Shown one piece after another: positions 1-64,000 of a DNA stretch of 64,000 nucleotides. The translations under genes and the position numbers were made by a program. How positions within the stretch are numbered: the first letter of the stretch is position 1; every line of letters begins with the position of its first letter. The notes under the pieces were generated by a model, which worked only from the letters and a program-made list of their open reading frames with translations, did not search any database and was not told the origin of the DNA. Source of the DNA: a virus; the IMG/VR virus record IMGVR_UViG_3300025913_000001, positions 7,952 to 71,951 of that record, one strand, 5' to 3'.

Positions 1-544
1 ATAACATTGGCTCTAAAGCCTCTATATTAGCCTTGTGGGCATCGGCTAATGTATCTAAGCCTCTCACCTGAAATACATCGTACCAAAAGGTATCCAGTCC
101 CAAAATATCAAGATAGGTACGCCATTGGTAGCTGCGCATATACTCTTGCATATCCACGGTACTATACTTCGTTTTTGTGTCCCGTACCGATATGCCCTCA
201 ATGCCATCACACGTGCCCGTTACCAATATCTCAAAGTGCTTAGTTTGGTAAACCTTACTGATAGGCACTTCTTTTTGCATCAATGGGTGAGCGTTGGCGT
301 ATTCCACTGCCGGCAAAGCCTGTGCATAGCTAAACTGAATGCCATTAACCAAACAACCATGTTGAGATACCATATCCGGGTATTCAATGATTTTGTGAAA
401 GGCTGAACCGTAATCGGCTTTGTCGCCCGAACCACGTTCGTCCTTAATGGTTAATAGTAGGTTCTCAAAAGTATTGTACGAATTTTCATCTTCGTACATA
501 TACTTGCGGAATGCTTCAAGTTTTGTGACTCTTATCGTTAACAT
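1..544 (-). CDS. PD-(D/E)XK exonuclease-like recombination nuclease (runs off the window edge)
   Basis: Not in ORF track; manual translation MLTIRVTKLEAFRKY...GSAFHKIIE...KEVPI...VTGTCDGIEGISVRDTKTK...YQWRTYL shows G-x-x-D...D-x-K and Q-x-x-x-Y motifs; its ATG overlaps the stop of the AAA_24 gene. Confidence 0.75.
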   Translation of the reverse strand, partial: MLTIRVTKLEAFRKYMYEDENSYNTFENLLLTIKDERGSGDKADYGSAFHKIIEYPDMVSQHGCLVNGIQFSYAQALPAVEYANAHPLMQKEVPISKVYQTKHFEILVTGTCDGIEGISVRDTKTKYSTVDMQEYMRSYQWRTYLDILGLDTFWYDVFQVRGLDTLADAHKANIEALEPML

Positions 545-1467
545 TATGCTACTCCTTCCGCAACAATAGGTTCAAACACTTTTGCTTCTTTGTTCCACTT
601 CACTTCAATCTTACCTAAATGCTTTGCGAAGTAGGCTTTCACCTGTACGGCTATATGTGTTTCGGTAATAGCCCCTATTTCGGTGCTTATAGCCTTTAAG
701 GCGGCATCATCTGCGGTTAAGGCATCAATCCTACCATACCAGCCTTCAAGTATCTCTAAAGCCTTCATTTGGTCGTCTGTTTGTTTGCCTATAGCGTCCT
801 TAACCTTTTGAATGATTTCACGGTCGCAAAAGCCTTTCCAGTCAGGATCGGTATGTAAAGGCAATATCAGTTTCGGTAGTCCCGCCACGTTCTTGCCAAT
901 TGTCTTTTCAGTAGGGTTAAACTCAATGGTGCGGCGGTTATTCTCTACCGTCATAAAGCCTACTTGGTCAGCTATACGCAATAATAGGTTTAACGAACCA
1001 CCCGTAACGTCAGGCGTAATTTTGGTATTGTCGCCATCCTTGTCGTACTTGGCGTGGGCGATGATAACAATATCCCTACCGCTGCCACGATTTTTGGCAA
1101 TAAATAGTTTGAACTCGTCGCCGATAGCACCGTACATTTTGAGTTTATTGGTGCGTAGTTTAGCATCGTTTTTAATCACATATTCGGTCAGAAAGTCATC
1201 CAAACACGATTTTGCTGTGTCCACGATAAGGGTACTGTATGAGTTAAAAGTACCTGCGGCATCTTCCCGTTCCACCTCTGCCCAACCCTCGTCAAATACA
1301 AGGCTGTCAGGACGGCCAATAGAACGTTGTATGCCTCTATCGAAGTCGAGGTGTATCGGATTGTTAGAAGTGTTGCCTAAAGAGGTCTTACTAACGCCGG
1401 GATCGCCGTATACGAATAGTATAACAGGGCGTGTCGGCAATGATTGCGATTTTTTTATGACTGGCAT
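544..1467 (-). CDS. AAA_24 / Sak4-like P-loop ATPase (ssDNA annealing/recombination)
   Basis: Walker A YGDPGVSKTS, LDFDRG, Walker B LIVDT, IIAH motif; paired with an exonuclease. Confidence 0.8.
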   Translation of the reverse strand: MPVIKKSQSLPTRPVILFVYGDPGVSKTSLGNTSNNPIHLDFDRGIQRSIGRPDSLVFDEGWAEVEREDAAGTFNSYSTLIVDTAKSCLDDFLTEYVIKNDAKLRTNKLKMYGAIGDEFKLFIAKNRGSGRDIVIIAHAKYDKDGDNTKITPDVTGGSLNLLLRIADQVGFMTVENNRRTIEFNPTEKTIGKNVAGLPKLILPLHTDPDWKGFCDREIIQKVKDAIGKQTDDQMKALEILEGWYGRIDALTADDAALKAISTEIGAITETHIAVQVKAYFAKHLGKIEVKWNKEAKVFEPIVAEGVA

Positions 1468-1485
1468 GATTTTAATTTTTAAATG

Positions 1486-1971
1486 TTAAAATGGTAAATC
1501 ATCATCTTCCGAATTTGAAACGATGACTGGTTTTTCTTTATATCCGTTGGTGATAATATCAAAATAGTTTATAATGTCTAAGCGGTGTTTAGGTATTCCG
1601 TACTTATGGAAGTAAACAAGTTTAGCCTCCATTATTTGTTTTGGAGATTGTACTCGTAGCTGAATGCCTTGAAACTCTACATTCTCATAAATGACTTTTG
1701 GATTAACAAAATAATCGTATTGCCTTTCATTGATAGAGATAGTATGACAATTTACATCATCATCGCTTCCTGTTTGATGAACCAATTTTTGCCCTTTAAA
1801 TGCATAGTAACAATGGCCTACCAAATCAATATCGGTGCTTGTACGGTAATTAATGGCCTTCTGAATTATCAGCGCCATACTACCACCTAAAATTATAGAA
1901 TCCCATTGTTCTTTAAGGGCTATAAATGGTTGTAGATTTGTAACAAGTTCGTCGGCTTGTGCTTGGTTCAT
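1486..1971 (-). CDS. Pol-beta-superfamily nucleotidyltransferase-like protein with acidic DDLPF tail
   Basis: IILGGSMAL...RTSTDIDLV motif, then IMEAKL...KHRLDI; C-terminus EDDDLPF. Confidence 0.6.
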   Translation of the reverse strand: MNQAQADELVTNLQPFIALKEQWDSIILGGSMALIIQKAINYRTSTDIDLVGHCYYAFKGQKLVHQTGSDDDVNCHTISINERQYDYFVNPKVIYENVEFQGIQLRVQSPKQIMEAKLVYFHKYGIPKHRLDIINYFDIITNGYKEKPVIVSNSEDDDLPF

Positions 1972-2010
1972 GATTATTTTTTTGGTTGGTTTAAAATTTC
2001 CTTATGCTTT

Positions 2011-2195
2011 CTACCACCAATAGCTCAAATCCAGAAGAATGTTGAGCTAAAGACAAAGCCTTGTTCAAGAGGCAGTCATATTGGTGACCCGTTTTTGCGA
2101 GTTGGCTGTCTCGACCATTTTACTGGATTTAGCCGCTTAGTCAGCGGAAGTATAATAACCCTATTTTTTATAGACTTTAGGCACACTGTCTTTTT
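2011..2195 (-). ncRNA. Candidate structured leader/ncRNA upstream of the nucleotidyltransferase
   Basis: ORF-free on the coding strand between a promoter and the ATG; complementary pairs 2015-2022/2079-2086, 2027-2034/2123-2130, 2049-2055/2187-2193, 2021-2028/2042-2049. Confidence 0.45.
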
Positions 2196-2202
2196 CCTTA
2201 TG

Positions 2203-2233
2203 CAATTGTAAGAATAATAAATGTATATACAAA
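2203..2233 (-). promoter_or_regulatory. Bacteroidota-type promoter with overlapping TGTATATACA palindrome
   Basis: Minus strand TTTG-19 bp-TACAATTG; palindrome at 2222-2231. Confidence 0.6.
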
Positions 2234-2240
2234 ATTATTT

Positions 2241-2405
2241 TCACTTTGTTTTTTCAGCCTCGTATTGTCCGATACATTCCCACGCTACAATAGCCTTTGC
2301 CAATAGGATTTTCTCGTCCCAAAACTCAGTTTCAAAGTCGGCATCTTTTATCTGCTCGTAGCGTTCGTTCGCTGACTGGTATTGTTGTTCGGTGGTGATT
2401 GTCAT
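2241..2405 (-). CDS. Hypothetical protein
   Basis: ORF track; likely start MTITTEQQY. Confidence 0.5.
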   Translation of the reverse strand: MTITTEQQYQSANERYEQIKDADFETEFWDEKILLAKAIVAWECIGQYEAEKTK

Positions 2406-2535
2406 AATAATTCGTGTTCTTCGATGTAACAACCTAAACCATGATAGGTAGTCTGTTTAATATATGTTTCTGCCAATTCTTTGTTTTTACAAATTGCTAC
2501 TATAGCATCCATAAAGTTAAACACTACGTATACAG

Positions 2536-2817
2536 TCATAGCTTCGGTATTTGTTTGGTTATTTCCTCTTTTAAGGCGTTGTAACGCAAGATAAATGCGG
2601 TCAGGGTAATCTCATCCTCGTTGCTGCATAAATCTTCCCTGATTAGCCTATTGATAGCATTAGGTAGACTTGTATAATAGCCTAAGTCTAGAGACGATTC
2701 CTTGCCGAAGTTAGGGCTGTTCTCGTCCTGATTAGTCCTGTACGATTGCGGGACATATTGGCTCGTGTCGGCTTGTATCGTGTACTTCTTGCCGGATAGT
2801 GTAAGTTCTATTGTCAT
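2536..2817 (-). CDS. Hypothetical phage protein (DUF5405-like)
   Basis: YTIQADTSQY...LGYYTSLPNAI resembles small phage early proteins. Confidence 0.5.
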   Translation of the reverse strand: MTIELTLSGKKYTIQADTSQYVPQSYRTNQDENSPNFGKESSLDLGYYTSLPNAINRLIREDLCSNEDEITLTAFILRYNALKEEITKQIPKL

Positions 2818-2844
2818 TTTTATTTTCTCTTTTAAATTGTTTCT

Positions 2845-2882
2845 AAAAAACTGGCAGTCAGCCTTGCGCCTCGTGCCAGTTT
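2845..2882 (-). terminator. Intrinsic terminator downstream of the tRNA-like RNA
   Basis: Minus strand AAACTGGCA...TGCCAGTTT followed by a T run. Confidence 0.55.
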
Positions 2883-2951
2883 ACCTAAACCTAAATTAAA
2901 CCCAGAGGCTTTACAGCCCCTATCACTTATGAAAACTACCGAGATTGGTAG

Positions 2952-3061
2952 TCGGAGTGTAGACGGGATTTGAACCCGTGGTGTCCACTTAATTACAGGT
3001 ATCCGAACCCTAAGCAGACATTTATTCGGTATCACCAATAGGCCTCTCTGGCACTACACTC
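2952..3061 (-). tRNA. Non-canonical tRNA-like RNA (no assignable anticodon)
   Basis: 8-bp acceptor GAGTGTAG/CTACACTC; D arm TGCCAGAGAGGCCTATTGG; T arm ACGGG-TTCAAAT-CCCGT; ~55-nt central region; ends CGA, not CCA. Confidence 0.7.
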
Positions 3062-3069
3062 TTTATCTT

Positions 3070-3243
3070 TCAATACACCGCTTTAAACACATATCCTTTG
3101 CCCTTGTACGCTGCCTTTAGCAACGCTACGTTATAACCTGTATCAATTAGCGTCTTGCCTAAGTAGACCTGCCACATGGTCGGCTTCTTTGCGCCGAATT
3201 GTTGACGGTGGGCTAATTGCTCTGTGCGGTTAAATGTTCTCAT
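3070..3243 (-). CDS. Small hypothetical protein (57 aa)
   Basis: Manual translation MRTFNRTEQL...VFKAVY; ATGA overlap with the upstream ORF. Confidence 0.55.
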   Translation of the reverse strand: MRTFNRTEQLAHRQQFGAKKPTMWQVYLGKTLIDTGYNVALLKAAYKGKGYVFKAVY

Positions 3244-3416
3244 TTGTCCATGCTTTTACGGCTGAATAGATACTCCCACCCATCACCGTATGCGTCATAC
3301 ATTCGATCACAAAAGTTTTCGTAACTCTCGAACGGTAGCGAATATTCCACGTAAAGCTTTTCCTTAACTGTCGGCTGCGATTCGTCCTCTAAAATGTCGA
3401 TTTGCTCTTTACTCAT
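3240..3416 (-). CDS. Small acidic hypothetical protein (58 aa)
   Basis: Manual translation MSKEQIDILE...SRKSMDK; ATGA overlaps at both ends. Confidence 0.55.
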   Translation of the reverse strand: MSKEQIDILEDESQPTVKEKLYVEYSLPFESYENFCDRMYDAYGDGWEYLFSRKSMDK

Positions 3417-3775
3417 GGATTTGGTTGTTTAGATGGTTTGATATAGTTGGTTTTAGCGTCTATAAACTTTTTAAATCTTTCCCATGTTTTAGGGCAACCT
3501 GTTATGTAGTTATATAGTCTACCATTTTTATAGTAAACTTCTTCTTTAACCGAAAATCCTAATAATAAATCATTCCATTTTTCAGAAATCGGCTCTCTTG
3601 TTCTTAAAAAGGAAACAACTGTTTTTTGAGTATTAAATCCTCCAACCCTGTCCCTATATTGTTCTTTTTTACCGAACCATCCTTTGGGGTAAACAGGATA
3701 ACCGTAGTTTTTACCTGTATATTCACCGTTGGCATCTAATATGCCATCAAGCATCATGTCTGCTATATCACCCAT
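3413..3775 (-). CDS. Hypothetical phage protein
   Basis: N-terminal MGDIADMMLDG motif common in phage early genes; overlaps neighbours. Confidence 0.65.
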   Translation of the reverse strand: MGDIADMMLDGILDANGEYTGKNYGYPVYPKGWFGKKEQYRDRVGGFNTQKTVVSFLRTREPISEKWNDLLLGFSVKEEVYYKNGRLYNYITGCPKTWERFKKFIDAKTNYIKPSKQPNP

Positions 3776-3977
3776 TGTTCAATGCCTCCTTTAACTCGTT
3801 AAACTTCTTGTCACGTTGCAAATGTATTTCCTCGTCATGCATCCTGTCCAACTCGTTGTAAGCTGCCATAAGATGCTCAAAAACGTTATTGGTGGATTGC
3901 TCCCCCTGCTTAGTCCATTCGTTCATCAGATCGAATGTTTTGCCCCTGAAACGGGATATGATGGTTAATGCGCTCAT
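3768..3977 (-). CDS. Hypothetical protein
   Basis: ORF track; likely start MSALTII. Confidence 0.5.
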   Translation of the reverse strand: MSALTIISRFRGKTFDLMNEWTKQGEQSTNNVFEHLMAAYNELDRMHDEEIHLQRDKKFNELKEALNNG

Positions 3978-3981
3978 GATT

Positions 3982-4803
3982 TTACCATTTATAAATTCCA
4001 CCACGTTGTATAAACATTTCTCTATCGAGGCTTATTTGTTCAATACAGTGGCTAAAATCGTTATCAATTAAACTGTCTGAATAGGTATGTTTACCCGCAC
4101 TGTTTTCAAATAGTCTGCCTTGCGGGTCAATTAGCAAATAACTACCCGTCATTGCTTCGTTACTTTCGGGGACTAAGCAATCATGAAATCCGTGGTGCAT
4201 GACAAACGTTGTAAATTGTTGCTGAGTGACCTTTATTTCATCAAACTGTTTGTCGTTTTGTTCTTCAATTCTTAGAGCCTGAAAAACTTTCCACCTATCA
4301 GGATTGGCGAATGTTATAAAGTCGTTCATATCTTCCCCCCAATTATAGGCATTAACCACAGTATTGATTTTAAGCTTATAGCCGAACTTTTTAATTTGGC
4401 TGACTAATGCCATGTAGTTAATTGCTTTTTTATGCTTACGCCCTATTAAAGCGTTAGTATCGGGGTTTAAACTGTCGATTGAAACGCCTATCCAATTTAG
4501 ATATCCTTTCATCTTTTTTAACCATTCATCAGTAATAAAACTGCCATTGGTTATAATGCTTGTTGTCATACCTAATGAATGAGCATAAATTATGCAAGCA
4601 TCTAAATCTTTGTATAGCATAGGTTCGCCACCCGCAAAAGTTATTTTTTGTACGCCAGATAAAAATAGTTTTCGTATGCAAGTTTTAGCATCGTAAATAT
4701 TTATTGTTTTTACGTGCATATCGTCAAAAGTAGCATAACAGAATTTACACTTCATGTTACACGGCTTCACTATGTGAAACGATACGGTTTCAAAAGTTTT
4801 CAT
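3982..4803 (-). CDS. Viperin-family (RSAD2/pVip-like) radical SAM enzyme
   Basis: CNMKCKFC cluster motif, KITFAGGEP, SIITNGS, VSIDS, KLKINTVV, RWKVFQAL, ESNEAMTGSYLLIDPQGR: the viperin-type motif set. Confidence 0.9.
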   Translation of the reverse strand: MKTFETVSFHIVKPCNMKCKFCYATFDDMHVKTINIYDAKTCIRKLFLSGVQKITFAGGEPMLYKDLDACIIYAHSLGMTTSIITNGSFITDEWLKKMKGYLNWIGVSIDSLNPDTNALIGRKHKKAINYMALVSQIKKFGYKLKINTVVNAYNWGEDMNDFITFANPDRWKVFQALRIEEQNDKQFDEIKVTQQQFTTFVMHHGFHDCLVPESNEAMTGSYLLIDPQGRLFENSAGKHTYSDSLIDNDFSHCIEQISLDREMFIQRGGIYKW

Positions 4804-5176
4804 CTTCTTTATATTGTTTTTTAGCCGTTTCAGTTTCTTTAACTTTCATCCAATTGTATTCATTGGCGACCTCTTTTAAATCAGCCGCTTTAATGCTAAA
4901 ATCTGTTTTCTCAAACTTCAAACCTTTCAGGTAGCTGTTCACAAATGCCCCAACACTTGTATCGAACTTTTTAAGGACTTCTAAGCTACTCAAAGCAACA
5001 TTTGAGTACATGTACCCAACGCCGGATTTAAATTGAATATACAGCCTTAAACTGACTTCATCGTAGGCGAAGTAATCAACGTTGCTGCTATCCCTTTTTT
5101 CAATAATAAAACTGGTTAACTCTTTCGGTGCGGACAGCAATACGCCGTCAAGCACTATTAGGAATGTTTGGTTCAT
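4790..5176 (-). CDS. KTSC-domain protein
   Basis: DSSNVDYFAYDEVSLRLYIQFKSGVGYMYSNV...SVGAFVNSYLK. Confidence 0.75.
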   Translation of the reverse strand: MNQTFLIVLDGVLLSAPKELTSFIIEKRDSSNVDYFAYDEVSLRLYIQFKSGVGYMYSNVALSSLEVLKKFDTSVGAFVNSYLKGLKFEKTDFSIKAADLKEVANEYNWMKVKETETAKKQYKEDENF

Positions 5177-5397
5177 GGGTTCTCTTTGTTAAGTTGCTCA
5201 ATAAGGTTATTGGCATAGGCGGTTGCTTCTTCAACAACTGAATAAAGCCCATTGCTTCTATCTTTCGGATTGGCTAACAATCCTTGCATAGCCATCGCTG
5301 CAAAGTATTCACGTTTGGTTAATCCTTGCCTACAAGTAACAATATCCCCTTCTAAAATTGCTATAGATGGGTTTAATACATCGTTTGCGTTTGTCAT
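5173..5397 (-). CDS. Conserved phage hypothetical protein
   Basis: GLTKREYFAAMAMQGLLAN motif widespread in phage early regions. Confidence 0.8.
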   Translation of the reverse strand: MTNANDVLNPSIAILEGDIVTCRQGLTKREYFAAMAMQGLLANPKDRSNGLYSVVEEATAYANNLIEQLNKENP

Positions 5398-5436
5398 AAT
5401 GCTTTTTTGGTTTGGTAAATTTCCTTAATTCTTAAA

Positions 5437-5466
5437 CGAAGATACAACTAAAAATGTATATACAAA
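5437..5466 (-). promoter_or_regulatory. Bacteroidota-type promoter with TGTATATACA palindrome, upstream of the KTSC-viperin genes
   Basis: Minus strand TTTG-18 bp-TATCTTCG; palindrome at 5455-5464. Confidence 0.55.
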
Positions 5467-5483
5467 ATGTTTTTGCAAATAAA

Positions 5484-5783
5484 TTATAATTTGTTCCCCA
5501 ACTCCTTTATTTCGGACTCTAATTCGGCTATACGAACGCTTATAGGCGCTTCAAATATATTATGCCAATTGGTTATTTGTGTTTCATCTGATAGCCTTAC
5601 TTGACCATCACACGCCTTATTAAGCGGATCAAAGTTTTGCTGCGGATGTTGCTTGTATTTTTCTGTACCTACCAAAAGTGTAATGTTTCCGGTTATCTTT
5701 GCTTGCTCAAATACTTTTAGCAAGTTCTTTAAACTCTGCCTTTCCTGCGCTAACTCTTGTAGCCTTTGTAATTCGTTATCCAT
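5484..5783 (-). CDS. Hypothetical protein
   Basis: ORF track; in-operon spacing. Confidence 0.6.
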   Translation of the reverse strand: MDNELQRLQELAQERQSLKNLLKVFEQAKITGNITLLVGTEKYKQHPQQNFDPLNKACDGQVRLSDETQITNWHNIFEAPISVRIAELESEIKELGNKL

Positions 5784-5784
5784 C

Positions 5785-6000
5785 TTAGTTAAAATTAACG
5801 GTTAAATAATCGGCGGTTAAAACGCTCTGATAGCCCTGTTTTGCGGCTGTCTGGCGAAGTCTTTCTGCTATGGCTGGGCTTATACTGTCAACGCTTAGTA
5901 AATCGCCTGTAGGCGTTATTTTGTAAACTGCCTTTGATAAGTCTTTCGCCATCGGAAAGGCTCTTAACTGTTTGTAGATTGATGAAATAAATGTTTCCAT
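5785..6000 (-). CDS. Hypothetical protein
   Basis: ORF track; in-operon spacing. Confidence 0.55.
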   Translation of the reverse strand: METFISSIYKQLRAFPMAKDLSKAVYKITPTGDLLSVDSISPAIAERLRQTAAKQGYQSVLTADYLTVNFN

Positions 6001-6273
6001 TGTGATTGGTTTAAAGTGTTTTGTAAATTGCTATACCTATAAGCACTATTAAAATAGTGGTGCATACCAATAGAATAGCGTTAAATTGTTCTTCTTTTTT
6101 GTTTGTAAAGCGTTCGTATGCGCTCATTTTACAAATTGTTTGACAACTTCAATAATGGCGTAAATTACTATTGTAGATGTTATTATGCCTATAGCTAAAT
6201 AAAATCCGTTACCACCAATTGCTGTTGTAAACTGTTTTTGTGTATATGGTTTCATTTGACTTGCTTTTTAAAT

Positions 6274-7428
6274 TTATAGAACCTCTTTGGCTTCGCCCTT
6301 TACAAGCGTATAAAAAGTATCAGCCTGTATACTTTTACCGTCTACTTTAAAGCCTTTAACGTCGATTACATTCCAATTACCTAAATTATCTCTTTCCCAT
6401 TCTGATATAACGATAAAAGAACCTAAAGCCGCTTTAGCTTTACCGCCTGCGTTTAAACATGCCGAAATACAATACTCGCCTGTTGTAGCAGAGTTAGCAC
6501 CGTAGCCTGTTGTAGCAGAGTTAGCACGGTTGCCTGTTGTAGCAGAGTTAGCATACTCGCCTGTTGTAGCAGAGTTAGCACCGTAGCCTGTTGTAGCAGA
6601 GTTAGCACCGTAGCCTGTTGTAGCAGAGTTAGCATACTCGCCTGTTGTAGCAGAGTTAGCATACTCGCCTGTTGTAGCAGAGTTAGCACGGTAGCCTGTT
6701 GTAGCAGAGTTAGCACGGTTGCCTGTTGTAGCAGAGTTAGCATACTCGCCTGTTGTAGCAGAGTTAGCACGGTAGCCTGTTGTAGCAGAGTTAGCATACT
6801 CGCCTGTTGTAGCAGAGTTAGCACGGTCGCCTGTTGTAGCAGAGTTAGCACGGTTGCCTGTTGTAGCAGAGTTAGCATACTCGCCTGTTGTAGCAGAGTT
6901 AGCACGGTTGCCTGTTGTAGCAGAGTTAGCATGGTTGCCTGTTGTAGCAGAGTTAGCATACTCGCCTGTTGTAGCAGAGTTAGCACCGTAGCCTGTTGTA
7001 GCAGAGTTAGCACCGTAGCCTGTTGTAGCAGAGTTAGCACCGTAGCCTGTTGTAGCACTCGATATTTCAGAGGCATTAGTCTTTTCAAAAATGAATTTAA
7101 CCGCTCCTTTGATTAAACTACTCAAATTTAACTCTAAGCCAATTTTGATTTTAGAGGATGCTATTTTGCTATCTTCATTATGGCGGTCAATTTTGCCTGA
7201 ACTTTCGGTATTAAAATACCGATTACCGTTTGTTGGTGGGTAATAATTAAAGATATCTAACGGATTTTCACAAGCATGAAAACCAGTTTCGCAAGCTTTT
7301 GCGTCTTTTTCTTCATACTCTTTGCCGGGTTCATATTGGAAGGATCGACATTTAATATCTTTATCTGTCCCCTTAAACGTGTTTACAGTTTCTTCTTTAG
7401 GTTGTTTGCTCTTAGTTTCTTTTTTCAT
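6274..7428 (-). CDS. Phage protein with DUF7666-like N-terminus and 9-aa SATTGxxAN beta-solenoid repeats
   Basis: FKGTDKDIKCRSFQYEPGKEY...CETGFHACENPLD N-domain; repeat core; C-terminal VDGKSIQADTFYTL. Confidence 0.8.
   Translation of the reverse strand: MKKETKSKQPKEETVNTFKGTDKDIKCRSFQYEPGKEYEEKDAKACETGFHACENPLDIFNYYPPTNGNRYFNTESSGKIDRHNEDSKIASSKIKIGLELNLSSLIKGAVKFIFEKTNASEISSATTGYGANSATTGYGANSATTGYGANSATTGEYANSATTGNHANSATTGNRANSATTGEYANSATTGNRANSATTGDRANSATTGEYANSATTGYRANSATTGEYANSATTGNRANSATTGYRANSATTGEYANSATTGEYANSATTGYGANSATTGYGANSATTGEYANSATTGNRANSATTGYGANSATTGEYCISACLNAGGKAKAALGSFIVISEWERDNLGNWNVIDVKGFKVDGKSIQADTFYTLVKGEAKEVL
6473..7057. repeat. Coding tandem array, ~22 x 27 bp
   Basis: Constant CCTGTTGTAGCAGAGTTAGCA plus 6 variable nt per unit. 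Confidence 0.95.
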
Positions 7429-7437
7429 GATTTAGGT

Positions 7438-7650
7438 TTATTTAATTGATTTAATTACGTAATTGCTCCCTGCGGTGTCGGTATGCCAAACTAATACAGT
7501 ATCCCCGACTTTAACAGATTTGTTGTAAGGGCTGATATTAGTTGCAATGGTGTCTTTATACTCCGCACACATTGACTTTAACACGTAGCTTGTTTTATGT
7601 TTACATGATGCTAACAGCACGGCGGTTAATAGGATGATTGATCTTTTCAT
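7438..7650 (-). CDS. Small lipoprotein
   Basis: MKRSIILLTAVLLAS-C lipobox. Confidence 0.7.
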   Translation of the reverse strand: MKRSIILLTAVLLASCKHKTSYVLKSMCAEYKDTIATNISPYNKSVKVGDTVLVWHTDTAGSNYVIKSIK

Positions 7651-7676
7651 GGTGGTTAGATGATTGTTTTTAATTT

Positions 7677-7865
7677 TTAAAACTCAAAAGCAAAGTTTTG
7701 TTCTGCAAGGCCAATATAAAATTTAGCTTCTCTTAAACCTTCCTTAGCCTTTGATAGATGGCTTAATGTTTCGTGTTTACATACTTCGTCAATTCCTGTA
7801 GAAGCGTTAATGTGTTCAATACGCTTGTTTATTTTTAAAAGCGTGGCTTCAATATCTTTTTTCAT
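7677..7865 (-). CDS. Hypothetical protein
   Basis: ORF track. Confidence 0.5.
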   Translation of the reverse strand: MKKDIEATLLKINKRIEHINASTGIDEVCKHETLSHLSKAKEGLREAKFYIGLAEQNFAFEF

Positions 7866-7890
7866 CGTCTTATTTATTTAACTGTTTATA

Positions 7891-8148
7891 TTACTTCCTT
7901 GCAATTAGCTGTGTAAACGATTTCCGGGCTTGTAGGAGCGTTAATATCATGTCGGCGGTGTCATTGTACTTCAAATCTTTACCCATGCTTAAAACGCTTG
8001 TTACAGGCTTTAAATTCAAAGCTAATAAATATTGCCTGTCTGCTTGGGTTAACACAACCCTTTTGCCTTGTGCTTGTATAACCTGTGCCTTTGCACTTGT
8101 GCCTAACATTGTTAATGCAATTGAGGCTAATAGAATGATCTTTTTCAT
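7891..8148 (-). CDS. Small secreted protein
   Basis: Signal peptide MKKIILLASIALTMLGTSAKA|Q. Confidence 0.7.
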   Translation of the reverse strand: MKKIILLASIALTMLGTSAKAQVIQAQGKRVVLTQADRQYLLALNLKPVTSVLSMGKDLKYNDTADMILTLLQARKSFTQLIARK

Positions 8149-8150
8149 TG

Positions 8151-8408
8151 TTAAAGGTTTTTTAAATGGTTAATAGCACTTTGTAATTGGCTTATATAAC
8201 CCTCCAATGTTTCAATATCAATGTCAGTAATTTTGTCGGTTCCATCATAACAAACCGATTCTACTATTAACACGGCAACAGGATGGCTATCTATTGCCCA
8301 TGAAATACCTTCTCCATCTCTAAGAGATTTTACGATATCGGCAATTGTTTGTGTATCAGCACCGCTTGCCAATAGGGTAGACTTTAGAATTTCAATGTTT
8401 GCTTTCAT
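8151..8408 (-). CDS. Hypothetical protein
   Basis: ORF track. Confidence 0.55.
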   Translation of the reverse strand: MKANIEILKSTLLASGADTQTIADIVKSLRDGEGISWAIDSHPVAVLIVESVCYDGTDKITDIDIETLEGYISQLQSAINHLKNL

Positions 8409-8667
8409 GTAAGGCTTTTTTAAGTGATTAAATTCTTACGGCTTTTACGCTGGTGAGGCACCGCTTCTACCTACAAAGGCCAGCTCAATGGCTGACCCTT
8501 TTCTCTTATCTGTTTTAATGCTTTGCAGTGCGTAACTGCGGTGCTTTCTGTACTTCACATAATACTTACCTTTTAATCCGGTACTCTTATTACTGCCTTA
8601 AGCGCAACTCTTGTGAGGTATGCGCTAAGTGCAACCCGTGAACTGTCTCACGGAAACACGGGGTAGT

Positions 8668-9087
8668 TTATCCAGTGATATGAATTTTACCGCCGTTGTA
8701 GTAGTATTCAAAACCGTAACCGTCTTTTGAGTACACATCATACAACGGTATGTAGTAATTGCCTGCATCATAATAGCCTTTCAAGGTGCAACGCTCAAAG
8801 TTTTCCAAGGCTGCTTGCTCCCTGTATCCAAACGGGTTGTTTTGGCGTTCTTTGCCTTGTGGAGTAACCCAAAGGTTTTTAAGCCAGTCAAAGCCTTTTA
8901 ATGATTGTTCTCTCGATAATTCAAATCCCTCAAAGTCATCAGCATGAAATAATGCCTTAACATAATCTTTCAATTCGCCATTAGCAGCGTTAAGTATTTT
9001 AAACAATAGGTTTTGTTGATTTTGGCTCACTAATTTACCTGCTTTCATTGCGGCTAATAGTTCGTTTTGTGCTTTTGTAGTTTTCAT
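8668..9087 (-). CDS. Hypothetical early protein
   Basis: ORF track; 139 aa. Confidence 0.65.
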   Translation of the reverse strand: MKTTKAQNELLAAMKAGKLVSQNQQNLLFKILNAANGELKDYVKALFHADDFEGFELSREQSLKGFDWLKNLWVTPQGKERQNNPFGYREQAALENFERCTLKGYYDAGNYYIPLYDVYSKDGYGFEYYYNGGKIHITG

Positions 9088-9204
9088 GTTGTGAGACTTT
9101 AATGTTAGTGGTTAAATTTCCTTTGTACTGCCAAATGCGTAAACCGTTTTTAGTGGTGTTACGCTGGCAGACTTTGAGCACATTCTCAAAGCGTCAAAGT
9201 GGGG

Positions 9205-9381
9205 TTATCCAAATAGTTGTTTATAGAACTGGTTAGATATTGTATGCCGGCTTATTTGAATAGAAAGGTTTTCTTTTAGAATTGTGGCTATTAAATGAAC
9301 CTCAGATAATTTCAATGGATTTTCAAAAGTTGTACCATTGTGGCGTGTAATCACGCAATGTAGATAGCTTTTAGTTTTCAT
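9205..9381 (-). CDS. Hypothetical protein (first gene of the leftward arm)
   Basis: Likely start MKTKSYLH downstream of the 9424-9455 promoter. Confidence 0.45.
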   Translation of the reverse strand: MKTKSYLHCVITRHNGTTFENPLKLSEVHLIATILKENLSIQISRHTISNQFYKQLFG

Positions 9382-9423
9382 CTTGAGAATGTTTAATAAC
9401 AAACCGTTATTGATTTGCTGATA

Positions 9424-9455
9424 CAATTGTAGAGACTTTATTTTGTATATACAAA
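9424..9455 (-). promoter_or_regulatory. Leftward promoter with extended palindrome TTTGTATATACAAA
   Basis: Minus strand TTTG-20 bp-TACAATTG; palindrome at 9442-9455. Confidence 0.6.
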
Positions 9456-10282
9456 TATATTTTTTATAGCTAAGTTACACTATAACCAAACGGAATAGTA
9501 AACATCATTTAAACTACATAATTACCAATTTAATGGCATCTACTATTCCAAAATTTCATACTAACTTTTATTTATAAACCATACCAGGTGAGCAATAGCG
9601 AACACAAAACGCTATTCCATGCTGCAGCAGGCTTAATTGTAGTGTAGCACAAATAACTATGCATAGCAACAAACAAAGCCTACAAGCGATTATCTACCCA
9701 AAACCTTACAATCTATCAACCAACCAACTAAACTCCCGCACAACCCCTAAAACAAGGCTATAAACGCAAATCATACAAATATCTCTAACAACAAATCAAA
9801 CCATTTAATCTATCACAATACAAAATCCTATCATTTTGGTAATTTAGAGGGTAGGTAATTATCCCCCTCCTTTCCCTCCAATCTTCAACAATAACATCCA
9901 AGCGTTTAGCCAAGCAAATCTATTTCCAAACAAATAAAAAGTGTGAAACATTGCACGTTTAAATAAAGTGCGTTTGAAAGGGCAAGCAATGCCAAAGGGT
10001 TTAATTTTCCAGTTGCAAACTATTTCAACGTTTATCCAACGTGCAAAAATGATCTACCAAATGTAAGCCACCCCGGTTTGTGCTTTTCATTCTCTTTTAG
10101 GTATGGTGGCTGTCAAATATGGGGGGATAATAACACTAATCAGGCTTACAGAAAAAAAATAAAATTTTATACGATTAGCATAATTAAATAACGTCGTAAA
10201 AATGCCCCATAAAATATATAAGGAAAAAATACACTTGAAAATTACGATTGGAAAGAGTTGGCTAAATATATGTCGTTTTATC

Positions 10283-10320
10283 ATGGAAAGACCTTCCACT
10301 TAATATGGAAAGACCTTCCA
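10283..10320. repeat. Two 16-bp direct repeats ATGGAAAGACCTTCCA, 22-bp period, each with TGGAA/TTCCA dyad
   Basis: Exact copies at 10283-10298 and 10305-10320. Confidence 0.85.
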
Positions 10321-10347
10321 TGTTATCTATATTATTTGGTAAATTTA

Positions 10348-10379
10348 TTTGGTAATTTAAAATACATTACATATCTTTG
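10348..10379 (+). promoter_or_regulatory. Bacteroidota-type promoter for the rightward arm
   Basis: TTTG-20 bp-TATCTTTG. Confidence 0.6.
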
Positions 10380-10382
10380 AAT

Positions 10383-10883
10383 ATGGCAAAAGAGATACAG
10401 GAAATAAAAATTAGGTATAAAAAAAAACTTGCGCATAAAGGTGACATAGACGGCAAGCCTTATAAAGAATTTGAATACGACTTTATAAAAGCAAGCCTAA
10501 GTTGTACTAAGCGTTATAATACGGCATTATGCTTACTAATGGGGATAAATGGTTGCCCACATCACCTGATAGATTGGATAAGCGATAATGTCACAAATGG
10601 TGGATATGTAAGCAATAACGATATTACTCGTAAAGCGTTTATAGCGTTCCATAAGCGATATAAAAAGGCTGGTAACAAAGAGTATAGCGAACATGCGGTT
10701 ATTAAGGCTTTTAAGCAATTATCTGATGAAGGCTTTCTAATACCTTTGACAAAAGGAACATACCAAATAAATCCCTTAATGTACTTCTCCAATAGTGAAA
10801 GTGAAAGGATTAAATCGATTAAGTATATGATGGAGTTTAAGTCTGGTATTGAAACGAAAATGACCGTGGAGGTAAGTAAATGA
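10383..10883 (+). CDS. RepL-like winged-helix replication/maintenance protein
   Basis: VIKAFKQLSDEGFLIPLTKGTYQINPLMYF wHTH wing with YxINP motif. Confidence 0.65.
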   Translation: MAKEIQEIKIRYKKKLAHKGDIDGKPYKEFEYDFIKASLSCTKRYNTALCLLMGINGCPHHLIDWISDNVTNGGYVSNNDITRKAFIAFHKRYKKAGNKEYSEHAVIKAFKQLSDEGFLIPLTKGTYQINPLMYFSNSESERIKSIKYMMEFKSGIETKMTVEVSK

Positions 10884-11296
10884 AAAAAGTTATTGTTAGG
10901 GTTTATACCGATGGTTTTGTTTACTGCCTACATGATGCTAAAAATTCAATTTGCAGAATAGGAAAAACAGACAAAAAAGCAAACAGAAGAATTGAGGGAC
11001 AAATAGGTTACTATCCATTCGAATTAATACCTACTAAAATTGCTGTTAAAAATATTACCGAATGTGAGCGTTATTTACATGCTAAGTTTAAATCATTAAA
11101 GCTAAAGTCAGATTGGTATTATATAGAGCCAACTCAATTCGAATTGGCTGTTAAAGAGTATAAAAAAGCAAATCGGGGTCAAATCCATTATAAATTAGAT
11201 GAGGAATTTGAATATAATCTTAAACAAGGAACCATGTTCAATAAAACCAAAAGAATTATAGTTTTTAAAAGCGATAATAAACAATCAAATAATTGA
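10880..11296 (+). CDS. GIY-YIG / T5orf172-like protein
   Basis: GFVYCL...CRIGKT...ERYLHAKFK...SDWY. Confidence 0.7.
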   Translation: MKKVIVRVYTDGFVYCLHDAKNSICRIGKTDKKANRRIEGQIGYYPFELIPTKIAVKNITECERYLHAKFKSLKLKSDWYYIEPTQFELAVKEYKKANRGQIHYKLDEEFEYNLKQGTMFNKTKRIIVFKSDNKQSNN

Positions 11297-11315
11297 TTTA
11301 AAAAGCAAAAACAAA

Positions 11316-11657
11316 ATGGCTGAAAAATATGCGGTATTATACCCAAAAATACTTGATTGTAAAGTAGGAATATTTCTTGCTTGTAATCCAAATATTTCCG
11401 TTGTTATAAAAGATAAAGTAGTTTCAAACTGGGTAAAAAAATGTGTTTACATAAAGATTGGTAAAACATTGGTATAGTCTTTTCAATCGTATGCTCATGT
11501 TGATACACAAAAAGAGATGAATAAAACAGACGACGAGATTATAAAAGACTTTAAGAATCAAATTGTGGATGACTGTTTTAATTTAGTCAACTTCGATAGA
11601 AAACCAATTGAAAATAGGGTATATACAATAAGAAAACTTTTAAAAACAAATAAATAA
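11316..11657 (+). pseudogene. 113-codon frame interrupted by one in-frame TAG (or two short genes)
   Basis: ATG 11316, TAG 11475-11477, same frame continues to TAA 11655-11657, which overlaps the next ATG. Confidence 0.35.
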
Positions 11658-12187
11658 TGACAAACACAAAAACAATCAGCAAGGCGGTCTTGCACAAGAG
11701 TGTAGGGATGAAGATTACCTACGGCGAAACAATTCCTATGGGTGACGATGAGGAAAACGATTTAGACCTCGTTGAGAAGGCGTATACGGTACACGTGAAG
11801 GCTGTGCCATCCAAGAGCCTTGATGTGTCACTGCGCAGGCTTATTCCTCACTATACGCACATATTAGGCTTGACACCAGATAAGGTAACGGTTAACGGCG
11901 TTTACTTTGATAAGTACAAGACTGCGATTGACACGATGATGTATCGGTTTAAGGTGAATGGTGCGCAGGTGTTTGAGAATAACGACGAGCGGTCAGTAGT
12001 GCTAATTGGTGCTATTGTTACACCACATGGCGATGTTGAACTGAATACGCCGAAGATTAATTTGGATAATGGTAAGTACGAGTTTGGCGGTGAGTTGAAG
12101 GTGGCTTTGGATAACTTCTTTAACGAGGTTTTGGCTTTCGACAAGGGTAAGATTACGACTAAGGCGCAATTAGAAATGAGTTTATGA
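11657..12187 (+). CDS. Hypothetical protein
   Basis: 176-aa ORF coupled to neighbours. Confidence 0.7.
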   Translation: MTNTKTISKAVLHKSVGMKITYGETIPMGDDEENDLDLVEKAYTVHVKAVPSKSLDVSLRRLIPHYTHILGLTPDKVTVNGVYFDKYKTAIDTMMYRFKVNGAQVFENNDERSVVLIGAIVTPHGDVELNTPKINLDNGKYEFGGELKVALDNFFNEVLAFDKGKITTKAQLEMSL

Positions 12188-12381
12188 AGTGTCACGAATG
12201 CGGATGTAGCGACGGGATGCTACACAGAACAGGTGAAATAGGTAGTGTCCATGCAAACTGGACTTGCTTGCCGTGTATCGAACTTACAGAGCCTGAATTA
12301 GCTGATAACATCAAGGATGATTATTTGGCTAACCCGATAATGAAGGACTTAGAAGCTATTTGTACTAATGCACAAGATTGA
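12184..12381 (+). CDS. Small zinc-finger protein
   Basis: CHEC...CLPC. Confidence 0.6.
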   Translation: MKCHECGCSDGMLHRTGEIGSVHANWTCLPCIELTEPELADNIKDDYLANPIMKDLEAICTNAQD

Positions 12382-12799
12382 ATCGGTAGCCTTCGTAAAA
12401 ACCGACAAAGGGAATCCAAGACTGTCCATGATTAACCGTGGGCAGTTTATGGGTGACCTTGCGGATAGTTACCCGCACATGACTAAAGTGTTGGTTACTA
12501 TTGAACGGTTTAGGGACAAGCGATCGTTGGAGGCGAATAGTTTGCTGCATGTTTGGATAGGGTTGATAGCGAAAGAAGTTGGTCATGATACTGATACGTG
12601 TAAGGAATGGCTTAAAGGCAAGTTTTTAAGGGCTACAGTGGAAGATATTAATGGCAACCCACTCATAGACCGTGAAACAGGCGAAGTGGTCACCAAAGTA
12701 TTAAAAACAAGCGAACTGGACACTAAGGAGTTTGACACGTTTATGGAGAAAATACGAATCTGGGCATTGGAGTTTTTAAATTTAGATTTGACGATATGA
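12368..12799 (+). CDS. NinB/YbcN-like recombination accessory protein
   Basis: KRSLEANSLLHVWIGLIAKE...KTSELDTKEFDTFMEKI. Confidence 0.7.
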   Translation: MHKIESVAFVKTDKGNPRLSMINRGQFMGDLADSYPHMTKVLVTIERFRDKRSLEANSLLHVWIGLIAKEVGHDTDTCKEWLKGKFLRATVEDINGNPLIDRETGEVVTKVLKTSELDTKEFDTFMEKIRIWALEFLNLDLTI

Positions 12800-13191
12800 G
12801 CAAAAGTTACAACTTTATTGTGCCATTAGTCATTTACGATTTCGACATTATGTTTAGCGTTGGTGAAAGTAACTACCAAATATATAAAGCGGTAGAACAA
12901 CGGTTAAAGGATGAGGACTTTAAAATATTTCAGGATGATGAAATGCTTTTTAAGATGCCCGAAACCACTAATGGCCGAACCGTTCATAATTTAATTGGTG
13001 GTCAAACTATCATAAGGCTTCGTAGTAAACCAAAAAATCCCCAAGGATATTCTGTATTGGCTCACGAGATATTTCACGCTGTAGACTTTATAATGAGGCA
13101 TATCGGCATAACTCTTAGCCCTGATAGTGATGAGGCTTATGCTTATTTGATTGGCTATGTTACAAGGGAATTTTTTAAGGCTGTTTCTTAA
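12796..13191 (+). CDS. Zincin-like HEXXH protein
   Basis: LAHEIFHAV...DEAYAYL. Confidence 0.7.
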   Translation: MSKSYNFIVPLVIYDFDIMFSVGESNYQIYKAVEQRLKDEDFKIFQDDEMLFKMPETTNGRTVHNLIGGQTIIRLRSKPKNPQGYSVLAHEIFHAVDFIMRHIGITLSPDSDEAYAYLIGYVTREFFKAVS

Positions 13192-13211
13192 AATAATTTT
13201 CTACCTTTGAC

Positions 13212-13292
13212 CTATCAAAAGCGTTGAGCGTTCGCTCCGCAATGTTTGGTAAAATTTCCTTAGCCTCGGGGTGGTTCCTGGGGCTTGTTTGT
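13212..13292 (+). ncRNA. Candidate ~80-nt small RNA
   Basis: TACCTTTG at 13202-13209, then a hairpin, then terminator AGCCTCGGG/CCTGGGGCT-TGTTT; no ORF. Confidence 0.4.
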
Positions 13293-13358
13293 TTAAGAAG
13301 TTTTGTATATTTGATGCATGGGTAATTCAGCCCTATAAACAATTAAAAAAGTAAGAAA

Positions 13359-13595
13359 ATGAATTCATTAAGAGCAAAATTCAAAGTTGGTTCGGTAACA
13401 GACTTTGCAAACAACAATTTCGAGATAAAAATGACAGTAGTAGTAAACGACTGTCCTGAGAACAAAGAGTGGTCAATGTATACGCCATCGGGTGATGCAA
13501 GGTTACACATTACCAATCCCGCCGCCGCTGGTTTCTTTAAGCCGGGTAAAAACTACATAGCAACGTTTGTAGAATGTGACGATACACAGCATTAA
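13359..13595 (+). CDS. Conserved small phage protein
   Basis: RAKFKV...ENKEWSMYTPSG...HITNP...FKPGKNY; upstream TATATTTG. Confidence 0.75.
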   Translation: MNSLRAKFKVGSVTDFANNNFEIKMTVVVNDCPENKEWSMYTPSGDARLHITNPAAAGFFKPGKNYIATFVECDDTQH

Positions 13596-13637
13596 AGACG
13601 TTATTTGCCATTGCATTGCAGGACGCACTTAACTCCA

Positions 13638-13668
13638 GAAGCCCTTTCGTAAATGTTAGGGCTTTTTT
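13638..13668 (+). terminator. Intrinsic terminator
   Basis: AAGCCCT...AGGGCTT followed by a T run. Confidence 0.7.
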
Positions 13669-13739
13669 GTTGGAAAATTTATTTTCAGAAAGTGCTTGAC
13701 ATTACGATAATTAAAAGTACTTTTACATCAACATACATG

Positions 13740-13830
13740 GCAGTATATTTGAGGTAGAGTTCAGATATTTTGCTTTTAAGCAACAAAAAATTGCCCGGAA
13801 CTAGCTCTACATCTTTTCGGGCTTTTTTAT
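13740..13830 (+). promoter_or_regulatory. Two-hairpin leader/attenuator with loop-loop complementarity
   Basis: Loop GTAGAG (13754-13759) complementary to CTCTAC (13805-13810) in the loop of a terminator-like hairpin. Confidence 0.5.
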
Positions 13831-13833
13831 TTC

Positions 13834-14121
13834 ATGGAAAATTTAAATTTAAAGTGTCCAAAGTGCGGTGTCGAAAACGATTATGTTATTACAGAACGAG
13901 GCATCCACAAAACAGCTTACTGCAACCCATGCGGAAGCTACATCAAAAACCTTCCACAAGGTAAACCATTCATTTTCATGTTCGGAAAGTTCAAGGGAAC
14001 TCCGCTTGATGATATGAAATCCACAGATCAAATTAATTATCTACACTGGATATTATCATCAGATATGAATAACACTATTAAAACCAAAGTAGTTGAACAC
14101 CTTAAAACTTTGGAAGCATGA
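13834..14121 (+). CDS. Zn-ribbon protein with DUF3820-like FGKFKG motif
   Basis: CPKC...CNPC, FMFGKFKGTPL...YLHWIL. Confidence 0.7.
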   Translation: MENLNLKCPKCGVENDYVITERGIHKTAYCNPCGSYIKNLPQGKPFIFMFGKFKGTPLDDMKSTDQINYLHWILSSDMNNTIKTKVVEHLKTLEA

Positions 14122-14651
14122 CATTAATTACTCCCCAATTAAAAGCTATTGATACAAAATTTGATGGCAATTTATACCGTAGCCGCCTTGAAGCAAGGTG
14201 GGCTGTATTTATGAAGAGATTACGTATAAATTTCATGTATGAGCATGAAGGATATGATTTAGGTGATGGTGTTTGGTATTTACCTGACTTTTGGCTACCT
14301 ACATTTAATGGCGGTTGCTTTGTTGAGGTAAAGCCTATTGCGTTTACTGAAATTGAAATAGAGAAAGTTAAACGACTTGTTGCAGCAAGTAATATGCCTT
14401 GTATACTTGCTGTTGGACTTCCTGATTTCAAATGTCAAGAGATTGTTTTTTACGATGTATGCAACGGCATAGAAAACTTTGATATATCTTATGGACTAAT
14501 GAATGCAGATAGCGCATTTTATGAGGACAGAATGTATATGTGTCCACCCTATGCCAATAGGGACTTAACTATAAATGAAGGTTACTGGCAATCGCATCTT
14601 GGATTAGAGTATATATGGGCTGTTAGTGATGCAAAGGAGGCGAGGTTTTAA
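14118..14651 (+). CDS. PD-(D/E)XK nuclease
   Basis: YRSRLEARWAVF...YEHEGY...YLPDFWL...FVEVKP. Confidence 0.8.
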   Translation: MTLITPQLKAIDTKFDGNLYRSRLEARWAVFMKRLRINFMYEHEGYDLGDGVWYLPDFWLPTFNGGCFVEVKPIAFTEIEIEKVKRLVAASNMPCILAVGLPDFKCQEIVFYDVCNGIENFDISYGLMNADSAFYEDRMYMCPPYANRDLTINEGYWQSHLGLEYIWAVSDAKEARF

Positions 14652-14653
14652 TC

Positions 14654-15391
14654 ATGGCAAAACAACCATATATCCCGCTGTATATCGGCGATTGGGAACA
14701 AGATACTAACTGTTTATCCCCTCTTGCAGAATTTGCTTTATTAAAATTGACATTTAAGCTATTTAAGTCTGAAAAACGTGGTGTTTTTATTGCAAATATT
14801 CGCACACTTTCTGTTCTTTTTAAGTCAAGTTTAGTAGAAACTAAGACAATTTTTCAGGAATTAATTGATAATAATATACTTAATGTTTCACTTATTGAGG
14901 AAGATAAATTTGAGATAATATCCCGTAGAATGATACGTGAGGCTACTATTTCAGAAATACGTTCAGAAAGTGGGGGATTAGGTGGTAGAGGAAATAAAGC
15001 AAATAAAAAGCAAAACAAAAGCAAACAAAAAGCAAAAGCGGAGCAAAGCGCTGATATTGATAATGATATTATAGAGATAGTTAAACTATTAAATGAGTGC
15101 TCTGGAAGAAATTTTAAATCAGAAACTCAAAGCACATCTTCAATTATAAAAAGCCGTAAGAAAGATGGATTTATCAAAGAAGATTTTGAAAGAGTTATTA
15201 GGTTTAAATGCTCTAAGTGGAAAGATGATCCAAAGATGAGTGAATATCTTAGACCTGAAACATTATTCGGTAATAAGTTTGAAGGATACTTACAGTCCTG
15301 TCCAAAGATTAATGTAGTTACACAAGGTAAAACTATGACTGATGAAGAGTATGAAGAATATGTTAGGCCAACTAAACCACGAGAACTATAA
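14654..15391 (+). CDS. Phage replication initiator (DUF1376/YdaU-like N-terminus, Phg_2220_C-like C-terminus)
   Basis: PYIPLYIGDWEQDT N-terminus; WKDDPKMSEYLRPETLFGNKFEGYL C-terminus; upstream of helicase. Confidence 0.8.
   Translation: MAKQPYIPLYIGDWEQDTNCLSPLAEFALLKLTFKLFKSEKRGVFIANIRTLSVLFKSSLVETKTIFQELIDNNILNVSLIEEDKFEIISRRMIREATISEIRSESGGLGGRGNKANKKQNKSKQKAKAEQSADIDNDIIEIVKLLNECSGRNFKSETQSTSSIIKSRKKDGFIKEDFERVIRFKCSKWKDDPKMSEYLRPETLFGNKFEGYLQSCPKINVVTQGKTMTDEEYEEYVRPTKPREL
14996..15036. repeat. Putative origin iterons inside the initiator gene
   Basis: AAAGCAAA at 14996, 15007, 15018 and 15029 (11-bp period), followed by an AT-rich tract. Confidence 0.55.
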
Positions 15392-17439
15392 TGGATGTTT
15401 CAGAACTATTAAAAATTAAGGGATTACAATTCATGCCAGTTCGTGAGGACAAACGTCCAATATTCGAAGAATGGCAGTTTACCAAAAGGGATTACGATTT
15501 TAAAGGTCACAAAGCCGTAGGATTAGTTTGTGGTAAAATATCTGGGAATGTTGAAGTAATAGACATCGATACTAAGTACGACCTTACAGGAAATTTATAC
15601 AAGGATTATAAAACATTAATAAAAACTCTTGACCCAACTTTACTTGAAAAACTTGTAGTCCAAAAAACACGGAGTGGTGGATTTCATTTTATTTATAGGT
15701 GTTCTTACATAGAGGGTAATTTAAAACTTGCTAATCGGTATACCACTGAGGACGAAAGGAAAAAAACCTATGAAGAATCATATAAAAAAGAATATGATAA
15801 ATTAATTTTAGACCAACACGAAATAGCAAATGCCGAAAGACAAGCCAGAGTAGTTGCTGAAAACTCTGCTAAAAATGATAAGATAAGAGTTTTACTCGAA
15901 ACAAGGGGTGATAGGGGTATGGTTGTATGTGATCCTACCCCCGGGTATAAAGTAATTTATGGTTCTTTTGATAAAATACAAACTATTACTCCCGAACAAA
16001 GATCAATACTTTTCAATGTAGCATTTGGATTTAACGAAGTTTTAAAGGAAGTTGTTCATAGAGAAGTTAAGCAACGAAAGCAAACCAAAGGTTTAACATC
16101 TATCGAAGATTACAATGAACGTGGCGATGTTGTCTCATTATTAGAAAATCATGGATGGGAAACAGTTGGGAGAAAAGGCCGTAAGATTTTAATGAAACGA
16201 CCTGGAGATACCAAAGCAACTCATTCCGGTAATTACGATGAAGAAAAACAATGGTTTAGTGTTTTTAGCACATCAACTCAATTTGAAGCACAAACTCCAT
16301 ACAAGCCTTATGCCGTATTTACTGTTCTTGAATTGGACGGTGATTTTCAAAAATGTCCAAAAGCTTTATATGATTTAGGGTATGGCGATAGAGAAGAAAC
16401 TATCAGGGATAACGATATACAAGTACCAAGTGTAATAGATACTTCTATTGAAGATTATTCATTTTTAGCCACGCCACAAGATTATGATGAATACTTAGGA
16501 CATTGGCGTAGCGGAACATTTCCAATGGGTGCTACTACTGGAATAGCTGAACTTGATAAGTTTTTCAGGTTTAAGAATGGTAATTTGGTTATTGTAAACG
16601 GTATTGATAATGTTGGTAAATCTACTGTAATTTGGTATTTAACTATGTTGTCAAGCCTGTATAACGGTTGGGATTGGCTAATATTTAGTTCTGAAAATGG
16701 AGTTGGTACAGTAGTAAGAAAATTGATTGAATTTTATTGGTGCGAACCTATTGCAACAATGAATGATATTAAATATAGAACTGCCAAGAAGTATATTGAA
16801 AGCAAGTTTGATTTTATTAAGTGTGGAGACAAACTTTATAACTATCAGGATATACTTAACATGGCAAAAATTGCCTTGAATAAGAGAAAATACAAGGGAA
16901 TGATGATAGACCCGTACAATTCGTTAAAAATGGATATACCCGCTAAATCAAGGCAACAAGGTTACGAGTATCACTATGAGGCAGCAAGCGTAATGCAATT
17001 GTTCGGAAAGCAAAATAACCTATCAATTTATTTGAATTGCCATGTAGGTACTGCCGGAGCAAGAAATAAAGATGATAGAGGATTTACTTTAGCCCCTCAG
17101 AAAGAAGATACTGAAATGGGTGTAATGTTTGCCAATAAAGCTGATGACTTCCTTACAGTACACCGTATAACTCAGGATGAGAACGAGTGGATGATGACAG
17201 AGATACACGTAAGAAAGATTAAGGAAACGGAGACAGGCGGGCGGGTTACACCTAAATTTAAGCCATTCAAAATGAAAATGATTAATGGACTGTCAGGGTT
17301 TGAATACTTTGATTATAATCCGGTATTGGAATGGCATAAGCGAAATAATTCAAAACAATCGTTAGTTGACTTTACAGAGCCAAAGAAAGAACTTGAACTA
17401 ACAATTAATCCAATAGATTCGGATGATATCCCCTTTTAA
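15391..17439 (+). CDS. Prim-Pol (AEP) primase fused to DnaB-like SF4 helicase
   Basis: VEVIDID, KTRSGGFH, ETRG primase motifs; GIDNVGKS Walker A, MIDPYN, KADDFLTVHR; ends DDIPF. Confidence 0.88.
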   Translation: MDVSELLKIKGLQFMPVREDKRPIFEEWQFTKRDYDFKGHKAVGLVCGKISGNVEVIDIDTKYDLTGNLYKDYKTLIKTLDPTLLEKLVVQKTRSGGFHFIYRCSYIEGNLKLANRYTTEDERKKTYEESYKKEYDKLILDQHEIANAERQARVVAENSAKNDKIRVLLETRGDRGMVVCDPTPGYKVIYGSFDKIQTITPEQRSILFNVAFGFNEVLKEVVHREVKQRKQTKGLTSIEDYNERGDVVSLLENHGWETVGRKGRKILMKRPGDTKATHSGNYDEEKQWFSVFSTSTQFEAQTPYKPYAVFTVLELDGDFQKCPKALYDLGYGDREETIRDNDIQVPSVIDTSIEDYSFLATPQDYDEYLGHWRSGTFPMGATTGIAELDKFFRFKNGNLVIVNGIDNVGKSTVIWYLTMLSSLYNGWDWLIFSSENGVGTVVRKLIEFYWCEPIATMNDIKYRTAKKYIESKFDFIKCGDKLYNYQDILNMAKIALNKRKYKGMMIDPYNSLKMDIPAKSRQQGYEYHYEAASVMQLFGKQNNLSIYLNCHVGTAGARNKDDRGFTLAPQKEDTEMGVMFANKADDFLTVHRITQDENEWMMTEIHVRKIKETETGGRVTPKFKPFKMKMINGLSGFEYFDYNPVLEWHKRNNSKQSLVDFTEPKKELELTINPIDSDDIPF

Positions 17440-17480
17440 CCAACACGAAACTTGCAGAGGAATTTTAAAAACCAAATGAA

Positions 17481-18077
17481 ATGAAAATTAAAGCACTAAG
17501 CTGGCTATTACACCACGGAAACAGATATGGTAAGAGCGAAAACTTTTATCGTATCAAAAAAGAAATACTTTTAAAGTATGGCAAATTAACAGGATATGAG
17601 TATCAATATATCGAAGGAAAATCGTGTTGGTCATGCGAGGGAACTGGAATTTACCACAAATACTATTTCTTCGATAAACGACCAACGAAAGAACAGTGTT
17701 GGAGTTGCGGGGGGAGTGGTCAGTACAAGCAAGAATGTTGGAATGCTTTGGCTATTTATAATTTTGGCAAGTACACGTTTCATGTGCCATACAATAGGCA
17801 GTTTACTAAACCCGCAGTAGGGCTAAAAGTATTCGAAGGTTATATTTCACACACGTCAAGTTATTGGAGTAGGTTTGCCCAAATAACAATTTTAGTTCTG
17901 TTTGATTTTAACGGTTACCGTAAGCGTTGGCGCACTCATTTAGGTTGGGGTTGGCGATCATGGGCATGGCGACCAGCGACGATACTAAACAACATTGCCT
18001 GGATTATAAAGCATCCGAGTAACCTGATACCAAAAATTAGTTTTAACAAAGAGATAAACGAAGATTTACCATTTTAA
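17481..18077 (+). CDS. Protein with DnaJ-type CxxCxGxG zinc finger
   Basis: CWSCEGTG and CWSCGGSG; ends EDLPF. Confidence 0.65.
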   Translation: MKIKALSWLLHHGNRYGKSENFYRIKKEILLKYGKLTGYEYQYIEGKSCWSCEGTGIYHKYYFFDKRPTKEQCWSCGGSGQYKQECWNALAIYNFGKYTFHVPYNRQFTKPAVGLKVFEGYISHTSSYWSRFAQITILVLFDFNGYRKRWRTHLGWGWRSWAWRPATILNNIAWIIKHPSNLIPKISFNKEINEDLPF

Positions 18078-18099
18078 CCCAAGCGGAGGAAAATTGAAG

Positions 18100-18408
18100 A
18101 TGAAAAAAGAAGAATGTGAAAATTGCAATGGATATGGAATTATAATTGGTTCTTATGATCGAACATTATGTGAAGATTGTAATGGTAGTGGATTTAAAAA
18201 GATGCCTGTAACCATAACAGCAGATGGTAAACATGTAAATTATCCTGAAAATAAAGTGTGGTTTACTGTAAAAGATATGGAAGCATCTTTTGAGGCTGGT
18301 ATTAATTATTCAAATGATTGTTGCTGTGGTTTATGCGATTATTGTGCACAAAAATCAAACAATGAATCTGAATTTAACGAATGGATTAAACTTTATACTA
18401 AACCATGA
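18100..18408 (+). CDS. Small CxxCxGxG zinc-finger protein
   Basis: CENCNGYG, CEDCNGSG. Confidence 0.6.
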   Translation: MKKEECENCNGYGIIIGSYDRTLCEDCNGSGFKKMPVTITADGKHVNYPENKVWFTVKDMEASFEAGINYSNDCCCGLCDYCAQKSNNESEFNEWIKLYTKP

Positions 18409-18660
18409 AAGACTTCCTAACCATAAAAATAAAAGAATTACAATGGGCTAAAGCGAACAACCGCCCGACCTTAGTCAATATTTTACAAGAGTGTATTAAC
18501 CAATTTAGTGGACACCAATTAAAAATGTTTTAATGACAAATAAAGTAGATACTGAAAAGCATTTAGCAAATATAAAACGTATTCAAAAAGAGTTAGCACT
18601 CCAACACGCTAAAGATAAAGAGGCCGATTATGTTAGCAAAATGAATAAACGCAAAAACAA

Positions 18661-19422
18661 ATGATAGAACTCAACAAGATATATTTCATGAATTGTTTGG
18701 ATGGCATGGAGTTAATAGATGACGAAATTATTGATTTGATATGCTGTGATTTGCCTTATGGAACAACAAATAATGATTGGGATGTAGTAATTCCTTTTGC
18801 ACCACTTTGGAAGCACTATGAACGCATTATAAAACCTCGAGGCATTATTGTTCTAACAGCTGCGCAACCGTTCGCTACGGACTTAATTATGAGTAATAGG
18901 AAATTGTTTAAGTATGATCTGATTTGGTATAAACCTTTAGGGACTGGCTTTTTAAACGCTAAGAAGCAACCCATGCGAAATCACGAATATATTTTAGTGT
19001 TCTACAAAAATCACGGCACATACAATCCGCAAATGGGCGTAGGTAAACGAAAGTATGGGATGCGAAAGAATGATAGGAACGGCGGATGCTATAACGATTT
19101 TAATAATAACAGAATTGAGAAGTTTGATGATAAGGGTTTAAGGTATCCACAATCTGTAATTGATATAACCAATGGCGACCGAACTAAAGAAAATGACCAC
19201 TCAACACAAAAGCCAATTGATTTTATCAGGTATTTAATAAAAACATACTCTAATGAAGGCGATTTGGTATTAGACAACTGCATGGGCAGTGGAACTACGG
19301 CTGCAGCCTGCATTATGGAAAATAGAAACTTTATAGGCTTTGAAAATAAGTTAAAATATTATGAGCAAAGTTTAAAGAGGCTTGAATTGTTAAACTCTAA
19401 ACCACAACTATTCGCATGCTAA
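18661..19422 (+). CDS. N6-adenine/N4-cytosine DNA methyltransferase (beta class), orphan
   Basis: DLPYG, HSTQKP, VLDNCMGSGTT. Confidence 0.92.
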   Translation: MIELNKIYFMNCLDGMELIDDEIIDLICCDLPYGTTNNDWDVVIPFAPLWKHYERIIKPRGIIVLTAAQPFATDLIMSNRKLFKYDLIWYKPLGTGFLNAKKQPMRNHEYILVFYKNHGTYNPQMGVGKRKYGMRKNDRNGGCYNDFNNNRIEKFDDKGLRYPQSVIDITNGDRTKENDHSTQKPIDFIRYLIKTYSNEGDLVLDNCMGSGTTAAACIMENRNFIGFENKLKYYEQSLKRLELLNSKPQLFAC

Positions 19423-19727
19423 CCGCCGACCCATTCAACTCACGCATGGAAGCCTTTCTGGAAAGGATACAAGAGGACAGACCTGCGAAGATACCACCGT
19501 TGTCGGAAGCAGACCTGAAACGCTTCATAGACTACGTTGACTTGCGATTCGGTTATGATGTGGATACAGCCACAAGCACAGTTCGCAAACGTAAGCCAGT
19601 TTTAGGCTTTCAGAACGATTTATTTATGTACGCTGAACAATGTGTAGGGGAATATGAGATAAAGGCTCATAGGGGCTATAAAGAAGCGTGGCGTAATGGG
19701 ATATGCGTGGCGATAAAAACAATTTAA
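19416..19727 (+). CDS. Hypothetical protein
   Basis: ORF track; overlap with the methylase. Confidence 0.55.
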   Translation: MLTADPFNSRMEAFLERIQEDRPAKIPPLSEADLKRFIDYVDLRFGYDVDTATSTVRKRKPVLGFQNDLFMYAEQCVGEYEIKAHRGYKEAWRNGICVAIKTI

Positions 19728-19737
19728 AAATAAAAAT

Positions 19738-20016
19738 ATGGAAACAACATTTAAAGTTTGGGAAACATCTGCAATTAACTTAAGTAATTGGCAAGTATAT
19801 GTTCATTGTGAATTTATGCTAAATGGCAAAATAAAAAGATTAACTAAGTCATTAGAAAGCGGGGGTGTATTTAGAAAAACAGGTAATATAAACCGTGATA
19901 GGGTTGAAGAAACGTTTTGGGTTGAAAAACATGAATTATCAGAAATAAAACCTTGGATAGAAAGCGATAAGATAGATATACTTGAAGATGCAAAATCTAT
20001 GCTAAACGAGGTGTAA
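19738..20016 (+). CDS. Hypothetical protein
   Basis: ORF track. Confidence 0.55.
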   Translation: METTFKVWETSAINLSNWQVYVHCEFMLNGKIKRLTKSLESGGVFRKTGNINRDRVEETFWVEKHELSEIKPWIESDKIDILEDAKSMLNEV

Positions 20017-20070
20017 AAATAAAATTTGCTTTTGTCATAAATTGTTGTGTAATTTTATAAAAAAAATAAA

Positions 20071-20319
20071 ATGGCAAAGAAAGTAGTCATACAAACAGAA
20101 GAAATTGAACTAATTGGTTCTGATGAAATCATACCCGACAAGCACGTTATATCCGATGGCGATATTGAAAACTATCCCGAACTTACTGAACAGGGAGTAA
20201 AAAGCGGTGATGGGGTTGAATACGATTCGCTATATGTAAATAAATCACTAACTGCAGATGGGCAATCTGTAACACAGATACCTTGGCCCATAAACGTTTC
20301 GGCAAAAGCAATTAATTAA
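20071..20319 (+). CDS. Small acidic hypothetical protein
   Basis: DIENYPELTEQGVKSGD; followed by terminator-like hairpin CCCCTTATC/GGTAAGGGG. Confidence 0.65.
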   Translation: MAKKVVIQTEEIELIGSDEIIPDKHVISDGDIENYPELTEQGVKSGDGVEYDSLYVNKSLTADGQSVTQIPWPINVSAKAIN

Positions 20320-20369
20320 CTGTTCGTCCCCCTTATCAAATTGGTAAGGGGGTTTATAATTTTAAGACA

Positions 20370-20528
20370 ATGGCAAAAGTTAAACACATAGGATTTAAGG
20401 GCGCTCAGAAAAAAGTGGAAAGTGAAGGTTATTCAAAAAAAGTTGCCGGAGCAATCATAGCTAATGCAAGTCGTAAAGCCAGTCCAGCGGCAAAAAAAGT
20501 TAATAGTCACTTAAAAAAAGTAAAATGA
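20370..20528 (+). CDS. Small basic K/A-rich protein (52 aa)
   Basis: Manual translation MAKVKHIGFKGAQKKVESEGYSKKVAGAIIANASRKASPAAKKVNSHLKKVK; ATGA overlap with the next gene. Confidence 0.7.
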   Translation: MAKVKHIGFKGAQKKVESEGYSKKVAGAIIANASRKASPAAKKVNSHLKKVK

Positions 20529-20908
20529 CCATTAGCCAGAACTCAAATTATGTATTGGAGCATCCGTACTTAAAAGCGGCTGTTAACTCATTCTTATCTG
20601 GCGACCACAAACAACTCAAATTTATCCTCGATTCCTTACAAGAGGATATGTATCATAAAATGTTACCGCTATGCGCCAAAGCATACAAGGCTAACAAGAA
20701 AGAAAACTATCCGCAGGTAGAGCAAGCAATCCTCGAAGTATCGCCACCCGATAGACTAAACATCCAATTACCAATTCCGCTACCAACTATCGAATGTAAG
20801 ATAGTCCCCATGATAAAGCATAAAAAAAGCAGAACTGTTGTAAACGCAAAGGGACAGCTTGAATTTGACTTTGACGAAAAAAGGCAACTCTCTCGAATTG
20901 CCAATTAA
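20525..20908 (+). CDS. Hypothetical protein
   Basis: ORF track. Confidence 0.6.
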   Translation: MTISQNSNYVLEHPYLKAAVNSFLSGDHKQLKFILDSLQEDMYHKMLPLCAKAYKANKKENYPQVEQAILEVSPPDRLNIQLPIPLPTIECKIVPMIKHKKSRTVVNAKGQLEFDFDEKRQLSRIAN

Positions 20909-20933
20909 ATAATTTCAATAAGATACCACTAAA

Positions 20934-21203
20934 TTAAGCTACAACCAAAGTGTTTAACTGTGCGCCGGTTTGTGCAGTATAAATTGTTGCTGTTTTCCAT
21001 TGATTGTCTACATGATATTGGATGTAAAGAAAACCAGCAGGAACAGGACCACCAGGATATGAAGCAGGAACGCCAACAGCGTCACCATAATCAACTATAG
21101 TTGAAGTCATACGGTAACGTGCTAATGATGGTGATTGAGCGGTGTACTGAGTAGGTGTAGCCGCAGTGCTACCTACTTGGGTAATAAGAATTGAAAGTGC
21201 CAT
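20934..21203 (-). CDS. Lone antisense gene, possible capsid decoration protein
   Basis: T/A/G/V/P-rich 89 aa; own TACATTTG element on the minus strand at 21248-21255. Confidence 0.6.
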   Translation of the reverse strand: MALSILITQVGSTAATPTQYTAQSPSLARYRMTSTIVDYGDAVGVPASYPGGPVPAGFLYIQYHVDNQWKTATIYTAQTGAQLNTLVVA

Positions 21204-21299
21204 TTTGCTTTAATTTGCTTTTTATGAGATAAATTTGTTAATTAGTTCAAATGTAAAAAAACAAACATTTGGTTTTTAATGATATAGTTTTTAGATTTA

Positions 21300-21410
21300 C
21301 ATCAGCGATACGATAAAATATGAACATAGAAAACACTAAAAAATTTCCCGCACCTATAAAATGTTCATTAAGTATCGCTGCTCAATCTTCATTTTGGTGC
21401 GGGATTAATT
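21300..21410 (+). promoter_or_regulatory. Structured leader of the glycosylation operon
   Basis: CAGCGATAC (21303-21311) complementary to GTATCGCTG (21372-21380) in the loop of hairpin TCCCGCACC/GGTGCGGGA. Confidence 0.5.
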
Positions 21411-21417
21411 ATTTGGC

Positions 21418-21624
21418 ATGAGCATATTTTCACTATTTAAGAAAAAAGTACGTGAGCCGTATAAAAAAGTTGACCTAACTGAAAGTGATTTTATTAAGCG
21501 TCAGGTTATGTTTGTCAAACGAATAAGGTTTGAGAACTCATTGTATGAATTTTCACAAAGCAATATTGTCGCTATCAATCAAATGAAGATAGAGGCTATG
21601 GAAGGGTTCTTTGGATTATGTTAA
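21418..21624 (+). CDS. Hypothetical protein
   Basis: ORF track; overlaps the GT2 start. Confidence 0.5.
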   Translation: MSIFSLFKKKVREPYKKVDLTESDFIKRQVMFVKRIRFENSLYEFSQSNIVAINQMKIEAMEGFFGLC

Positions 21625-22382
21625 TCGTAATGGCTGTTCACGATACAGAACAAAATGATAGATCTAAGTATACCAAAGAGTGTTTAAATAGTTTTTTAGA
21701 TACTGTTGATTTAGACAAACATCGACTTTTTATTTCAGATAATGGAAGCTGTTCCGAAACGCAAGAGATATATACTGATTTTTTAAACAAAGCAAAGTAT
21801 AATAAAAACATCACTTTTAGTTTTAATGGCATCAATCTTGGAACAGCTAATGCCATTAATTTAGGTATAAAAACAAGGCAGTTCAAGGAGCATGTTTGTA
21901 AGGCAGATAACGATGTTTTTTGGCACAATAGTAGTTGGGCAGACCAAATTGAATACGTATTTCGGGACTACGAAAACGTAGGGGTATGCGGATTAAAAAG
22001 AGAAGATGTTTGGCAAAATACGGAACATGAAAATCCATTGTACCGTACATTTATGGATGGGCGTATTGAAGTATGCGATGATATAATAGGAACTTGTACA
22101 GGATTAAACTACAGACTTCTTGATAAAGTAGGATATTTTAATCAGCCAAGTGGAAAATATGGCGGTGACGATGTACTTATGTCAGCCCGTTCTATATCTT
22201 CTGGTTTTAAAAACTGTTTCTTACCTCATATTAAGATTACTCATTTAGATGATGGACAAAACCCATATTGTGATTGGAAGAAAAAAGAAGCAGGATTTTA
22301 CCTTCAAGAAATTGGTATGATGGTAGAAATGTATAAGAATGGACGATTAAACACATATTACGACGGAGGATTTAATGACTAA
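21618..22382 (+). CDS. GT-A fold (family 2-like) glycosyltransferase
   Basis: ISDNGS, NLGTANAINLG, KADND DxD motif, VGYF...YGGDD. Confidence 0.85.
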   Translation: MLIVMAVHDTEQNDRSKYTKECLNSFLDTVDLDKHRLFISDNGSCSETQEIYTDFLNKAKYNKNITFSFNGINLGTANAINLGIKTRQFKEHVCKADNDVFWHNSSWADQIEYVFRDYENVGVCGLKREDVWQNTEHENPLYRTFMDGRIEVCDDIIGTCTGLNYRLLDKVGYFNQPSGKYGGDDVLMSARSISSGFKNCFLPHIKITHLDDGQNPYCDWKKKEAGFYLQEIGMMVEMYKNGRLNTYYDGGFND

Positions 22383-23013
22383 ATTAATTACGGTATGTAG
22401 CGACCAAACAGCGATTGGAATACAACAGCTTTTTAAATCACTCAATAAATTTGAGTGGGATGCAGATGTTTTGGTTACAGAGTGGAAAGGCTTTGGAACT
22501 AAACTATTAACCGTTTATCAATATCTTAAAGACCATCCCGAAGTAGATTCATTCTTTTTTTGTGATGCTTACGATGTAGTGGTTTTGTCTACAATGGAAG
22601 AGGCTATGTCAAAATTAAATACAAATGTAATTACCTTTTCTGGTGAAAAAAACTGTTGGCCTGACAAGGCGATGGAAGCGTATTACGATACTCCAGGAAA
22701 AACAGAATGGTGTTTTCTGAATAGTGGATTATATTTTGCTCCAAGCGAATTATTTATTTCTTTGTTTGACTACAACATGCCCACATTAGACAGCGATGAC
22801 CAGCTATGGGCAACTACACAACTGATATTTAATCCTAATAGTAAAATAGTTTTGGATGTTAACTGCAAGGTTTTTCAAAGTTATTCATTCATATCAAATG
22901 ATGACTTTGGATATGAAAACAACCGTCTACAAAATTTAAAAACAGGAGAACAACCAGTATTTGCTCATGGAAATGGACGTACAGATTTATCTAAGGTTTA
23001 CGATTTATTATGA
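22375..23013 (+). CDS. PLOD/procollagen-glycosyltransferase-like GT domain protein
   Basis: FFFCDAYDV, FSGEKNCWPD, FLNSGLY, DDQLW, LDVNCKVFQ, HGNG. Confidence 0.85.
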   Translation: MTKLITVCSDQTAIGIQQLFKSLNKFEWDADVLVTEWKGFGTKLLTVYQYLKDHPEVDSFFFCDAYDVVVLSTMEEAMSKLNTNVITFSGEKNCWPDKAMEAYYDTPGKTEWCFLNSGLYFAPSELFISLFDYNMPTLDSDDQLWATTQLIFNPNSKIVLDVNCKVFQSYSFISNDDFGYENNRLQNLKTGEQPVFAHGNGRTDLSKVYDLL

Positions 23014-23714
23014 GTATAGACCTATATAAACAACATTGGATTGACAAACCCACAAGGCATGAAGCAGTAAATACTATGTTTGCTGCTAATGTCAATGAAA
23101 ACCAATTGCTAAAGTCTCATCGTGATTTTGTAGAACAAAATGCCTTCGGGTTTGGAGAACGTAGTTTTCACTGGCTTTGGAAAATTATTATAGATGAAAT
23201 GCCGAAATCATTTTCATTTTTAGAAATAGGAGTTTTTAGGGGGCAAATTCTTTCATTAGTTGAATTATTAGCCAAAGAAAGTGGAAAAGAAGCTAAAAGA
23301 TATGGTGTATCTCCGTTAGACAGTTCTGATGGGCATTGGGATAGTGACTACGCTAAAGATATAGAAATTATTCACGATCGGTTTGGTTTGGCTAAAGACT
23401 ATACCATTTATCATGGATTAAGCATCAACTCAGAAATAATAAAGCAAGCAAAATCTACAGCGCCATACGATATTGTTTACCTTGACGGGGGGCATACCTA
23501 CGAAGTCGTTACAAGCGATTTAAAGCACTATCCTGATATGGTTAAGGTTGGTGGCTTATTTATAGTCGACGATAGCTGTAATAACATGAAAATGCCGTGG
23601 GGTTTTTTTCAAGGCATTGAGGACGTAACGAAAGCAACATTAGAGTGGGAAAACAGTCAGTTTGAATTTCAGTTTAATGTTGTTCATAATCGAGTTTATA
23701 AAAGAGTAGCATGA
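23010..23714 (+). CDS. Class I SAM methyltransferase (Methyltransf_24-like)
   Basis: FLEIGVFRG, YDIVYLDGGHTYE, VKVGGLFIVDD. Confidence 0.85.
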   Translation: MSIDLYKQHWIDKPTRHEAVNTMFAANVNENQLLKSHRDFVEQNAFGFGERSFHWLWKIIIDEMPKSFSFLEIGVFRGQILSLVELLAKESGKEAKRYGVSPLDSSDGHWDSDYAKDIEIIHDRFGLAKDYTIYHGLSINSEIIKQAKSTAPYDIVYLDGGHTYEVVTSDLKHYPDMVKVGGLFIVDDSCNNMKMPWGFFQGIEDVTKATLEWENSQFEFQFNVVHNRVYKRVA

Positions 23715-24679
23715 AGAAAATCATATACATGACCCAATGGGATGACGACGGAACTTATTTCTATCGATTGGCACCCCTTACATTTATTAAACACGAAAAT
23801 ATTACAATTGAAAGGATACCCTATCATGGCAATATTACGTGGTCTACCCTATTGGGATATGATACCTTAATTTTAGAACGCCCATCAGGTCAGCATGACT
23901 TAAACCTTATTAAATTGGCTAAACAATGCGGACTAAAGATTATTACCGATTGGGATGATGATGTTTTACATATTGATGAATATAACCCAATGTACGCGCA
24001 TTATGAAACTGCAAAATCAATTGTTATTGAGTGTTTGCTGTTATCCGATGATGTTTGGGTATCTACTGTTGGATTAAAGAAGTCATTTGGCTTTTATAAT
24101 GGCAATATACGGGTTATACCGAACGCTCATAACGATTACTTGTTTCCTGTAGCCAATAAAAAGCAATTCAATATAGAGAGTAAAAAAGCTATTTGGAGAG
24201 GCGGTCAAAGCCATGAAGCAGATGTGTATGGGGTTGCAGATAGCTTAGTTAAAACTATCAATGACAACACCGATTGGATGTTTCAGTTTGTTGGTGCAAG
24301 ATTTATTTATATGGAGCAGAGATGTGGAAACAACTATCAACCTGTTTCCATGATGCCGTTAATGCAGTATTTCGGGTATTTGTATAAGGAGAACCCCAAT
24401 ATCGTATTTCACCCTTTATCTAATACTAAATTTAACGAGAGTAAAAGCAATATCAGTTTTATTGAGGCTACGTATAGCGGGGGTGTGTTTTTTGGAAACA
24501 CAACCTTACAAGAATTTTCTGGAGTAGGTATAATGCCGTTTGACTATATATCAGAATATGTGGAAAAAGATAGGATATTGGCATTGCAAAAAGCAAATGA
24601 AATAGGGTGGAAACACATAAAAGATAATTTGCTATTATCAAACATTAATCAAAAACGCATAGAAAGGCTATTGGCATGA
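23711..24679 (+). CDS. GT-B fold glycosyltransferase-like protein
   Basis: FYRLAP, DWDDD, VWVST, VIPNA, IWRGGQSHEAD, PLSNTKFNESKSNISFIE. Confidence 0.75.
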   Translation: MKKIIYMTQWDDDGTYFYRLAPLTFIKHENITIERIPYHGNITWSTLLGYDTLILERPSGQHDLNLIKLAKQCGLKIITDWDDDVLHIDEYNPMYAHYETAKSIVIECLLLSDDVWVSTVGLKKSFGFYNGNIRVIPNAHNDYLFPVANKKQFNIESKKAIWRGGQSHEADVYGVADSLVKTINDNTDWMFQFVGARFIYMEQRCGNNYQPVSMMPLMQYFGYLYKENPNIVFHPLSNTKFNESKSNISFIEATYSGGVFFGNTTLQEFSGVGIMPFDYISEYVEKDRILALQKANEIGWKHIKDNLLLSNINQKRIERLLA

Positions 24680-25266
24680 AGTTAATCGGAAATGTATTAG
24701 GGGTAGAATTTGACAAGGCACATAATAAAGTGTTATCAGTTGGACTAAATGGTCTTGATATTATAAGGGCAGATTTATGGATAGCAAGAGAGGACGATGG
24801 ATTTCAGGGTTCTCAATTTTCTGAAAATACCAATTATCTCGAAACACTACCTCAGATATGCACAGTTAAGCACCCAAGTGTCAATCACCCATACAAAGAG
24901 GGTGACAAGCTATTTGTACATTACATGGCTAAAGAGTGTGCCGAACGTGTTGATGACTACGAAGTCATTGATGCGGACTTTATTTTATTTCAAATAATGC
25001 CCGATGAAACGTTTGACATGGTTGATCGAACTTACTTAGGAGAACAAGTGTACACCGAAGAGGAAATAACTCCATCAGGCATCATTGTAAGCGATAGGAA
25101 GAAAGACGGGATGAAAGTAGTGATAACACACGTTCCACGCAGGGCTGCTGTTAAAATAGGTCAAACAGTCATTACCATTGACGATAAGAATTACGAGATA
25201 AACTATAAAGGTAAACGCTATATCAAATTAGTAGAACACGAAATTGTAGGTGTAGTAATCAATTAA
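24676..25266 (+). CDS. GroES-like co-chaperonin (tandem GroES-like folds)
   Basis: EEITPSGIIV mobile-loop-like motif, VKIGQTV, YEINYKGKRY...EHEIVGV; lies ahead of the terminase. Confidence 0.6.
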   Translation: MKLIGNVLGVEFDKAHNKVLSVGLNGLDIIRADLWIAREDDGFQGSQFSENTNYLETLPQICTVKHPSVNHPYKEGDKLFVHYMAKECAERVDDYEVIDADFILFQIMPDETFDMVDRTYLGEQVYTEEEITPSGIIVSDRKKDGMKVVITHVPRRAAVKIGQTVITIDDKNYEINYKGKRYIKLVEHEIVGVVIN

Positions 25267-25270
25267 ACTT

Positions 25271-26053
25271 ATGCCAGCGAAGAAGGGGTTTTGGATTAAG
25301 AAAACTGGGTTGATTAAAGTAGATACTTCTTTAACTCCCAAAGAAAAAGCAACGTTTAGAAAGGTTGAAGTAGACAAGCCAATTCAACGCCTTAAAACAG
25401 AAGGTAAAAGTAGCAAGTATCTGAAAGGTGTTATTATTCCCGAACTTAAAAAACGTGCCGATCATTTTCGCTCTATTATAACCGTTTATGAACGTGTTAT
25501 AGCCCGTTTACAAGCAAGCACCGATGTATTGGTAAAACAAATTATGCAAGATTACCAAAATAAACTTGTAGTAGAACGAAAGAAAATAGTAAAAAAAAAC
25601 AGATTAAAAATAAGAATAGAGGTAGAGAGGCGTTTAAAATTACGGGTGGTTAATATGACAAAGAACAACGTTGCTGTTTATAATGGCATCGTCGGTCACA
25701 TGATAACAGAAAATTTTTGCTTTGAACATCAGATTAGTCCACGTGTATTGGGTTTGTTAACTTTCATATCTTTGCATACAACCGTACACAGAAACGATTT
25801 AACTTTATATAATCCCAATATCAAAGGCAATACTTTAACGAAGGTTATTAATGCCTTATTTGAAAAAAACTACATTCAAAGGGAAAAATATAGCATGTTC
25901 ATTTCGTTGGAAGGAAAGGTATTAATTGAAAAATATAAAAAGGCTTTTGAAAAACAGAAACGAACTATAAACAGAACTTTAGATGGAAAAGTCCCAGTCA
26001 AACGAAGGATCACCAATAAGACGCTTGGTATCGGCAATCAACCAAGTGCTTGA
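25271..26053 (+). CDS. Basic coiled-coil protein with C-terminal winged helix
   Basis: K/R-rich N half; LTKVINALFEKNYIQRE...ISLEGK MarR-like wing. Confidence 0.5.
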   Translation: MPAKKGFWIKKTGLIKVDTSLTPKEKATFRKVEVDKPIQRLKTEGKSSKYLKGVIIPELKKRADHFRSIITVYERVIARLQASTDVLVKQIMQDYQNKLVVERKKIVKKNRLKIRIEVERRLKLRVVNMTKNNVAVYNGIVGHMITENFCFEHQISPRVLGLLTFISLHTTVHRNDLTLYNPNIKGNTLTKVINALFEKNYIQREKYSMFISLEGKVLIEKYKKAFEKQKRTINRTLDGKVPVKRRITNKTLGIGNQPSA

Positions 26054-26333
26054 ACAATATGCTGAAAACTTAGAGCTATTGGCCGTTGGTAAAGAACCTG
26101 TCATATCGATAGATTATAAGACTTTGGATATGGCTATGAAATTTATTGATAAAACAGGTAACTTAGAGCAATTCGAGAAGTTTGCTAATGGTCAACCGTT
26201 GGGTAAGCTAAAAGTATTGCCAATAAGTAAAGAAGTTGACGAACCGGAAGTAGAAGAAATTAATTCTATTGGCAATACGCTCGAAGAAAGAATGAAGGTT
26301 GTCAAGAAAAAACTGAATGGAGTTAATAAATAA
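25983..26333 (+). CDS. Hypothetical protein, possible terminase small subunit
   Basis: Position overlapping the large terminase start; no diagnostic motif. Confidence 0.4.
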   Translation: MEKSQSNEGSPIRRLVSAINQVLEQYAENLELLAVGKEPVISIDYKTLDMAMKFIDKTGNLEQFEKFANGQPLGKLKVLPISKEVDEPEVEEINSIGNTLEERMKVVKKKLNGVNK

Positions 26334-28428
26334 AGATTGGAAAGTTGGTGAGCCTTTAGAATATGAACTACAGGGCATAGTTTACAAAACACCGCCAGTT
26401 CCAAAACTATCTACAATCCGAAATAGCAAAAAGAAACCCAAAGACCAAATTTGGGAAAGAGATTTATCCTACTTACAGTGGGATTGGAATACTGACCCAT
26501 CCAAAGGTCGCTTATGGGTAGACACTGCAAGTCCAGAACAACGAGCATGGTTTGATGCTGAACTGGAAAGAATATTGGTAGGTAGTTGGATCATGATTAA
26601 CGGACAACCCACGTTCTTTAATGCCGATTGTTACTTTTTTCACCAAAATTTTGTTCTTCAAGAAAATATCTATCCCACTTATAAAGACACTTCTCTCGAA
26701 TACTTTTATTTTTCAGAAGATTGTGAAAAAGACCCAGTTTTTGTTGGCGAGGTAGGGATTAAAGGTCGTCGTGTTGGCTTATCGTCAATGTCGGCATCTA
26801 AGAAACTACGCATACTACTTACAGAAGATAACACCTTGCAGGGTATCGTATCTAAAACAGGGGTGGATGCACAGGAAATGTTCTTTTTCGTTAAGAACGC
26901 AATGGAAAATCTATTGCCGTTTTTAATGCCTGATTTGAACAAGGTTACTGAAAGTGAAATACACGTAGCCAAGCCATCCAAAAAGATTACTGCAAAGAAT
27001 ACTAAAGCATCTGCCGACAAAGGTAAGAACAACCGTTTGGATTGGCGTGATACCTCTGAAAATGCTTATGACCAGTCAAGGCAACGGCACGTTACACTCG
27101 ATGAAGCAGGTAAATGGGCTAAAGTAAGCGTACTAATATGCTTGTCTAAGATTACTGAAACCTTAGTGGTTGGCGCATCAGTTGTTGGTTTTATATCCAT
27201 ATTCAGTACGGTTAATAAAGGCGATAAGGGCGGAGATAACTTTAGGGTTATTTGGGACGGTAGCGACCACGTGAACGGTAAAAAGGATATGTTCGGCAGA
27301 ACACGTACCAAACTTAAACGTTTCTTTTTAGCAGGTTATAGGGGTTTATTGGGATATGTAGGGAAGTATGGTGAATCCATAGTCGATACACCAACGCCAG
27401 AGCAAACAGAGTTTCTAAAAACCTATATCGATCCATCCACAGGAAAGTTAGCCTGTCCTAATCCATATATTGGTGCGAAAGAATACTTGATGGAGACACG
27501 CAAGATGTTAGCCAACGAACCTGAATTGCTTGCAGAAGAAATCCGTAAGTATCCTTTTGAATGGAAAGAAGTATTTAAGGGCGCTAATAACAAGTGTAAC
27601 TTTGATTTAGATGATCTGAATGAACAAATAAAACGAGTTGAAGATGAGTTATTGCGTGAAGGTAAAAGGGAAAACGGTCGTCGTGGTAAATTCAATGTTC
27701 GCTCCAATGGAGAGAAGTATTTTGAGGATAGCCCAAGTGGGATGTGGTACATCTTAGAGTTTCCTGAAAGAACAAATAAAACAGTCATCAAAGGAAGTAT
27801 CAAATGTCCAGATAACGGCGCTTTTGGTTGTGCGGGACTTGACCCATTTGCTAATGCCAAACACGCTATTGAAAAAGGCTCCGATGCTTGTTTGATGATA
27901 CACAAACGGTATGATGCTTTAGACCCCGATGGTTCAGGATATCCCTGTGCTATGTTCTTAGGCAGACCAAGTATTAAAGAAGAATTTCACGAACAAATCT
28001 ATTGGGGATTAGAGTATTTTGGCATACGTATGCTTGCTGAACGCACACCTACCGATTGGGAAGATTACGCTATTAAGAATAAATTGGCTTCACCTTTAGA
28101 TACACCCGGTAAATTACAAGGCTATTTAATTACTCGTAAACGGTATAACAATTCTGAGATATATGGCATCCCACCACAAGATAAAGAAGCCAGAGAACAG
28201 CACCTAACAGAAATGATTGAGTATGCCAAATTTAATATGCGCAAAATAAGGTTTATCCGGTTGTTGAGAGATATGTTAGAATTTGATATCGAAGAAAGGA
28301 CAGACTATGATGCGTGTATGGCATGGGGATATGCTTTGATGGGATTAAAGGAATATCAGGCTATTCAAAAATCTGAAATAAAGGTGAGGGAGTTTATGCG
28401 GTTGAAAAAAAGCAAGCAATATCATTGA
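26317..28428 (+). CDS. terL: Terminase large subunit
   Basis: KGRRVGLS Walker A variant, LDEAGKW Walker B, STVN, nuclease AGLDPF...GSD...YDACMA. Confidence 0.92.
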   Translation: MELINKDWKVGEPLEYELQGIVYKTPPVPKLSTIRNSKKKPKDQIWERDLSYLQWDWNTDPSKGRLWVDTASPEQRAWFDAELERILVGSWIMINGQPTFFNADCYFFHQNFVLQENIYPTYKDTSLEYFYFSEDCEKDPVFVGEVGIKGRRVGLSSMSASKKLRILLTEDNTLQGIVSKTGVDAQEMFFFVKNAMENLLPFLMPDLNKVTESEIHVAKPSKKITAKNTKASADKGKNNRLDWRDTSENAYDQSRQRHVTLDEAGKWAKVSVLICLSKITETLVVGASVVGFISIFSTVNKGDKGGDNFRVIWDGSDHVNGKKDMFGRTRTKLKRFFLAGYRGLLGYVGKYGESIVDTPTPEQTEFLKTYIDPSTGKLACPNPYIGAKEYLMETRKMLANEPELLAEEIRKYPFEWKEVFKGANNKCNFDLDDLNEQIKRVEDELLREGKRENGRRGKFNVRSNGEKYFEDSPSGMWYILEFPERTNKTVIKGSIKCPDNGAFGCAGLDPFANAKHAIEKGSDACLMIHKRYDALDPDGSGYPCAMFLGRPSIKEEFHEQIYWGLEYFGIRMLAERTPTDWEDYAIKNKLASPLDTPGKLQGYLITRKRYNNSEIYGIPPQDKEAREQHLTEMIEYAKFNMRKIRFIRLLRDMLEFDIEERTDYDACMAWGYALMGLKEYQAIQKSEIKVREFMRLKKSKQYH

Positions 28429-28449
28429 AAATTAACGTTAACTAAAAAT

Positions 28450-28457
28450 TACCTTTG
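28450..28457 (+). promoter_or_regulatory. Bacteroidota -7 promoter element before the portal gene
   Basis: TACCTTTG in a short intergenic gap. Confidence 0.5.
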
Positions 28458-28474
28458 TAAATAAATAATACACG

Positions 28475-30943
28475 ATGGCTTACAATGGCATAAGTTTACT
28501 TCCTAATATTTTAAGCAACGATACTGAAAAGGATAAAGCTTCTTTTGGGTTGCAACTTATGCAGGCAGCATACACTAATTGGAACACCGGATATAACGGT
28601 GAAACACGGTCAGGTAGGAAAGCCAGATTTGATTATAATCGATCATTTGCGATGGGAAAACAACCCATGCAAGAGTATAAAGATATCCTCGACTTAGACG
28701 GCGAAAATTCAGTCGTTCAGTTAATTTATGAACCACTACCCATTGCTATTCCCTTTGTTAACCGCTTAAAAGACCGTTATCTGCAACGTCAGGAAAAGAT
28801 AAGTTGTAACTCTATAGACCCATTTACTACCGAGAAAAAGAAAAAAGCCAAAGATAATGCTGTATTCAAGTTACAGAACAAAGAAAAGATACAAGCATTA
28901 CAGAATGCTGCTGGTGCGCAGATTGAAGAATTTGGTGATGATGACCCGCAGACGGTCAGAGAAATTGAGGTAGAGTACGGTTATAATTACAAAGAGCGTG
29001 AAGAAGTTATCATGCAGGAACTGATTAATATCGTTCTGTATGATAACGATTGGTCTGGTGTAATCAAAGAACGCATATTAGACGATTTGATTAACTGCGG
29101 TTATGCAGGTGTCAAAGTTTATTTGGATGGCAATGGACGCATTAAAATACGCTTTATACGACCCGAAAACTTTATTACATCCTACAGCGAGTGGAATGAT
29201 TTTAGAGATTGGGAATATCAAGGCGAGGTCTATTATAAGAAGATAACCGAAATAAGGTTACAATATGGTAATATCATCAGCGAGGAAGAGCTTTTTAGTT
29301 TAGCCCAAAACCATGTTGGCAAATACGGGAATCCAACTGACTTTAGCTTTGATTGGAACGAAAACTATCGTACTGCTTTGGCACGTCCCTATGACGGATG
29401 GCGAGTTGAAGTAGTTGAATTAGAGGTTAAGTCATTGTATAACCTGAAATATAAAACGGGTGAAGATAGATTTGGAAAGCAGACTTTAGATAGGATAAAT
29501 GTTGTTGTTGATAAAGATAAGACCTTGATGTCACAACCATACGATGTTTCCTATACGGGAGTAATGATAGCCGGAACGGAACACGTATTGGAGTGGGGAC
29601 TATCAAAGAATATGGTTAAGCCACAGGATAACCTACAAGAGATCATTTCTTCTTATGTGGTATATATGTATGGCAATCAGCAAATGGTGAATACACCAAT
29701 GATGCAGACCATGATACCATCAATCAAGAAAATGCAACTTATTGATCTGAAACAACAAAATATTATTGCCGCAGCAATGCCCGATGGTTATGATGTTGAT
29801 ATCTCTACGATGTCTGATATTGATTTAGGATTGGGAGAAGGCGTATTGAACCCGTTTGAACTTTATAAAATTAAAAAGCAAACAGGTATCGGATTTTACA
29901 AGAGATTGGAAGATGATGGTAGTGGACAGCGCAGAGAGCCTATTACGGCTAATAATGTACCATTTAGCGGTAAGTTAGAACAATTGCGTGGTGAGTGGAA
30001 CTCAGAGTACGATACACTACTTAAAATCACAGGGTCAAACAATTTGGACTCAGGTAACATCACCAACCAAGCTGTAAGCCAACAAGTCGTTAAACAAGCT
30101 CAACAAACAGGTGAAAGTGCTTCTAATTACATTTACAATAGTTTCTTGAATATCATGCAACGTGCCGCTAAGTTGGCGCAATTGCGTGGTTGGGATATCT
30201 TAGTATTTGGTAAGAAAGACGGAGTAAAATATTATGATGGATACCGTCAGGCTTTAGGCACACAAAAGATAGAATACTTGAAGTTAGAGGCAACAGACGA
30301 CTTCGAGAAAACTAATTTTGACGTTCAAATAAAAACGATTATCGACGATCAAGAGCAAATGTTCTTAGAGCAAAATATTGCAGCGGCATTAAGCCAAAAG
30401 GAAATTACATTAGCCGATGCTATTGATGTACGTAAGTTAGCTTTGATAGACGCTGATTATGCAAGTTATATGCTTGCCGCACGTATTGAGCGCAGGAAAC
30501 AAGAGCAACAGAAAATTGCCGCTCAAAACTCACAAGATAATACTCAAGCAGCCATTGCCGCAGCGCAAACTAAGTCACAAGGCGAGATACAATTGGAAAC
30601 AGTTAGAGCGCAATTGAAGTCAGCAGAACTGGATAAACAGTTTGAACAAGCAAAAGAGTTGGAGATATTGAAATCTGTAAATAACATCAAGCAAGAAATT
30701 GCTAAAGGAGTATTGGCCGAACCGGGCAAATCAATCAAAGACTTGCCGAAAGAAATATTAGATGGTATAGGTATCGTTGACCAAAGCGAAAATATGATTA
30801 TGGTGAATGCTATCCATCAGCAACAGGATGCTATGATGGCACAGCAACAAGCAGCCCAAGCACAAGCCCAACAACAGCAAATGGCACAGCAAGACCCTAA
30901 TCAACAACCACAACAAGAACAGCCGCAGCCACAAGCAGCATAG
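28475..30943 (+). CDS. Portal protein (crAss-like)
   Basis: 822 aa directly after terL; RSFAMGKQPMQEYK, PLPIAIPFVN, YQGEVYYKKITEIR; Q-rich tail. Confidence 0.85.
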   Translation: MAYNGISLLPNILSNDTEKDKASFGLQLMQAAYTNWNTGYNGETRSGRKARFDYNRSFAMGKQPMQEYKDILDLDGENSVVQLIYEPLPIAIPFVNRLKDRYLQRQEKISCNSIDPFTTEKKKKAKDNAVFKLQNKEKIQALQNAAGAQIEEFGDDDPQTVREIEVEYGYNYKEREEVIMQELINIVLYDNDWSGVIKERILDDLINCGYAGVKVYLDGNGRIKIRFIRPENFITSYSEWNDFRDWEYQGEVYYKKITEIRLQYGNIISEEELFSLAQNHVGKYGNPTDFSFDWNENYRTALARPYDGWRVEVVELEVKSLYNLKYKTGEDRFGKQTLDRINVVVDKDKTLMSQPYDVSYTGVMIAGTEHVLEWGLSKNMVKPQDNLQEIISSYVVYMYGNQQMVNTPMMQTMIPSIKKMQLIDLKQQNIIAAAMPDGYDVDISTMSDIDLGLGEGVLNPFELYKIKKQTGIGFYKRLEDDGSGQRREPITANNVPFSGKLEQLRGEWNSEYDTLLKITGSNNLDSGNITNQAVSQQVVKQAQQTGESASNYIYNSFLNIMQRAAKLAQLRGWDILVFGKKDGVKYYDGYRQALGTQKIEYLKLEATDDFEKTNFDVQIKTIIDDQEQMFLEQNIAAALSQKEITLADAIDVRKLALIDADYASYMLAARIERRKQEQQKIAAQNSQDNTQAAIAAAQTKSQGEIQLETVRAQLKSAELDKQFEQAKELEILKSVNNIKQEIAKGVLAEPGKSIKDLPKEILDGIGIVDQSENMIMVNAIHQQQDAMMAQQQAAQAQAQQQQMAQQDPNQQPQQEQPQPQAA

Positions 30944-31010
30944 TCAAAAAAACATTAAAAAAGGTGTTTACCTTTATATCACATTTTAAACACAGAAAAA
31001 AGAAAACAAT

Positions 31011-32063
31011 ATGAGTGATTACATGGGAATGGGTACTGAATCAGGTGTAGTTGATACACCAATTGTAGAAGCACCCACAACAGAACCAATTACACCAGTG
31101 GCTACCACTGAACCTGCCGTAGCAGAACCTGTTACGCCAACCACAGAACCCGTAACAGCGGTCACAGCAGAACCAAAGATTGTAGAAAAGGTAATTGAAA
31201 AAATCGTAGAAAAGTATCCTGAATTTAAAGACGATAACGCCAAGCAATTGTTTGAGCGTTTTGTTGATGGCGATACCGATGCGGTTTACAACTATTTATC
31301 GGAAATCAAAAAGAACTACGATACGATGTCGTCGTTAGACGTGGTTCGTCAAGGTTTGGCTAAAAAGAACCCGCAATGGAGTAAAGACGAGGTGGAATTG
31401 GAAATCAGGGCAGAATATGGCAGCCAATTGGAGAAATATGATTTATCAGCTATTGATAAAGAACTTGACCCCGAAGCCTATAAAGAGGCAGTTGAACATA
31501 ATAACCGTGCTGATGCTAATTTACTAAAGTTAGAGCGGGACGCACGTGATCACCGGCACGCCCTTAAAGAAGCGCAAAAAACAGTAGAACTACCGAAAAT
31601 AAAGAAAGAGGAAACAACCGTTCCAGAACCTCAACCACTGACACAAGAGCAGATTGACGAATCTAAACGACTGTGGGTAGAGGCGGCGACTAACCAAGTT
31701 CCGGCACTTGCTGATTTTAAATTTCAAGTTGGTACTAAAGAACAACCCGAGGATGTGGTTTTCGCTATTACCGATGAGGATAGGGCAGCACGCACCGAAG
31801 CTATGAAGTCATGGAATGGTAAAGACTTTATGGCGAATCGTGGTTGGACTAATGAAGATGGGTCATTTAATTTGCTAAAGATTGCCGAGGATGTGCATAC
31901 TTTGGAGAATTTACCCAAAATCATAAAATCCATCCACACACAAGCGAAAAACGCTACCGTCAAAGAAGTTGTTTCTGATATCAAAAACGTTGACCTTTCA
32001 AAGAATCAGTCTAATGCTGTATTTGCTGAAAGTGGCGATGTTACAGGTGGCTATTGGAATTAA
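31011..32063 (+). CDS. Probable scaffolding protein
   Basis: Acidic, P/T/E-rich N-terminus and coiled coil; between portal and MCP. Confidence 0.65.
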   Translation: MSDYMGMGTESGVVDTPIVEAPTTEPITPVATTEPAVAEPVTPTTEPVTAVTAEPKIVEKVIEKIVEKYPEFKDDNAKQLFERFVDGDTDAVYNYLSEIKKNYDTMSSLDVVRQGLAKKNPQWSKDEVELEIRAEYGSQLEKYDLSAIDKELDPEAYKEAVEHNNRADANLLKLERDARDHRHALKEAQKTVELPKIKKEETTVPEPQPLTQEQIDESKRLWVEAATNQVPALADFKFQVGTKEQPEDVVFAITDEDRAARTEAMKSWNGKDFMANRGWTNEDGSFNLLKIAEDVHTLENLPKIIKSIHTQAKNATVKEVVSDIKNVDLSKNQSNAVFAESGDVTGGYWN

Positions 32064-32096
32064 CTAAATTAACAACGACTTTAAAAACTAAAAACA

Positions 32097-33455
32097 ATGA
32101 GTATAATATCTCCTGTTCAAACTCCTGCTAATTACTCCGATGCATCGATAACCCGCTACGGACTGATTAGCGGACTTAACATCGTAACGGTTGCCCCTTA
32201 CGACAAATTCGTGGAAACACGCAACTTCGTGCCTTATGTACTCGTAAATGAGTTGGCGGGTAACGTAGAGAAAGTTACTGCCAACAAGCAGTTCTTATGG
32301 TATCAAAATAGAGGCTCATACATGGGTTTTGTTACTTCGGCAGGTGCGGTAACTGTATCAGCAGGTGCATCAGCAACAATCACTGTAGGCGCAGGTGCTT
32401 ACTCACAAGCTGGCACAAAATCACTACCTGCCGTTGGGATGATATTTTATAACTCCCGTACTGGCGTAGAGAGCCGTGTGACCTCTGTAAACACCGCAAC
32501 ACCTAATGCGCATACATTTGCCATGACACCAGTTGTATTGGCTCAGAACGCCTCTACATTAGCAGGTGACGAACTACTTGGCCGTGGGTTTAAATACTTG
32601 GGTGAGCAATCAGATAAAACCGCTACCATCATCCGTAACATTGACAAGTACAGTAACTATTGTACTCAGTTACGTAAAGACAGTACTATCGGTGACTTGT
32701 CTGATGCAGAGCGTGTCGATTTTATGACTAATGGTCAACACTCGTTTACCTACAAACAAAAACAAGACGACGACTTGTCGCTGTTGTTAGAGCGTGAGTT
32801 CCTGATTATGGAATCAACCCAAACCAACAACTTGCCATACACTGAAGAAGGTACTAATGGTATCATCACTCAAGTACAGGCTAACGGCATCAACGGTAAC
32901 TACAATACTTGGGGTGTAACTACTACTTTCGCACAATTAGAACGTGCTTTAAGTGCTGTAGGCGCACCGAAAGAATATGACGTGTTATCGGATAACCAAT
33001 CTTATATTGAAATGCAAAACTCAATATTCACCGAAATCAACAACGGTGCGATTGTTTATGCTGACAATGCCGGAAAACGTGGCGGTATCGACCTGTCAAG
33101 GGACTTTGATTCGTTGAAGATTTACAAACGTAAATACAACTTCACCAATTATGGTCTGTTTGATGAGCAAGCGATGTACAGTTCATCGGGTTTAGGTAAA
33201 CGTTATAGGTTTTCTTTGTTTATCCCACAAGGTAAAACAAACGCCACTAACGAAGCCGGAACTACCGTAACTGTACCACGTCTTCAAATTACCTACCAAA
33301 CACCTTTTGGCGGTAACAAATGGCACATGGCAGAAAACGGCTTGTTCGCAAGCACCCCTACTTCAACCAAAGCTGAAAAAGTGTTTACCACTATCGGCTA
33401 TTTTGGAGTTAAAGTTGCGGGTGCGCAACAATATGCGGTCATGCAAGGCTTGTAA
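32097..33455 (+). CDS. Major capsid protein
   Basis: 452 aa after the scaffold; NYCTQLRKD, EGTNGIITQV; followed by a terminator hairpin. Confidence 0.85.
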   Translation: MSIISPVQTPANYSDASITRYGLISGLNIVTVAPYDKFVETRNFVPYVLVNELAGNVEKVTANKQFLWYQNRGSYMGFVTSAGAVTVSAGASATITVGAGAYSQAGTKSLPAVGMIFYNSRTGVESRVTSVNTATPNAHTFAMTPVVLAQNASTLAGDELLGRGFKYLGEQSDKTATIIRNIDKYSNYCTQLRKDSTIGDLSDAERVDFMTNGQHSFTYKQKQDDDLSLLLEREFLIMESTQTNNLPYTEEGTNGIITQVQANGINGNYNTWGVTTTFAQLERALSAVGAPKEYDVLSDNQSYIEMQNSIFTEINNGAIVYADNAGKRGGIDLSRDFDSLKIYKRKYNFTNYGLFDEQAMYSSSGLGKRYRFSLFIPQGKTNATNEAGTTVTVPRLQITYQTPFGGNKWHMAENGLFASTPTSTKAEKVFTTIGYFGVKVAGAQQYAVMQGL

Positions 33456-33475
33456 AATGTAATCCATAAAATAGA

Positions 33476-33512
33476 TAAATCCCCTTCAATTTCTTGTTGG
33501 GGATTTATTTTT
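33476..33512 (+). terminator. Terminator after the MCP gene
   Basis: ATAAATCCCC/GGGGATTTAT plus T run. Confidence 0.65.
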
Positions 33513-33526
33513 ACCTATCTTTAGAT

Positions 33527-34048
33527 ATGGAAATATTTAAAGCAATACAAGGATACGAAGGTTTGTATGAAATATCAAATCTTGGAGTGGTAAAAAGTTT
33601 ACCTAAAGAAAGAGTGTTTGGCAATAGAACATTTTTAACGAAAGAAAAAACACTTAAACAAAGAATACATGACGGATATTATCGTGTGAACTTGTGCGGA
33701 GTTGGTAAAATGAAAACATTTAACGTTCATTTATTAGTTATAAGAGCGTTTGTGCCAAAAGAAGAAGATAAAAACTTTGCTAACCATAAGGACTTTAATA
33801 AGCTAAACAACCATTTTGAAAATTTAGAATGGGTTACTACAAGTGAGAATAATTCGCATAGGCATATAAATAAAGGCAAAAAGACCTCAAAATATGTAGG
33901 TGTATGCAAGAGTAAAAATTCATTTGCCTCTCGATTATGCTTAAACGGAAAACAAGTTAATATAGGTTCATTTAATAATGAAGAAGATGCTTATAAAGCC
34001 GTTGTAAACTTTACAACCACAAATAACATAGTAAATAAATACATTTAA
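33527..34048 (+). CDS. NUMOD4-HNH-AP2 homing endonuclease
   Basis: IQGYEGLYEISNLG, VHLLV...NHKDFNKLNNHFENLEW, SKYVGV...NIGSFNNEEDA. Confidence 0.9.
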   Translation: MEIFKAIQGYEGLYEISNLGVVKSLPKERVFGNRTFLTKEKTLKQRIHDGYYRVNLCGVGKMKTFNVHLLVIRAFVPKEEDKNFANHKDFNKLNNHFENLEWVTTSENNSHRHINKGKKTSKYVGVCKSKNSFASRLCLNGKQVNIGSFNNEEDAYKAVVNFTTTNNIVNKYI

Positions 34049-34071
34049 AAACAAGAAGAAAAATTAATTTT

Positions 34072-35040
34072 ATGGAAACAGAAGAAAAAAAACCACACTG
34101 GACACAGTTAAAGAAGATGCAAGAAGCAAAAGCAGCGGAGGAACAACCTAAAAAGTTTGTTGTTCCCCAACCAAAGAAAAAAGAAAAATGGGATATTGCA
34201 AAGCGATACCAATTTAAACTATCGCAAGTGTACGATGCGGCAAAGCCTCGTGATGCTGATACCAACGAGATATTGGATAATCCATACCCACCGACATACC
34301 TTTGGGTAAATTCAGGTGTGGCTATTAACCCGGAAACAAATGAGGTAGAGAACTGGCGATATGTATATGGTTATAGTTCTATTTGGGTTAAAGACCAACA
34401 AAAGCCAGAGCCATCCAAACAGCAATTGGAAAATCCCAAGAACGACATCGTGTTTAAAAACGGGTCGCTATTCGTGAATGGCAATAACAAAGCCTTGTTA
34501 GAGGCATTAACCGTACAGGATGCTTTTGAGGGTGTAGAAAACCCTATTAACAATATGCCGTTCATTTATGGTTTAGTTGATGAGAATAAAAACCGGGAGC
34601 GTGTACGTAGCGAAGCAGATATGGCTTACTTAGCTGAGAAATCGGCTCGTGAGGCAACTTTAGAGCAAATGGTGCCAGTAGCCATGCACTTTGGTATTGA
34701 CGTAACCGATCCTGACGAAAACGAAGATCGTATCAGGACAGAGTTTATCCTAAAAGCTAAAGCGATGCCTCGTGAATTTAGCAACCAGTTTACTAATCCT
34801 AAAAATGAGTACAAGTACAACATTGTACAGGCTTTGCAATTAGGTATTATATCGGCTGATAAGATTCCGGGTAAAATGGTATTGAATGACACAGGTGCAG
34901 TTTACTTCGATGTTAAAATTGGCGATGACGTAGCAGACCAATTTGCGTCACTGATGATGATAAGAAACGATAAGGCAATTAAGCTTTATAGTCAAATTGA
35001 AAACATACTTGCAGGAAGCAATTTCGAGGTAACGCAATAA
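34072..35040 (+). CDS. Head-associated/hypothetical protein following the MCP
   Basis: 322 aa; WRY...SIWVKDQ, IVFKNGSLFV; position typical of crAss-like modules. Confidence 0.6.
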   Translation: METEEKKPHWTQLKKMQEAKAAEEQPKKFVVPQPKKKEKWDIAKRYQFKLSQVYDAAKPRDADTNEILDNPYPPTYLWVNSGVAINPETNEVENWRYVYGYSSIWVKDQQKPEPSKQQLENPKNDIVFKNGSLFVNGNNKALLEALTVQDAFEGVENPINNMPFIYGLVDENKNRERVRSEADMAYLAEKSAREATLEQMVPVAMHFGIDVTDPDENEDRIRTEFILKAKAMPREFSNQFTNPKNEYKYNIVQALQLGIISADKIPGKMVLNDTGAVYFDVKIGDDVADQFASLMMIRNDKAIKLYSQIENILAGSNFEVTQ

Positions 35041-35063
35041 TTTTCTTCTGTGTTTTCTAAATG

Positions 35064-35096
35064 TAAGGGGTTGGTATAAATACTGATCCCTTTTTT
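35064..35096 (+). terminator. Intrinsic terminator
   Basis: AAGGGGTTGGTAT/ATACTGATCCCTT plus T run. Confidence 0.65.
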
Positions 35097-35134
35097 GCTT
35101 TAAATAGATATGAGTAAAGCATTATCTTTGTTGT

Positions 35135-36031
35135 ATGGCAACGATAGACCAATGTTATAAATTATTGAAGTATAGGGGTAATAAATCGGCTTATTTGTCG
35201 AATATATCACCAGATGATTTTAATTTGCTTTGGCCGCAAGCAGAGTTGAGATTTTTCAATTCAAAATATAAGGAATATGGGATTACCAAAAAGGTTAATG
35301 ATACCATATCTAAAGTAAAATCAGACCCCTTAACTATAACCATTGATAATGCGGGTAAATACGTGTTTCCAGCAGATATGTTGCATGAAAGCAGTGTGAC
35401 ATACATTTATGAAGGTACGCAAGTTGAAGTTGTAGAGGTAGCAGATGACAGGCTTGCTAACTTGCTATCATCTGCTTATGAATACCCCACATCAGAGTTT
35501 CCTATTTACGTTCGTTATAAGACATACCTACAGTTTTATCCTATCAATTTAGGCAATGCCATATTAACGTACCTTAAACAGCCTGTATCGAGCTTTTGGG
35601 GGTATAATATCAGTGGGTCTATTTTAACAACTTCAAGTCTTACAGGCGGAGCGACTTATACGAATGGTACTTATACAAACGTACCGCTTACTGGTGGCAC
35701 AGGTAAGGGCGCACAAGCTACTATCGTAGTTGCAGGGGCGGTAGTTACTACAGTTACGATAACCAATACAGGAAGTGGCTACATCGTTGGAGATTTATTA
35801 TCGGCAGCATCAAGTAACATTGGTGGTACGGGCAGTGGCTTTACGGTGACAGTAGCTACTATTTCAGGTTCACGTAATCCTGTATATAATCCCTCAACAT
35901 CTGTTAATCCTGTTTATTCCGATACCGACATTGATGCGATATGCTATTTGATATTACAAGACTTTGGGGTTAACGTTCGTGACCAAGAAGTAGAGAATTT
36001 TGCTTTAACACAATCTAAAATTAACGCATAA
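35135..36031 (+). CDS. Tail ring/adaptor protein with an inserted G/T-rich domain
   Basis: ISPDDFN...AEL, YLKQP ring-protein motifs; upstream TATCTTTG. Confidence 0.65.
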
Positions 36032-36666
36032 TGACGGCAACGACATATAGAAAACTTAGTGAGGAAATATTAACCACGTACTTCAAGGGAACAAGAAGCG
36101 ACGATGCACAGTATTCTTTACGATTTATAGCAGAGTTAATAGCAAATGAAGTAGCGTGGTATGCACGCAAAAATGCTTTTGAGAATAGTAACGCAGGAGA
36201 AGTTACTTATAGTAACGATACTTTTATTGTAACCTATAAAAACAAGCCACTACAAACGGATTCAACGCTTGGAATTAAGTATATTCAACTTTCGTCTATC
36301 CCAACAGCATTGCCTAATAATCAGGAAATACAAAAGGTTTGGCCAGTTGGAAATCAAAAAGTGTTTTTTATCCCATTGTCCAATCATCAGTTATTTTCAC
36401 AAAGTATGTTGCCGTCCATGCGTGGTTTTATGACTTACTACATAGAGAATGGTAATATGTACTTTCCTGATTTAACACCATTGTTTACGGCTAATATCAA
36501 CTATAATATGGTAGCAGGATTTCCAGAGGGTAATTTATTGGATGCAGCGTTGTCTATACCTAAAAACTACGAAACTGAAATTACCGATAAGATATTGGCT
36601 AAACTGAATTCAGAAAGAAATGTACAGAGAGATGTACTTAACGATGCTATACCAATGCCGTCATAA
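36031..36666 (+). CDS. Tail ring protein
   Basis: Position, size, TAATG coupling. Confidence 0.6.
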   Translation: MTATTYRKLSEEILTTYFKGTRSDDAQYSLRFIAELIANEVAWYARKNAFENSNAGEVTYSNDTFIVTYKNKPLQTDSTLGIKYIQLSSIPTALPNNQEIQKVWPVGNQKVFFIPLSNHQLFSQSMLPSMRGFMTYYIENGNMYFPDLTPLFTANINYNMVAGFPEGNLLDAALSIPKNYETEITDKILAKLNSERNVQRDVLNDAIPMPS

Positions 36667-36668
36667 TT

Positions 36669-37451
36669 ATGCAAACATCAATTAAGAAAATAGTAGCTCA
36701 ATTTTTGAATAGTGCAGATCGATCTACACATGACTTCGCTCGGCTATACAACATTGGTGTTCGTGGCTTAGAGAACGAATTTTCATTAGATGTAACAGGT
36801 ACGTTTAAGACTGTTTTGCTCGATGTAGAACCTAATAAAACAGTAATACTACCTTGCGGTTATATCAACTACTCTAAAATAGGCATTGTTAATCAGGCAG
36901 GAGAGTTTGTTACATTAAAGCGAAACGACCAGTTAAGCCAATATCATGCCACTGCATTTACCAATACAAGCAGAAACGCGGGAGTACCGTCTATTAACTC
37001 ATTTGGTGCGCCACAAGGTCTTAATCTGCTTGGGTACAACAATACGTACTACTTTAACTTTTACAATAGCGGAACTAGCTATAATCTGTATGGTTTGGAT
37101 AGCGGAACAGCCACTATTGGCACTTACAAGATTGATGTGAATGATGGCGTTATCCTATTAAACCCTGAATTTATCTATCCGCAGATATTGTTAGAGTATT
37201 TGTCGGATGGGTATGATGAAGACGAAGATGACTACACGATTGATAGTAGGGCGGCAGAGGCTTTGTTGAGTTGGATACGTTGGCAAAACGCAATAGACCA
37301 ACCAAAAAAGTTCCCGGCAAGTGTGGTAATGATGCACCAAAAGAATTATTTCAACGAAAAAAGAAAAGCAAAAGTTCGTTTGAACGGCATCCATCTATCA
37401 GAGTTGAATGACATTGTCCGCAGAGGTAACAAGCTAACTCCCAAAGCATAA
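36669..37451 (+). CDS. Tail ring protein
   Basis: ILPCGYINYSKI, ILLEYLSDG...AAEAL. Confidence 0.65.
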   Translation: MQTSIKKIVAQFLNSADRSTHDFARLYNIGVRGLENEFSLDVTGTFKTVLLDVEPNKTVILPCGYINYSKIGIVNQAGEFVTLKRNDQLSQYHATAFTNTSRNAGVPSINSFGAPQGLNLLGYNNTYYFNFYNSGTSYNLYGLDSGTATIGTYKIDVNDGVILLNPEFIYPQILLEYLSDGYDEDEDDYTIDSRAAEALLSWIRWQNAIDQPKKFPASVVMMHQKNYFNEKRKAKVRLNGIHLSELNDIVRRGNKLTPKA

Positions 37452-37452
37452 T

Positions 37453-40400
37453 ATGGCACATAACGACAATATTCGGGGTTTTCTAAATACAGGTATGAAT
37501 GGTGACGACGCACCTGAGTACGTATCTCCTGAGGACATCATCGAGGCGTTCAACACTATTTTTACAGGCTCTACAGAAGGCGAAGATGGGAATGCCACCA
37601 ATATCCCATCAAATGACCTTGTACCCTTTACAGTACAAGCAGGGATAAATAAGTGTATAGGTGCTGAAAAGTTTGAATCATTAAGAATAATTATTGGCTT
37701 TATATACAACTCATTCGGGTTTCACCAAATTATTGAATATGCTTACGATACTGACAGCATAAGCATTGTCTTTACGAATAAAACAGATAGCGGCGGTGTT
37801 TCGATACTTGACTTCGATCCATTATACTATGTGACCGATATTAAGATGGTTAACGACACCTTCTTAATATTCAGGGCAGATAATATACCACCTGCTTATA
37901 TTAACTATACAAGGCTAAAAAGTGGCTTTTACGGGGTACTTACTGCCAATGATTTTAGTTTAGCTAAACCACAGAACTTAATTCCCGCCACAAGCGTATA
38001 TAGCGATGATGCAAGCAGGTCTGTTAACCTACTAAACCAAAAGCTGTTTCAATTTATTAGCCAATTTGAGTATATCGATTATGAGTTTTCGGCATGGTCT
38101 ACGAGATCTAAAAGAACCGTACCTATAACTCAAAATACGCCATCAGTAGGAACAAATGTAACTTTAAACAATAATTTAATAGTCAGTATTGATATTGGTG
38201 ATAACCGAGTTAATCAATTAAATATTGGTGCAAGATATAGTGACCTCGATTTCTTCTTGATTAAGACAATTACAAGACAAGAAATAATCGGGCTAACCAA
38301 TACGAGTGTTGATATTTCAAATCAGATATACGAAGCTTATAATCCAACAACCAACATCTATTCATTCGTTTTTTACAATGACGGTCTGTATCCTAATATT
38401 GATATTTTAGAAACCGACCTTTATTATGATGACGTGCCTTTATTGGCAGGAGCAATGGAGTTGGCGAATGGCAACGTAGATACTTGGTGGGACTATACTA
38501 AAGGCTATCCACGTCCTCAAACAGTAGTTAATATTAGTGCAGTAGCTTATAATCCAGGAATAGCTATTACAGCGCCAACATACGATTATTTAAGAAAGAC
38601 ATACGTTGATGGTGGTGGCGTAGGAAGTGGTGCAGGTAATCACAAAAGGACGATGCAAGCCAACTTTTTAGGTTTGCCAAAGCAGGGTGATACTATTACG
38701 TTTTACTTTGTTTCTGCACAGGATAGTAGTCAAACTTTTTCAGTAACTCACTTGGTGGTTTTTGCAGAGCAAGATGATTTGTTATTAACCATGACAAACT
38801 TTGCTGCGCAAATAGCAGGACAGTTTAATACATACGATACAAGTACTGGTGCGAATGCCTCATCTGACCTTCCTACAAGTCCACAGGTTGTCATACGTAT
38901 GGTTGGTCCTCCGTATTATGAGTTACGTGGCGTTAACGTTAACCTATTTAATGCAGGTGCAGGACAATCAAAGTGTATACACGGATTAAAGAGTAATTCA
39001 TCATATCAGGCAGCATTATCTTATTATGATGATAAAGGAAGGTTCTTTCCTTTGGATACCGATAACTCATTTGTGTTTAAAACGCAGTCTTACGCTCAGA
39101 TATTAGGGCAAACACAGGCATTGCAATGGCAGATAACAACCGTATCCGCACCTGCGGGAGCTGTTAGCTATCAGTGGATGTTATCTAAAAATACTACCCA
39201 CCAAACAGATTTATTTATCAATGGGGCATTGATAGTATATAAAGGTACATGGAATGCAACTACAAACTCGCCAACACTTGTTGCAGGAACTGGAAGCGTA
39301 GGGGATGCCTATTTAGTGAATGTTCCCGGTAGCCAAAATTTAGGTAATGGCACAACAAGTTATAATGCTGATGATTTTGTTGTCTATAACGGTTCAACAT
39401 GGGATGTTTCACCCCAGTCTTTTGGTGACTTAACAGATACCTCAGACTATTTAGTGTTTAACATTTCGCCATTAAAGGCATTTAACAAAAAAAACTCATC
39501 TTCAATATTAGCCTACGAGTATTCTGCAGGGGATAGGGTGACTTTCGCATATTTCGCAGTAAGTGGCGGCGGTAATATTTATTTCAATACACCAGTAGTC
39601 GATGTAGAGATTGTTGACTTTAATGTAACCAATTACTTATTAAAAGTTAGAAAACCATCAGCGTTCGTTGTAGCATCACCTAACGTAACTTATAACGGGA
39701 TAAACATTAACGGAACGGACGTTCTTTTAGAGTTATATAGCCCATTAAAAAGGACGGTAGTTACGGATGGTGTGACAACCAATAGCACGCAAACCTATTT
39801 TGAGATAGGAGAACGTTTTCCTATAGTTAATGGCAATCACAGTGTTTTAACAGGGACAATTACGGACGGCGATAATTACTATAAAACAAGAGAGGTTGTA
39901 TCTGCTGTTGACCCCAATAATTTGTTGGAATTAGTGGTTGAAGATTTTAATTTCAGTGATTTTTATATCAGTAATTATACCTCTTACGGTAGAGTAAGAA
40001 CTTATGACGATGTTTTGGAAACGACCACTAAGATAGCTTGTGGTTGTTATTCAGGAGAATTCGTCGTAGGAAGCAAAATAAACAGCCTGACACGTTTTTT
40101 CCCTGCGAGGGTATATGGTGAAGCAGACGGACAAACATCTGCTAACTACGGGGCTGTAAACAAGGTATTTCAGCGAAATAATGAAATAGTACTCATCCAA
40201 CAATTAAAAGTTGGTTATATTCCTGTTTTTGAAAGCATCATTACAGATCAAGCCGAAAGACAAAACGTAGCTATATCAGACAAGATATTTGGTAATATAC
40301 GGTATAACGATAGTGGAAATCATGGTTCTGGTGGTTGGAAGCGTTGTATCGTTATTTATGGTAATAATGTATATGCTCTTGACCCTTTCCGTTCTGAGCC

Positions 40401-41616
40401 ATTTAGAGCGGGTTTAGACGGTGTTCATACCATAAGCGGCAAGATGAGCAAGTTCTTTAAACAAACGCTACAGCAAGCATTTGCTAACGGTATAGAACCT
40501 GTTGCTTACTATGACCCATACAATAACTTTTACGTAATATCTATTCCGACTGATAATGACACTGTAGTAACCTTTAGTTTTGATGCAGCCACATGGCAAT
40601 ATCAGGAAAGCTATGCACCGCCAATTCCATCAGGTATCACTTTAGTGGCATCGCCTGCGCATGGAACAGTTAGTTATAATAGCACTACTGGATTTGCTTT
40701 ATATACACCGAATACTGGCTATGTAGGTACAGATAACTTTACATTTTCGTTTGTAGTTAATACGATTACTATCACTAAAAGGGCGTGTATAAATGTATTA
40801 GCAGGGGGAACTACGATTTATCCTTTTGCATTTACACCGCAAGTTGGGGTAGCTTTAAGCACTACAATTATTTCTAATTCAATATTAGTTGGTGGCAACA
40901 CAATACCTGTGCCAATCAGTATTACCGGGGGGCAGTATTCAATTAATGGAGGTGCCTTTACAAGTGCAACGGGTACTGTTAATCCCGGCGATACAGTAAG
41001 GGTAAATGTTTTAAGTTCGGGGTCAACCAATACAGGAACAAGTTCTACCTTAACGATTAGTACCATATCTGCAACATTTATGGTTACTACTTATTCGTTA
41101 ATCGCTGGTATATTAATTGTGGATATCAATAACGATGCCACAGGTAATTTCTGTGGATATGTGAATACACCGGGAGCAACCATTCCTTATCAAGTACCTG
41201 TATATACTGGTCAAAACTTTATGCCGAGTGTTGCTACGCCACCTGCTGACAATTGGTGCTTGGCATCAGACGTGGTGGGGACTTCAATTGAATGGCGATT
41301 TGAATTTAATATTACTAAGTTAGTGGCAACCTATCCGTCAGAGCCTACCTTTGTGTTTATAATCAGTGGCAGAAGTGTATCTCCGGGTTCATTAAATGGG
41401 TCTTACGTTGTTAAGAGTACCACAGGATCAAGTATGATAATGACAGGCTCACCGGGAACTTATTTACCATCAGCATCTGGGCCAAATATTGGTGTAACCA
41501 CTTATTCAGGAAAGACAACGGTGGGTGGTGCTAATGGAACTTATGGCGTTGGTGTGGGGGCAGTCATAATGACTTTTACGTATAATGTGGCCTTAAATAC
41601 TATAACTTTAACTTAA
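37453..41616 (+). CDS. Tail stabilisation/muzzle protein, N-terminal part, with appended Ig-like domains
   Basis: GMNGDDAPEYVSPEDIIEAFN start typical of P22 gp10-like stabilisation proteins; HGTVSY...YTPNTGYVGTDNFTF Ig-like repeat. Confidence 0.7.
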   Translation: MAHNDNIRGFLNTGMNGDDAPEYVSPEDIIEAFNTIFTGSTEGEDGNATNIPSNDLVPFTVQAGINKCIGAEKFESLRIIIGFIYNSFGFHQIIEYAYDTDSISIVFTNKTDSGGVSILDFDPLYYVTDIKMVNDTFLIFRADNIPPAYINYTRLKSGFYGVLTANDFSLAKPQNLIPATSVYSDDASRSVNLLNQKLFQFISQFEYIDYEFSAWSTRSKRTVPITQNTPSVGTNVTLNNNLIVSIDIGDNRVNQLNIGARYSDLDFFLIKTITRQEIIGLTNTSVDISNQIYEAYNPTTNIYSFVFYNDGLYPNIDILETDLYYDDVPLLAGAMELANGNVDTWWDYTKGYPRPQTVVNISAVAYNPGIAITAPTYDYLRKTYVDGGGVGSGAGNHKRTMQANFLGLPKQGDTITFYFVSAQDSSQTFSVTHLVVFAEQDDLLLTMTNFAAQIAGQFNTYDTSTGANASSDLPTSPQVVIRMVGPPYYELRGVNVNLFNAGAGQSKCIHGLKSNSSYQAALSYYDDKGRFFPLDTDNSFVFKTQSYAQILGQTQALQWQITTVSAPAGAVSYQWMLSKNTTHQTDLFINGALIVYKGTWNATTNSPTLVAGTGSVGDAYLVNVPGSQNLGNGTTSYNADDFVVYNGSTWDVSPQSFGDLTDTSDYLVFNISPLKAFNKKNSSSILAYEYSAGDRVTFAYFAVSGGGNIYFNTPVVDVEIVDFNVTNYLLKVRKPSAFVVASPNVTYNGININGTDVLLELYSPLKRTVVTDGVTTNSTQTYFEIGERFPIVNGNHSVLTGTITDGDNYYKTREVVSAVDPNNLLELVVEDFNFSDFYISNYTSYGRVRTYDDVLETTTKIACGCYSGEFVVGSKINSLTRFFPARVYGEADGQTSANYGAVNKVFQRNNEIVLIQQLKVGYIPVFESIITDQAERQNVAISDKIFGNIRYNDSGNHGSGGWKRCIVIYGNNVYALDPFRSEPFRAGLDGVHTISGKMSKFFKQTLQQAFANGIEPVAYYDPYNNFYVISIPTDNDTVVTFSFDAATWQYQESYAPPIPSGITLVASPAHGTVSYNSTTGFALYTPNTGYVGTDNFTFSFVVNTITITKRACINVLAGGTTIYPFAFTPQVGVALSTTIISNSILVGGNTIPVPISITGGQYSINGGAFTSATGTVNPGDTVRVNVLSSGSTNTGTSSTLTISTISATFMVTTYSLIAGILIVDINNDATGNFCGYVNTPGATIPYQVPVYTGQNFMPSVATPPADNWCLASDVVGTSIEWRFEFNITKLVATYPSEPTFVFIISGRSVSPGSLNGSYVVKSTTGSSMIMTGSPGTYLPSASGPNIGVTTYSGKTTVGGANGTYGVGVGAVIMTFTYNVALNTITLT

Positions 41617-42545
41617 TGTTTATAACGATAGAAAATACACCGATTAGTATTGATCTGACACAGCAAGCCTTGTCGACGGGATGGACTGTTACTGGCAGTA
41701 ATGCCATACACGAATCTTGCAATACAGGTATCATGTACTTAATAGGCTATCCTTTAATAACAGGTCAGACTTATGTATATAGCTATCAAGTAAATAGTAT
41801 TAGCGGCGGCAATGTGCAAGCACGATTGGGCTCCGCTACTGGAACTGCTTATACGACGACAGGATTTAAGACGGAGACTATAGTAGCTGCTGGAACTAAT
41901 CCGGTATTGTCATTTTATTCAAATGCAGATTGTAATATAGACCTGTTAACGTTTCAACAACAGCCTGTAGTTAATACAGTAACCAAGCAACGTCAAACTA
42001 TCGTATATAGTGAAAAAAGTAATAAGTGGGCTTGCTTCTTATCGTTTACTATTGATATTGGAGTGGCCTTGTTCACCAATTTATTTTTGTTTAAAAACGG
42101 GAAAATGTATAAGCATGAACATGGAAGTGGAAGCCGTAATAACTTCTTTGGCGTACAGTACGACTCAATAATTAAATTTGTAGCCAATAAAGATTCTACG
42201 CTTATCAAAACGTTTAATTCTATTGCCATACAGTCTAATCAACTTTTAATTACAACAACAGATGGTATTACTACTTCTTTGGGGAATGTATCTGACTTGG
42301 AAGCAGAAGATTTCTTGAAAATGGAATTAAATGATGGTATCAATACGATAGATGTATATGACGAAGAAGGGATGTATGCGGCATCGTTTTTACGGGATAA
42401 AAATTCAGTAGGTGGGCTAATCAATGGTGCTGTGTTAAAGGGTAATTATTTAATCGTAGAATTAGTAACTACAGATAGTGGTAATCAATTAAGTTTGTAT
42501 AGTGTTTCAGTAAATTCGAGTTTGTCTCATATAGGAGTACGGTAA
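41616..42545 (+). CDS. Tail stabilisation protein, C-terminal part
   Basis: TIVYSEKSNKWACFLSF...FKNGKMYKH...RNNFFGVQY...KTFNSI...EGMYAASFLRD...LKGNY. Confidence 0.65.
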   Translation: MFITIENTPISIDLTQQALSTGWTVTGSNAIHESCNTGIMYLIGYPLITGQTYVYSYQVNSISGGNVQARLGSATGTAYTTTGFKTETIVAAGTNPVLSFYSNADCNIDLLTFQQQPVVNTVTKQRQTIVYSEKSNKWACFLSFTIDIGVALFTNLFLFKNGKMYKHEHGSGSRNNFFGVQYDSIIKFVANKDSTLIKTFNSIAIQSNQLLITTTDGITTSLGNVSDLEAEDFLKMELNDGINTIDVYDEEGMYAASFLRDKNSVGGLINGAVLKGNYLIVELVTTDSGNQLSLYSVSVNSSLSHIGVR

Positions 42546-42547
42546 TC

Positions 42548-43033
42548 ATGGCAGAATTAGTTCCACAACAACAACCAACAATACCCCCATTAACGCCACA
42601 ACAAAAGGCACAATTTAATTCCTTTATAGATTTTATAGAGAAAGAGGGGTATAAAGGCGCACCTATTTTAGATGATAAAAATCAAAAGATAGGTCAATAT
42701 TTATTTCAAAAATATCAATCACTTAATCCCAACCTGTCTATCAGCTATAAAGATATCCCTCGTGTGCAACAAGAGTTACAAGACTATCGCACCAATTTAG
42801 TTAATCAATGGAAAAACAATCCAAAATTAATTCCTGATGCCAAGTCAGAAGATGAAATCATGCAGGGGCTTTCTCCTGTTGATGGATGGTTAGGCAGTAA
42901 AACAACCTCTCACAAATTTCCAATAGCGACAGGTACGGTAATTGCTCCTAATGGACAACAAACAGTTCAAAACTACGGAACTGATATTGCAGCGTTTGAC
43001 AAGAAGTTTTTAGGAAGGGGAACTAATAAATAA
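42548..43033 (+). CDS. Hypothetical virion-associated protein
   Basis: ORF in the late operon. Confidence 0.6.
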   Translation: MAELVPQQQPTIPPLTPQQKAQFNSFIDFIEKEGYKGAPILDDKNQKIGQYLFQKYQSLNPNLSISYKDIPRVQQELQDYRTNLVNQWKNNPKLIPDAKSEDEIMQGLSPVDGWLGSKTTSHKFPIATGTVIAPNGQQTVQNYGTDIAAFDKKFLGRGTNK

Positions 43034-43461
43034 TGCTTACCGAGATATCCAGCGATAAATTATTGCCATTTATAGATATTGCCTTTAGCGGCGATGAAGA
43101 TTTGTTTACGCAGTGGCATATCAATAGTGGTACTCAGCAAGAGTGTATATTACATACCTATCATACCATATTAGACACTGAAAAATTAATGCCAATAACC
43201 TGCTATCACATGGGTGAAATTGGGTATACTGTTATAATTCCGGATAAACATTTACTCTATAGTTTTGGTATTAACAAAGAACATCGCAATAAAGAAACGT
43301 TGAAAAACTGGTTTGATAATATTGTGAATATTTTAGGTACTTTTGATTGCATTCTTTGGAGTAAGAATAAGAGGGCAATTAATCACCTCCTTAAACAAGG
43401 AATGACCATTAAGAACAAAATAGAGGTTTACACCATTTTAACATATACGTCATGCCAATAG
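43033..43461 (+). CDS. GNAT-like protein
   Basis: FGINKEHRNK...NKRAINHLLKQGM; position before ejection proteins as in podoviruses. Confidence 0.5.
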   Translation: MLTEISSDKLLPFIDIAFSGDEDLFTQWHINSGTQQECILHTYHTILDTEKLMPITCYHMGEIGYTVIIPDKHLLYSFGINKEHRNKETLKNWFDNIVNILGTFDCILWSKNKRAINHLLKQGMTIKNKIEVYTILTYTSCQ

Positions 43462-44120
43462 GAGGTTTAGCAATAGCTGGAATAGGTGCTTTGGGGAAAG
43501 GGATATTCGGTGCAATCCAAAACCATCAGGCAAGTGAGATTGAAAAAAACAATCACAGACCTACGATGGGCGTTCAGCAAGAGTTAAATGATAACGTTGC
43601 TACAGCCGACCAAATGGCTCGTATAGGCTTACCACAGCAGCAATATGAGAATCAATTAAACGATATCCAACGCAATCAGGCAGGAGGGTTATATGCTTTG
43701 GGACATAGTGCCAATCCGGGAGCAAATATCGCTTCTGTAGTGCGTGCGGGTAATGATGCTACCAATAACCTAAATGCAGAAGATGCTGCCGCAAGAAATA
43801 GGAATACATTAGCACTCATTCAACAACGTGGGATATTGGCTAATGCTAAACAAAATGCTTGGAACTATAACTATGCTGATAAGTATTCAGAGAATTTAGC
43901 CAAATCTCAGGCATTACGAGGTGCGGGTACGCAAAATATAGCAGGAGCTTTAAATGATATAGGAGGCGCTGGTATGAGTATGCTTGGGTATGGCTCTGGA
44001 ATGCCACCTGTTGGACAAATTAATGATGGTAATCAAGGAGCCGCACATATTAGTAATGTTTTACCCGGGGCACAAACTATGCAACGTATGCCGTTGTATT
44101 CTAACTGGCAACAATTTTAA
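43452..44120 (+). CDS. Internal virion/ejection protein
   Basis: G/A-rich hydrophobic N-terminus, Q/N/A-rich helical body. Confidence 0.7.
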   Translation: MPIGGLAIAGIGALGKGIFGAIQNHQASEIEKNNHRPTMGVQQELNDNVATADQMARIGLPQQQYENQLNDIQRNQAGGLYALGHSANPGANIASVVRAGNDATNNLNAEDAAARNRNTLALIQQRGILANAKQNAWNYNYADKYSENLAKSQALRGAGTQNIAGALNDIGGAGMSMLGYGSGMPPVGQINDGNQGAAHISNVLPGAQTMQRMPLYSNWQQF

Positions 44121-44122
44121 TT

Positions 44123-45574
44123 ATGGCTACCAACAACGCAATTCTTTACGGAATAGGGCAAGGCTCAGCCCAAATCATTAATAACGGTGAAATAAATAAT
44201 GGTTTTGCACAACTATTGGCTAAACAGCAAGCACAGCGCCAACAAGAGGTTAAGGCATTGGCCGACCAACAAGCACAATTAAAGCCAGAAGGATTACGTA
44301 ATGATGCCGACCGTAAGGATTTTTTTAATCAAGTAGACGATTGGAGAAATAAAGCAGTATCGGCACAAAACGAGCGTGACCCGTATAAAAAGGCTTTGCT
44401 TAAATCACAAGCTGATAACGCTTATCTGCAAGCGCAAGATTTGGTGTCTAAGTCTAAACAACGTGCGCAAATAGAAAATCAGCTATCAAATCATTTACTG
44501 GATGATACTTTTCGTCACCAATATAAAGACGATGCGGTTAATACCTTTTTAAATGGTAAGCAACTATCGGTAAACGATCCCAATTTACCTAATCCAGATA
44601 TGATGGCAAGACAAGTAGATCATCGTAAAATCATGGACTTATTGGATAAAGCCGACCAAGCAGCTTTAAAGCAAACACAATATAGCACGCCAATTATTAC
44701 TAATCAAAAGGTAGGTAATCGGGTGATGCCATTTATTCAGCAAAATAGAACGTTAGATCCTGCTGACCGGGCACAGATGTATAGCCAGATGTACGATACG
44801 CAACCTGATATTAAGAAGTTTTTTAATGATGTGTATCCGCAAGCATTTCAAGCAGGGTTATCACCAAAGGCACAAAGGGATGCGGCTATTCAACAGTATA
44901 TCAAAGACAGTGGGGACGTATCTGAATTTCATGCACCAGTTCCTAAACCTGAGCCTGTAGATAATTTCTATTCTCACTATGCTTATGAATTGGCTCATCC
45001 AAGAGCGGGAGCAGCTAATTCGCAATTAACCCCTGCACAAATGATTATTGCAGGTAATCCTACTAATGGACAACCCGGGATGTTACAAGGCGACCAAACG
45101 GCTATGAATAGGTTTATCAGTCTACACCCTAAAGGACAATATGGCGGTAAAGAACCAGAAGCTACGGTAGACCCGTTAACCAATGAGCATGTATTTAAGT
45201 TTCCTGCACAAGTAGTACCTGATGAGAAAGCTATTAAAGACAACCAAAAGTTACGTGCTTCATATAATAATAATCCCGAAAAACAAGGTGGCATATTAGG
45301 TTTTGGCGGTACGCCAATACCAATTGAAAAAAGCAAAAAGGCAGCATTATTACAACCAGAGGTTAAGGTTAAAAGGCCGGCACAGGAGTATCGGTTAAAT
45401 CCCGCTGATGGGCAGACATATATATCTCAAGCGGCACAAATGGCGGCAGACCAAAATATCAAGTTGCCACAGTTAAACCAAATATTGGGGCAAAAGAGCG
45501 GCCACGGGATGATTAACCCTACCACAACCAAAATACCACCAACCAAGAAAGACCCTTTAGGATTAGGAATATAA
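44123..45574 (+). CDS. Internal virion/ejection protein
   Basis: Q/A/D-rich helical; ends DPLGLGI. Confidence 0.6.
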   Translation: MATNNAILYGIGQGSAQIINNGEINNGFAQLLAKQQAQRQQEVKALADQQAQLKPEGLRNDADRKDFFNQVDDWRNKAVSAQNERDPYKKALLKSQADNAYLQAQDLVSKSKQRAQIENQLSNHLLDDTFRHQYKDDAVNTFLNGKQLSVNDPNLPNPDMMARQVDHRKIMDLLDKADQAALKQTQYSTPIITNQKVGNRVMPFIQQNRTLDPADRAQMYSQMYDTQPDIKKFFNDVYPQAFQAGLSPKAQRDAAIQQYIKDSGDVSEFHAPVPKPEPVDNFYSHYAYELAHPRAGAANSQLTPAQMIIAGNPTNGQPGMLQGDQTAMNRFISLHPKGQYGGKEPEATVDPLTNEHVFKFPAQVVPDEKAIKDNQKLRASYNNNPEKQGGILGFGGTPIPIEKSKKAALLQPEVKVKRPAQEYRLNPADGQTYISQAAQMAADQNIKLPQLNQILGQKSGHGMINPTTTKIPPTKKDPLGLGI

Positions 45575-45580
45575 CACAGC

Positions 45581-48500
45581 ATGGCAGACGAAAATCAAAT
45601 ACAAGAACCGCCAAAGTTATCTGTAGATGATTTTGCAGCAAAGATAAAGGCGAAATATCCCGACTATAAAAACGTGGATAATAGCGAACTTGTCAAAAAG
45701 ATTGTCGCTAAATATCCGGAGTATGGAAGTCATGTTGATTTAAACCCTCCAAAAGCGGCTACACCTATTTTTCAGCAAGCATCTAATAATTTTCTTAATC
45801 CATCAATTATAAAGCCACAGACAGGATATTTAACACCTATAATAGACTCGAATGCCAGACAGCAAGAGGCTGAACGGCAATATATGGTGGAAGGACAACA
45901 GGCAAATGATAAATTATCTCGCCAAATCAAACAAGGGCAAGAATTTCAAAAGTTAGTTGAGAAAGCCGACCCTGAAACAGTCAAGAATTGGGACAAGGTA
46001 AATCAGTTAATGGCAAATCATGTACCCGACCAATTACGTGAATATACCCCTGAAGAACAAAAGCATTATGAGTTTATGCAAACACCTGTTGGTAAAACAT
46101 TGGGGGCTGTTGCTTATTTAGGTTCTAAAGCTACTAAAGGGTCATTACAAATAATTAAAGGTGCTGCTCACTTAGCTAATATGGGCTTGAATGCTACTAA
46201 CCCGTATGCTCAAATGAGTAATGAAGAGGCTATTAATAAGATAGGCGATAAAGCCGATAAATTGGCTAATTATGGATTAACACAAGGTGATATAGGCAGA
46301 ATGGAAGAATCAAAGCCATTATCTGCTTTGGGAATGGCTGCTGAGTTTGCACCTGCTGTAGCTACCGGAGAAGCCGCTAACGCTCCTAAAGCATTGATGT
46401 ACTTACAGGGCGTTGGTCAAGGTAAAGACGCTGCTGAGAACATTGAAAAGAATGGAGGTAATTTAAACCCTGTTGCCAAAGAGGCATTGATACAGGGTAG
46501 CGGTTTGGTTAATTTGTTGTTGACTGACGTGTTTAAAGGCTCAAAGGTATCTTCTGCTTTACAAGACAAAGTAGTTACGGGTATTGCCGCTGATGCGATT
46601 AAAGAGAGTGCAGGTAAAGATTTGTCGGCACAGTCGTTTAAAGACCTATTACAAAACAAGGCACAAACATTTGCTCAAAAGTTAGAACGTGCGCCATTAG
46701 AGGCTTTGGGTCACTATAACGAAACAGCCAAAACATTCCTTAAACTAAATGCAGGTAATTTTGCCGTACATAAATCCGTGGACGCTTTAAATGAAAAGCC
46801 TGTATTTAATGAAACGTTAGGTAATCTGGCTGAAAATTCAGTTAATTCCATAACTAAAGACGCGCCGATATTTGCTGCGTTGCCGGCCGCTAAAGAATTA
46901 ACGAAGTTACTGCCTAATACGGCCTATCATAATGATGTGGTTGATGCGATTGTAAAAGACCCATCACAAAAGCATACTGACGACATTAAGGCTCAGATTA
47001 TGAACCATGCGTCTGAACAAGGATGGAACGATAATGAATTGCACAGTACTTTAGACCATGTGAATAAAATAGCCGAAGCGGCAAAGGCAATTCCTAAAGA
47101 TATCCCAAACGAAAATAAGCGCACTGACGCTATCGGATTGGTTATTGACCGTAATACACTACAAGACAAACTTAATGGGATTCAAGAGGCTAAAAAGAGC
47201 CTTGACCCTGCTATTCAGGAGATACATACTGCACAAGAACAATATCTAACCGATAAAATTGAGCAAGCCAATGATAAGTTACGAGATATTGTAAGTGGTA
47301 CTAAAACTACGTATTCAAAAGAGCGTGATGATAAAGGACAGGAAACAGGCAAATTCTTAAAGAGTACTGATGGCAAGCAAGAAGAGATAACCCCTGAAAG
47401 ATATAACTTGGAGCGTACCGAACGGGATGCTAAGGTAAAAGACAATGTGCAGGAAAATCCTGTTGCAGAACCAACAACTATAAAAGAATCAGACAATGGC
47501 AAAATCGATGAAATGGGAGGGAAGCCCAATGGACAAGAAGCAGGACAAAGCGGGGATGGCAAAAATGAAATCGGCATCCCACAAGAAAGCACCAAAGAAA
47601 ATGGGCAAGAAAAAGTAGTTAAATCGGGTGCGGGTGAGACTGTACCCGATAAATTGAAAGATGTACAAGTTGGAAACAGAGTTCCTATATCAAGAGGCGA
47701 TGAAAGCGGAATAGTTGAACGAATGGGAGTCGATGGTGATAAAACAGTGTTATCGGTAAAAGGAGATGATGGTAAATTAAATGAAGTTATTATACCTAAA
47801 CACGCCGTTGAACATTACGAACAATCTTTAAATGAATTAAAAAATGCCATTCAAAAGCAAAGCACAGGAGAAATGGTCCTTCGCCAACAAGAAACCGTGG
47901 GCGAAGGAGTGGGCGGACAAGACGAACCAAAAGTCGCTCCCGCAGAAATTGAAAAAGAGCAACCAAAAGAAAAAGAAATAAAAGCCGGAGACACGCTCAG
48001 AAAACTAGCTGACAGAATAGACGCAGGTAAAATAAATAAGTTAGGTGGTTTTAAGGCTTCTACAGGCTTTGATGCTTTGTGGGATACCTCTTTACAGGTC
48101 GTGTCTACATCGTTGCGTGGCGGAGCTAAATTAGCCGATGCAATTGAAGAAGGATTGAAACATATCCGACAAAGCGATTGGTATAAAAATCTAACTGATA
48201 AAAAAGACTTTGAGGCTAAATATGCTGAACACCTGAATAACGAGTTGTCAGATACTAAAGAAGATGTTGCTACCGAACAACCTAAAAAGTTTGTTACCAG
48301 CGCTAAAAATGCCGACACCGATAAACTAAGGGAGAAATTAGGTTTGTCGCCATTAATGAAAGCCGCTGCAAGGGCTAATCCCGAAGTATGGGACGAGGTA
48401 TTGGCACGTTTAGATACCAACCCACAAGCGGCAGATGACCTGATTAAACGCTTAGAGGTCGAAATGCGACCCGTAACAGACGTAGAGCAAGGTTTGTTGG

Positions 48501-50944
48501 TACATAAGCAAATAGAACTTGAAACTACCGTTCAGGAGGCCTCACAGCGTATTATAGACAACAAAAAAAAAGGTATTGACGATAAGTTTGACGATATCAA
48601 TCTCAAAAACGAAAGGGATAAATTATCTGACCTAATTAAACTACAAAATAAGGTAGGTAGGGAATGGGGATTATCTGGTAAGTTCCGTCAACAACTGTAT
48701 AAAGATGATTTTTCATTAGCGAGCTTAGAGCGCAAAACAATGGCGGTTTTAGGTGGCCGTGACTTAACGCCTAAAGAGTTGGATGAAATTCAAAAGGTAC
48801 ACGATGAGTTTAATAAAAAGCTGAAAGACCACGAAGATATTATTGCGGGACTACAAAAGCGCAATGCTGACTTAGAGGCAGAAAAGGCTTTAAAGAAACT
48901 AAAAAAAGACGCAGACTTTGAACAAAGAAAAGCGAAGCGTCAAGGTAAGATAATTGACTACGATAAGCAGATAAAAGATACCATTACAGATATTCGTGCT
49001 AAACTAAAAAAGGCACGTTCGGAAGCCAACGTTGTACCAATACCATACGCCAAAGAATTAATTGCTATTGCCCCTGAGTTGGGTGAATTGGCAAAAGCTT
49101 ATATCTCAAAAGGCATAACTAATCTGGAAGATATTGTCGACAAAATTCATCACGATCTGAAAGATGATTTTGATAATTTAGATAAACGTGCGGTACGGGA
49201 CGCTTTAAGTGGATACGGCAAAGAGTCCAAAAAGCAAACTCGTGACGAGATACAAACTAAACTTGACGAGATTAAGCGTGAAGCTAAGTTAATGTCGCAA
49301 TTGGAGGACTTAAAAAATGGTTTGGCTAAAGCAAAGACTGAAAGAGCAAAAGATAATATTAACGAACGTATTGAGGACTTAAAAAAACAGATACGAGAAT
49401 TAACACCCCAAGATGAGGCTAAGAACAAGTCCTACATCACCCGTATGCAGAATATGCAGAAGGAATTGGAGGCTAAGTTAAAAAGTGGTGACTTTGATAA
49501 AACTGTTCGTGTGCCTATCGAACTGAGTGAAGAAGCTCGTGCCTCCCGTGCGGCATATTTGCGTGTTAAAAAAGAATTTGAAACTGCTTTGGAGAAAAAA
49601 AGGTTAGCCAACAGAAGCAAGATAGAAAAGGCAAGCGATTGGTTTGTGAAGTGGAGGCGTAATGTGTTATTCTTAAACCCAAGCACCTTTGTTAAGTTGG
49701 GTACATACGCCTCTTTAAAGATGCTTTCTAAGCCATTACACGAACTTATAGGTTCGGGGTTACGAAAGTTACCTTATCTGTCAAAGATAGCCGAGAAAGC
49801 CCCAAGAGAGGGTCACGCCTTTAATGTACAGGCAGAGGCTAAGGCTTTTGCACAGATGTGGTCAAAGTCTACGTGGTCTGATATTAAAAAGAACCTGACT
49901 AATAAAGAAGGAGACTTACAGGTCATTAATGATGGATCAGATGAAACTACACGTGTTCCAGATGCTAAATTATTGGATATAGGCGCATCATTACACTCTG
50001 CTATTAAGCAAATACCCAAACACGCAGAATTTGAGCGAAGTTTGATATTACGGACTAAATATGCTTATGAGCATGGTTTAGACGTAAGTAATCAATTGGT
50101 ACAATTACAAAATGTTGCCGGGGCATTGAAAGACAGTTTGCCTGGTTCTCAATTGAACGAGTTAGAAAGCAAAGCCTATCAGGATTCATTACGGGATATT
50201 TTAATGCAGGATAATGTTGTGTCTAAGGCATGGAGCGGTGCTATCAATCAGTTAAGCCAATTAGCAGAAAGCGGTAAGTTGAATAAGACTACAATAGAAT
50301 CTACGGGTATTAAAAATGCCGCTAAGTCTTTACGGGCAGCGATGCAGATATTTATACCAATTACCAAAGTTCCGGTAAACTTCGTGATTGATCGTGCTGA
50401 ATATACACCAATTGTTGGTGCAGTACGTGCTATGTTGATTATGCGAAGGGGACTAAGTGAAATGAAGCCCGAAGAAGCAGATTATGTAATGCGTGTATTT
50501 AAGAAGCAAGGTATCGGTGCGGGTATGTTGGCATTTGGATATTTAAACCCGAATATGTTTGGTGGTTTTCAAGTGAGCAATAGTAAAAGAACAGATGACC
50601 AATTAAAGGCGAACGATATTGAGGTTTTTGGCTATAAAATACCCCACTTTATGACGCACACAGCCTTTTTATCCATTTGCCAATTAGGGGCGACGTTAAG
50701 GCATATAGCTGATGATGAGGTAGAGGGTAAGTTTACAGTAGATAAATATATCAAAGCTACTGACAGAGGCGGTAGTGATGCTGCTATAGCCAATGTACGG
50801 GATATTGCTAAAACAGTTCCATTTATGGATACCCCAACAAGATTAATGGATGCGGTTAAGTCTAAAGAATCTTGGAATAAGTTTATACAAGATTTTACTA
50901 TGGGATTGGTATTGCCACCAGATATAAAGACAGCAGTAAAATAG
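45581..50944 (+). CDS. Large internal virion/DNA-ejection protein
   Basis: 1787 aa coiled coil; FAAKIKAKYPDY N-terminal motif; third gene of the ejection trio. Confidence 0.7.
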   Translation: MADENQIQEPPKLSVDDFAAKIKAKYPDYKNVDNSELVKKIVAKYPEYGSHVDLNPPKAATPIFQQASNNFLNPSIIKPQTGYLTPIIDSNARQQEAERQYMVEGQQANDKLSRQIKQGQEFQKLVEKADPETVKNWDKVNQLMANHVPDQLREYTPEEQKHYEFMQTPVGKTLGAVAYLGSKATKGSLQIIKGAAHLANMGLNATNPYAQMSNEEAINKIGDKADKLANYGLTQGDIGRMEESKPLSALGMAAEFAPAVATGEAANAPKALMYLQGVGQGKDAAENIEKNGGNLNPVAKEALIQGSGLVNLLLTDVFKGSKVSSALQDKVVTGIAADAIKESAGKDLSAQSFKDLLQNKAQTFAQKLERAPLEALGHYNETAKTFLKLNAGNFAVHKSVDALNEKPVFNETLGNLAENSVNSITKDAPIFAALPAAKELTKLLPNTAYHNDVVDAIVKDPSQKHTDDIKAQIMNHASEQGWNDNELHSTLDHVNKIAEAAKAIPKDIPNENKRTDAIGLVIDRNTLQDKLNGIQEAKKSLDPAIQEIHTAQEQYLTDKIEQANDKLRDIVSGTKTTYSKERDDKGQETGKFLKSTDGKQEEITPERYNLERTERDAKVKDNVQENPVAEPTTIKESDNGKIDEMGGKPNGQEAGQSGDGKNEIGIPQESTKENGQEKVVKSGAGETVPDKLKDVQVGNRVPISRGDESGIVERMGVDGDKTVLSVKGDDGKLNEVIIPKHAVEHYEQSLNELKNAIQKQSTGEMVLRQQETVGEGVGGQDEPKVAPAEIEKEQPKEKEIKAGDTLRKLADRIDAGKINKLGGFKASTGFDALWDTSLQVVSTSLRGGAKLADAIEEGLKHIRQSDWYKNLTDKKDFEAKYAEHLNNELSDTKEDVATEQPKKFVTSAKNADTDKLREKLGLSPLMKAAARANPEVWDEVLARLDTNPQAADDLIKRLEVEMRPVTDVEQGLLVHKQIELETTVQEASQRIIDNKKKGIDDKFDDINLKNERDKLSDLIKLQNKVGREWGLSGKFRQQLYKDDFSLASLERKTMAVLGGRDLTPKELDEIQKVHDEFNKKLKDHEDIIAGLQKRNADLEAEKALKKLKKDADFEQRKAKRQGKIIDYDKQIKDTITDIRAKLKKARSEANVVPIPYAKELIAIAPELGELAKAYISKGITNLEDIVDKIHHDLKDDFDNLDKRAVRDALSGYGKESKKQTRDEIQTKLDEIKREAKLMSQLEDLKNGLAKAKTERAKDNINERIEDLKKQIRELTPQDEAKNKSYITRMQNMQKELEAKLKSGDFDKTVRVPIELSEEARASRAAYLRVKKEFETALEKKRLANRSKIEKASDWFVKWRRNVLFLNPSTFVKLGTYASLKMLSKPLHELIGSGLRKLPYLSKIAEKAPREGHAFNVQAEAKAFAQMWSKSTWSDIKKNLTNKEGDLQVINDGSDETTRVPDAKLLDIGASLHSAIKQIPKHAEFERSLILRTKYAYEHGLDVSNQLVQLQNVAGALKDSLPGSQLNELESKAYQDSLRDILMQDNVVSKAWSGAINQLSQLAESGKLNKTTIESTGIKNAAKSLRAAMQIFIPITKVPVNFVIDRAEYTPIVGAVRAMLIMRRGLSEMKPEEADYVMRVFKKQGIGAGMLAFGYLNPNMFGGFQVSNSKRTDDQLKANDIEVFGYKIPHFMTHTAFLSICQLGATLRHIADDEVEGKFTVDKYIKATDRGGSDAAIANVRDIAKTVPFMDTPTRLMDAVKSKESWNKFIQDFTMGLVLPPDIKTAVK

Positions 50945-50983
50945 CAATCAAAAAACAATTACTTTTGAATAAATAAATAAATC

Positions 50984-51325
50984 ATGAGTTCGATAATAGC
51001 AGGTAAACAGAATACATTAACCCAAACATTTACGGTTGCTACGGTAAGTGGAGTGCTTACGGCTACTTTAGTCATTGGCGGCGAGACGGCTTTTGACTTT
51101 GGGTTCACTGATTTAATCAGGATTAAAGATACTACGACAAACACTACGTTTGGCTTATCTGCCGGAACGACGTTTAGCAATACATTTGCATCTGGCTTGC
51201 CAACTTTTACGTGGGTATTACCCAATGTCCCTACCGGGACTGCCAGTGATGACACGATATTGGTGTATTTAAACGTTACGGAGCCACAAGCAGATACATT
51301 ATTGTTGCAATACCAAAAGGCTTAA
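50984..51325 (+). CDS. Small beta-rich virion protein
   Basis: T-rich; followed by terminator-like hairpin at ~51350-51381. Confidence 0.55.
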   Translation: MSSIIAGKQNTLTQTFTVATVSGVLTATLVIGGETAFDFGFTDLIRIKDTTTNTTFGLSAGTTFSNTFASGLPTFTWVLPNVPTGTASDDTILVYLNVTEPQADTLLLQYQKA

Positions 51326-51429
51326 GTTTTTCACAACAAATAAATCTTTGGAGTTTGATTGAAAAGTCAAACCCTTTTTTTATGTTTGTTCCCAATAAGG
51401 AATTTTACCAACTACTAAAAACAAACTTC

Positions 51430-51663
51430 ATGGAAACTTGCAAGCAATGCTCAAAAGAATTTGAGGCATGGGAAGCTGAATTTTATTGCGACAATTGTGA
51501 TAACGACGGATTAGAAGAACGTTGGTACGATTGGTGCATTGGCGAACCTGATATGATTACGTGTACTGAATGTAATGGTGATAAGACAATTAAATCTATG
51601 GAACGTGGTTTTTGTTCCGAAGATTGCAGAGAGGATTACTTTTATCCCAATAACGGTATATGA
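51430..51663 (+). CDS. Cys-rich zinc-finger protein
   Basis: CKQC, CDNC, CTEC, CSEDC. Confidence 0.6.
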   Translation: METCKQCSKEFEAWEAEFYCDNCDNDGLEERWYDWCIGEPDMITCTECNGDKTIKSMERGFCSEDCREDYFYPNNGI

Positions 51664-54173
51664 AGGAATCTCTCAAAAAACTCGTCAAGCAAAAGTACGC
51701 TGAGATAGTAGAGAAGCGTTTAAGCAAATCAGAGGCTTTAGAGGCGCAACAGGCTATTATCTCTCAAATTGATGATACAGTATACCAAGCGGAAGAAGAA
51801 GTAGCTGACGAGCCTGTAATAACGGTATTACCCCGTAACATCAGGTTAGTTAAACAACAGCAAGCAGAGTGCATAGAATGTATCATTGGCGACATTGACA
51901 ATATCCGTGAAACGTTGCCTTATTTGTTGGAGCATCAGGTGGAAGATGTGCAGAAAGCAGAGGAACGGTTGTATGTTCAAGATGAAGCGGGGATACTGTT
52001 TACTAACCAGACTGGAACAGGTAAGACGATCGTAGGTGCAGGGTTGATTAAACGTTCATTAAAACTCTTTCCTAATGAGCCTATACTTATTGTAACACCT
52101 ACCGATAAAAAGTGTAAAGATTGGATATTGGAGTGTTCATACTTGGGTATACGAGTTTATCAATTGCAGGATACAAGGGATGCTGGTAGATTAGTAAGCA
52201 CCACAACCTATGCCAATTTTAGAGAAAACATTCCATTACAATGCCGAAAGTTTCAGTACATTATTTACGATGAGTGCCATAAGATAATGCAGAATGGTTT
52301 GGGCAAAGAAACAAGCGCCTTAGAAGCGCATAGGCGTACCGCTAATCCATCCAATAGCACAAAGGTAGTATTCCTATCAGCAACACCCTTCGCCTACGTA
52401 CAGAACCTTGAATATGCCGATGGCTATTTATTTAAGATGGGCAATCGTGCTAAGTTCTTAATGGATAATTTTGGCTATACTTTATTGGAAGATGGCAAGT
52501 TAATGCAACCCGCTATTGGTGTTGATGTAGGGATATTGGAGCGAGAGTTTGCCGATAGGCTTATTAAGTCAGGGGCTATGAGTACCCGAAAGATTAAGAT
52601 ACCCTTTGACTATTCGAGAGAATTTGTGTTGATGGGCGATACTTTAGGTTTACAAATTGATGAAGGCTATATGCGTATTGGTGATGTGAAGCAATTTCCG
52701 TTCCTATCACAAGCGATTTCAGGTAAGTTTGACTATCGTTATACATCACAGTTATTAGAGTGCATCAAGGCACGACAGGCAGTACCACGTATCAAAGAGC
52801 ATTTGGCATTAGGACGCAAGGTAGTCGTCTTTCATGCCTATAACCACTCCCTACCGTCACACCCTTTTGAAATGAGGGCTGAGAACTTTAAAAACTATCT
52901 CGATGTAAATAAAATTATGCGGGAAGTTTCGCTATTCCATCAACTTTATCCCGAATACGGTAATTTGGATGTGAGGGACTTAAAGAACCCGATAGCAACT
53001 ATGAAAGAAGCTTTCGGCAATAACGTAGTTTTCTTTAATGGAGAAGTTGGTAAGGCTAAACGTAGTAGTGACTTGGACTACTTTAATGCCGATAGTGGTG
53101 TTGATGTGTTTTGCGTACAGGTAGATGCGGGTAAAGAGGGAATAAGCCTCCACGACAAGACTTCTGCTAAACAGAGGGTAACGATCAACCTCATGCTACC
53201 GACAGCGCCTACGACCGCTATACAAGCCGAGGGGCGTATTTATAGAGAGGGGAATAAAACAGATGCGATTATTGAATATCCCGTACTCCATACCGCTTTT
53301 GAGAAGTTTGTGTTTGCGGACAGGATTAGCAAAAGGGTAAGAACGGCTGAGAACTTAGCTTTGGGTAGCCAAGCAAGGAATTTGGAGATCACCTTTAAAG
53401 AGGGGTATTTAAACCCGACAAGTGATAAGCCTCATAAGGGACAAGGTAAGGGTGGTAAGAAAGCGGATATGCTGTTTGACCATCCCGACGAGTTTGAAAA
53501 GGCTAAGACGTTTTACTACAAGCGTGTGGCTAAAAAGGATAATAAGGCTTTAGTGCCTGAACCTTTGGGGTATAAGATTGTTCAATGGCTATCGGCCAGA
53601 CCATGTGATTGCTTATTAGATGCAAATGCAGGAATTGCATCAGTAAGTAGATATTTTAAAGCAAACACCGATAATACTATAATAGAAACCGATATAAAAT
53701 TAAGAAGCCAAGCAAGCATTTATGTCGAAGCGGTTGAAAGGTTGATGTGTGAAGGATTTGAGGAATTACATATTACCAATAAATATCAAGGGATTGTCTT
53801 TTTAAATAGAGAAAATATTGATTTTATGCTTACCAAAGCCATTAAGCATTTAAAACAAACCGGAAGATTAATATTTATAATACCGTTTAAAGACCTGTCG
53901 GATTACTTTTATAAAAACATAAACAGCGTTCTTCGCGCCACAATTATAATCCCATCCTGCGTATTTGGTAGTGAATTTATATTATTTGTAATAGACAAAG
54001 TTTTGGTTAAAGAAATAATTCCATTATTGCCACCGACTGAATATGTTGATTTATCAAGTATTTCAACAATTGATAAGTTCTTTGAAGCAATTAAGGATAT
54101 AACTATTATTGAGAGACTAGTAGAGCCAGATAAAGTCGTTAAAGTAGAAAAGCATTATACTTGGCAATATTAG
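51660..54173 (+). CDS. SF2 helicase (strawberry-notch/DarB-like) with degenerate C-terminal N6-methylase domain
   Basis: QTGTGKT, DECH, LSATPF, AGKEGISLHD, QAEGRIYR; then PEPLGYKIVQW...LLDANAG with no NPPF/Y. Confidence 0.8.
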   Translation: MKESLKKLVKQKYAEIVEKRLSKSEALEAQQAIISQIDDTVYQAEEEVADEPVITVLPRNIRLVKQQQAECIECIIGDIDNIRETLPYLLEHQVEDVQKAEERLYVQDEAGILFTNQTGTGKTIVGAGLIKRSLKLFPNEPILIVTPTDKKCKDWILECSYLGIRVYQLQDTRDAGRLVSTTTYANFRENIPLQCRKFQYIIYDECHKIMQNGLGKETSALEAHRRTANPSNSTKVVFLSATPFAYVQNLEYADGYLFKMGNRAKFLMDNFGYTLLEDGKLMQPAIGVDVGILEREFADRLIKSGAMSTRKIKIPFDYSREFVLMGDTLGLQIDEGYMRIGDVKQFPFLSQAISGKFDYRYTSQLLECIKARQAVPRIKEHLALGRKVVVFHAYNHSLPSHPFEMRAENFKNYLDVNKIMREVSLFHQLYPEYGNLDVRDLKNPIATMKEAFGNNVVFFNGEVGKAKRSSDLDYFNADSGVDVFCVQVDAGKEGISLHDKTSAKQRVTINLMLPTAPTTAIQAEGRIYREGNKTDAIIEYPVLHTAFEKFVFADRISKRVRTAENLALGSQARNLEITFKEGYLNPTSDKPHKGQGKGGKKADMLFDHPDEFEKAKTFYYKRVAKKDNKALVPEPLGYKIVQWLSARPCDCLLDANAGIASVSRYFKANTDNTIIETDIKLRSQASIYVEAVERLMCEGFEELHITNKYQGIVFLNRENIDFMLTKAIKHLKQTGRLIFIIPFKDLSDYFYKNINSVLRATIIIPSCVFGSEFILFVIDKVLVKEIIPLLPPTEYVDLSSISTIDKFFEAIKDITIIERLVEPDKVVKVEKHYTWQY

Positions 54174-54194
54174 TTTGAATGCTTATATTTGGGC

Positions 54195-54305
54195 ATAAGT
54201 AATTGACTTGCCCAAGAGATTGCTTTAACGAAATTAGAATTAGCCTTATTGAAAAGTTACTTGGAGGGCAAGCCTTGTAATGATTCGGTGAGGCTTTTAT
54301 TTTTT
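54195..54305 (+). promoter_or_regulatory. Two-hairpin leader with loop-loop complementarity
   Basis: After TATATTTG (54184-54191); CTTGCCC (54207-54213) complementary to GGGCAAG (54266-54272) in the loop of a terminator-like hairpin. Confidence 0.5.
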
Positions 54306-54315
54306 ATACTAAATA

Positions 54316-54867
54316 ATGAAAAAATGCAAAAAATGCGGGATTGAAAAAGAATATTCGATGTATCAAAAGAACAAAAAAATGGCAGATGGATATTTATCTT
54401 ATTGCAAAAAATGTATGAATAGGGTGGTGTCTAATCCAGAATTTAAAGCATACATGAATAGCTATAGAATTAGATATAAGGATAAAATAAAAGAACGGTA
54501 TAGTATTCGTATGAAAAATGACCCTATATTTAATCTCTCAAAAAAAGTTAGAAGTAGACTTAATACAGCCATGCTAAGAAAATACTCTTATCAATATAGG
54601 AAAAAGAATAAAACAGAAGTAATGCTTGGTATTCCTTTTGCATTATTTAAAATATATATAGAAAGTAAGTTTACAAAGGGAATGAAGTGGGAAAATTTAT
54701 TAAATGGAGAAATACATTTAGACCACAAAATCCCATTGTCATCCGCTAAAACAGAAGAAGAACTTGTTGCATTATGCCATTATACTAATTTACAACCATT
54801 GTGGGCTAAGGATAATATGGCTAAATCAGATAAAATCTTTCCTACTCAAATGATAATGACTATTTGA
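54316..54867 (+). CDS. HNH endonuclease with N-terminal zinc finger
   Basis: KKCKKC...YCKKC; IHLDHKIPLS...HYTNLQPLWAKDNMAKSD. Confidence 0.88.
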   Translation: MKKCKKCGIEKEYSMYQKNKKMADGYLSYCKKCMNRVVSNPEFKAYMNSYRIRYKDKIKERYSIRMKNDPIFNLSKKVRSRLNTAMLRKYSYQYRKKNKTEVMLGIPFALFKIYIESKFTKGMKWENLLNGEIHLDHKIPLSSAKTEEELVALCHYTNLQPLWAKDNMAKSDKIFPTQMIMTI

Positions 54868-54957
54868 GAAAAAAGAAGTAAGTTATAGTTGGAATTACAA
54901 ATAAAGTATATACATTTGAAAGTCCAACAATTCCGTTGGCACAAAAGCTTACCAGCA

Positions 54958-55446
54958 ATGAATAAATTAATCTTAGATGCCTGTTGTGGCAGTCGTATGT
55001 TTTGGTTCGACAAAACAAATCCCCAAGTTCTATTTGCGGATATAAGAACTGAAACCCATACTCTTTGTGATGGTCGACAATTAAATATTGCTCCGGACAT
55101 TGAAATTGACTTTACCCAAATGCCTTTTGAGGATAATACTTTTCAAATTGTGGTTATGGATCCACCTCATATGAAGAAGTTAGGTAAGAATACGTGGATG
55201 GCTCAAAAATATGGCGTGTTACTACCATCGTGGGAAACTGATATCCGTGCGGGGACAAACGAGTGTATGCGAGTACTAAAACCCGGTGGTACGTTTATAT
55301 TCAAATGGAACGAGGCTCAGGTTACTTTAAATCAAGTATTGGCTTGTATCGAATACAAACCTTTATTTGGTCATGTAACAGGTAAACACGGTAAAACTAT
55401 TTGGCTATGCTTTATGAAGGATATTGACCCCATAGTTCCTTGGTAA
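54958..55446 (+). CDS. SAM-dependent (probable DNA adenine) methyltransferase
   Basis: ILDACCGSRMFWFDK, DPPH, ECMRVLKPGG. Confidence 0.85.
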   Translation: MNKLILDACCGSRMFWFDKTNPQVLFADIRTETHTLCDGRQLNIAPDIEIDFTQMPFEDNTFQIVVMDPPHMKKLGKNTWMAQKYGVLLPSWETDIRAGTNECMRVLKPGGTFIFKWNEAQVTLNQVLACIEYKPLFGHVTGKHGKTIWLCFMKDIDPIVPW

Positions 55447-55462
55447 GCTCTATGCGGTTGGT

Positions 55463-55491
55463 AAAGCCTCGACTTCGGTTGGGGCTTTTTT
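55463..55491 (+). terminator. Intrinsic terminator
   Basis: AAAGCCTCGAC-TTCG-GTTGGGGCTTT plus T run. Confidence 0.75.
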
Positions 55492-55548
55492 GTGCCTTAA
55501 ATTGCATTAACTAAACCATTATATTTGCTTCAAACAAAATAAGAGCAA

Positions 55549-55992
55549 ATGGCTTACTCAGGCAATGTCACTCAGGTAGCGGGTGTTTTAACATTTCACG
55601 ATACCTCAACTATATCAGCACCTTTAACATCAAAGGTATTGGTGGTTCAGGATGCCAATGGTACGACTTTAGCCACAATCACGATGGGTTCGCTTACTAC
55701 AGCCACCTACACTATTACAAGCGATCAATGGTTAAACTTTGTGATGACTTTGGTTGATGCTGCCGGAAGTCATATTGTCGACGTGGCCTATTTAAGCGTT
55801 TATTTTTATTGGCAAAGTAAATTAAATCTTACAAAGGCTTTGGGTTGTGGTTGCTATTCTGAAAAGACTTATTGCAAGATAAACCAAGCTAACGAGTTTT
55901 TAGAAACAGCTGAATGGTACGCACCTTTGGTTGGCTATGGCATATTGGCTAATACAAATATAATTGCTGCAAATACCGTTATCAACAGTTAA
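55549..55992 (+). CDS. Virion structural protein (tail hub/fibre-attachment candidate)
   Basis: Beta-rich N half, CGC and helical C half; upstream TATATTTG. Confidence 0.55.
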   Translation: MAYSGNVTQVAGVLTFHDTSTISAPLTSKVLVVQDANGTTLATITMGSLTTATYTITSDQWLNFVMTLVDAAGSHIVDVAYLSVYFYWQSKLNLTKALGCGCYSEKTYCKINQANEFLETAEWYAPLVGYGILANTNIIAANTVINS

Positions 55993-55993
55993 G

Positions 55994-56527
55994 ATGGCAA
56001 CACAACAAGACGCACAAAACTTAATATTAGCGGCTCAGTTCCAAGCGGCAAACTTGATTAATTCAAATCGGGTGTTAATGACTATGGGTGGTCAACCTAT
56101 CAATAAAACTAAGATAAACCAATACCGTAGCCTAATCAATGATTTAAGTTATTTGACGTATACCTTAATGGATTTTACATCGGATACGTTTATCAGCATA
56201 TTTGATTGTTTAAGCAACGTTGTAGGACTATCTGGTAGCCCAGATATCAATCCGAACTACCAAGCACCTAACACGACTATCAACGTAATACGAACGGGCT
56301 CACAAGCGATAAATTACAACTATACACAGGCAGATTTGATAGACGCAGGGAGTGGTAACTGGTATTTACCTTTCAACCTTGATGCTAAGTTTATACCATT
56401 ATCTTTAGAGATTAACGGTGTGTCGACAGCATTTACTTTTGATACCACGTTTATTCCATCAAGGGTATACGGATTTGCAAGTAATTCAACTCAAACAATC
56501 GTTCTTACAGTAATCAGTACAACATGA
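55994..56527 (+). CDS. Virion structural protein candidate
   Basis: In operon with the fibre-like gene (ATGA overlap). Confidence 0.55.
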   Translation: MATQQDAQNLILAAQFQAANLINSNRVLMTMGGQPINKTKINQYRSLINDLSYLTYTLMDFTSDTFISIFDCLSNVVGLSGSPDINPNYQAPNTTINVIRTGSQAINYNYTQADLIDAGSGNWYLPFNLDAKFIPLSLEINGVSTAFTFDTTFIPSRVYGFASNSTQTIVLTVISTT

Positions 56528-59442
56528 AGAAATTAATTTATACCCTATTGCTTATTACAGCCTCTGTAAGCCCACTAAAAGCACAATGGTTACAAGTAGG
56601 CAATACCTTACAAAGAACGGCTGACGGTAAGTCATACCGCTTTAGTTTAGGCTCACCAGGATTTGCTTATTGGTATACAAAAGCTCAGATAGATAGTTTA
56701 TTGGGGGGATTAAATTATATTAAAAATCAAAACATCACTAAACAAAGCGGAGGCTTTTCAACAAGCTATGGTCAATTAGATAGTTTAAATATTCAAACTA
56801 ATGCAAGTCCATTAAGAGGTTTTGTTCTTAAACCATGGATTAGTTCTGGGCCAGGAAATAGACTAAGTTTTTATTCTTATGGTAATATTGCTAGTGTTCC
56901 TGTTTATACAGAAGTATTAAGACTAAAAAGCGGAGGAGGAGCTATTGCTATAGCCGGAGCTAATAATGATTCTCCCGGATGGATGACTTATGACTATGAT
57001 TATTCTCATCACCCTAATCTAACTTATTATTTTGGTGGTAAAAATGGAAATGGATATTTAGGTTCTCTTAATGCTGTTATTAATAATTGGGTTACAGGAG
57101 GTACACCTGCTATGCAATGGGATTCTGTAGGTAATGTAACAATATCTCAAGCAAGTAAAACATTTACTATTAATGGCTCGGCTCAGTACAACATAGCTAA
57201 AAATATAGGAGTTTTAGGTTTTTTATATAAGCAGAAGGCCGATAGTTTATATGCTCCAAAGGCATCCGGTTTAGGGTATGTACCATATTCAGGTTCTACA
57301 ACTGATGTAGATTTAGTTACAAATGGACATGGTTTATATGCAGAATTTGCAGAAGTTGGTCATAGTTCTAGTAGCGGCTCTGGAATTGATGCAGCATTAT
57401 TTTATAATAATGCCGCTACGGGTACTGGTATAGGAATACAAGCAGGTGATGCTACACATTATGCTCTATCAATAGAACCATATAATCTAGGAGGTGTTAA
57501 AGCTTCTATCTATGGTGATGGTCATGCTGTTTTTAATAGTTCTATTACAGCAGCATCATTTATAAAGGCAGGGGGTACTTCCTCTCAGTATTTAATGGCA
57601 GATGGGAGCGTATCCACTGGTGGCGGTACGGTTACTGGTGGGGTTATTAATTGGCCTGGTACTATATATTCAACACCAACAACAGCAACAGTAGTAAGCG
57701 GTAATTTAACTTTTGCACCAACATTAACAAGTCAAACTACAAATACTTTTTTAGCTGCACCAAATGGTAGTTCAGGTTATCCTTCTTTTAGGTCTATTGT
57801 TGGTGCTGATATACCTACTCTTAATCAAAACACGACAGGTAATGCAGCCACAGCTACGGCTTTACAAACTGGTAGAACTATTAACGGAATTACATTCGAT
57901 GGTACTTCAAATATTACTTTACCTACTATTACTAACACTTTAAGTCAGCAAACTTCTGCAAATTTCAATATTGATGGTAGTGGAACTGCCGCACAATTTA
58001 ATGTAATTAGTCCGGCGGGTACTCCCTCATCTGGTATAGCATTAGGTTCATCAGTAGCAAATAAATTATCAGTAAAAGGCATAAGTGGATTTGGTGTTAA
58101 TCTAGATATGACTGCTTTAACTGCCACAAGAAATGTAACTGTTCAGAATAAAGCATATACTATAGCAGGAACTACTGATAATATTAGTGAGTTTACTAAT
58201 GATGCTGGATATTTAACATCATCTACTGGAGTTTCATCATTTAATACACGTGTAGGTGCAGTAATTCCTGTTGCCGGAGATTACGCCTCTTTAACCGAAA
58301 CATTGACCAATAAAACTATTTCTGGTAGTTCAAATACATTATCAAATATAGCAAACGCAGCATTAACAAACAGCGCAATAACCATTAACGGAGTATCTAC
58401 GTCTTTAGGTGGCTCTTATACCGCTAATAATTTAACAGCTACAGATGCAACATTAACTTTTTCGGGTTCTTATAATGGAAGCACAGCAAGAACAGTAGGC
58501 GTTAATTTAGCTAATAATTTTTTATGGACAGGAACGCATACCATAGGTGGTATTACGCAAAGTGCAGGAACATGGTATACCAGTAATGCCGTATCAGGTG
58601 AAATGTTAAAGAGCAACACAACTAATAACAGAACATCATTAGCTTTGGTTCCGAATGGTACTTCAAATATAGCAGATACGTGGTGGTTTACTTCAAGTGA
58701 TGTGAATACCAACTATTCCGCTTTAGTAGTTGGATACGAAACAGGTTCTTCATCGTGGGGATGGAACTCCGCATCTGCCGGAACTGGTACACCAAAGGCA
58801 ATCTATTTCAATGCGACTAACGGTCAAAGCAAAGCCACAGCAAATGTGGTTATCAATACAGATGGTACGACATCTTTTGGCAATACACTCAAAACTGTAG
58901 CAGGAACATCGTCGTTAGCCCCTGTTAATTTCGCTACAGGAGCAGATAAAACTACGGGTTTAACAAGTGGTGATATGTGGTATACTGCACCAACATTTAA
59001 ATATTATAATGGTTCAGGAACAAGAATATTTGTGACTGCCAATAATGCAGCAGCAGGAAATGGTCAAATACCTATAGGCAATGGTACAGATTTCACGATT
59101 GCTAATCTTACAGCAGGATCAGGTATTAATATAACCAATGCATCTGGTAGCATTACCGTCGCAGCCAGTGTATCACATACTATTTTTACTCCGGCTACAG
59201 GAGGAACTGTAAATTTGGTTAATAATCAATATAATATCGTCAATCCAAGTGGTGCATTAGCTACATTAACCGTTAATTTTCCTTCAAGCCCCGCAAATAA
59301 CGATAGGGTAGAAATAAAATTTACGCAAGCAATTACAGCCATAACCTATAGTAACGGTACTGTTGTGGATGGAATAACAGCCCCAACAGCTGGCGGCTAT
59401 TATAAATATACCTATGATTCAGGAACAACCTCTTGGTATTAA
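56524..59442 (+). CDS. Tail-fibre-like protein with N-terminal Sec signal peptide
   Basis: MKKLIYTLLLITASVSPLKA|Q; fibre motifs GGTSSQYLMADGS, GNAATATALQTGRTINGITFDGTSNI, ISEFTNDAGYLT, VSSFNTRVGAV, ETLTNKTISG. Confidence 0.8.
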   Translation: MKKLIYTLLLITASVSPLKAQWLQVGNTLQRTADGKSYRFSLGSPGFAYWYTKAQIDSLLGGLNYIKNQNITKQSGGFSTSYGQLDSLNIQTNASPLRGFVLKPWISSGPGNRLSFYSYGNIASVPVYTEVLRLKSGGGAIAIAGANNDSPGWMTYDYDYSHHPNLTYYFGGKNGNGYLGSLNAVINNWVTGGTPAMQWDSVGNVTISQASKTFTINGSAQYNIAKNIGVLGFLYKQKADSLYAPKASGLGYVPYSGSTTDVDLVTNGHGLYAEFAEVGHSSSSGSGIDAALFYNNAATGTGIGIQAGDATHYALSIEPYNLGGVKASIYGDGHAVFNSSITAASFIKAGGTSSQYLMADGSVSTGGGTVTGGVINWPGTIYSTPTTATVVSGNLTFAPTLTSQTTNTFLAAPNGSSGYPSFRSIVGADIPTLNQNTTGNAATATALQTGRTINGITFDGTSNITLPTITNTLSQQTSANFNIDGSGTAAQFNVISPAGTPSSGIALGSSVANKLSVKGISGFGVNLDMTALTATRNVTVQNKAYTIAGTTDNISEFTNDAGYLTSSTGVSSFNTRVGAVIPVAGDYASLTETLTNKTISGSSNTLSNIANAALTNSAITINGVSTSLGGSYTANNLTATDATLTFSGSYNGSTARTVGVNLANNFLWTGTHTIGGITQSAGTWYTSNAVSGEMLKSNTTNNRTSLALVPNGTSNIADTWWFTSSDVNTNYSALVVGYETGSSSWGWNSASAGTGTPKAIYFNATNGQSKATANVVINTDGTTSFGNTLKTVAGTSSLAPVNFATGADKTTGLTSGDMWYTAPTFKYYNGSGTRIFVTANNAAAGNGQIPIGNGTDFTIANLTAGSGINITNASGSITVAASVSHTIFTPATGGTVNLVNNQYNIVNPSGALATLTVNFPSSPANNDRVEIKFTQAITAITYSNGTVVDGITAPTAGGYYKYTYDSGTTSWY

Positions 59443-59449
59443 AATCGCT

Positions 59450-59833
59450 ATGAAAAACATCATCATAACCGCCCTAATATTAGCAGCTTCTATTTCGGCA
59501 AAAGCACAAACACTCGATACGGCTTTCTTATCAGCGCATCAAATCAGGACAGCTAAAATAAAACCGTTAAAGATAGATATTTTTGATACAGACAGCATTA
59601 CGCATATTGGGTATGCAAATATCTGTTCGGATGGCGTTACTCATTTTGATATTAATATCATCTTTTGTAACGACAATGCATCCATCTTGAAAACCTATCC
59701 TTTAATTGTGAAAGGTGCTGATTTTGCAACATTACAATCCAGTATTCAGGCTACAGGAGGGTTTTTAGCGGTACTTACTTATTATTCAAATAACTATCTA
59801 ACTACACCAACCAAGCAAATCATCTTTAAATAA
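59450..59833 (+). CDS. Secreted protein, possible fibre chaperone/partner
   Basis: MKNIIITALILAASISAKA|Q; directly after the fibre-like gene. Confidence 0.7.
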   Translation: MKNIIITALILAASISAKAQTLDTAFLSAHQIRTAKIKPLKIDIFDTDSITHIGYANICSDGVTHFDINIIFCNDNASILKTYPLIVKGADFATLQSSIQATGGFLAVLTYYSNNYLTTPTKQIIFK

Positions 59834-59899
59834 GATTAATTTAAAATATTCCCCTACTTTAGATTAATCATTAACATATTATATTAAAAACTGAGCAAA

Positions 59900-60004
59900 A
59901 TGAAAAATTACAACAAATTACCAGACCCAATTGAACCAGACGACAACAACCCACCAGTTCAACCGCCTACAGGGCCACCACCTACACAAACACAACATGA
60001 ATAA
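59900..60004 (+). CDS. Proline-rich 34-aa peptide
   Basis: Manual translation MKNYNKLPDPIEPDDNNPPVQPPTGPPPTQTQHE; A-rich upstream; overlaps the next ATG. Confidence 0.5.
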   Translation: MKNYNKLPDPIEPDDNNPPVQPPTGPPPTQTQHE

Positions 60005-60374
60005 CAGATTGCTTATACCATTGGCTATTGAGTTGCATTGCATATCCCTATTGGTTTATTATGGGGATATGCAATTACATCCCAATGATTATTTAAAATT
60101 TGGATGGGCTACTTATTTCCACGCCTGCCAGGTTTTATTTCTTGCATTGTTTTGTATTTGTTTCGCTTTAATAAATAAAAAATCAATGTTTGATAATCAA
60201 TTCCTAATGGTAGAAGCATTTATGAGTATTTCTCTGGGCATTGTGTATTCATTACAAGGATTGGGTTTTAAGCTTCATTCATTTGGTTTGATTGTTGTAG
60301 TTATCGCTATAACAATCGCCACTGGAAGTATTATATTTAGCGAAATTAGACATGGACTTTTTAAAACAGAATAA
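59997..60374 (+). CDS. Four-TM membrane protein
   Basis: Four hydrophobic segments; likely start MNNRLL. Confidence 0.65.
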   Translation: MNNRLLIPLAIELHCISLLVYYGDMQLHPNDYLKFGWATYFHACQVLFLALFCICFALINKKSMFDNQFLMVEAFMSISLGIVYSLQGLGFKLHSFGLIVVVIAITIATGSIIFSEIRHGLFKTE

Positions 60375-60663
60375 CAACGTGGCTACACAACCAATCCCAC
60401 CTGAATTAGATATGACAAAAATTATTGAATGGTTTGTCGGATCAGTTACTTTCCTTATTGGTTTTTTTAAAATCGTAGATTCTTACTTTGCTCACAAGAA
60501 AAGGGACAAGCAAGAGTTTATTGAGCGCGTAGTACGAGCGACTATGGATAGTTGCTTGGCTGATATCAAATCTGAACTACATGAGTTTAAGAAAGAGACA
60601 GCCGCATCAATGGAAAAATTTAATGGGACTGTGTTGGATATCTATAGAGAGGTTAGGAAATGA
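60352..60663 (+). CDS. Single-TM coiled-coil protein (holin/antiholin-like)
   Basis: WFVGSVTFLIGFF segment then charged helix. Confidence 0.55.
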   Translation: MDFLKQNNNVATQPIPPELDMTKIIEWFVGSVTFLIGFFKIVDSYFAHKKRDKQEFIERVVRATMDSCLADIKSELHEFKKETAASMEKFNGTVLDIYREVRK

Positions 60664-60869
60664 CCGAGGTATTAAGCCAATACGGGCTTGCTGGCGCAGT
60701 TATTATTGCTTTGGCTGGTTATGTACTTATGATAGAGAAAAGACACCGTGAAGAGCGTGATGAGTGGCGTAAGAGTATCGATAGGCAGAATGATGAGAGT
60801 AATCGGATTACACGGGAAAACACCAATATATTGTCAGCTTTAAAATCAATGTTAGAAAATAGAAGATGA
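60660..60869 (+). CDS. BhlA-like holin candidate
   Basis: LSQYGLAGAVIIALAGYVL then coiled coil. Confidence 0.55.
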   Translation: MTEVLSQYGLAGAVIIALAGYVLMIEKRHREERDEWRKSIDRQNDESNRITRENTNILSALKSMLENRR

Positions 60870-61153
60870 TTACATCAGAAATTATATCGCAACTTTTATT
60901 TTGGAGTATTGTGATTTTTAGCGGCGTTATTGCATACGAATTCTATCGGAGTAAGGATGGCCGGTTGCGTATTTTAATAATTGAATTGTTCTTGGCTAAG
61001 ATGTGGTGTTATGGCGTTGCAGGAACTTATTACCTCTTGTGGGACTTACATCATGTGAGTAGCGATAATGCCTTGTGGCTACGCATAGTATGTAATTTAC
61101 CTATGTTTATAGTGATGCTTAGGTTGTATCAGTTTATTAGAGTTAAGAAATAG
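60866..61153 (+). CDS. Three-TM membrane protein
   Basis: Three hydrophobic segments directly upstream of the endolysin. Confidence 0.6.
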   Translation: MITSEIISQLLFWSIVIFSGVIAYEFYRSKDGRLRILIIELFLAKMWCYGVAGTYYLLWDLHHVSSDNALWLRIVCNLPMFIVMLRLYQFIRVKK

Positions 61154-61157
61154 AATT

Positions 61158-61700
61158 ATGGCGGACTTTCAGATAGCAAATAAAATTACTGGTGGTAATG
61201 AGGGTGGCTATAGTTTCGATAAAAACGATAGGGGTTTAGAAACGTTTGCTGGCGTATCACGTAGGTTTTGGCCTAATTGGCATGGGTGGTCTATGATAGA
61301 TGCTTACAAACGTGCGCATGGGCTGACCAATATTGATTCATTATTGAAAGATAATTTAATGCGCCAATATATAGACGACTTCTATAAACAAAACTTTTGG
61401 GACGTAAACAAGTTAGACCAAATTAACGATCAGCAATTGGCTAATTCGGTGTATGACTTTGGTGTGAATGCGGGAACTGGAACAGCGGCTAAAATGCTTC
61501 AATCTGCGGCAGGTGTAACAGTAGATGGCATCATTGGTTCAGGTACACTGGCTGCGGTCAACAGCGGTAATCCTAAGGCTATCTACGGCGGTATTAATGA
61601 GCAACGTATCGCTTACTATACCCACTTAGCTACTAAGCCGGGACAAGCACAGTTCTTAAAATCGTGGCTTTCACGAATTAAACCTTATAAACAATCATAA
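61158..61700 (+). CDS. Endolysin, glycoside hydrolase family 108 with peptidoglycan-binding C-terminus
   Basis: EGGYSFDKNDRGLETFAGV, YDFGVNAG, VDGIIGSGTL, FLKSWLSR. Confidence 0.92.
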   Translation: MADFQIANKITGGNEGGYSFDKNDRGLETFAGVSRRFWPNWHGWSMIDAYKRAHGLTNIDSLLKDNLMRQYIDDFYKQNFWDVNKLDQINDQQLANSVYDFGVNAGTGTAAKMLQSAAGVTVDGIIGSGTLAAVNSGNPKAIYGGINEQRIAYYTHLATKPGQAQFLKSWLSRIKPYKQS

Positions 61701-61702
61701 TC

Positions 61703-61996
61703 ATGGCAGACGAAACAGCAGATCAACCAGTAGTAGTACAACAGCCGGTAGTGGCTAAAGAAAGTGAAACTAAAACCGTTATAGGTATGGGTAGTTTAAC
61801 ACTCCCTACACCGGAAAACGTAAAAGCGGCCTTTAAAATGATTACGTTCTTTACAGTTGTGGCAGGCGTGGTACTTAATGGTATATCAGATATCCCACCA
61901 GATGTAAAGAAAACTTGTTCAGAGTATATTTTAGTGGTTATCCTAATACTTCAAAAAGCAGAGGATTTCTTTGGCATCAAAATAACTCAATCATAA
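61703..61996 (+). CDS. Holin-like two-TM protein
   Basis: PTP motif followed by two hydrophobic segments, after the endolysin. Confidence 0.55.
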   Translation: MADETADQPVVVQQPVVAKESETKTVIGMGSLTLPTPENVKAAFKMITFFTVVAGVVLNGISDIPPDVKKTCSEYILVVILILQKAEDFFGIKITQS

Positions 61997-62235
61997 AAAA
62001 TTAATAGAAATGAGTTTAGCATTTGGTGTATTAGCTTTTTTGGGATTCGTTATATTTTCTATAGCCGTTACAAAGTTTAAGGTATGAAATTACATATTGC
62101 CATGTGGATTATAGTTGGCATATTGTGTTGGATTATTTCCTTAGTAGGAAATGCTTAACTTATAAAACAAAGCAGCTAATATTAATCCAATAAATATTAT
62201 CAGAAGTGCTTTACTGATGATGTGATCTATTCTAA

Positions 62236-62763
62236 TCATTTGTTTTCTCCTTTCGCAGGGGTGGTAAGTAGTTTTGGGTGTTCGTAAATGTTGCCTATGA
62301 CTTCGATATTATTTGACTTACCGTTATCCCAATTATACCGTTGGTTTTGAGCGAATGAAATGAATTGTTTATATTTAGTATCGGTATCAAAATAACCGAA
62401 TGCGCCATTAATGTAAATTACAGGGCGTTTTACTATTAATTGAAACAGATTAACAATATCTCCTTCATAAATATCAATACCGTTACGGTCTTTTAAGCCA
62501 GTGAATTGCATGATAACCAAATCAGTTAATCGCAATAAACTTGGAGTATTATCATTGTGAAGTTTAGACTGTTCGCCAAGCATAATATCTACACCGCTAA
62601 ACAATGTTACTTCGCCAACAATATGAAAACCTGTACATAGCATAACTTTATATTTGTCATCCCATGCTCTAAACTTTATTTCTCTCATCTCAATTTTCGG
62701 TTGGCTTTTTCTGGCATATCTAACATTGTTAGGGTCGTCATTGTCGTGATTGTTTGCGCTCAT
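62236..62763 (-). CDS. YopX family protein
   Basis: REIKFRAWD...MQFTGLKDRNGIDIYEGDIV...EVIGNIYEHPKLL. Confidence 0.9.
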   Translation of the reverse strand: MSANNHDNDDPNNVRYARKSQPKIEMREIKFRAWDDKYKVMLCTGFHIVGEVTLFSGVDIMLGEQSKLHNDNTPSLLRLTDLVIMQFTGLKDRNGIDIYEGDIVNLFQLIVKRPVIYINGAFGYFDTDTKYKQFISFAQNQRYNWDNGKSNNIEVIGNIYEHPKLLTTPAKGENK

Positions 62764-62821
62764 TCTCTTTCCTTTTTTTAAAAGCAGGCTCACTTAGGAC
62801 GCCTGCTATTTTGTTACTCGG

Positions 62822-63271
62822 TTAGTTACTCTTAGTTGAGTCGTAATATACCTGACCAATTCTCTGTAGATCAGTAATACTAACGCCGTCTTGGGTCAAC
62901 TCGTTACTTAATCCCTGCCAAAGCCCCTGTAATTGTATTGCTTGCTCGGCAACAGGCAGAGTTTTTATATACGCTGCACCATCGGCAACAATCTGATCGG
63001 GAGTTTTTCCGGCCTCATTATCAGCCCAACGCCAACGGATGATAACAGCGGGTAAATATTGCCTGGCTTTCGCTACTATTAAATCATCAATATTGCCGGG
63101 TATGATCTTTGTAATAAAATCCGCCACCTCGGGATTTTTATCGTCATAGTTTTTAATCCCGTTAACTATTGCTAATGAAACATCTAAAAGGTGTTTGCTT
63201 GATGGCAACAACCATTTGATAAAACGTTTTGCGGCATCTAAGCCGTCCTCGATAATTGAAATTAAATTCAT
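62822..63271 (-). CDS. Hypothetical amphipathic protein
   Basis: 149-aa ORF; ITKIIPGNIDD. Confidence 0.65.
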   Translation of the reverse strand: MNLISIIEDGLDAAKRFIKWLLPSSKHLLDVSLAIVNGIKNYDDKNPEVADFITKIIPGNIDDLIVAKARQYLPAVIIRWRWADNEAGKTPDQIVADGAAYIKTLPVAEQAIQLQGLWQGLSNELTQDGVSITDLQRIGQVYYDSTKSN

Positions 63272-63483
63272 ATAGTTACCCTGTTTAGCCGACGGACAGG
63301 AAAGGTTTTGATGGATTATCGGACATTAACTTTTGATTTATTTGAAGTACGTTCTTCAAGTGCTTTTTCAAGTACTCTTTTTTGGTCTTGTAAAACCTCT
63401 AATTTAGCCCTTAACTGAGCTATTGTAAAATCGTTCGTTTCTGGTTCTTGTGTGTTTGTTATTGTTGACATATATTTAAACGG

Positions 63484-63789
63484 TTAACCTACGCTCCGTA
63501 AAGGTTTAAGGGCTTTATTAATCAATTCAATAGATTTTTCATGTTGATGAAAGGCTATTTTAGGCAAGATAGCCAAATTGGCATGTATTATAGCCGACAT
63601 TATTTTAAGTTGCTGCATTAGCAATGGTGCATGGGCTGCTAAGATACCATTTGCGAAAGCAATATCCATACCTATAGAATCTGCATCTAAGATGCATTTT
63701 TGACCTGGTAATACATTATCTAAAATATATATATTACCCGCATATATAATGCAATTCCACGGTCCCGGAGTATATTTCGTTTCTTTCAT
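63484..63789 (-). CDS. Conserved phage hypothetical protein
   Basis: KYTPGPW...ANGILAAHAPLL motif. Confidence 0.75.
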   Translation of the reverse strand: MKETKYTPGPWNCIIYAGNIYILDNVLPGQKCILDADSIGMDIAFANGILAAHAPLLMQQLKIMSAIIHANLAILPKIAFHQHEKSIELINKALKPLRSVG

Positions 63790-63793
63790 AATA

Positions 63794-64000
63794 TTACTGT
63801 TTTTTAACCCGTTTCTTAATCAATTGATATTCATAAACACCATTACGAACGGTATCGCATTTACCACCGTGGCATATTACGGTGAAGTCGCTTTTACGGT
63901 CATGTCCCATGCTGTATGATTCCATTTTGCAGGTATCGATGAAGCGGCCTTGTTTCTTCTGTCCAAACGCCAATACTGGAAATGATATCAGCATGAATAT
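63794..64000 (-). CDS. Small secreted protein (5' end probably outside the window)
   Basis: ...LISFPVLAFG|Q signal-peptide end. Confidence 0.5.
   Translation of the reverse strand: MFMLISFPVLAFGQKKQGRFIDTCKMESYSMGHDRKSDFTVICHGGKCDTVRNGVYEYQLIKKRVKKQ

What the first reader, a model, noticed from the sequence alone, without database searches (positions are those of the whole stretch)
3982..5176. Phage-encoded viperin: an antiviral enzyme carried by a virus
Seen: the ORF has the full viperin motif set (CxxxCxxC, KITFAGGEP, KINTVV, RWKVFQ, NEAMTGSY), overlaps a KTSC gene by 14 bp and sits in a phage early operon under a promoter at 5437-5466. Established: prokaryotic viperins make ddhNTP chain terminators that inhibit phage-encoded RNA polymerases such as T7 RNAP and are normally bacterial defence genes. 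Inference: this phage shows no RNAP gene in the window and has host-type promoters on its late genes, so it could be insensitive and use ddhNTPs against co-infecting phages that bring their own RNAP. The first motif reads SFH where viperins I recall have N-[YF]-H, so the substrate may differ.
Basis: partly seen in the sequence, partly recalled or inferred. Interest (0 to 1): 0.9.

Follow-up and report, generated by a model that had tools for sequence, protein, structure and literature searches.

The report
Viperin gene carried by a phage
A complete, apparently virulent phage of Bacteroidota-type bacteria carries an intact copy of viperin, the enzyme cells use to make antiviral chain-terminator nucleotides, and the copy belongs to a conserved branch found here only in phage DNA, so some viruses seem to use this "antiviral" enzyme themselves.

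Summary
Window 3982-4803 (-) encodes an intact 273-aa prokaryotic viperin: NCBIfam NF038283 scores 294 bits against a cut-off of 180, PADLOC pVip 293 bits, and the model superposes on mouse viperin at TM 0.89. It overlaps a KTSC-domain gene by 14 bp.

The record is a complete 71,951-bp phage genome. I found no integrase, no T7-type RNA polymerase and no crAss-type RNA polymerase.

The gene belongs to a clade of 16 sequences, all in phage contexts (bootstrap 100). It is 54-67% identical to the other clade members, against 38-49% for Bacteroidota chromosomal viperins. The clade shares Ser-Phe-His in place of Asn-x-His and is under purifying selection (dN/dS 0.06-0.16). It sits in otherwise unrelated phages.

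KTSC linkage is not conserved: 0 of 9 other records have the domain. One clade phage carries a crAss-type RNA polymerase, so "no own polymerase" is not universal.

What the enzyme does for the phage is inferred. Excluding competing phages is the likeliest role. Counter-defence, host takeover and nucleotide biosynthesis remain open.

This scan has already found phage viperins of this branch on other DNA (e1-5996479, e1-5959766, e1-3411521, e1-6091564). In print I found only a passing mention.

The parts
3982..4803 (-). Viperin gene (273 aa, P0001), a predicted radical-SAM ddhNTP synthase of the prokaryotic viperin family and a member of a phage-borne clade with the S-F-H motif.
   Evidence: family, fold; clade; purifying selection.
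4790..5176 (-). KTSC-domain gene (128 aa, P0002) directly upstream, overlapping the viperin start by 14 bp. The pairing is not conserved in other viperin phages.
   Evidence: PF13619, 32.6 bits; 0 of 9 other records.
5173..5397 (-). 74-aa ORF (P0004), the first gene after the putative promoter. It overlaps the KTSC gene by 4 bp. Function unknown.
   Evidence: weak phrog_2201 hit.
5437..5466 (-). Putative Bacteroidota-type promoter (TTTG, 18-nt spacer, TATCTTCG) overlapping the palindrome TGTATATACA at 5455-5464.
   Evidence: sequence; the palindrome occurs 3 times, 0.17 expected; the exact consensus is not enriched. Activity not shown.
3768..4004 (-). 78-aa ORF (P0003) overlapping the 3' end of the viperin gene by 23 bp. 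Probably co-transcribed. Function unknown.
   Evidence: only a sub-threshold DUF6809 hit.
3413..3775 (-). 120-aa ORF, next in the same tightly packed leftward gene string. No family match.

Best explanation
Shown: window 3982-4803 (-) encodes an intact, selectively maintained prokaryotic-type viperin. The [4Fe-4S]/SAM motifs, the triphosphate-binding motifs and the base-pocket Asn are all present. It lies on a complete phage genome of about 72 kb with no integrase and no recognisable RNA polymerase of its own. It belongs to a monophyletic branch that here occurs only in phage DNA and has spread as a single gene among otherwise unrelated phages.

Inferred, step 1: the enzyme converts CTP, UTP or GTP into 3'-deoxy-3',4'-didehydro-NTPs, as characterised viperins do.

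Inferred, step 2: it is expressed from the leftward arm of small genes during lytic infection, under a host-type promoter.

Inferred, step 3, the least certain: the ddhNTPs spare the phage because it is transcribed by the host's multisubunit RNA polymerase. They poison co-infecting or superinfecting phages, or other mobile elements, that depend on ddhNTP-sensitive polymerases. On this reading the phage uses a captured defence enzyme for competition between viruses.

My odds: real viperin on a real phage about 0.95; makes ddhNTPs about 0.8; main role is excluding competitors about 0.45.
For: Family: NF038283 294.1 bits against cut-off 180; MoaA model only 77.5 bits against cut-off 284. PADLOC pVip 292.9 bits. 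PDB viperins E 4e-48 to 1e-43, MoaA 2.5e-10.

Fold: AlphaFold model pLDDT 83.6. Foldseek top hit is mouse viperin 6q2p at TMq 0.89; the best non-viperin radical-SAM enzyme reaches 0.70.

Residues: alignment to mouse viperin keeps the Cys triad, GGEP, KIN, RWK, SY and RGG. It puts Asn234 at the Cys314 position, the 'promiscuous pocket' residue of the Shomar et al. preprint (passages read).

Phage context: the record has 127-bp identical ends and CheckV completeness 100. It encodes terminase, portal, primase-helicase and Sak4-like proteins. Its nearest cultured relatives are Flavobacteriia podophages at 26-29% aa identity. No tyrosine or serine recombinase.

Clade: in a careful IQ-TREE of 50 rows, the 16 phage-context rows form one side of a branch at 100/100. 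The same clade appears in a 97-row quick tree. The two 'genome' rows lie beside a terminase (L031) or a portal and tail fibre (L035).

Other points. Best chromosomal relatives are 38-49% identical. dN/dS is 0.06-0.16 in the four unsaturated pairs. Flanking genes are unrelated between carriers, and the window's terminase is found in only 3 of 10 other records. T7-type RNAP is in 0 of 10 viperin-carrying records with the T7 control positive. Intergenic -7 boxes number 13 against 5.2 expected, all co-oriented with the arm.
Against: No biochemical or expression data exist. No RNA run holds the stretch, so timing and activity are inferred.

The Asn of the N-x-H motif is Ser in the whole clade, and its effect on chemistry is unknown.

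One clade member (L017 in G003) lies on a contig whose giant ORF carries GSDFDIDK, matching the catalytic motif of phi14:2 gp66 RNAP. So carrier phages are not always free of a polymerase of their own. Whether that polymerase type is ddhNTP-sensitive is unknown.

The window's own 1787-aa and 972-aa proteins have no family match, so a very divergent polymerase cannot be strictly excluded.

The promoter deviates from consensus, and the exact two-box pattern is not enriched.

That host multisubunit RNAP tolerates ddhNTPs is recalled from the viperin literature and was not checked here. Nothing in the data tells exclusion of competitors apart from the rival roles.
Confidence: 0.5

Rival explanations
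1. Counter-defence. The ddhNTPs made early in infection lack a 3'-OH and act as dead-end substrates or inhibitors of host immune enzymes that join or cyclise ribonucleotides through the 3'-OH. Candidates are CBASS CD-NTases, type III CRISPR Cas10 and pyrimidine cyclases. The alarm signal would be blunted.
For: The gene sits among small early-type genes of phages that look virulent: no integrase above cut-off in 11 of 11 records and no resolvase in 11 of 11. Anti-defence genes usually sit in such regions (general knowledge). The predicted promiscuous Asn pocket would yield several ddhNTPs. The clade is phage-specific and has fixed substitutions, as expected after a change of role.
Against: This is pure inference. 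I found no report of ddhNTPs inhibiting these enzymes, though I ran no literature search aimed at this. No defence-signalling-related partner gene is conserved beside the phage viperins.
Confidence: 0.13
2. Host takeover. The enzyme drains or remodels the host's NTP pools, or dampens host RNA synthesis or RNA-primed replication, to the benefit of a phage that brings its own primase-polymerase type replication protein.
For: The location is in a leftward arm of small genes. The phage encodes a primase/polymerase-helicase (phrog_19930; annotated as bifunctional primase/polymerase in Cellulophaga phages).
Against: The phage appears to need host RNAP itself. Viperin expression is reported to be tolerated by E. 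coli (recalled; the preprint's passages describe expression for plaque assays).
Confidence: 0.1
3. Biosynthetic role. The ddh-nucleotide is a precursor for a modified nucleotide, nucleoside or sugar-nucleotide that the phage builds into its DNA, RNA or virion glycans.
For: A preprint on phage DNA glycosyltransferases notes 'annotated viperins (pVip)' in viral gene neighbourhoods with GT/5mYOX pathways (10.1101/2023.12.21.572611, one passage read). This phage has a glycosyltransferase at 23711-24679 (phrog_7162). The N-to-S change near the active site is clade-wide.
Against: The GT gene lies about 19 kb away on the other strand. No tailoring enzyme is conserved next to the phage viperins. Every substrate-binding motif of ordinary viperins is kept.
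Confidence: 0.08
4. Not a phage gene in any working sense: a bacterial defence gene on a mis-assembled or mis-binned contig, or a recent passenger with no role for the phage.
For: The record is a metagenome assembly. The 127-bp terminal repeat may just be an assembler overlap. Two viral loci hold only viperin fragments (L026 130 aa, L028 126 aa), so the gene can decay.
Against: The gene is embedded by overlaps in a string of phage genes on a closed 72-kb contig. Sixteen of 16 clade members are in phage context. There is strong purifying selection among phage copies. The clade stem is long (0.85) and separates it from chromosomal viperins.
Confidence: 0.03

Closest known systems
Prokaryotic viperins (pVips; NCBIfam NF038283, PADLOC pVip; Bernheim et al. 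2021, cited from recollection, paper not held)
   Same: Same family by curated HMMs. Same length class, a stand-alone single gene, with the Cys triad, GGE, the NTP-binding motifs and the Asn base-pocket residue. Nested among Bacteroidota pVips in the tree.
   Different: It is encoded by phages that look virulent, not in a bacterial defence island. It forms a separate clade (100/100) with fixed changes N8S, C64Y, M82S, M224L and A253C. None of the 16 clade members has the long N-terminal extension seen in 11 of 80 chromosomal relatives (446-490 aa).
Animal viperin RSAD2 (mouse structures 5VSL, 6Q2P)
   Same: Same fold (TMq 0.89, 34% identity) and the same catalytic and triphosphate motifs.
   Different: It has no N-terminal amphipathic extension. 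The CTP-selective pair Cys314/Lys319 is Asn234/His239 here. It scores below the TIGR04278 cut-off (184.9 against 450).
MoaA (GTP 3',8-cyclase), the nearest non-viperin radical-SAM family
   Same: It shares the radical-SAM core and an NTP substrate. Weak hits: 77.5 bits, PDB 2.5e-10.
   Different: It is far below the MoaA cut-off (284). It has no second C-terminal Fe-S cluster region. TMq is only 0.55-0.64.
Defence genes carried by phages, prophages and satellites against rival phages (e.g. P2/P4 hotspots; Rousset et al. 2022, PMC9122126, abstract seen in the listing)
   Same: A mobile, single-gene anti-phage function carried by a virus and varying between related viruses.
   Different: Those cases are mostly temperate elements protecting a lysogen. 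Here no integrase or resolvase was found in 11 of 11 carrier records, so the gene would act during lytic infection. Viperin is not named among phage-borne systems in the texts I read.

Membership tests
Prokaryotic viperin (pVip, NF038283) | Score above the curated family HMM cut-off | tested here: met
   NF038283 294.1 bits against cut-off 180, covering profile positions 3-280 of 281. PADLOC pVip 292.9 bits.
Prokaryotic viperin (pVip, NF038283) | Radical-SAM CxxxCxxC triad and the GGE SAM-binding motif | tested here: met
   C15, C19 and C22 and G58-G59-E60 are present. They are invariant in 20 of 20 aligned close relatives.
Prokaryotic viperin (pVip, NF038283) | Viperin-type NTP-binding motifs (KIN, RWK, SY, RGG; residue roles recalled from the mouse structure papers) | tested here: met
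   All align to the mouse viperin motifs in the phmmer alignment and are invariant in alignment A1.
Prokaryotic viperin (pVip, NF038283) | N-[aromatic]-H motif ahead of the Cys triad (recalled as typical; not a curated criterion) | tested here: inconclusive
   His10 is kept. The Asn is Ser8 in 16 of 16 clade members; the position is Asn in 65 of the 78 other relatives compared, Ser in 1 and a gap in 12. The effect on catalysis is unknown.
Prokaryotic viperin (pVip, NF038283) | Viperin fold: partial beta-alpha barrel closed by a C-terminal extension | tested here: met
   Model pLDDT 83.6. Viperin chains fill the top ranks, with TMq 0.78-0.90 in the rows printed. The next family reaches 0.70 at most.
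Prokaryotic viperin (pVip, NF038283) | Makes 3'-deoxy-3',4'-didehydro-NTPs | not testable with these tools
   Needs expression and LC-MS.
Prokaryotic viperin (pVip, NF038283) | Protects a cell against phage; located in a bacterial defence island | tested here: not met
   The context is a phage genome, not a defence island. Protective activity is not testable here. This concerns the biological role, not membership of the enzyme family.
Animal-type viperin (TIGR04278) | Score above the curated cut-off | tested here: not met
   184.9 bits against cut-off 450.
MoaA (TIGR02666) | Score above the curated cut-off | tested here: not met
   77.5 bits against cut-off 284.05.
KTSC domain (PF13619), the neighbour gene | Score above the Pfam gathering threshold | tested here: met
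   32.6 bits against 25; 33.6 bits in the six-frame search.

The most novel reading that the evidence does not exclude
The phage-borne viperin branch is an offensive or counter-defence tool, not a borrowed shield. Virulent phages flood the infected cell with 3'-OH-less ddhNTPs to jam host immune enzymes that polymerise or cyclise ribonucleotides (CD-NTases, Cas10, pyrimidine cyclases). The clade-wide active-site-proximal changes (Asn to Ser and others) reflect adaptation of substrate or product to that role.
Probability: 0.12. Interest if true: 0.9.

Novelty: new variant of a known kind. Interest (0 to 1): 0.65.

Why it matters
Viperin is a textbook example of an antiviral enzyme shared by bacteria and animals. 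Here there is a monophyletic, selectively maintained branch that lives in phage genomes, mostly in phages with no sign of lysogeny. That means viruses have taken over this chemistry for their own ends.

The branch is missing from the phage resources I checked. PHROGs has no viperin family. The 50,697 GenBank phage records have no full-length relative above 21% identity. BFVD has no viperin-like structure.

The question is directly testable. Which polymerases or nucleotide-using enzymes does a phage want to poison? How does it stay immune? Do ddh-nucleotides serve in virus-virus warfare or in counter-defence?

Tried and rejected
KTSC as a functional partner of viperin: rejected. PF13619 is absent from 9 of 9 other viperin-carrying viral records searched (G007 not searched). 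All-against-all BLAST of neighbours found no gene shared by more than 3 of 20 loci outside the distant L024 group. I therefore did not spend the complex-prediction job.

The 1787-aa ORF (45581-50944) as a hidden virion RNA polymerase: no support. It has no D-x-D-x-D motif, no Pfam, PHROG or PDB match, and no match to phi14:2 gp66 or gp67. The nearest atlas clusters are unnamed or polyvalent-protein-like. This does not strictly exclude a polymerase.

Bacteroidota promoter consensus: the exact TTTG-N17-21-TAnnTTTG pattern (4 found, 3.56 expected) and the -7 box over the whole window (102 found, 89.8 expected) are not enriched. Only the intergenic subset is.

Expression: no RNA holder listed. Three DNA runs labelled rhizosphere metagenome hold the stretch or part of it, and one may be the source.

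Role of the Asn in N-x-H: two literature searches gave nothing usable.

Literature on phage-borne viperins: searches, and passages read, gave only one passing mention. Supplementary tables of the defence-system surveys were closed and may list viperins on phages. The Bernheim et al. paper is not held.

Not used: metagenome-contig scan, the search of protein representatives, second structure job, VIA-align.

Rows dropped: L026, L028 and L029 (fragments of 120-130 aa) were left out of the trees. The careful tree used 50 of the 97 rows: all 16 clade rows plus 34 others that I picked for spread.

Full report
WHAT IS THERE. The finding's range covers two overlapping minus-strand genes. ORF 3982-4803 gives a 273-aa protein (P0001). 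It carries C15xxxC19xxC22, KITFAGGEP, KINTVV, RWKVFQ and NEAMTGSY, with S-F-H ahead of the Cys triad. ORF 4790-5176 gives a 128-aa KTSC-domain protein (PF13619, 32.6 bits, cut-off 25). Its last 14 bases overlap the viperin start. A gene caller on record started the viperin at Met17 (P0005, 257 aa). That start would remove the first cluster cysteine. The conserved N-terminus in 20 relatives supports Met1.

IS IT A VIPERIN. Yes.
- NCBIfam NF038283 (viperin family antiviral radical SAM protein) scores 294.1 bits against a cut-off of 180. MoaA scores 77.5 against 284. The animal-type model TIGR04278 scores 184.9 against 450.
- PADLOC pVip scores 292.9 bits.
- Against PDB sequences the nine best hits are viperins (4e-48 to 1.5e-43); MoaA follows at 2.5e-10.
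- An AlphaFold model built on 20 relatives (pLDDT 83.6, pTM 0.85) matches mouse viperin with CTP (6q2p) at TMq 0.89. The best non-viperin radical-SAM enzyme reaches 0.70.
- The alignment to mouse viperin keeps the cluster, SAM and triphosphate motifs. It puts Asn234 and His239 at the positions of Cys314 and Lys319. The Shomar et al. preprint (passages read) reports that an Asn at the Cys314 position marks the pocket of most prokaryotic viperins and goes with promiscuous CTP/UTP/GTP use.

WHAT CARRIES IT. The window is bases 7952-71951 of a 71,951-bp IMG/VR virus record with identical 127-bp ends and CheckV completeness 100. The repeat length suggests a circular assembly; that is my inference.

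The genome has two divergent arms. The rightward arm holds a primase/polymerase-helicase, a glycosyltransferase, terminase, portal and tail-like proteins. The leftward arm holds a Sak4-like protein, a DUF7666 protein and many small ORFs, among them the viperin.

The nearest cultured phages are podophages of Flavobacteriia: Cellulophaga phi38:1 and phi40:1, Flavobacterium elemo phages and Maribacter Panino, at 26-29% protein identity. No tyrosine integrase and no resolvase was found.

No T7-type RNAP (PF00940) occurs anywhere in the genome, and the same search finds T7's own gene at 360 bits. The crAss-type RNAP gp66 of Cellulophaga phage phi14:2 finds nothing either. The two large unassigned proteins (1787 and 972 aa) have no family match.

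The -7 box TAnnTTTG (consensus recalled) occurs 13 times in the 4.7% of the genome that is intergenic, against 5.2 expected. It is always co-oriented with the arm it lies in. This fits transcription by the host polymerase.

That palindrome occurs three times in the window against 0.17 expected.

A PHAGE-BORNE BRANCH.
- In IMG/VR, an alignment-based scan found 19 viral loci. Thirteen hold full-length proteins 50-67% identical to P0001. Three hold full-length proteins of a second, distant group (38-39%). Three hold fragments.
- In one genome per species of 185,579 prokaryotes, 189 relatives were found and the best 80 were kept. Nearly all are Bacteroidota at 38-49% identity. Only two exceed 50% (L031 at 61%, L035 at 62%), and both lie on MAG contigs. 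L031 sits about 6 kb from a terminase gene. L035 sits beside portal and tail-fibre genes. Both are therefore phage DNA.
- In a 97-row quick tree these 16 rows form one clade (SH-aLRT 100). In a careful 50-row tree they form one side of a branch at 100/100, stem length 0.85, with a chromosomal Puia sp. sequence as sister (95/89).
- Against the 78 other relatives compared, the clade has fixed differences: N8S, C64Y, M82S, M224L, A253C and others.
- dN/dS is 0.06-0.16 in the four pairs whose synonymous sites are not saturated.
- The wider protein database holds 1,856 relatives. The 119 listed relatives other than the window's own protein are 60-79% identical.

THE GENE MOVES ALONE. Neighbouring genes are not shared between carriers. 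The window's terminase is found in G001 (44-56% identity) and weakly in G009 and G010, but not in the other seven records searched. Three of those seven are complete genomes with terminal repeats, of 56.7, 115.3 and 99.9 kb. L016 and L035 share only 1,008 bp, at 95% identity: the viperin gene plus about 90 bp on each side. KTSC is absent from 9 of 9 other carrier records.

LIFESTYLE AND POLYMERASES OF CARRIERS. No integrase above cut-off occurs in 11 of 11 records; G001 has one sub-threshold hit of 24.3 bits. No resolvase occurs in 11 of 11. T7-type RNAP is in 0 of 10. However, G003 (116 kb, 64% complete) has a giant open frame with ...GSDFDIDK..., matching gp66's ...GSDFDIDK... at residue 1361. 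So one viperin carrier is of the crAss type and has a virion RNAP.

HOW IT PROBABLY WORKS. The enzyme most likely makes ddhNTPs. That is inferred from full conservation of the catalytic apparatus and from purifying selection.

Why a phage wants them is open. I favour exclusion of competing phages or elements whose polymerases accept ddhNTPs (about 0.45). The carriers lack T7-type polymerases and appear to use host-type promoters. Defence genes on phages are also a known theme.

The G003 case shows this cannot simply be 'no polymerase of its own'. It would instead require two-barrel polymerases, both host and crAss type, to be tolerant.

The rivals are counter-defence by poisoning 3'-OH-dependent immune nucleotide synthases, host takeover, and a biosynthetic role hinted at by the co-occurrence of annotated viperins with glycosyltransferase pathways in viral contigs. 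A passenger or artefact reading is unlikely.

COMPARISON AND NOVELTY. As an enzyme it is a member of the pVip family. As a biological entity it is a variant: a phage-restricted branch with its own signature, carried by phages that look virulent.

It is absent from PHROGs, where the best hit is a generic radical-SAM family at 52 bits. It is absent from 50,697 GenBank phage records, where the only hit covering at least 80% of the query is 21% identical and the closest partial hit is 31% identical. It is absent from BFVD. In the papers I could search I found only a passing mention. Survey supplements were closed.

Earlier agents of this scan reported the same branch on other phage genomes. My results agree. 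They add the test of KTSC linkage, the polymerase census and the 1-kb cassette observation.

Noticed in passing
window 2222-2231, 5455-5464, 9444-9453: The 10-bp palindrome TGTATATACA occurs three times (0.17 expected; 0 of 100 shuffles reach 3). Each copy lies in an intergenic gap of the leftward arm next to a TTTG box. It is a candidate operator shared by three leftward promoters.
   Followed up: partly
window 45581-50944 (+): A 1787-aa, highly charged, coiled-coil-rich protein in the structural block. It has no Pfam, PHROG or PDB match. The nearest atlas clusters are unnamed or polyvalent-protein-like. It is possibly an ejected internal virion protein.
   Followed up: partly
G003:C1:46000-61000 (locus L114): A viperin-carrying 116-kb viral contig has a giant open frame: 5055 aa reported, with 4188 aa of it in the stretch I fetched. 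It contains the crAss-type RNA polymerase catalytic motif GSDFDIDK.
   Followed up: partly
L016:9901-10908 and L035:7898-8905: Two different phage contigs share only a 1,008-bp segment at 95% identity: the viperin gene plus about 90 bp on each side. The AT-rich flanks are inverted copies of each other (TTGTAATTAATTAAAAAAA / TTTTTTTAATTAATTACAA). L014 and L015 have another repeated motif on both sides. This looks like a small mobile cassette.
   Followed up: partly
L024, L025, L029, L030 (IMG/VR): A second, distant group of viral viperins (38-39% identity; L024 scores 254 bits on NF038283). They have conserved flanks, including a 125-aa gene with no family match that overlaps the viperin's end.
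   Followed up: partly
L026 (G009) and L028 (G010): Two viral contigs whose terminases are distant relatives of the window's hold only viperin fragments: a 130-aa C-terminal half and a 126-aa N-terminal part. This suggests decay of the gene in some lineages.
   Followed up: no
G001:C1:57807-60884 (-): In the closest related phage, the terminase match is split into two segments about 950 bp apart inside one 1052-aa open frame. This suggests an insertion, possibly intein-like, in the large terminase.
   Followed up: no
L032, L036, L041, L047, L053, L061, L063, L066, L070, L084, L087: Eleven of 80 chromosomal relatives are long forms (446-490 aa) with an N-terminal extension, probably the kinase-viperin fusion that PADLOC models. 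None of the 16 phage-clade proteins is fused.
   Followed up: no
L002:2632-3108, L002:3121-3672 and window 62236-62793 (all -): Three paralogous genes of the unknown-function family phrog_98 lie in the leftward arm across the assembly junction.
   Followed up: no
window 51660-54173 (+): An 837-aa helicase-like protein (ResIII/DEAD/Helicase_C). Its residues 226-829 match the middle of very long unknown phage families (phrog_10691, profile length 3925, 647 bits).
   Followed up: no

Follow-up and report, generated by a model that had tools for sequence, protein, structure and literature searches.

Tailed-phage assembly is, by textbook account, wholly cytoplasmic, and to our knowledge tailed phages do not build parts outside the cytoplasm. 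A phage gene whose 972-residue product combines a mosaic tail-fibre build with a host-type secretion leader raises the question of where such a fibre is made. The gene lies in a stretch of 64,000 nucleotides (positions 7,952 to 71,951 of IMG/VR record IMGVR_UViG_3300025913_000001), here called the window; the record is a complete phage genome of 71,951 bp (~72 kb) with a 127-bp terminal repeat, and the host of the phage belongs to the Bacteroidota. The fibre gene lies where the particle genes end, just 5′ of the lysis genes (Table 1). The order large protein, 147-aa protein, 177-aa protein, leader-bearing fibre, small membrane protein, and lysis genes is present in the window and in L002, and partly in L004. 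The 147-aa protein has a conserved GCGC-type motif and no family match in Pfam or PHROGs, and the C-terminal ~65 residues of the 177-aa protein are strongly conserved across the window, L002, and L004 (alignment A3). The stop codon of the 177-aa gene overlaps the fibre start codon (ATGA), a coupling also found in L002. Downstream, one of the four holin-type candidates matches phrog_9829. The endolysin (N-terminus MADFQ) lacks a leader and lysis therefore requires a holin step, which would unite cytoplasm and periplasm.

Table 1. Features at the fibre locus (window coordinates)
Feature	Coordinates	Strand	Basis
147-aa protein without leader, upstream of fibre	55549..55992	+	co-conserved; homologues likewise placed in L002 and in L004
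177-aa protein without leader, directly 5′ of fibre	55994..56527	+	co-conserved
Tail fibre precursor, 972 aa, mosaic	56524..59442	+	ORF; homologues; modules shared with different proteins
Signal peptide, residues 1-20, predicted cut before Q21	56524..56583	+	sequence; family conservation of n/h/c regions and Q at +1
Conserved N-terminal module of mature fibre, residues 21-60	56584..56703	+	alignments A1, A2, A4; 95 representatives
One tail-fibre repeat, residues 419-480	57778..57963	+	56% identity with three P0006 repeats
C-terminal beta domain, residues 863-972, putative tip for receptor binding	59110..59442	+	65% identity to P0019 C-terminus
Small predicted-secreted orphan ("partner"), 127 aa, two Cys	59450..59833	+	leader, residues 1-20, ending SAKA; cut predicted before Q21
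Four small membrane-protein ORFs, holin-type candidates	59931..61153	+	hydrophobic segments; before endolysin
Endolysin without leader, GH108 and PG_binding_3	61158..61700	+	Pfam 4.6e-18 and 4.3e-12; phrog_315 3.6e-33

The fibre precursor begins MKKLIYTLLLITASVSPLKA/QW. An MKK start is followed by the hydrophobic core LIYTLLLITASV—with a best 8-residue Kyte-Doolittle mean of 2.77—and by PLKA, which places Ala20 at −1, Leu at −3, and Gln21 at +1; residues 2–18 form a confident helix in the AF2 model (block pLDDT 85 and 68). The earlier note had read this N-terminus as a signal peptide, and the reading is borne out: its sequence is that of a Bacteroidota-type Sec/signal-peptidase-I leader with a predicted cut between Ala20 and Gln21. 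Within the first 120 codons, the only other in-frame ATG, GTG, or TTG codons are two TTG codons, number 9, which falls within the hydrophobic core, and number 60, so that a true start downstream of the hydrophobic segment—which the note had named as the finding that would speak against it—is not available. When one fixed rule is applied to the whole genome, 3 of 126 ATG-initiated ORFs of at least 60 aa pass as leader-bearing, namely, the fibre and two small early ORFs; no other particle protein is among them. A lipobox with Cys at +1 is absent from the fibre, which contains no Cys at all, and neither the fibre nor the 127-aa protein matches a T9SS C-terminal sorting domain of the TIGR04183/TIGR04131 type in NCBIfam at E values up to 0.1.

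A profile of the fibre N-terminus matches 111 representatives (clustered at 50% identity), 95 of which bear a module of ~40 residues at their N-terminus; as the profile took in the leader, which alone scores 26–28 bits on an unrelated secreted protein, near-threshold matches may be inflated. In 80 of the 95, the leader is canonical and ends in [A/G/S/C]-Q: a positively charged n-region precedes a hydrophobic core free of charges, the residues at −1 and −3 are small, and +1 is Gln. Eight further representatives have a positive and hydrophobic N-terminus without Gln, and seven are classed as other: four of these have a shortened leader start yet keep AQ or GQ, one is partial and lacks the N-terminal Met, and in one a canonical core comes after a long N-terminal extension. 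The family member P0159 has the module and no hydrophobic core, and in seven short members the segment is longer, resembles a membrane span, and lacks the Gln. Leaders measure 15–25 residues (median 19), with A (52), G (22), S (5), or C (1) at −1 and S (28), A (23), V (15), L (5), T (4), C (2), G (2), or F (1) at −3; Lys and Arg are absent from +1 to +5 in 80 of 83. Mean pairwise identity is 31.8% over the drifting leader versus 53.0% over the module that follows. Across 39 relatives, columns 1–3 (MKK in the fibre) are 86.6% identical and the 14 core columns consist to 74% of AVLIMFWC, without a single charged residue in 38 of the 39 aligned sequences. The module itself, with the consensus ..VGNTLQR..YRF.LG.PGF..YTK.Q.DSL, is modelled as a hairpin (37–51) and a helix (53–69), at a block pLDDT of 76–83 across residues 31–60 (AF2). 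The leader is thus not a product of chance: the fibre N-terminus behaves as a real, selected Sec/SPI signal peptide of the Bacteroidota, with predicted cleavage and export. Q-rule substrates of the Bacteroidota have the same n/h/c build, likewise with small residues at both −1 and −3 and with Gln as the +1 residue (PMC5837995), and the proportion with Gln at +1 (80/95) compares with a mean Q-value of 71% over 334 Bacteroidetes species (PMC5837995). Those substrates are cellular envelope proteins (PMC5837995), whereas here the leader belongs to a fibre gene in a complete phage genome.

The description of this protein as made of phage fibre motifs holds for one repeat (residues 419–480), 56% identical to repeats in PF03406-bearing tail proteins of enterobacterial phages, among them P0006 (PF03406/PF12571); it does not extend to family level, the fibre having no match in Pfam, PHROGs, or NCBIfam. 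Most of the 687 fibre homologues were found via that one repeat, and the 972-aa ORF is the sole ORF in the genome in which a fibre repeat can be recognised. The C-terminal 110 residues are shared with P0019 only. They are all-beta in the AF2 model (block pLDDT 55–86), and their fold weakly matches those of the phage Mu fibre-chaperone complex 6o38 (E 1.6e-3) and CBA120 TSP4 (E 1.6e-3 or worse), within a model that is poor overall (mean pLDDT 45). Both the N-terminal and the C-terminal modules are common to different proteins, and relatives with the same leader and module carry an SGNH esterase, a beta-helix, or other bodies, a composition as in receptor-binding proteins. A similar architecture, and with it a precedent for export, has been described for the mosaic adhesive trimer (MAT) fibres of Bdellovibrio bacteriovorus: these are Sec-exported, phage-fibre-like trimers in which a conserved domain right behind the signal peptide is combined with variable, mosaic distal parts (PMC10769870). 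The fibre shares with them the leader, the conserved part directly after it, and the mosaic distal parts. Several differences exist: MAT fibres are encoded by chromosomal genes of a predatory bacterium and displayed by the cell whereas the present fibre is encoded by a phage genome, and the conserved MAT domain is ~130 aa long, beta-rich, and in many cases accompanied by an S74 chaperone (PMC10769870), in contrast to a 40-aa module and no S74 here.

A host-type secretion signal on the only recognisable fibre suggests that this part of the phage is probably made outside the cytoplasm. We favour, at a probability of roughly one half, the reading that the 972-aa ORF encodes the precursor of a mosaic receptor-binding tail fibre which is exported by its host-type Sec leader, matures in the periplasm, and joins particles after holin action. 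First, the fibre would be exported via the host Sec system and cleaved by signal peptidase I after Ala20, and the newly exposed Gln21 would probably be cyclised. The trimer would then form in the periplasm, where a few sequons, above all D57-S58-L59, could gain a host O-glycan. Residues 21–60, rather than the leader, would constitute the docking part on the particle, and docking would become possible only after the holin has opened the inner membrane or the cell has lysed. The leader, its conservation, and the mosaic build of the fibre are established here; the steps from export to late docking are inferred from them. We know of no tailed phage that adds an exported part to its particle.

A comparison is offered by the cultured Cellulophaga phage phi18:3 (NC_021794, Pachyviridae), a distant relative that has TerL, portal, and three particle proteins in common with the window phage. 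Its fibre or spike proteins gp085, gp086, and gp087 (547–785 aa) all start with a Bacteroidota-type leader and Gln at +1, and their genes lie directly before those encoding small membrane proteins and an endolysin with PG_binding_3. In the record, the three are annotated as structural or tail proteins, with the note "experimental MS/MS proteomics". They show no detectable sequence similarity to the fibre or its N-terminal module, which makes them positional analogues and not sequence relatives, and there are three such genes versus one fibre gene here; moreover, the MS/MS detection could stem from co-purified envelope material. By analogy, they lend indirect support to a protein that would be exported and yet sit on the virion. 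A literature reading that stopped short of the proteomics source paper found no published comment on these leaders.

The best-surviving alternative, in our judgement rather unlikely, is that the fibre-like protein and the 127-aa protein are exported and are not particle components at all. They would act on the envelope or the vesicles of the infected cell—perhaps by masking or binding receptors, by superinfection exclusion, or as a decoy preventing progeny from adhering to debris—while the virion would use another, unrecognised receptor-binding protein. The leader itself points to an extracytoplasmic location, and the SGNH esterase and beta-helix of the relatives are receptor-modifying enzyme domains. 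Besides two fibre genes with leaders, L004 encodes a large beta-helix protein that lacks a leader and could be the virion spike, and a 1387-aa particle protein of the window phage gives weak carbohydrate-binding and Ig matches. Two more small secreted or lipoprotein ORFs lie in the phage early region, and secreted phage proteins encoded beside receptor-binding genes, such as T5 Llp and lambda Lom, are known. However, no other ORF in the genome has a recognisable fibre repeat, and the gene closes the particle genes and is translationally coupled to a co-conserved upstream gene. A conserved N-terminal module with swapped distal parts is, moreover, the build of virion fibres, the leader-bearing phi18:3 analogues are annotated as found in particles, and the protein has neither a T9SS sorting domain nor a lipobox by which to reach the cell surface.

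The gene 3′ of the fibre has to be considered separately. It was listed from an ATG at 59414; from the ATG at 59450, it yields MKNIIITALILAASISAKA/QT, a protein of 127 aa that, as claimed before, also begins with a leader (SAKA/Q). Its proposed role as a partner of the fibre fares less well: no relative other than itself and no match in Pfam, PHROGs, or NCBIfam was found, so that this orphan is not a conserved partner. The nearest Atlas clusters hold Bacteroidota hypothetical proteins of ~120 aa (score 0.90). T5 Llp and lambda Lom/Bor belong to the secreted exclusion or moron proteins whose genes adjoin receptor-binding genes. The 127-aa protein resembles them in being small, leader-bearing, and encoded right after a receptor-binding gene, and differs in lacking a lipobox (Q, not C, at the cut) and any sequence relative. 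The protein is unrelated to the fibre and most likely serves either as an envelope factor specific to this lineage, in exclusion or in receptor masking, or as a periplasmic helper.

An improbable alternative takes the hydrophobic N-terminus not as a working export signal but as a retained docking or assembly element of a fibre assembled in the cytoplasm, for example, as three helices buried in a tail hub or as a temporary tether to the cytoplasmic face of the membrane. An MKK start would, by the established positive-inside rule, put the remaining protein outside the cytoplasm. A docking sequence would also be expected to be conserved, yet it is the leader that drifts (31.8%) and the module that is kept (53.0%), and the positive n-region, the small −1 and −3 residues, and Gln at +1 (80/95) are traits of a signal-peptidase substrate for which docking offers no rationale. 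The alternative gains from the confident helix over residues 2–18 (block pLDDT 85 and 68) and from the seven short members with a longer hydrophobic stretch and no A/G-Q site. It also draws on crAss001, whose known docking hub (THA2/THB) holds the tail fibre gp22: residues 1–26 of the fibre are held there, so that an N-terminal segment can itself dock (PMC10172136). The window phage is like crAss001 in its crAss-type tail, to judge by a match to the muzzle C-terminal domain (PF25729, 3.5e-10), and in having its fibre genes just 5′ of the lysis genes. Unlike the present fibre, however, crAss001 gp22 itself lacks such a segment, the N-termini of gp22–gp26 being ordinary and cytoplasmic. The 147-aa and 177-aa proteins show no similarity to the crAss001 hub protein gp38 (hhalign probability <1%). 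In Flavobacterium phage elemoE, the two CDS annotated as tail fibre (gp50 and gp41) likewise have ordinary N-termini; such relatives without a leader count against the preferred reading of an exported fibre. Finally, a miscalled start or a functionless hydrophobic N-terminus is close to refuted: hydrophobic N-termini do arise by chance and a crude scan gave many spurious ORFs, but there is no alternative start, the ATGA coupling recurs in L002, and the feature is kept in 80–88 of the 95 representatives (50% identity clusters).

Glycosylation is a weak element of the preferred reading, that of a fibre maturing in the periplasm. The sequons lie where the earlier note had placed them, at DSL57, DSL86, DSV200, and DSL240 in the first ~250 residues of the fibre and at DTA23 and DSI48 in the 127-aa protein. 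The note had named a density equal to that of cytoplasmic phage proteins as speaking against it, and a raised density is not supported: 4 sequons are observed versus 3.26 expected in the fibre (shuffle p 0.40) and 2 versus 0.71 in the 127-aa protein (p 0.15), the fibre density of 4.1 per 1000 aa falls inside the range of the other proteins of this phage, and the family as a whole has 251 versus 237.7 expected beyond the first 70 residues. Residues 22–250—a segment picked post hoc—hold 4 versus 0.44 expected (p 0.0003, 20,000 shuffles), and residues 251–972 hold none versus 2.84 expected. Homologues keep the leader (80/95); of the sequons, only D57-S58-L59 is conserved, in 68 of the 75 members that allowed the motif to be located. 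As this site sits within a common fibre motif, its conservation could be structural. What makes glycosylation plausible is that the motif is reported to be "generally nearly fully substituted" in non-cytoplasmic Bacteroidota proteins and that engineered O-glycosylation motifs become glycosylated (PMC12871550). The D-[S/T]-[A/I/L/V/M/T] motif is present in the fibre and in the 127-aa protein, both of which would be non-cytoplasmic by their leaders.

Taken further, the preferred reading leads to a tentative proposal: tailed phages of the Bacteroidota may possess an extracytoplasmic assembly branch, in which a fibre that is Sec-exported, trimmed by signal peptidase, pyroglutamate-capped, and possibly O-glycosylated at D57-S58-L59 docks by its 40-aa module on otherwise finished particles only after holin action. 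If fibres mature in the periplasm, assembly would need a late step that follows holin action. The absence of signal peptides has been used as an argument for phage origin (PMC6199706), and annotation practice, which often reads signal peptides as evidence against such an origin, would then have to change. Behind the question of periplasmic maturation stands a family of at least 95 sequence clusters that share a defined N-terminal module, and Cellulophaga baltica with phi18:3 constitutes a cultured system in which it is directly testable. If the proposal is true, phage infectivity would depend on host factors of envelope biogenesis, namely, the Sec system, signal peptidase I, glutaminyl cyclase, and the machinery of O-glycosylation, and the fibres could carry host-type glycans, which would bear on receptor recognition and on immune or defence evasion.

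The 972-residue protein taken here as the fibre begins with a predicted export signal, a leader of 20 residues followed by glutamine, and the 127-residue product of the next gene, the partner, begins in the same way, as the earlier note had described. The fibre ATG overlaps the stop codon of the upstream gene. Within the first 120 codons just two further candidate starts occur, both TTG, one at codon 9 in the hydrophobic core and one at codon 60, past the conserved module of residues 21-60. A true start downstream of the hydrophobic segment, named in the earlier note as refuting its reading, is thereby excluded. None of the family libraries searched (Pfam, PHROGs, NCBIfam) recognised the fibre. 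A word-indexed search retrieved 687 relatives, nearly all through a single repeat spanning residues 419-480. This repeat shows 56% identity to those of enterobacterial phage tail proteins carrying PF03406, and no fibre repeat was seen in any other ORF of the genome. One relative, P0019, is 72% identical to the fibre over residues 1-60 and 65% over residues 863-972, another, P0002, has residues ~70-250 in common (78% identity), and other relatives of the N-terminus bear SGNH esterase or beta-helix bodies; judged from these alignments, the fibre has the mosaic build of receptor-binding proteins. P0001, a collection representative from a 71,945-bp contig, carries C at residue 50, inside the conserved module, where the window fibre has W. 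An AF2 model covering the full-length fibre has a mean pLDDT of 45 and can be used for no more than residues 1-66 and the C-terminal domain, its confident parts being a helix (2-18), a hairpin (37-51), a second helix (53-69) and a C-terminal beta domain. Foldseek comparison of this model with the PDB gave nothing at E up to 0.001, the top fold matches being weak (Mu fibre-chaperone complex, E 1.6e-3; CBA120 TSP4), and a tblastn search of 50,697 phage records with the fibre and the 177-aa protein as queries gave no match.

Coordinates of the fibre, its neighbours and other features, in the window unless a locus is named
Feature	Location	Strand	Length and characteristics
Fibre	56524-59442	+	972 aa; N-terminus MKKLIYTLLLITASVSPLKA/QW
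Partner	59450-59833 (ATG 59450)	+	127 aa; N-terminus MKNIIITALILAASISAKA/QT
147-aa protein	55549-55992		147 aa; upstream of fibre
177-aa protein	55994-56527		177 aa; upstream of fibre
Small early ORF with export signal	7891-8148	-	85 aa
Small early ORF with export signal	7438-7650	-	70 aa
309-aa protein	41616-42545		PF25729 (crAss-virus muzzle C-terminal domain), 3.5e-10
Second fibre-like gene of L004	L004 7314-8579		421 aa; leader ending FG, then Q; different N-terminus
Beta-helix-like protein of L004	L004 9326-12121		>930 aa; no leader; after the 421-aa gene

The record (71,951 bp, with a direct terminal repeat of 127 bp), of which the window covers bases 7952-71951, is classed as complete by its source. 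The window encodes a large terminase and a portal, and also has genes for replication and for a long series of particle proteins. Downstream of the particle genes lie the fibre and partner genes, then genes for four small membrane proteins and for an endolysin of the GH108/PG_binding_3 type. The terminase shares ~26% identity with its counterparts in 87 cultured phages of Flavobacterium, Cellulophaga, Tenacibaculum and Maribacter; these relatives, together with the crAss muzzle-domain match of the 309-aa protein, place the host in the Bacteroidota. At 37453-42545, the muzzle-domain protein is preceded by a 1387-aa protein similar in size to the crAss001 muzzle gp44 (1371 aa), with weak Big_9 and CBM_5_12 matches; apart from these, it resembles Gordonia phage minor tail proteins over 60 aa only. 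A cluster at 21618-25266, immediately upstream of the packaging genes, comprises two glycosyltransferase-like genes and 2OG-Fe(II) oxygenase-like, methyltransferase-like and GroES-like genes.

The order of genes around the fibre recurs in two related loci. L002, a 71-kb viral contig, repeats the succession of a large protein, the 147-aa and 177-aa proteins, an ATGA-coupled leader-bearing fibre and a small membrane protein. L004, the closest locus in the genome collection and the only real one found by scanning it, lies on a 57.9-kb contig of a Mucilaginibacter MAG and keeps the order with changes, adding a second leader-bearing fibre gene and a leaderless beta-helix protein. Scans of IMG/VR and of metagenomes with the fibre N-terminal alignment A1 yielded one locus each, both the same 71,233-bp contig. 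L005 was rejected as a polysaccharide locus without a matching ORF, and at L006 the match covers 12 residues only. Neither the 147-aa nor the 177-aa protein has a leader. The last 65 aa of the 177-aa protein are conserved to the same degree as the fibre module, and the 147-aa family (window, L002 and L004) has a conserved Cys-x-Cys (GCGC, NCGC or GCSC). Disulfide bonds are reported for the fibre docking hubs of crAss001 in the available text of PMC10172136; hhalign of both families against the crAss001 hub protein gp38 revealed no similarity (probability <1%). Between a 113-aa gene and the 147-aa gene, the window has a block of four genes (51355-55446) that is absent at the corresponding place in L002, comprising an HNH-like 102-aa ORF, an 837-aa helicase whose match falls in the central part of very long PHROG families (phrog_10691, 7.9e-194), a protein resembling endonuclease VII, and a DNA methyltransferase.

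Each of the six proteins retrieved with fibre residues 1-340 opens with MKK, followed by a hydrophobic segment and then [A/G]-Q. For a wider census, the 70-position profile A2, built from the window and two loci, was run over 1.84 billion cluster representatives and gave 111 matches at E up to 0.001; the profile included the leader, which alone reaches 26-28 bits on an unrelated secreted protein, so that matches near the threshold may have been helped. Sixteen matches are internal only, through the common fibre motif YTK.Q.D, and P0131, a candidate leaderless protein with an internal module, was discarded because its similarity is confined to the repeated motif NLG..YTK.Q.D. The module is N-terminal in the remaining 95, and 80 of these have a positively charged n-region and a hydrophobic core followed by [AGSC]-Q. 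Eight have the n-region and core without Q: one is a doubtful match, and seven (P0132, P0134, P0147, P0154, P0161, P0180 and P0207; 256-339 aa) have a longer, membrane-span-like segment without an A/G-Q site and may be anchored rather than cleaved. The remaining seven comprise four in which the leader start is cut short but AQ or GQ is kept, a partial sequence without N-terminal Met, a protein whose canonical core is preceded by a long extension, and P0159 (1376 aa), in which the module comes without any core. The presence of Q at +1 in 80/95 fits the Bacteroidetes Q-rule, for which the accessible part of PMC5837995 gives a mean of 71% over 334 species. At -1 the family has A (52), G (22), S (5) or C (1), at -3 S (28), A (23), V (15), L (5), T (4), C (2), G (2) or F (1), and leaders measure 15-25 residues (median 19). 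Among 201 genomes sampled from the family of the Mucilaginibacter MAG, four gave a match, three of them with low scores (26-28 bits) and to an ORF of 778/779 aa. In L013 this ORF was rejected as an unrelated secreted protein similar in the leader alone, and the two other matches are probably of the same kind. Only the MAG itself has a true match, and cellular proteins with this module are therefore not common in that family. Applied to the ATG-initiated ORFs of at least 60 aa in the genome, the leader rule used for the family is passed by 3 of 126, namely the fibre and two small early ORFs, and by the partner when read from its second ATG. The 85-aa early ORF has a leader ending in SAKA with Q at +1, the 70-aa one a lipobox-like LLASC, and neither matched in a Pfam search.

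Leader-like starts are also found in gp085, gp086 and gp087 of Cellulophaga phage phi18:3, which begin with a leader and Q and, like the window fibre, precede the genes for membrane proteins and endolysin; in the record, their notes read 'annotation based on experimental MS/MS proteomics analysis'. The two phages have TerL, the portal and three particle proteins in common, but not the fibre. A predicted leader on the fibre is not universal, because the two CDS of Flavobacterium phage elemoE annotated as tail fibre and crAss001 gp22-gp26 have, unlike the window fibre, ordinary N-termini. The leader and its conservation are plain from the sequences compared, and the later steps of the favoured reading, to which a probability of about 0.5 is given, would be as follows: the fibre would be exported, cut before Gln21 and matured in the periplasm, and residues 21-60 would dock on the particle after a holin has breached the inner membrane. 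Since the endolysin lacks a leader, a holin step is needed. That the fibre is instead an exported envelope factor and no part of the virion is possible but rather unlikely. Still more doubtful is an N-terminus that serves, uncleaved, as a docking or tether segment. Such an arrangement has a counterpart in crAss001, where a hub of two small proteins holds fibre residues 1-26 (PMC10172136, available text), but a docking helix would not be expected to drift ahead of a preserved module: in a 39-sequence alignment, mean pairwise identity is 31.8% in leader columns vs 53.0% in module columns. The core is nevertheless uncharged in 38/39 aligned sequences, and K/R is missing from the first five mature residues in 80/83. 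Physico-chemical conservation with sequence drift before a conserved mature end is, as far as alignments can tell, the pattern of a working signal peptide, unlike that of a docking helix. An artefactual leader is scarcely credible.

The sequons, matching the Bacteroidota O-glycosylation motif D-[S/T]-[A/I/L/V/M/T], lie in fibre and partner where the earlier note had placed them, but their density over the whole fibre is not raised (4 observed vs 3.26 expected, p 0.40). A density equal to that of cytoplasmic phage proteins was one of the outcomes that the note gave as refuting its reading, and for the protein as a whole this outcome is what was found. Its density of 4.1 per 1000 aa falls within the range of the 53 other ORFs tested, which extends from 0 to 7.3 except for the partner (15.7; 2 sequons vs 0.71 expected, p 0.15) and a 113-aa ORF (26.5). 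All four fibre sequons fall within residues 22-250, a segment picked post hoc (0.44 expected; p 0.0003), and residues 251-972 have none (2.84 expected). D57-S58-L59 is a sequon in 68/75 family members in which the motif could be located vs 36/119 copies of the motif in the 16 mostly leaderless proteins. This comparison is uneven, a single orthologous position being weighed against numerous paralogous repeats, and the profile itself contained DSL. Beyond the first 70 residues, the family shows no enrichment (251 vs 237.7 expected); leaderless fibre proteins have 482 vs 519.1 expected. Most homologues thus keep the leader and this one sequon, but not a general excess of sites. Sequon sites are described as 'generally nearly fully substituted', and engineered motifs as glycosylated, in the available text of PMC12871550; by analogy, the fibre sequons would likely be used if the protein were exported in a host with a general O-glycosylation system.

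The partner, for which no relatives were found and whose Atlas neighbours were uninformative, is predicted to be an orphan secreted protein; reading it from 59414 lengthens the n-region and changes nothing else. Exclusion proteins can be encoded beside receptor-binding genes, and the position of the putative secreted partner recalls them.

A literature search covering titles and abstract beginnings found no published description of leader-bearing tail fibres of tailed phages. The same holds for the available portions of PMC6199706, PMC5723332 and PMC8143477, in the first of which the absence of signal peptides is taken as a sign of phage origin. The window contributes a family defined by its N-terminal module, with counts, together with an example of a fibre without raised sequon density.
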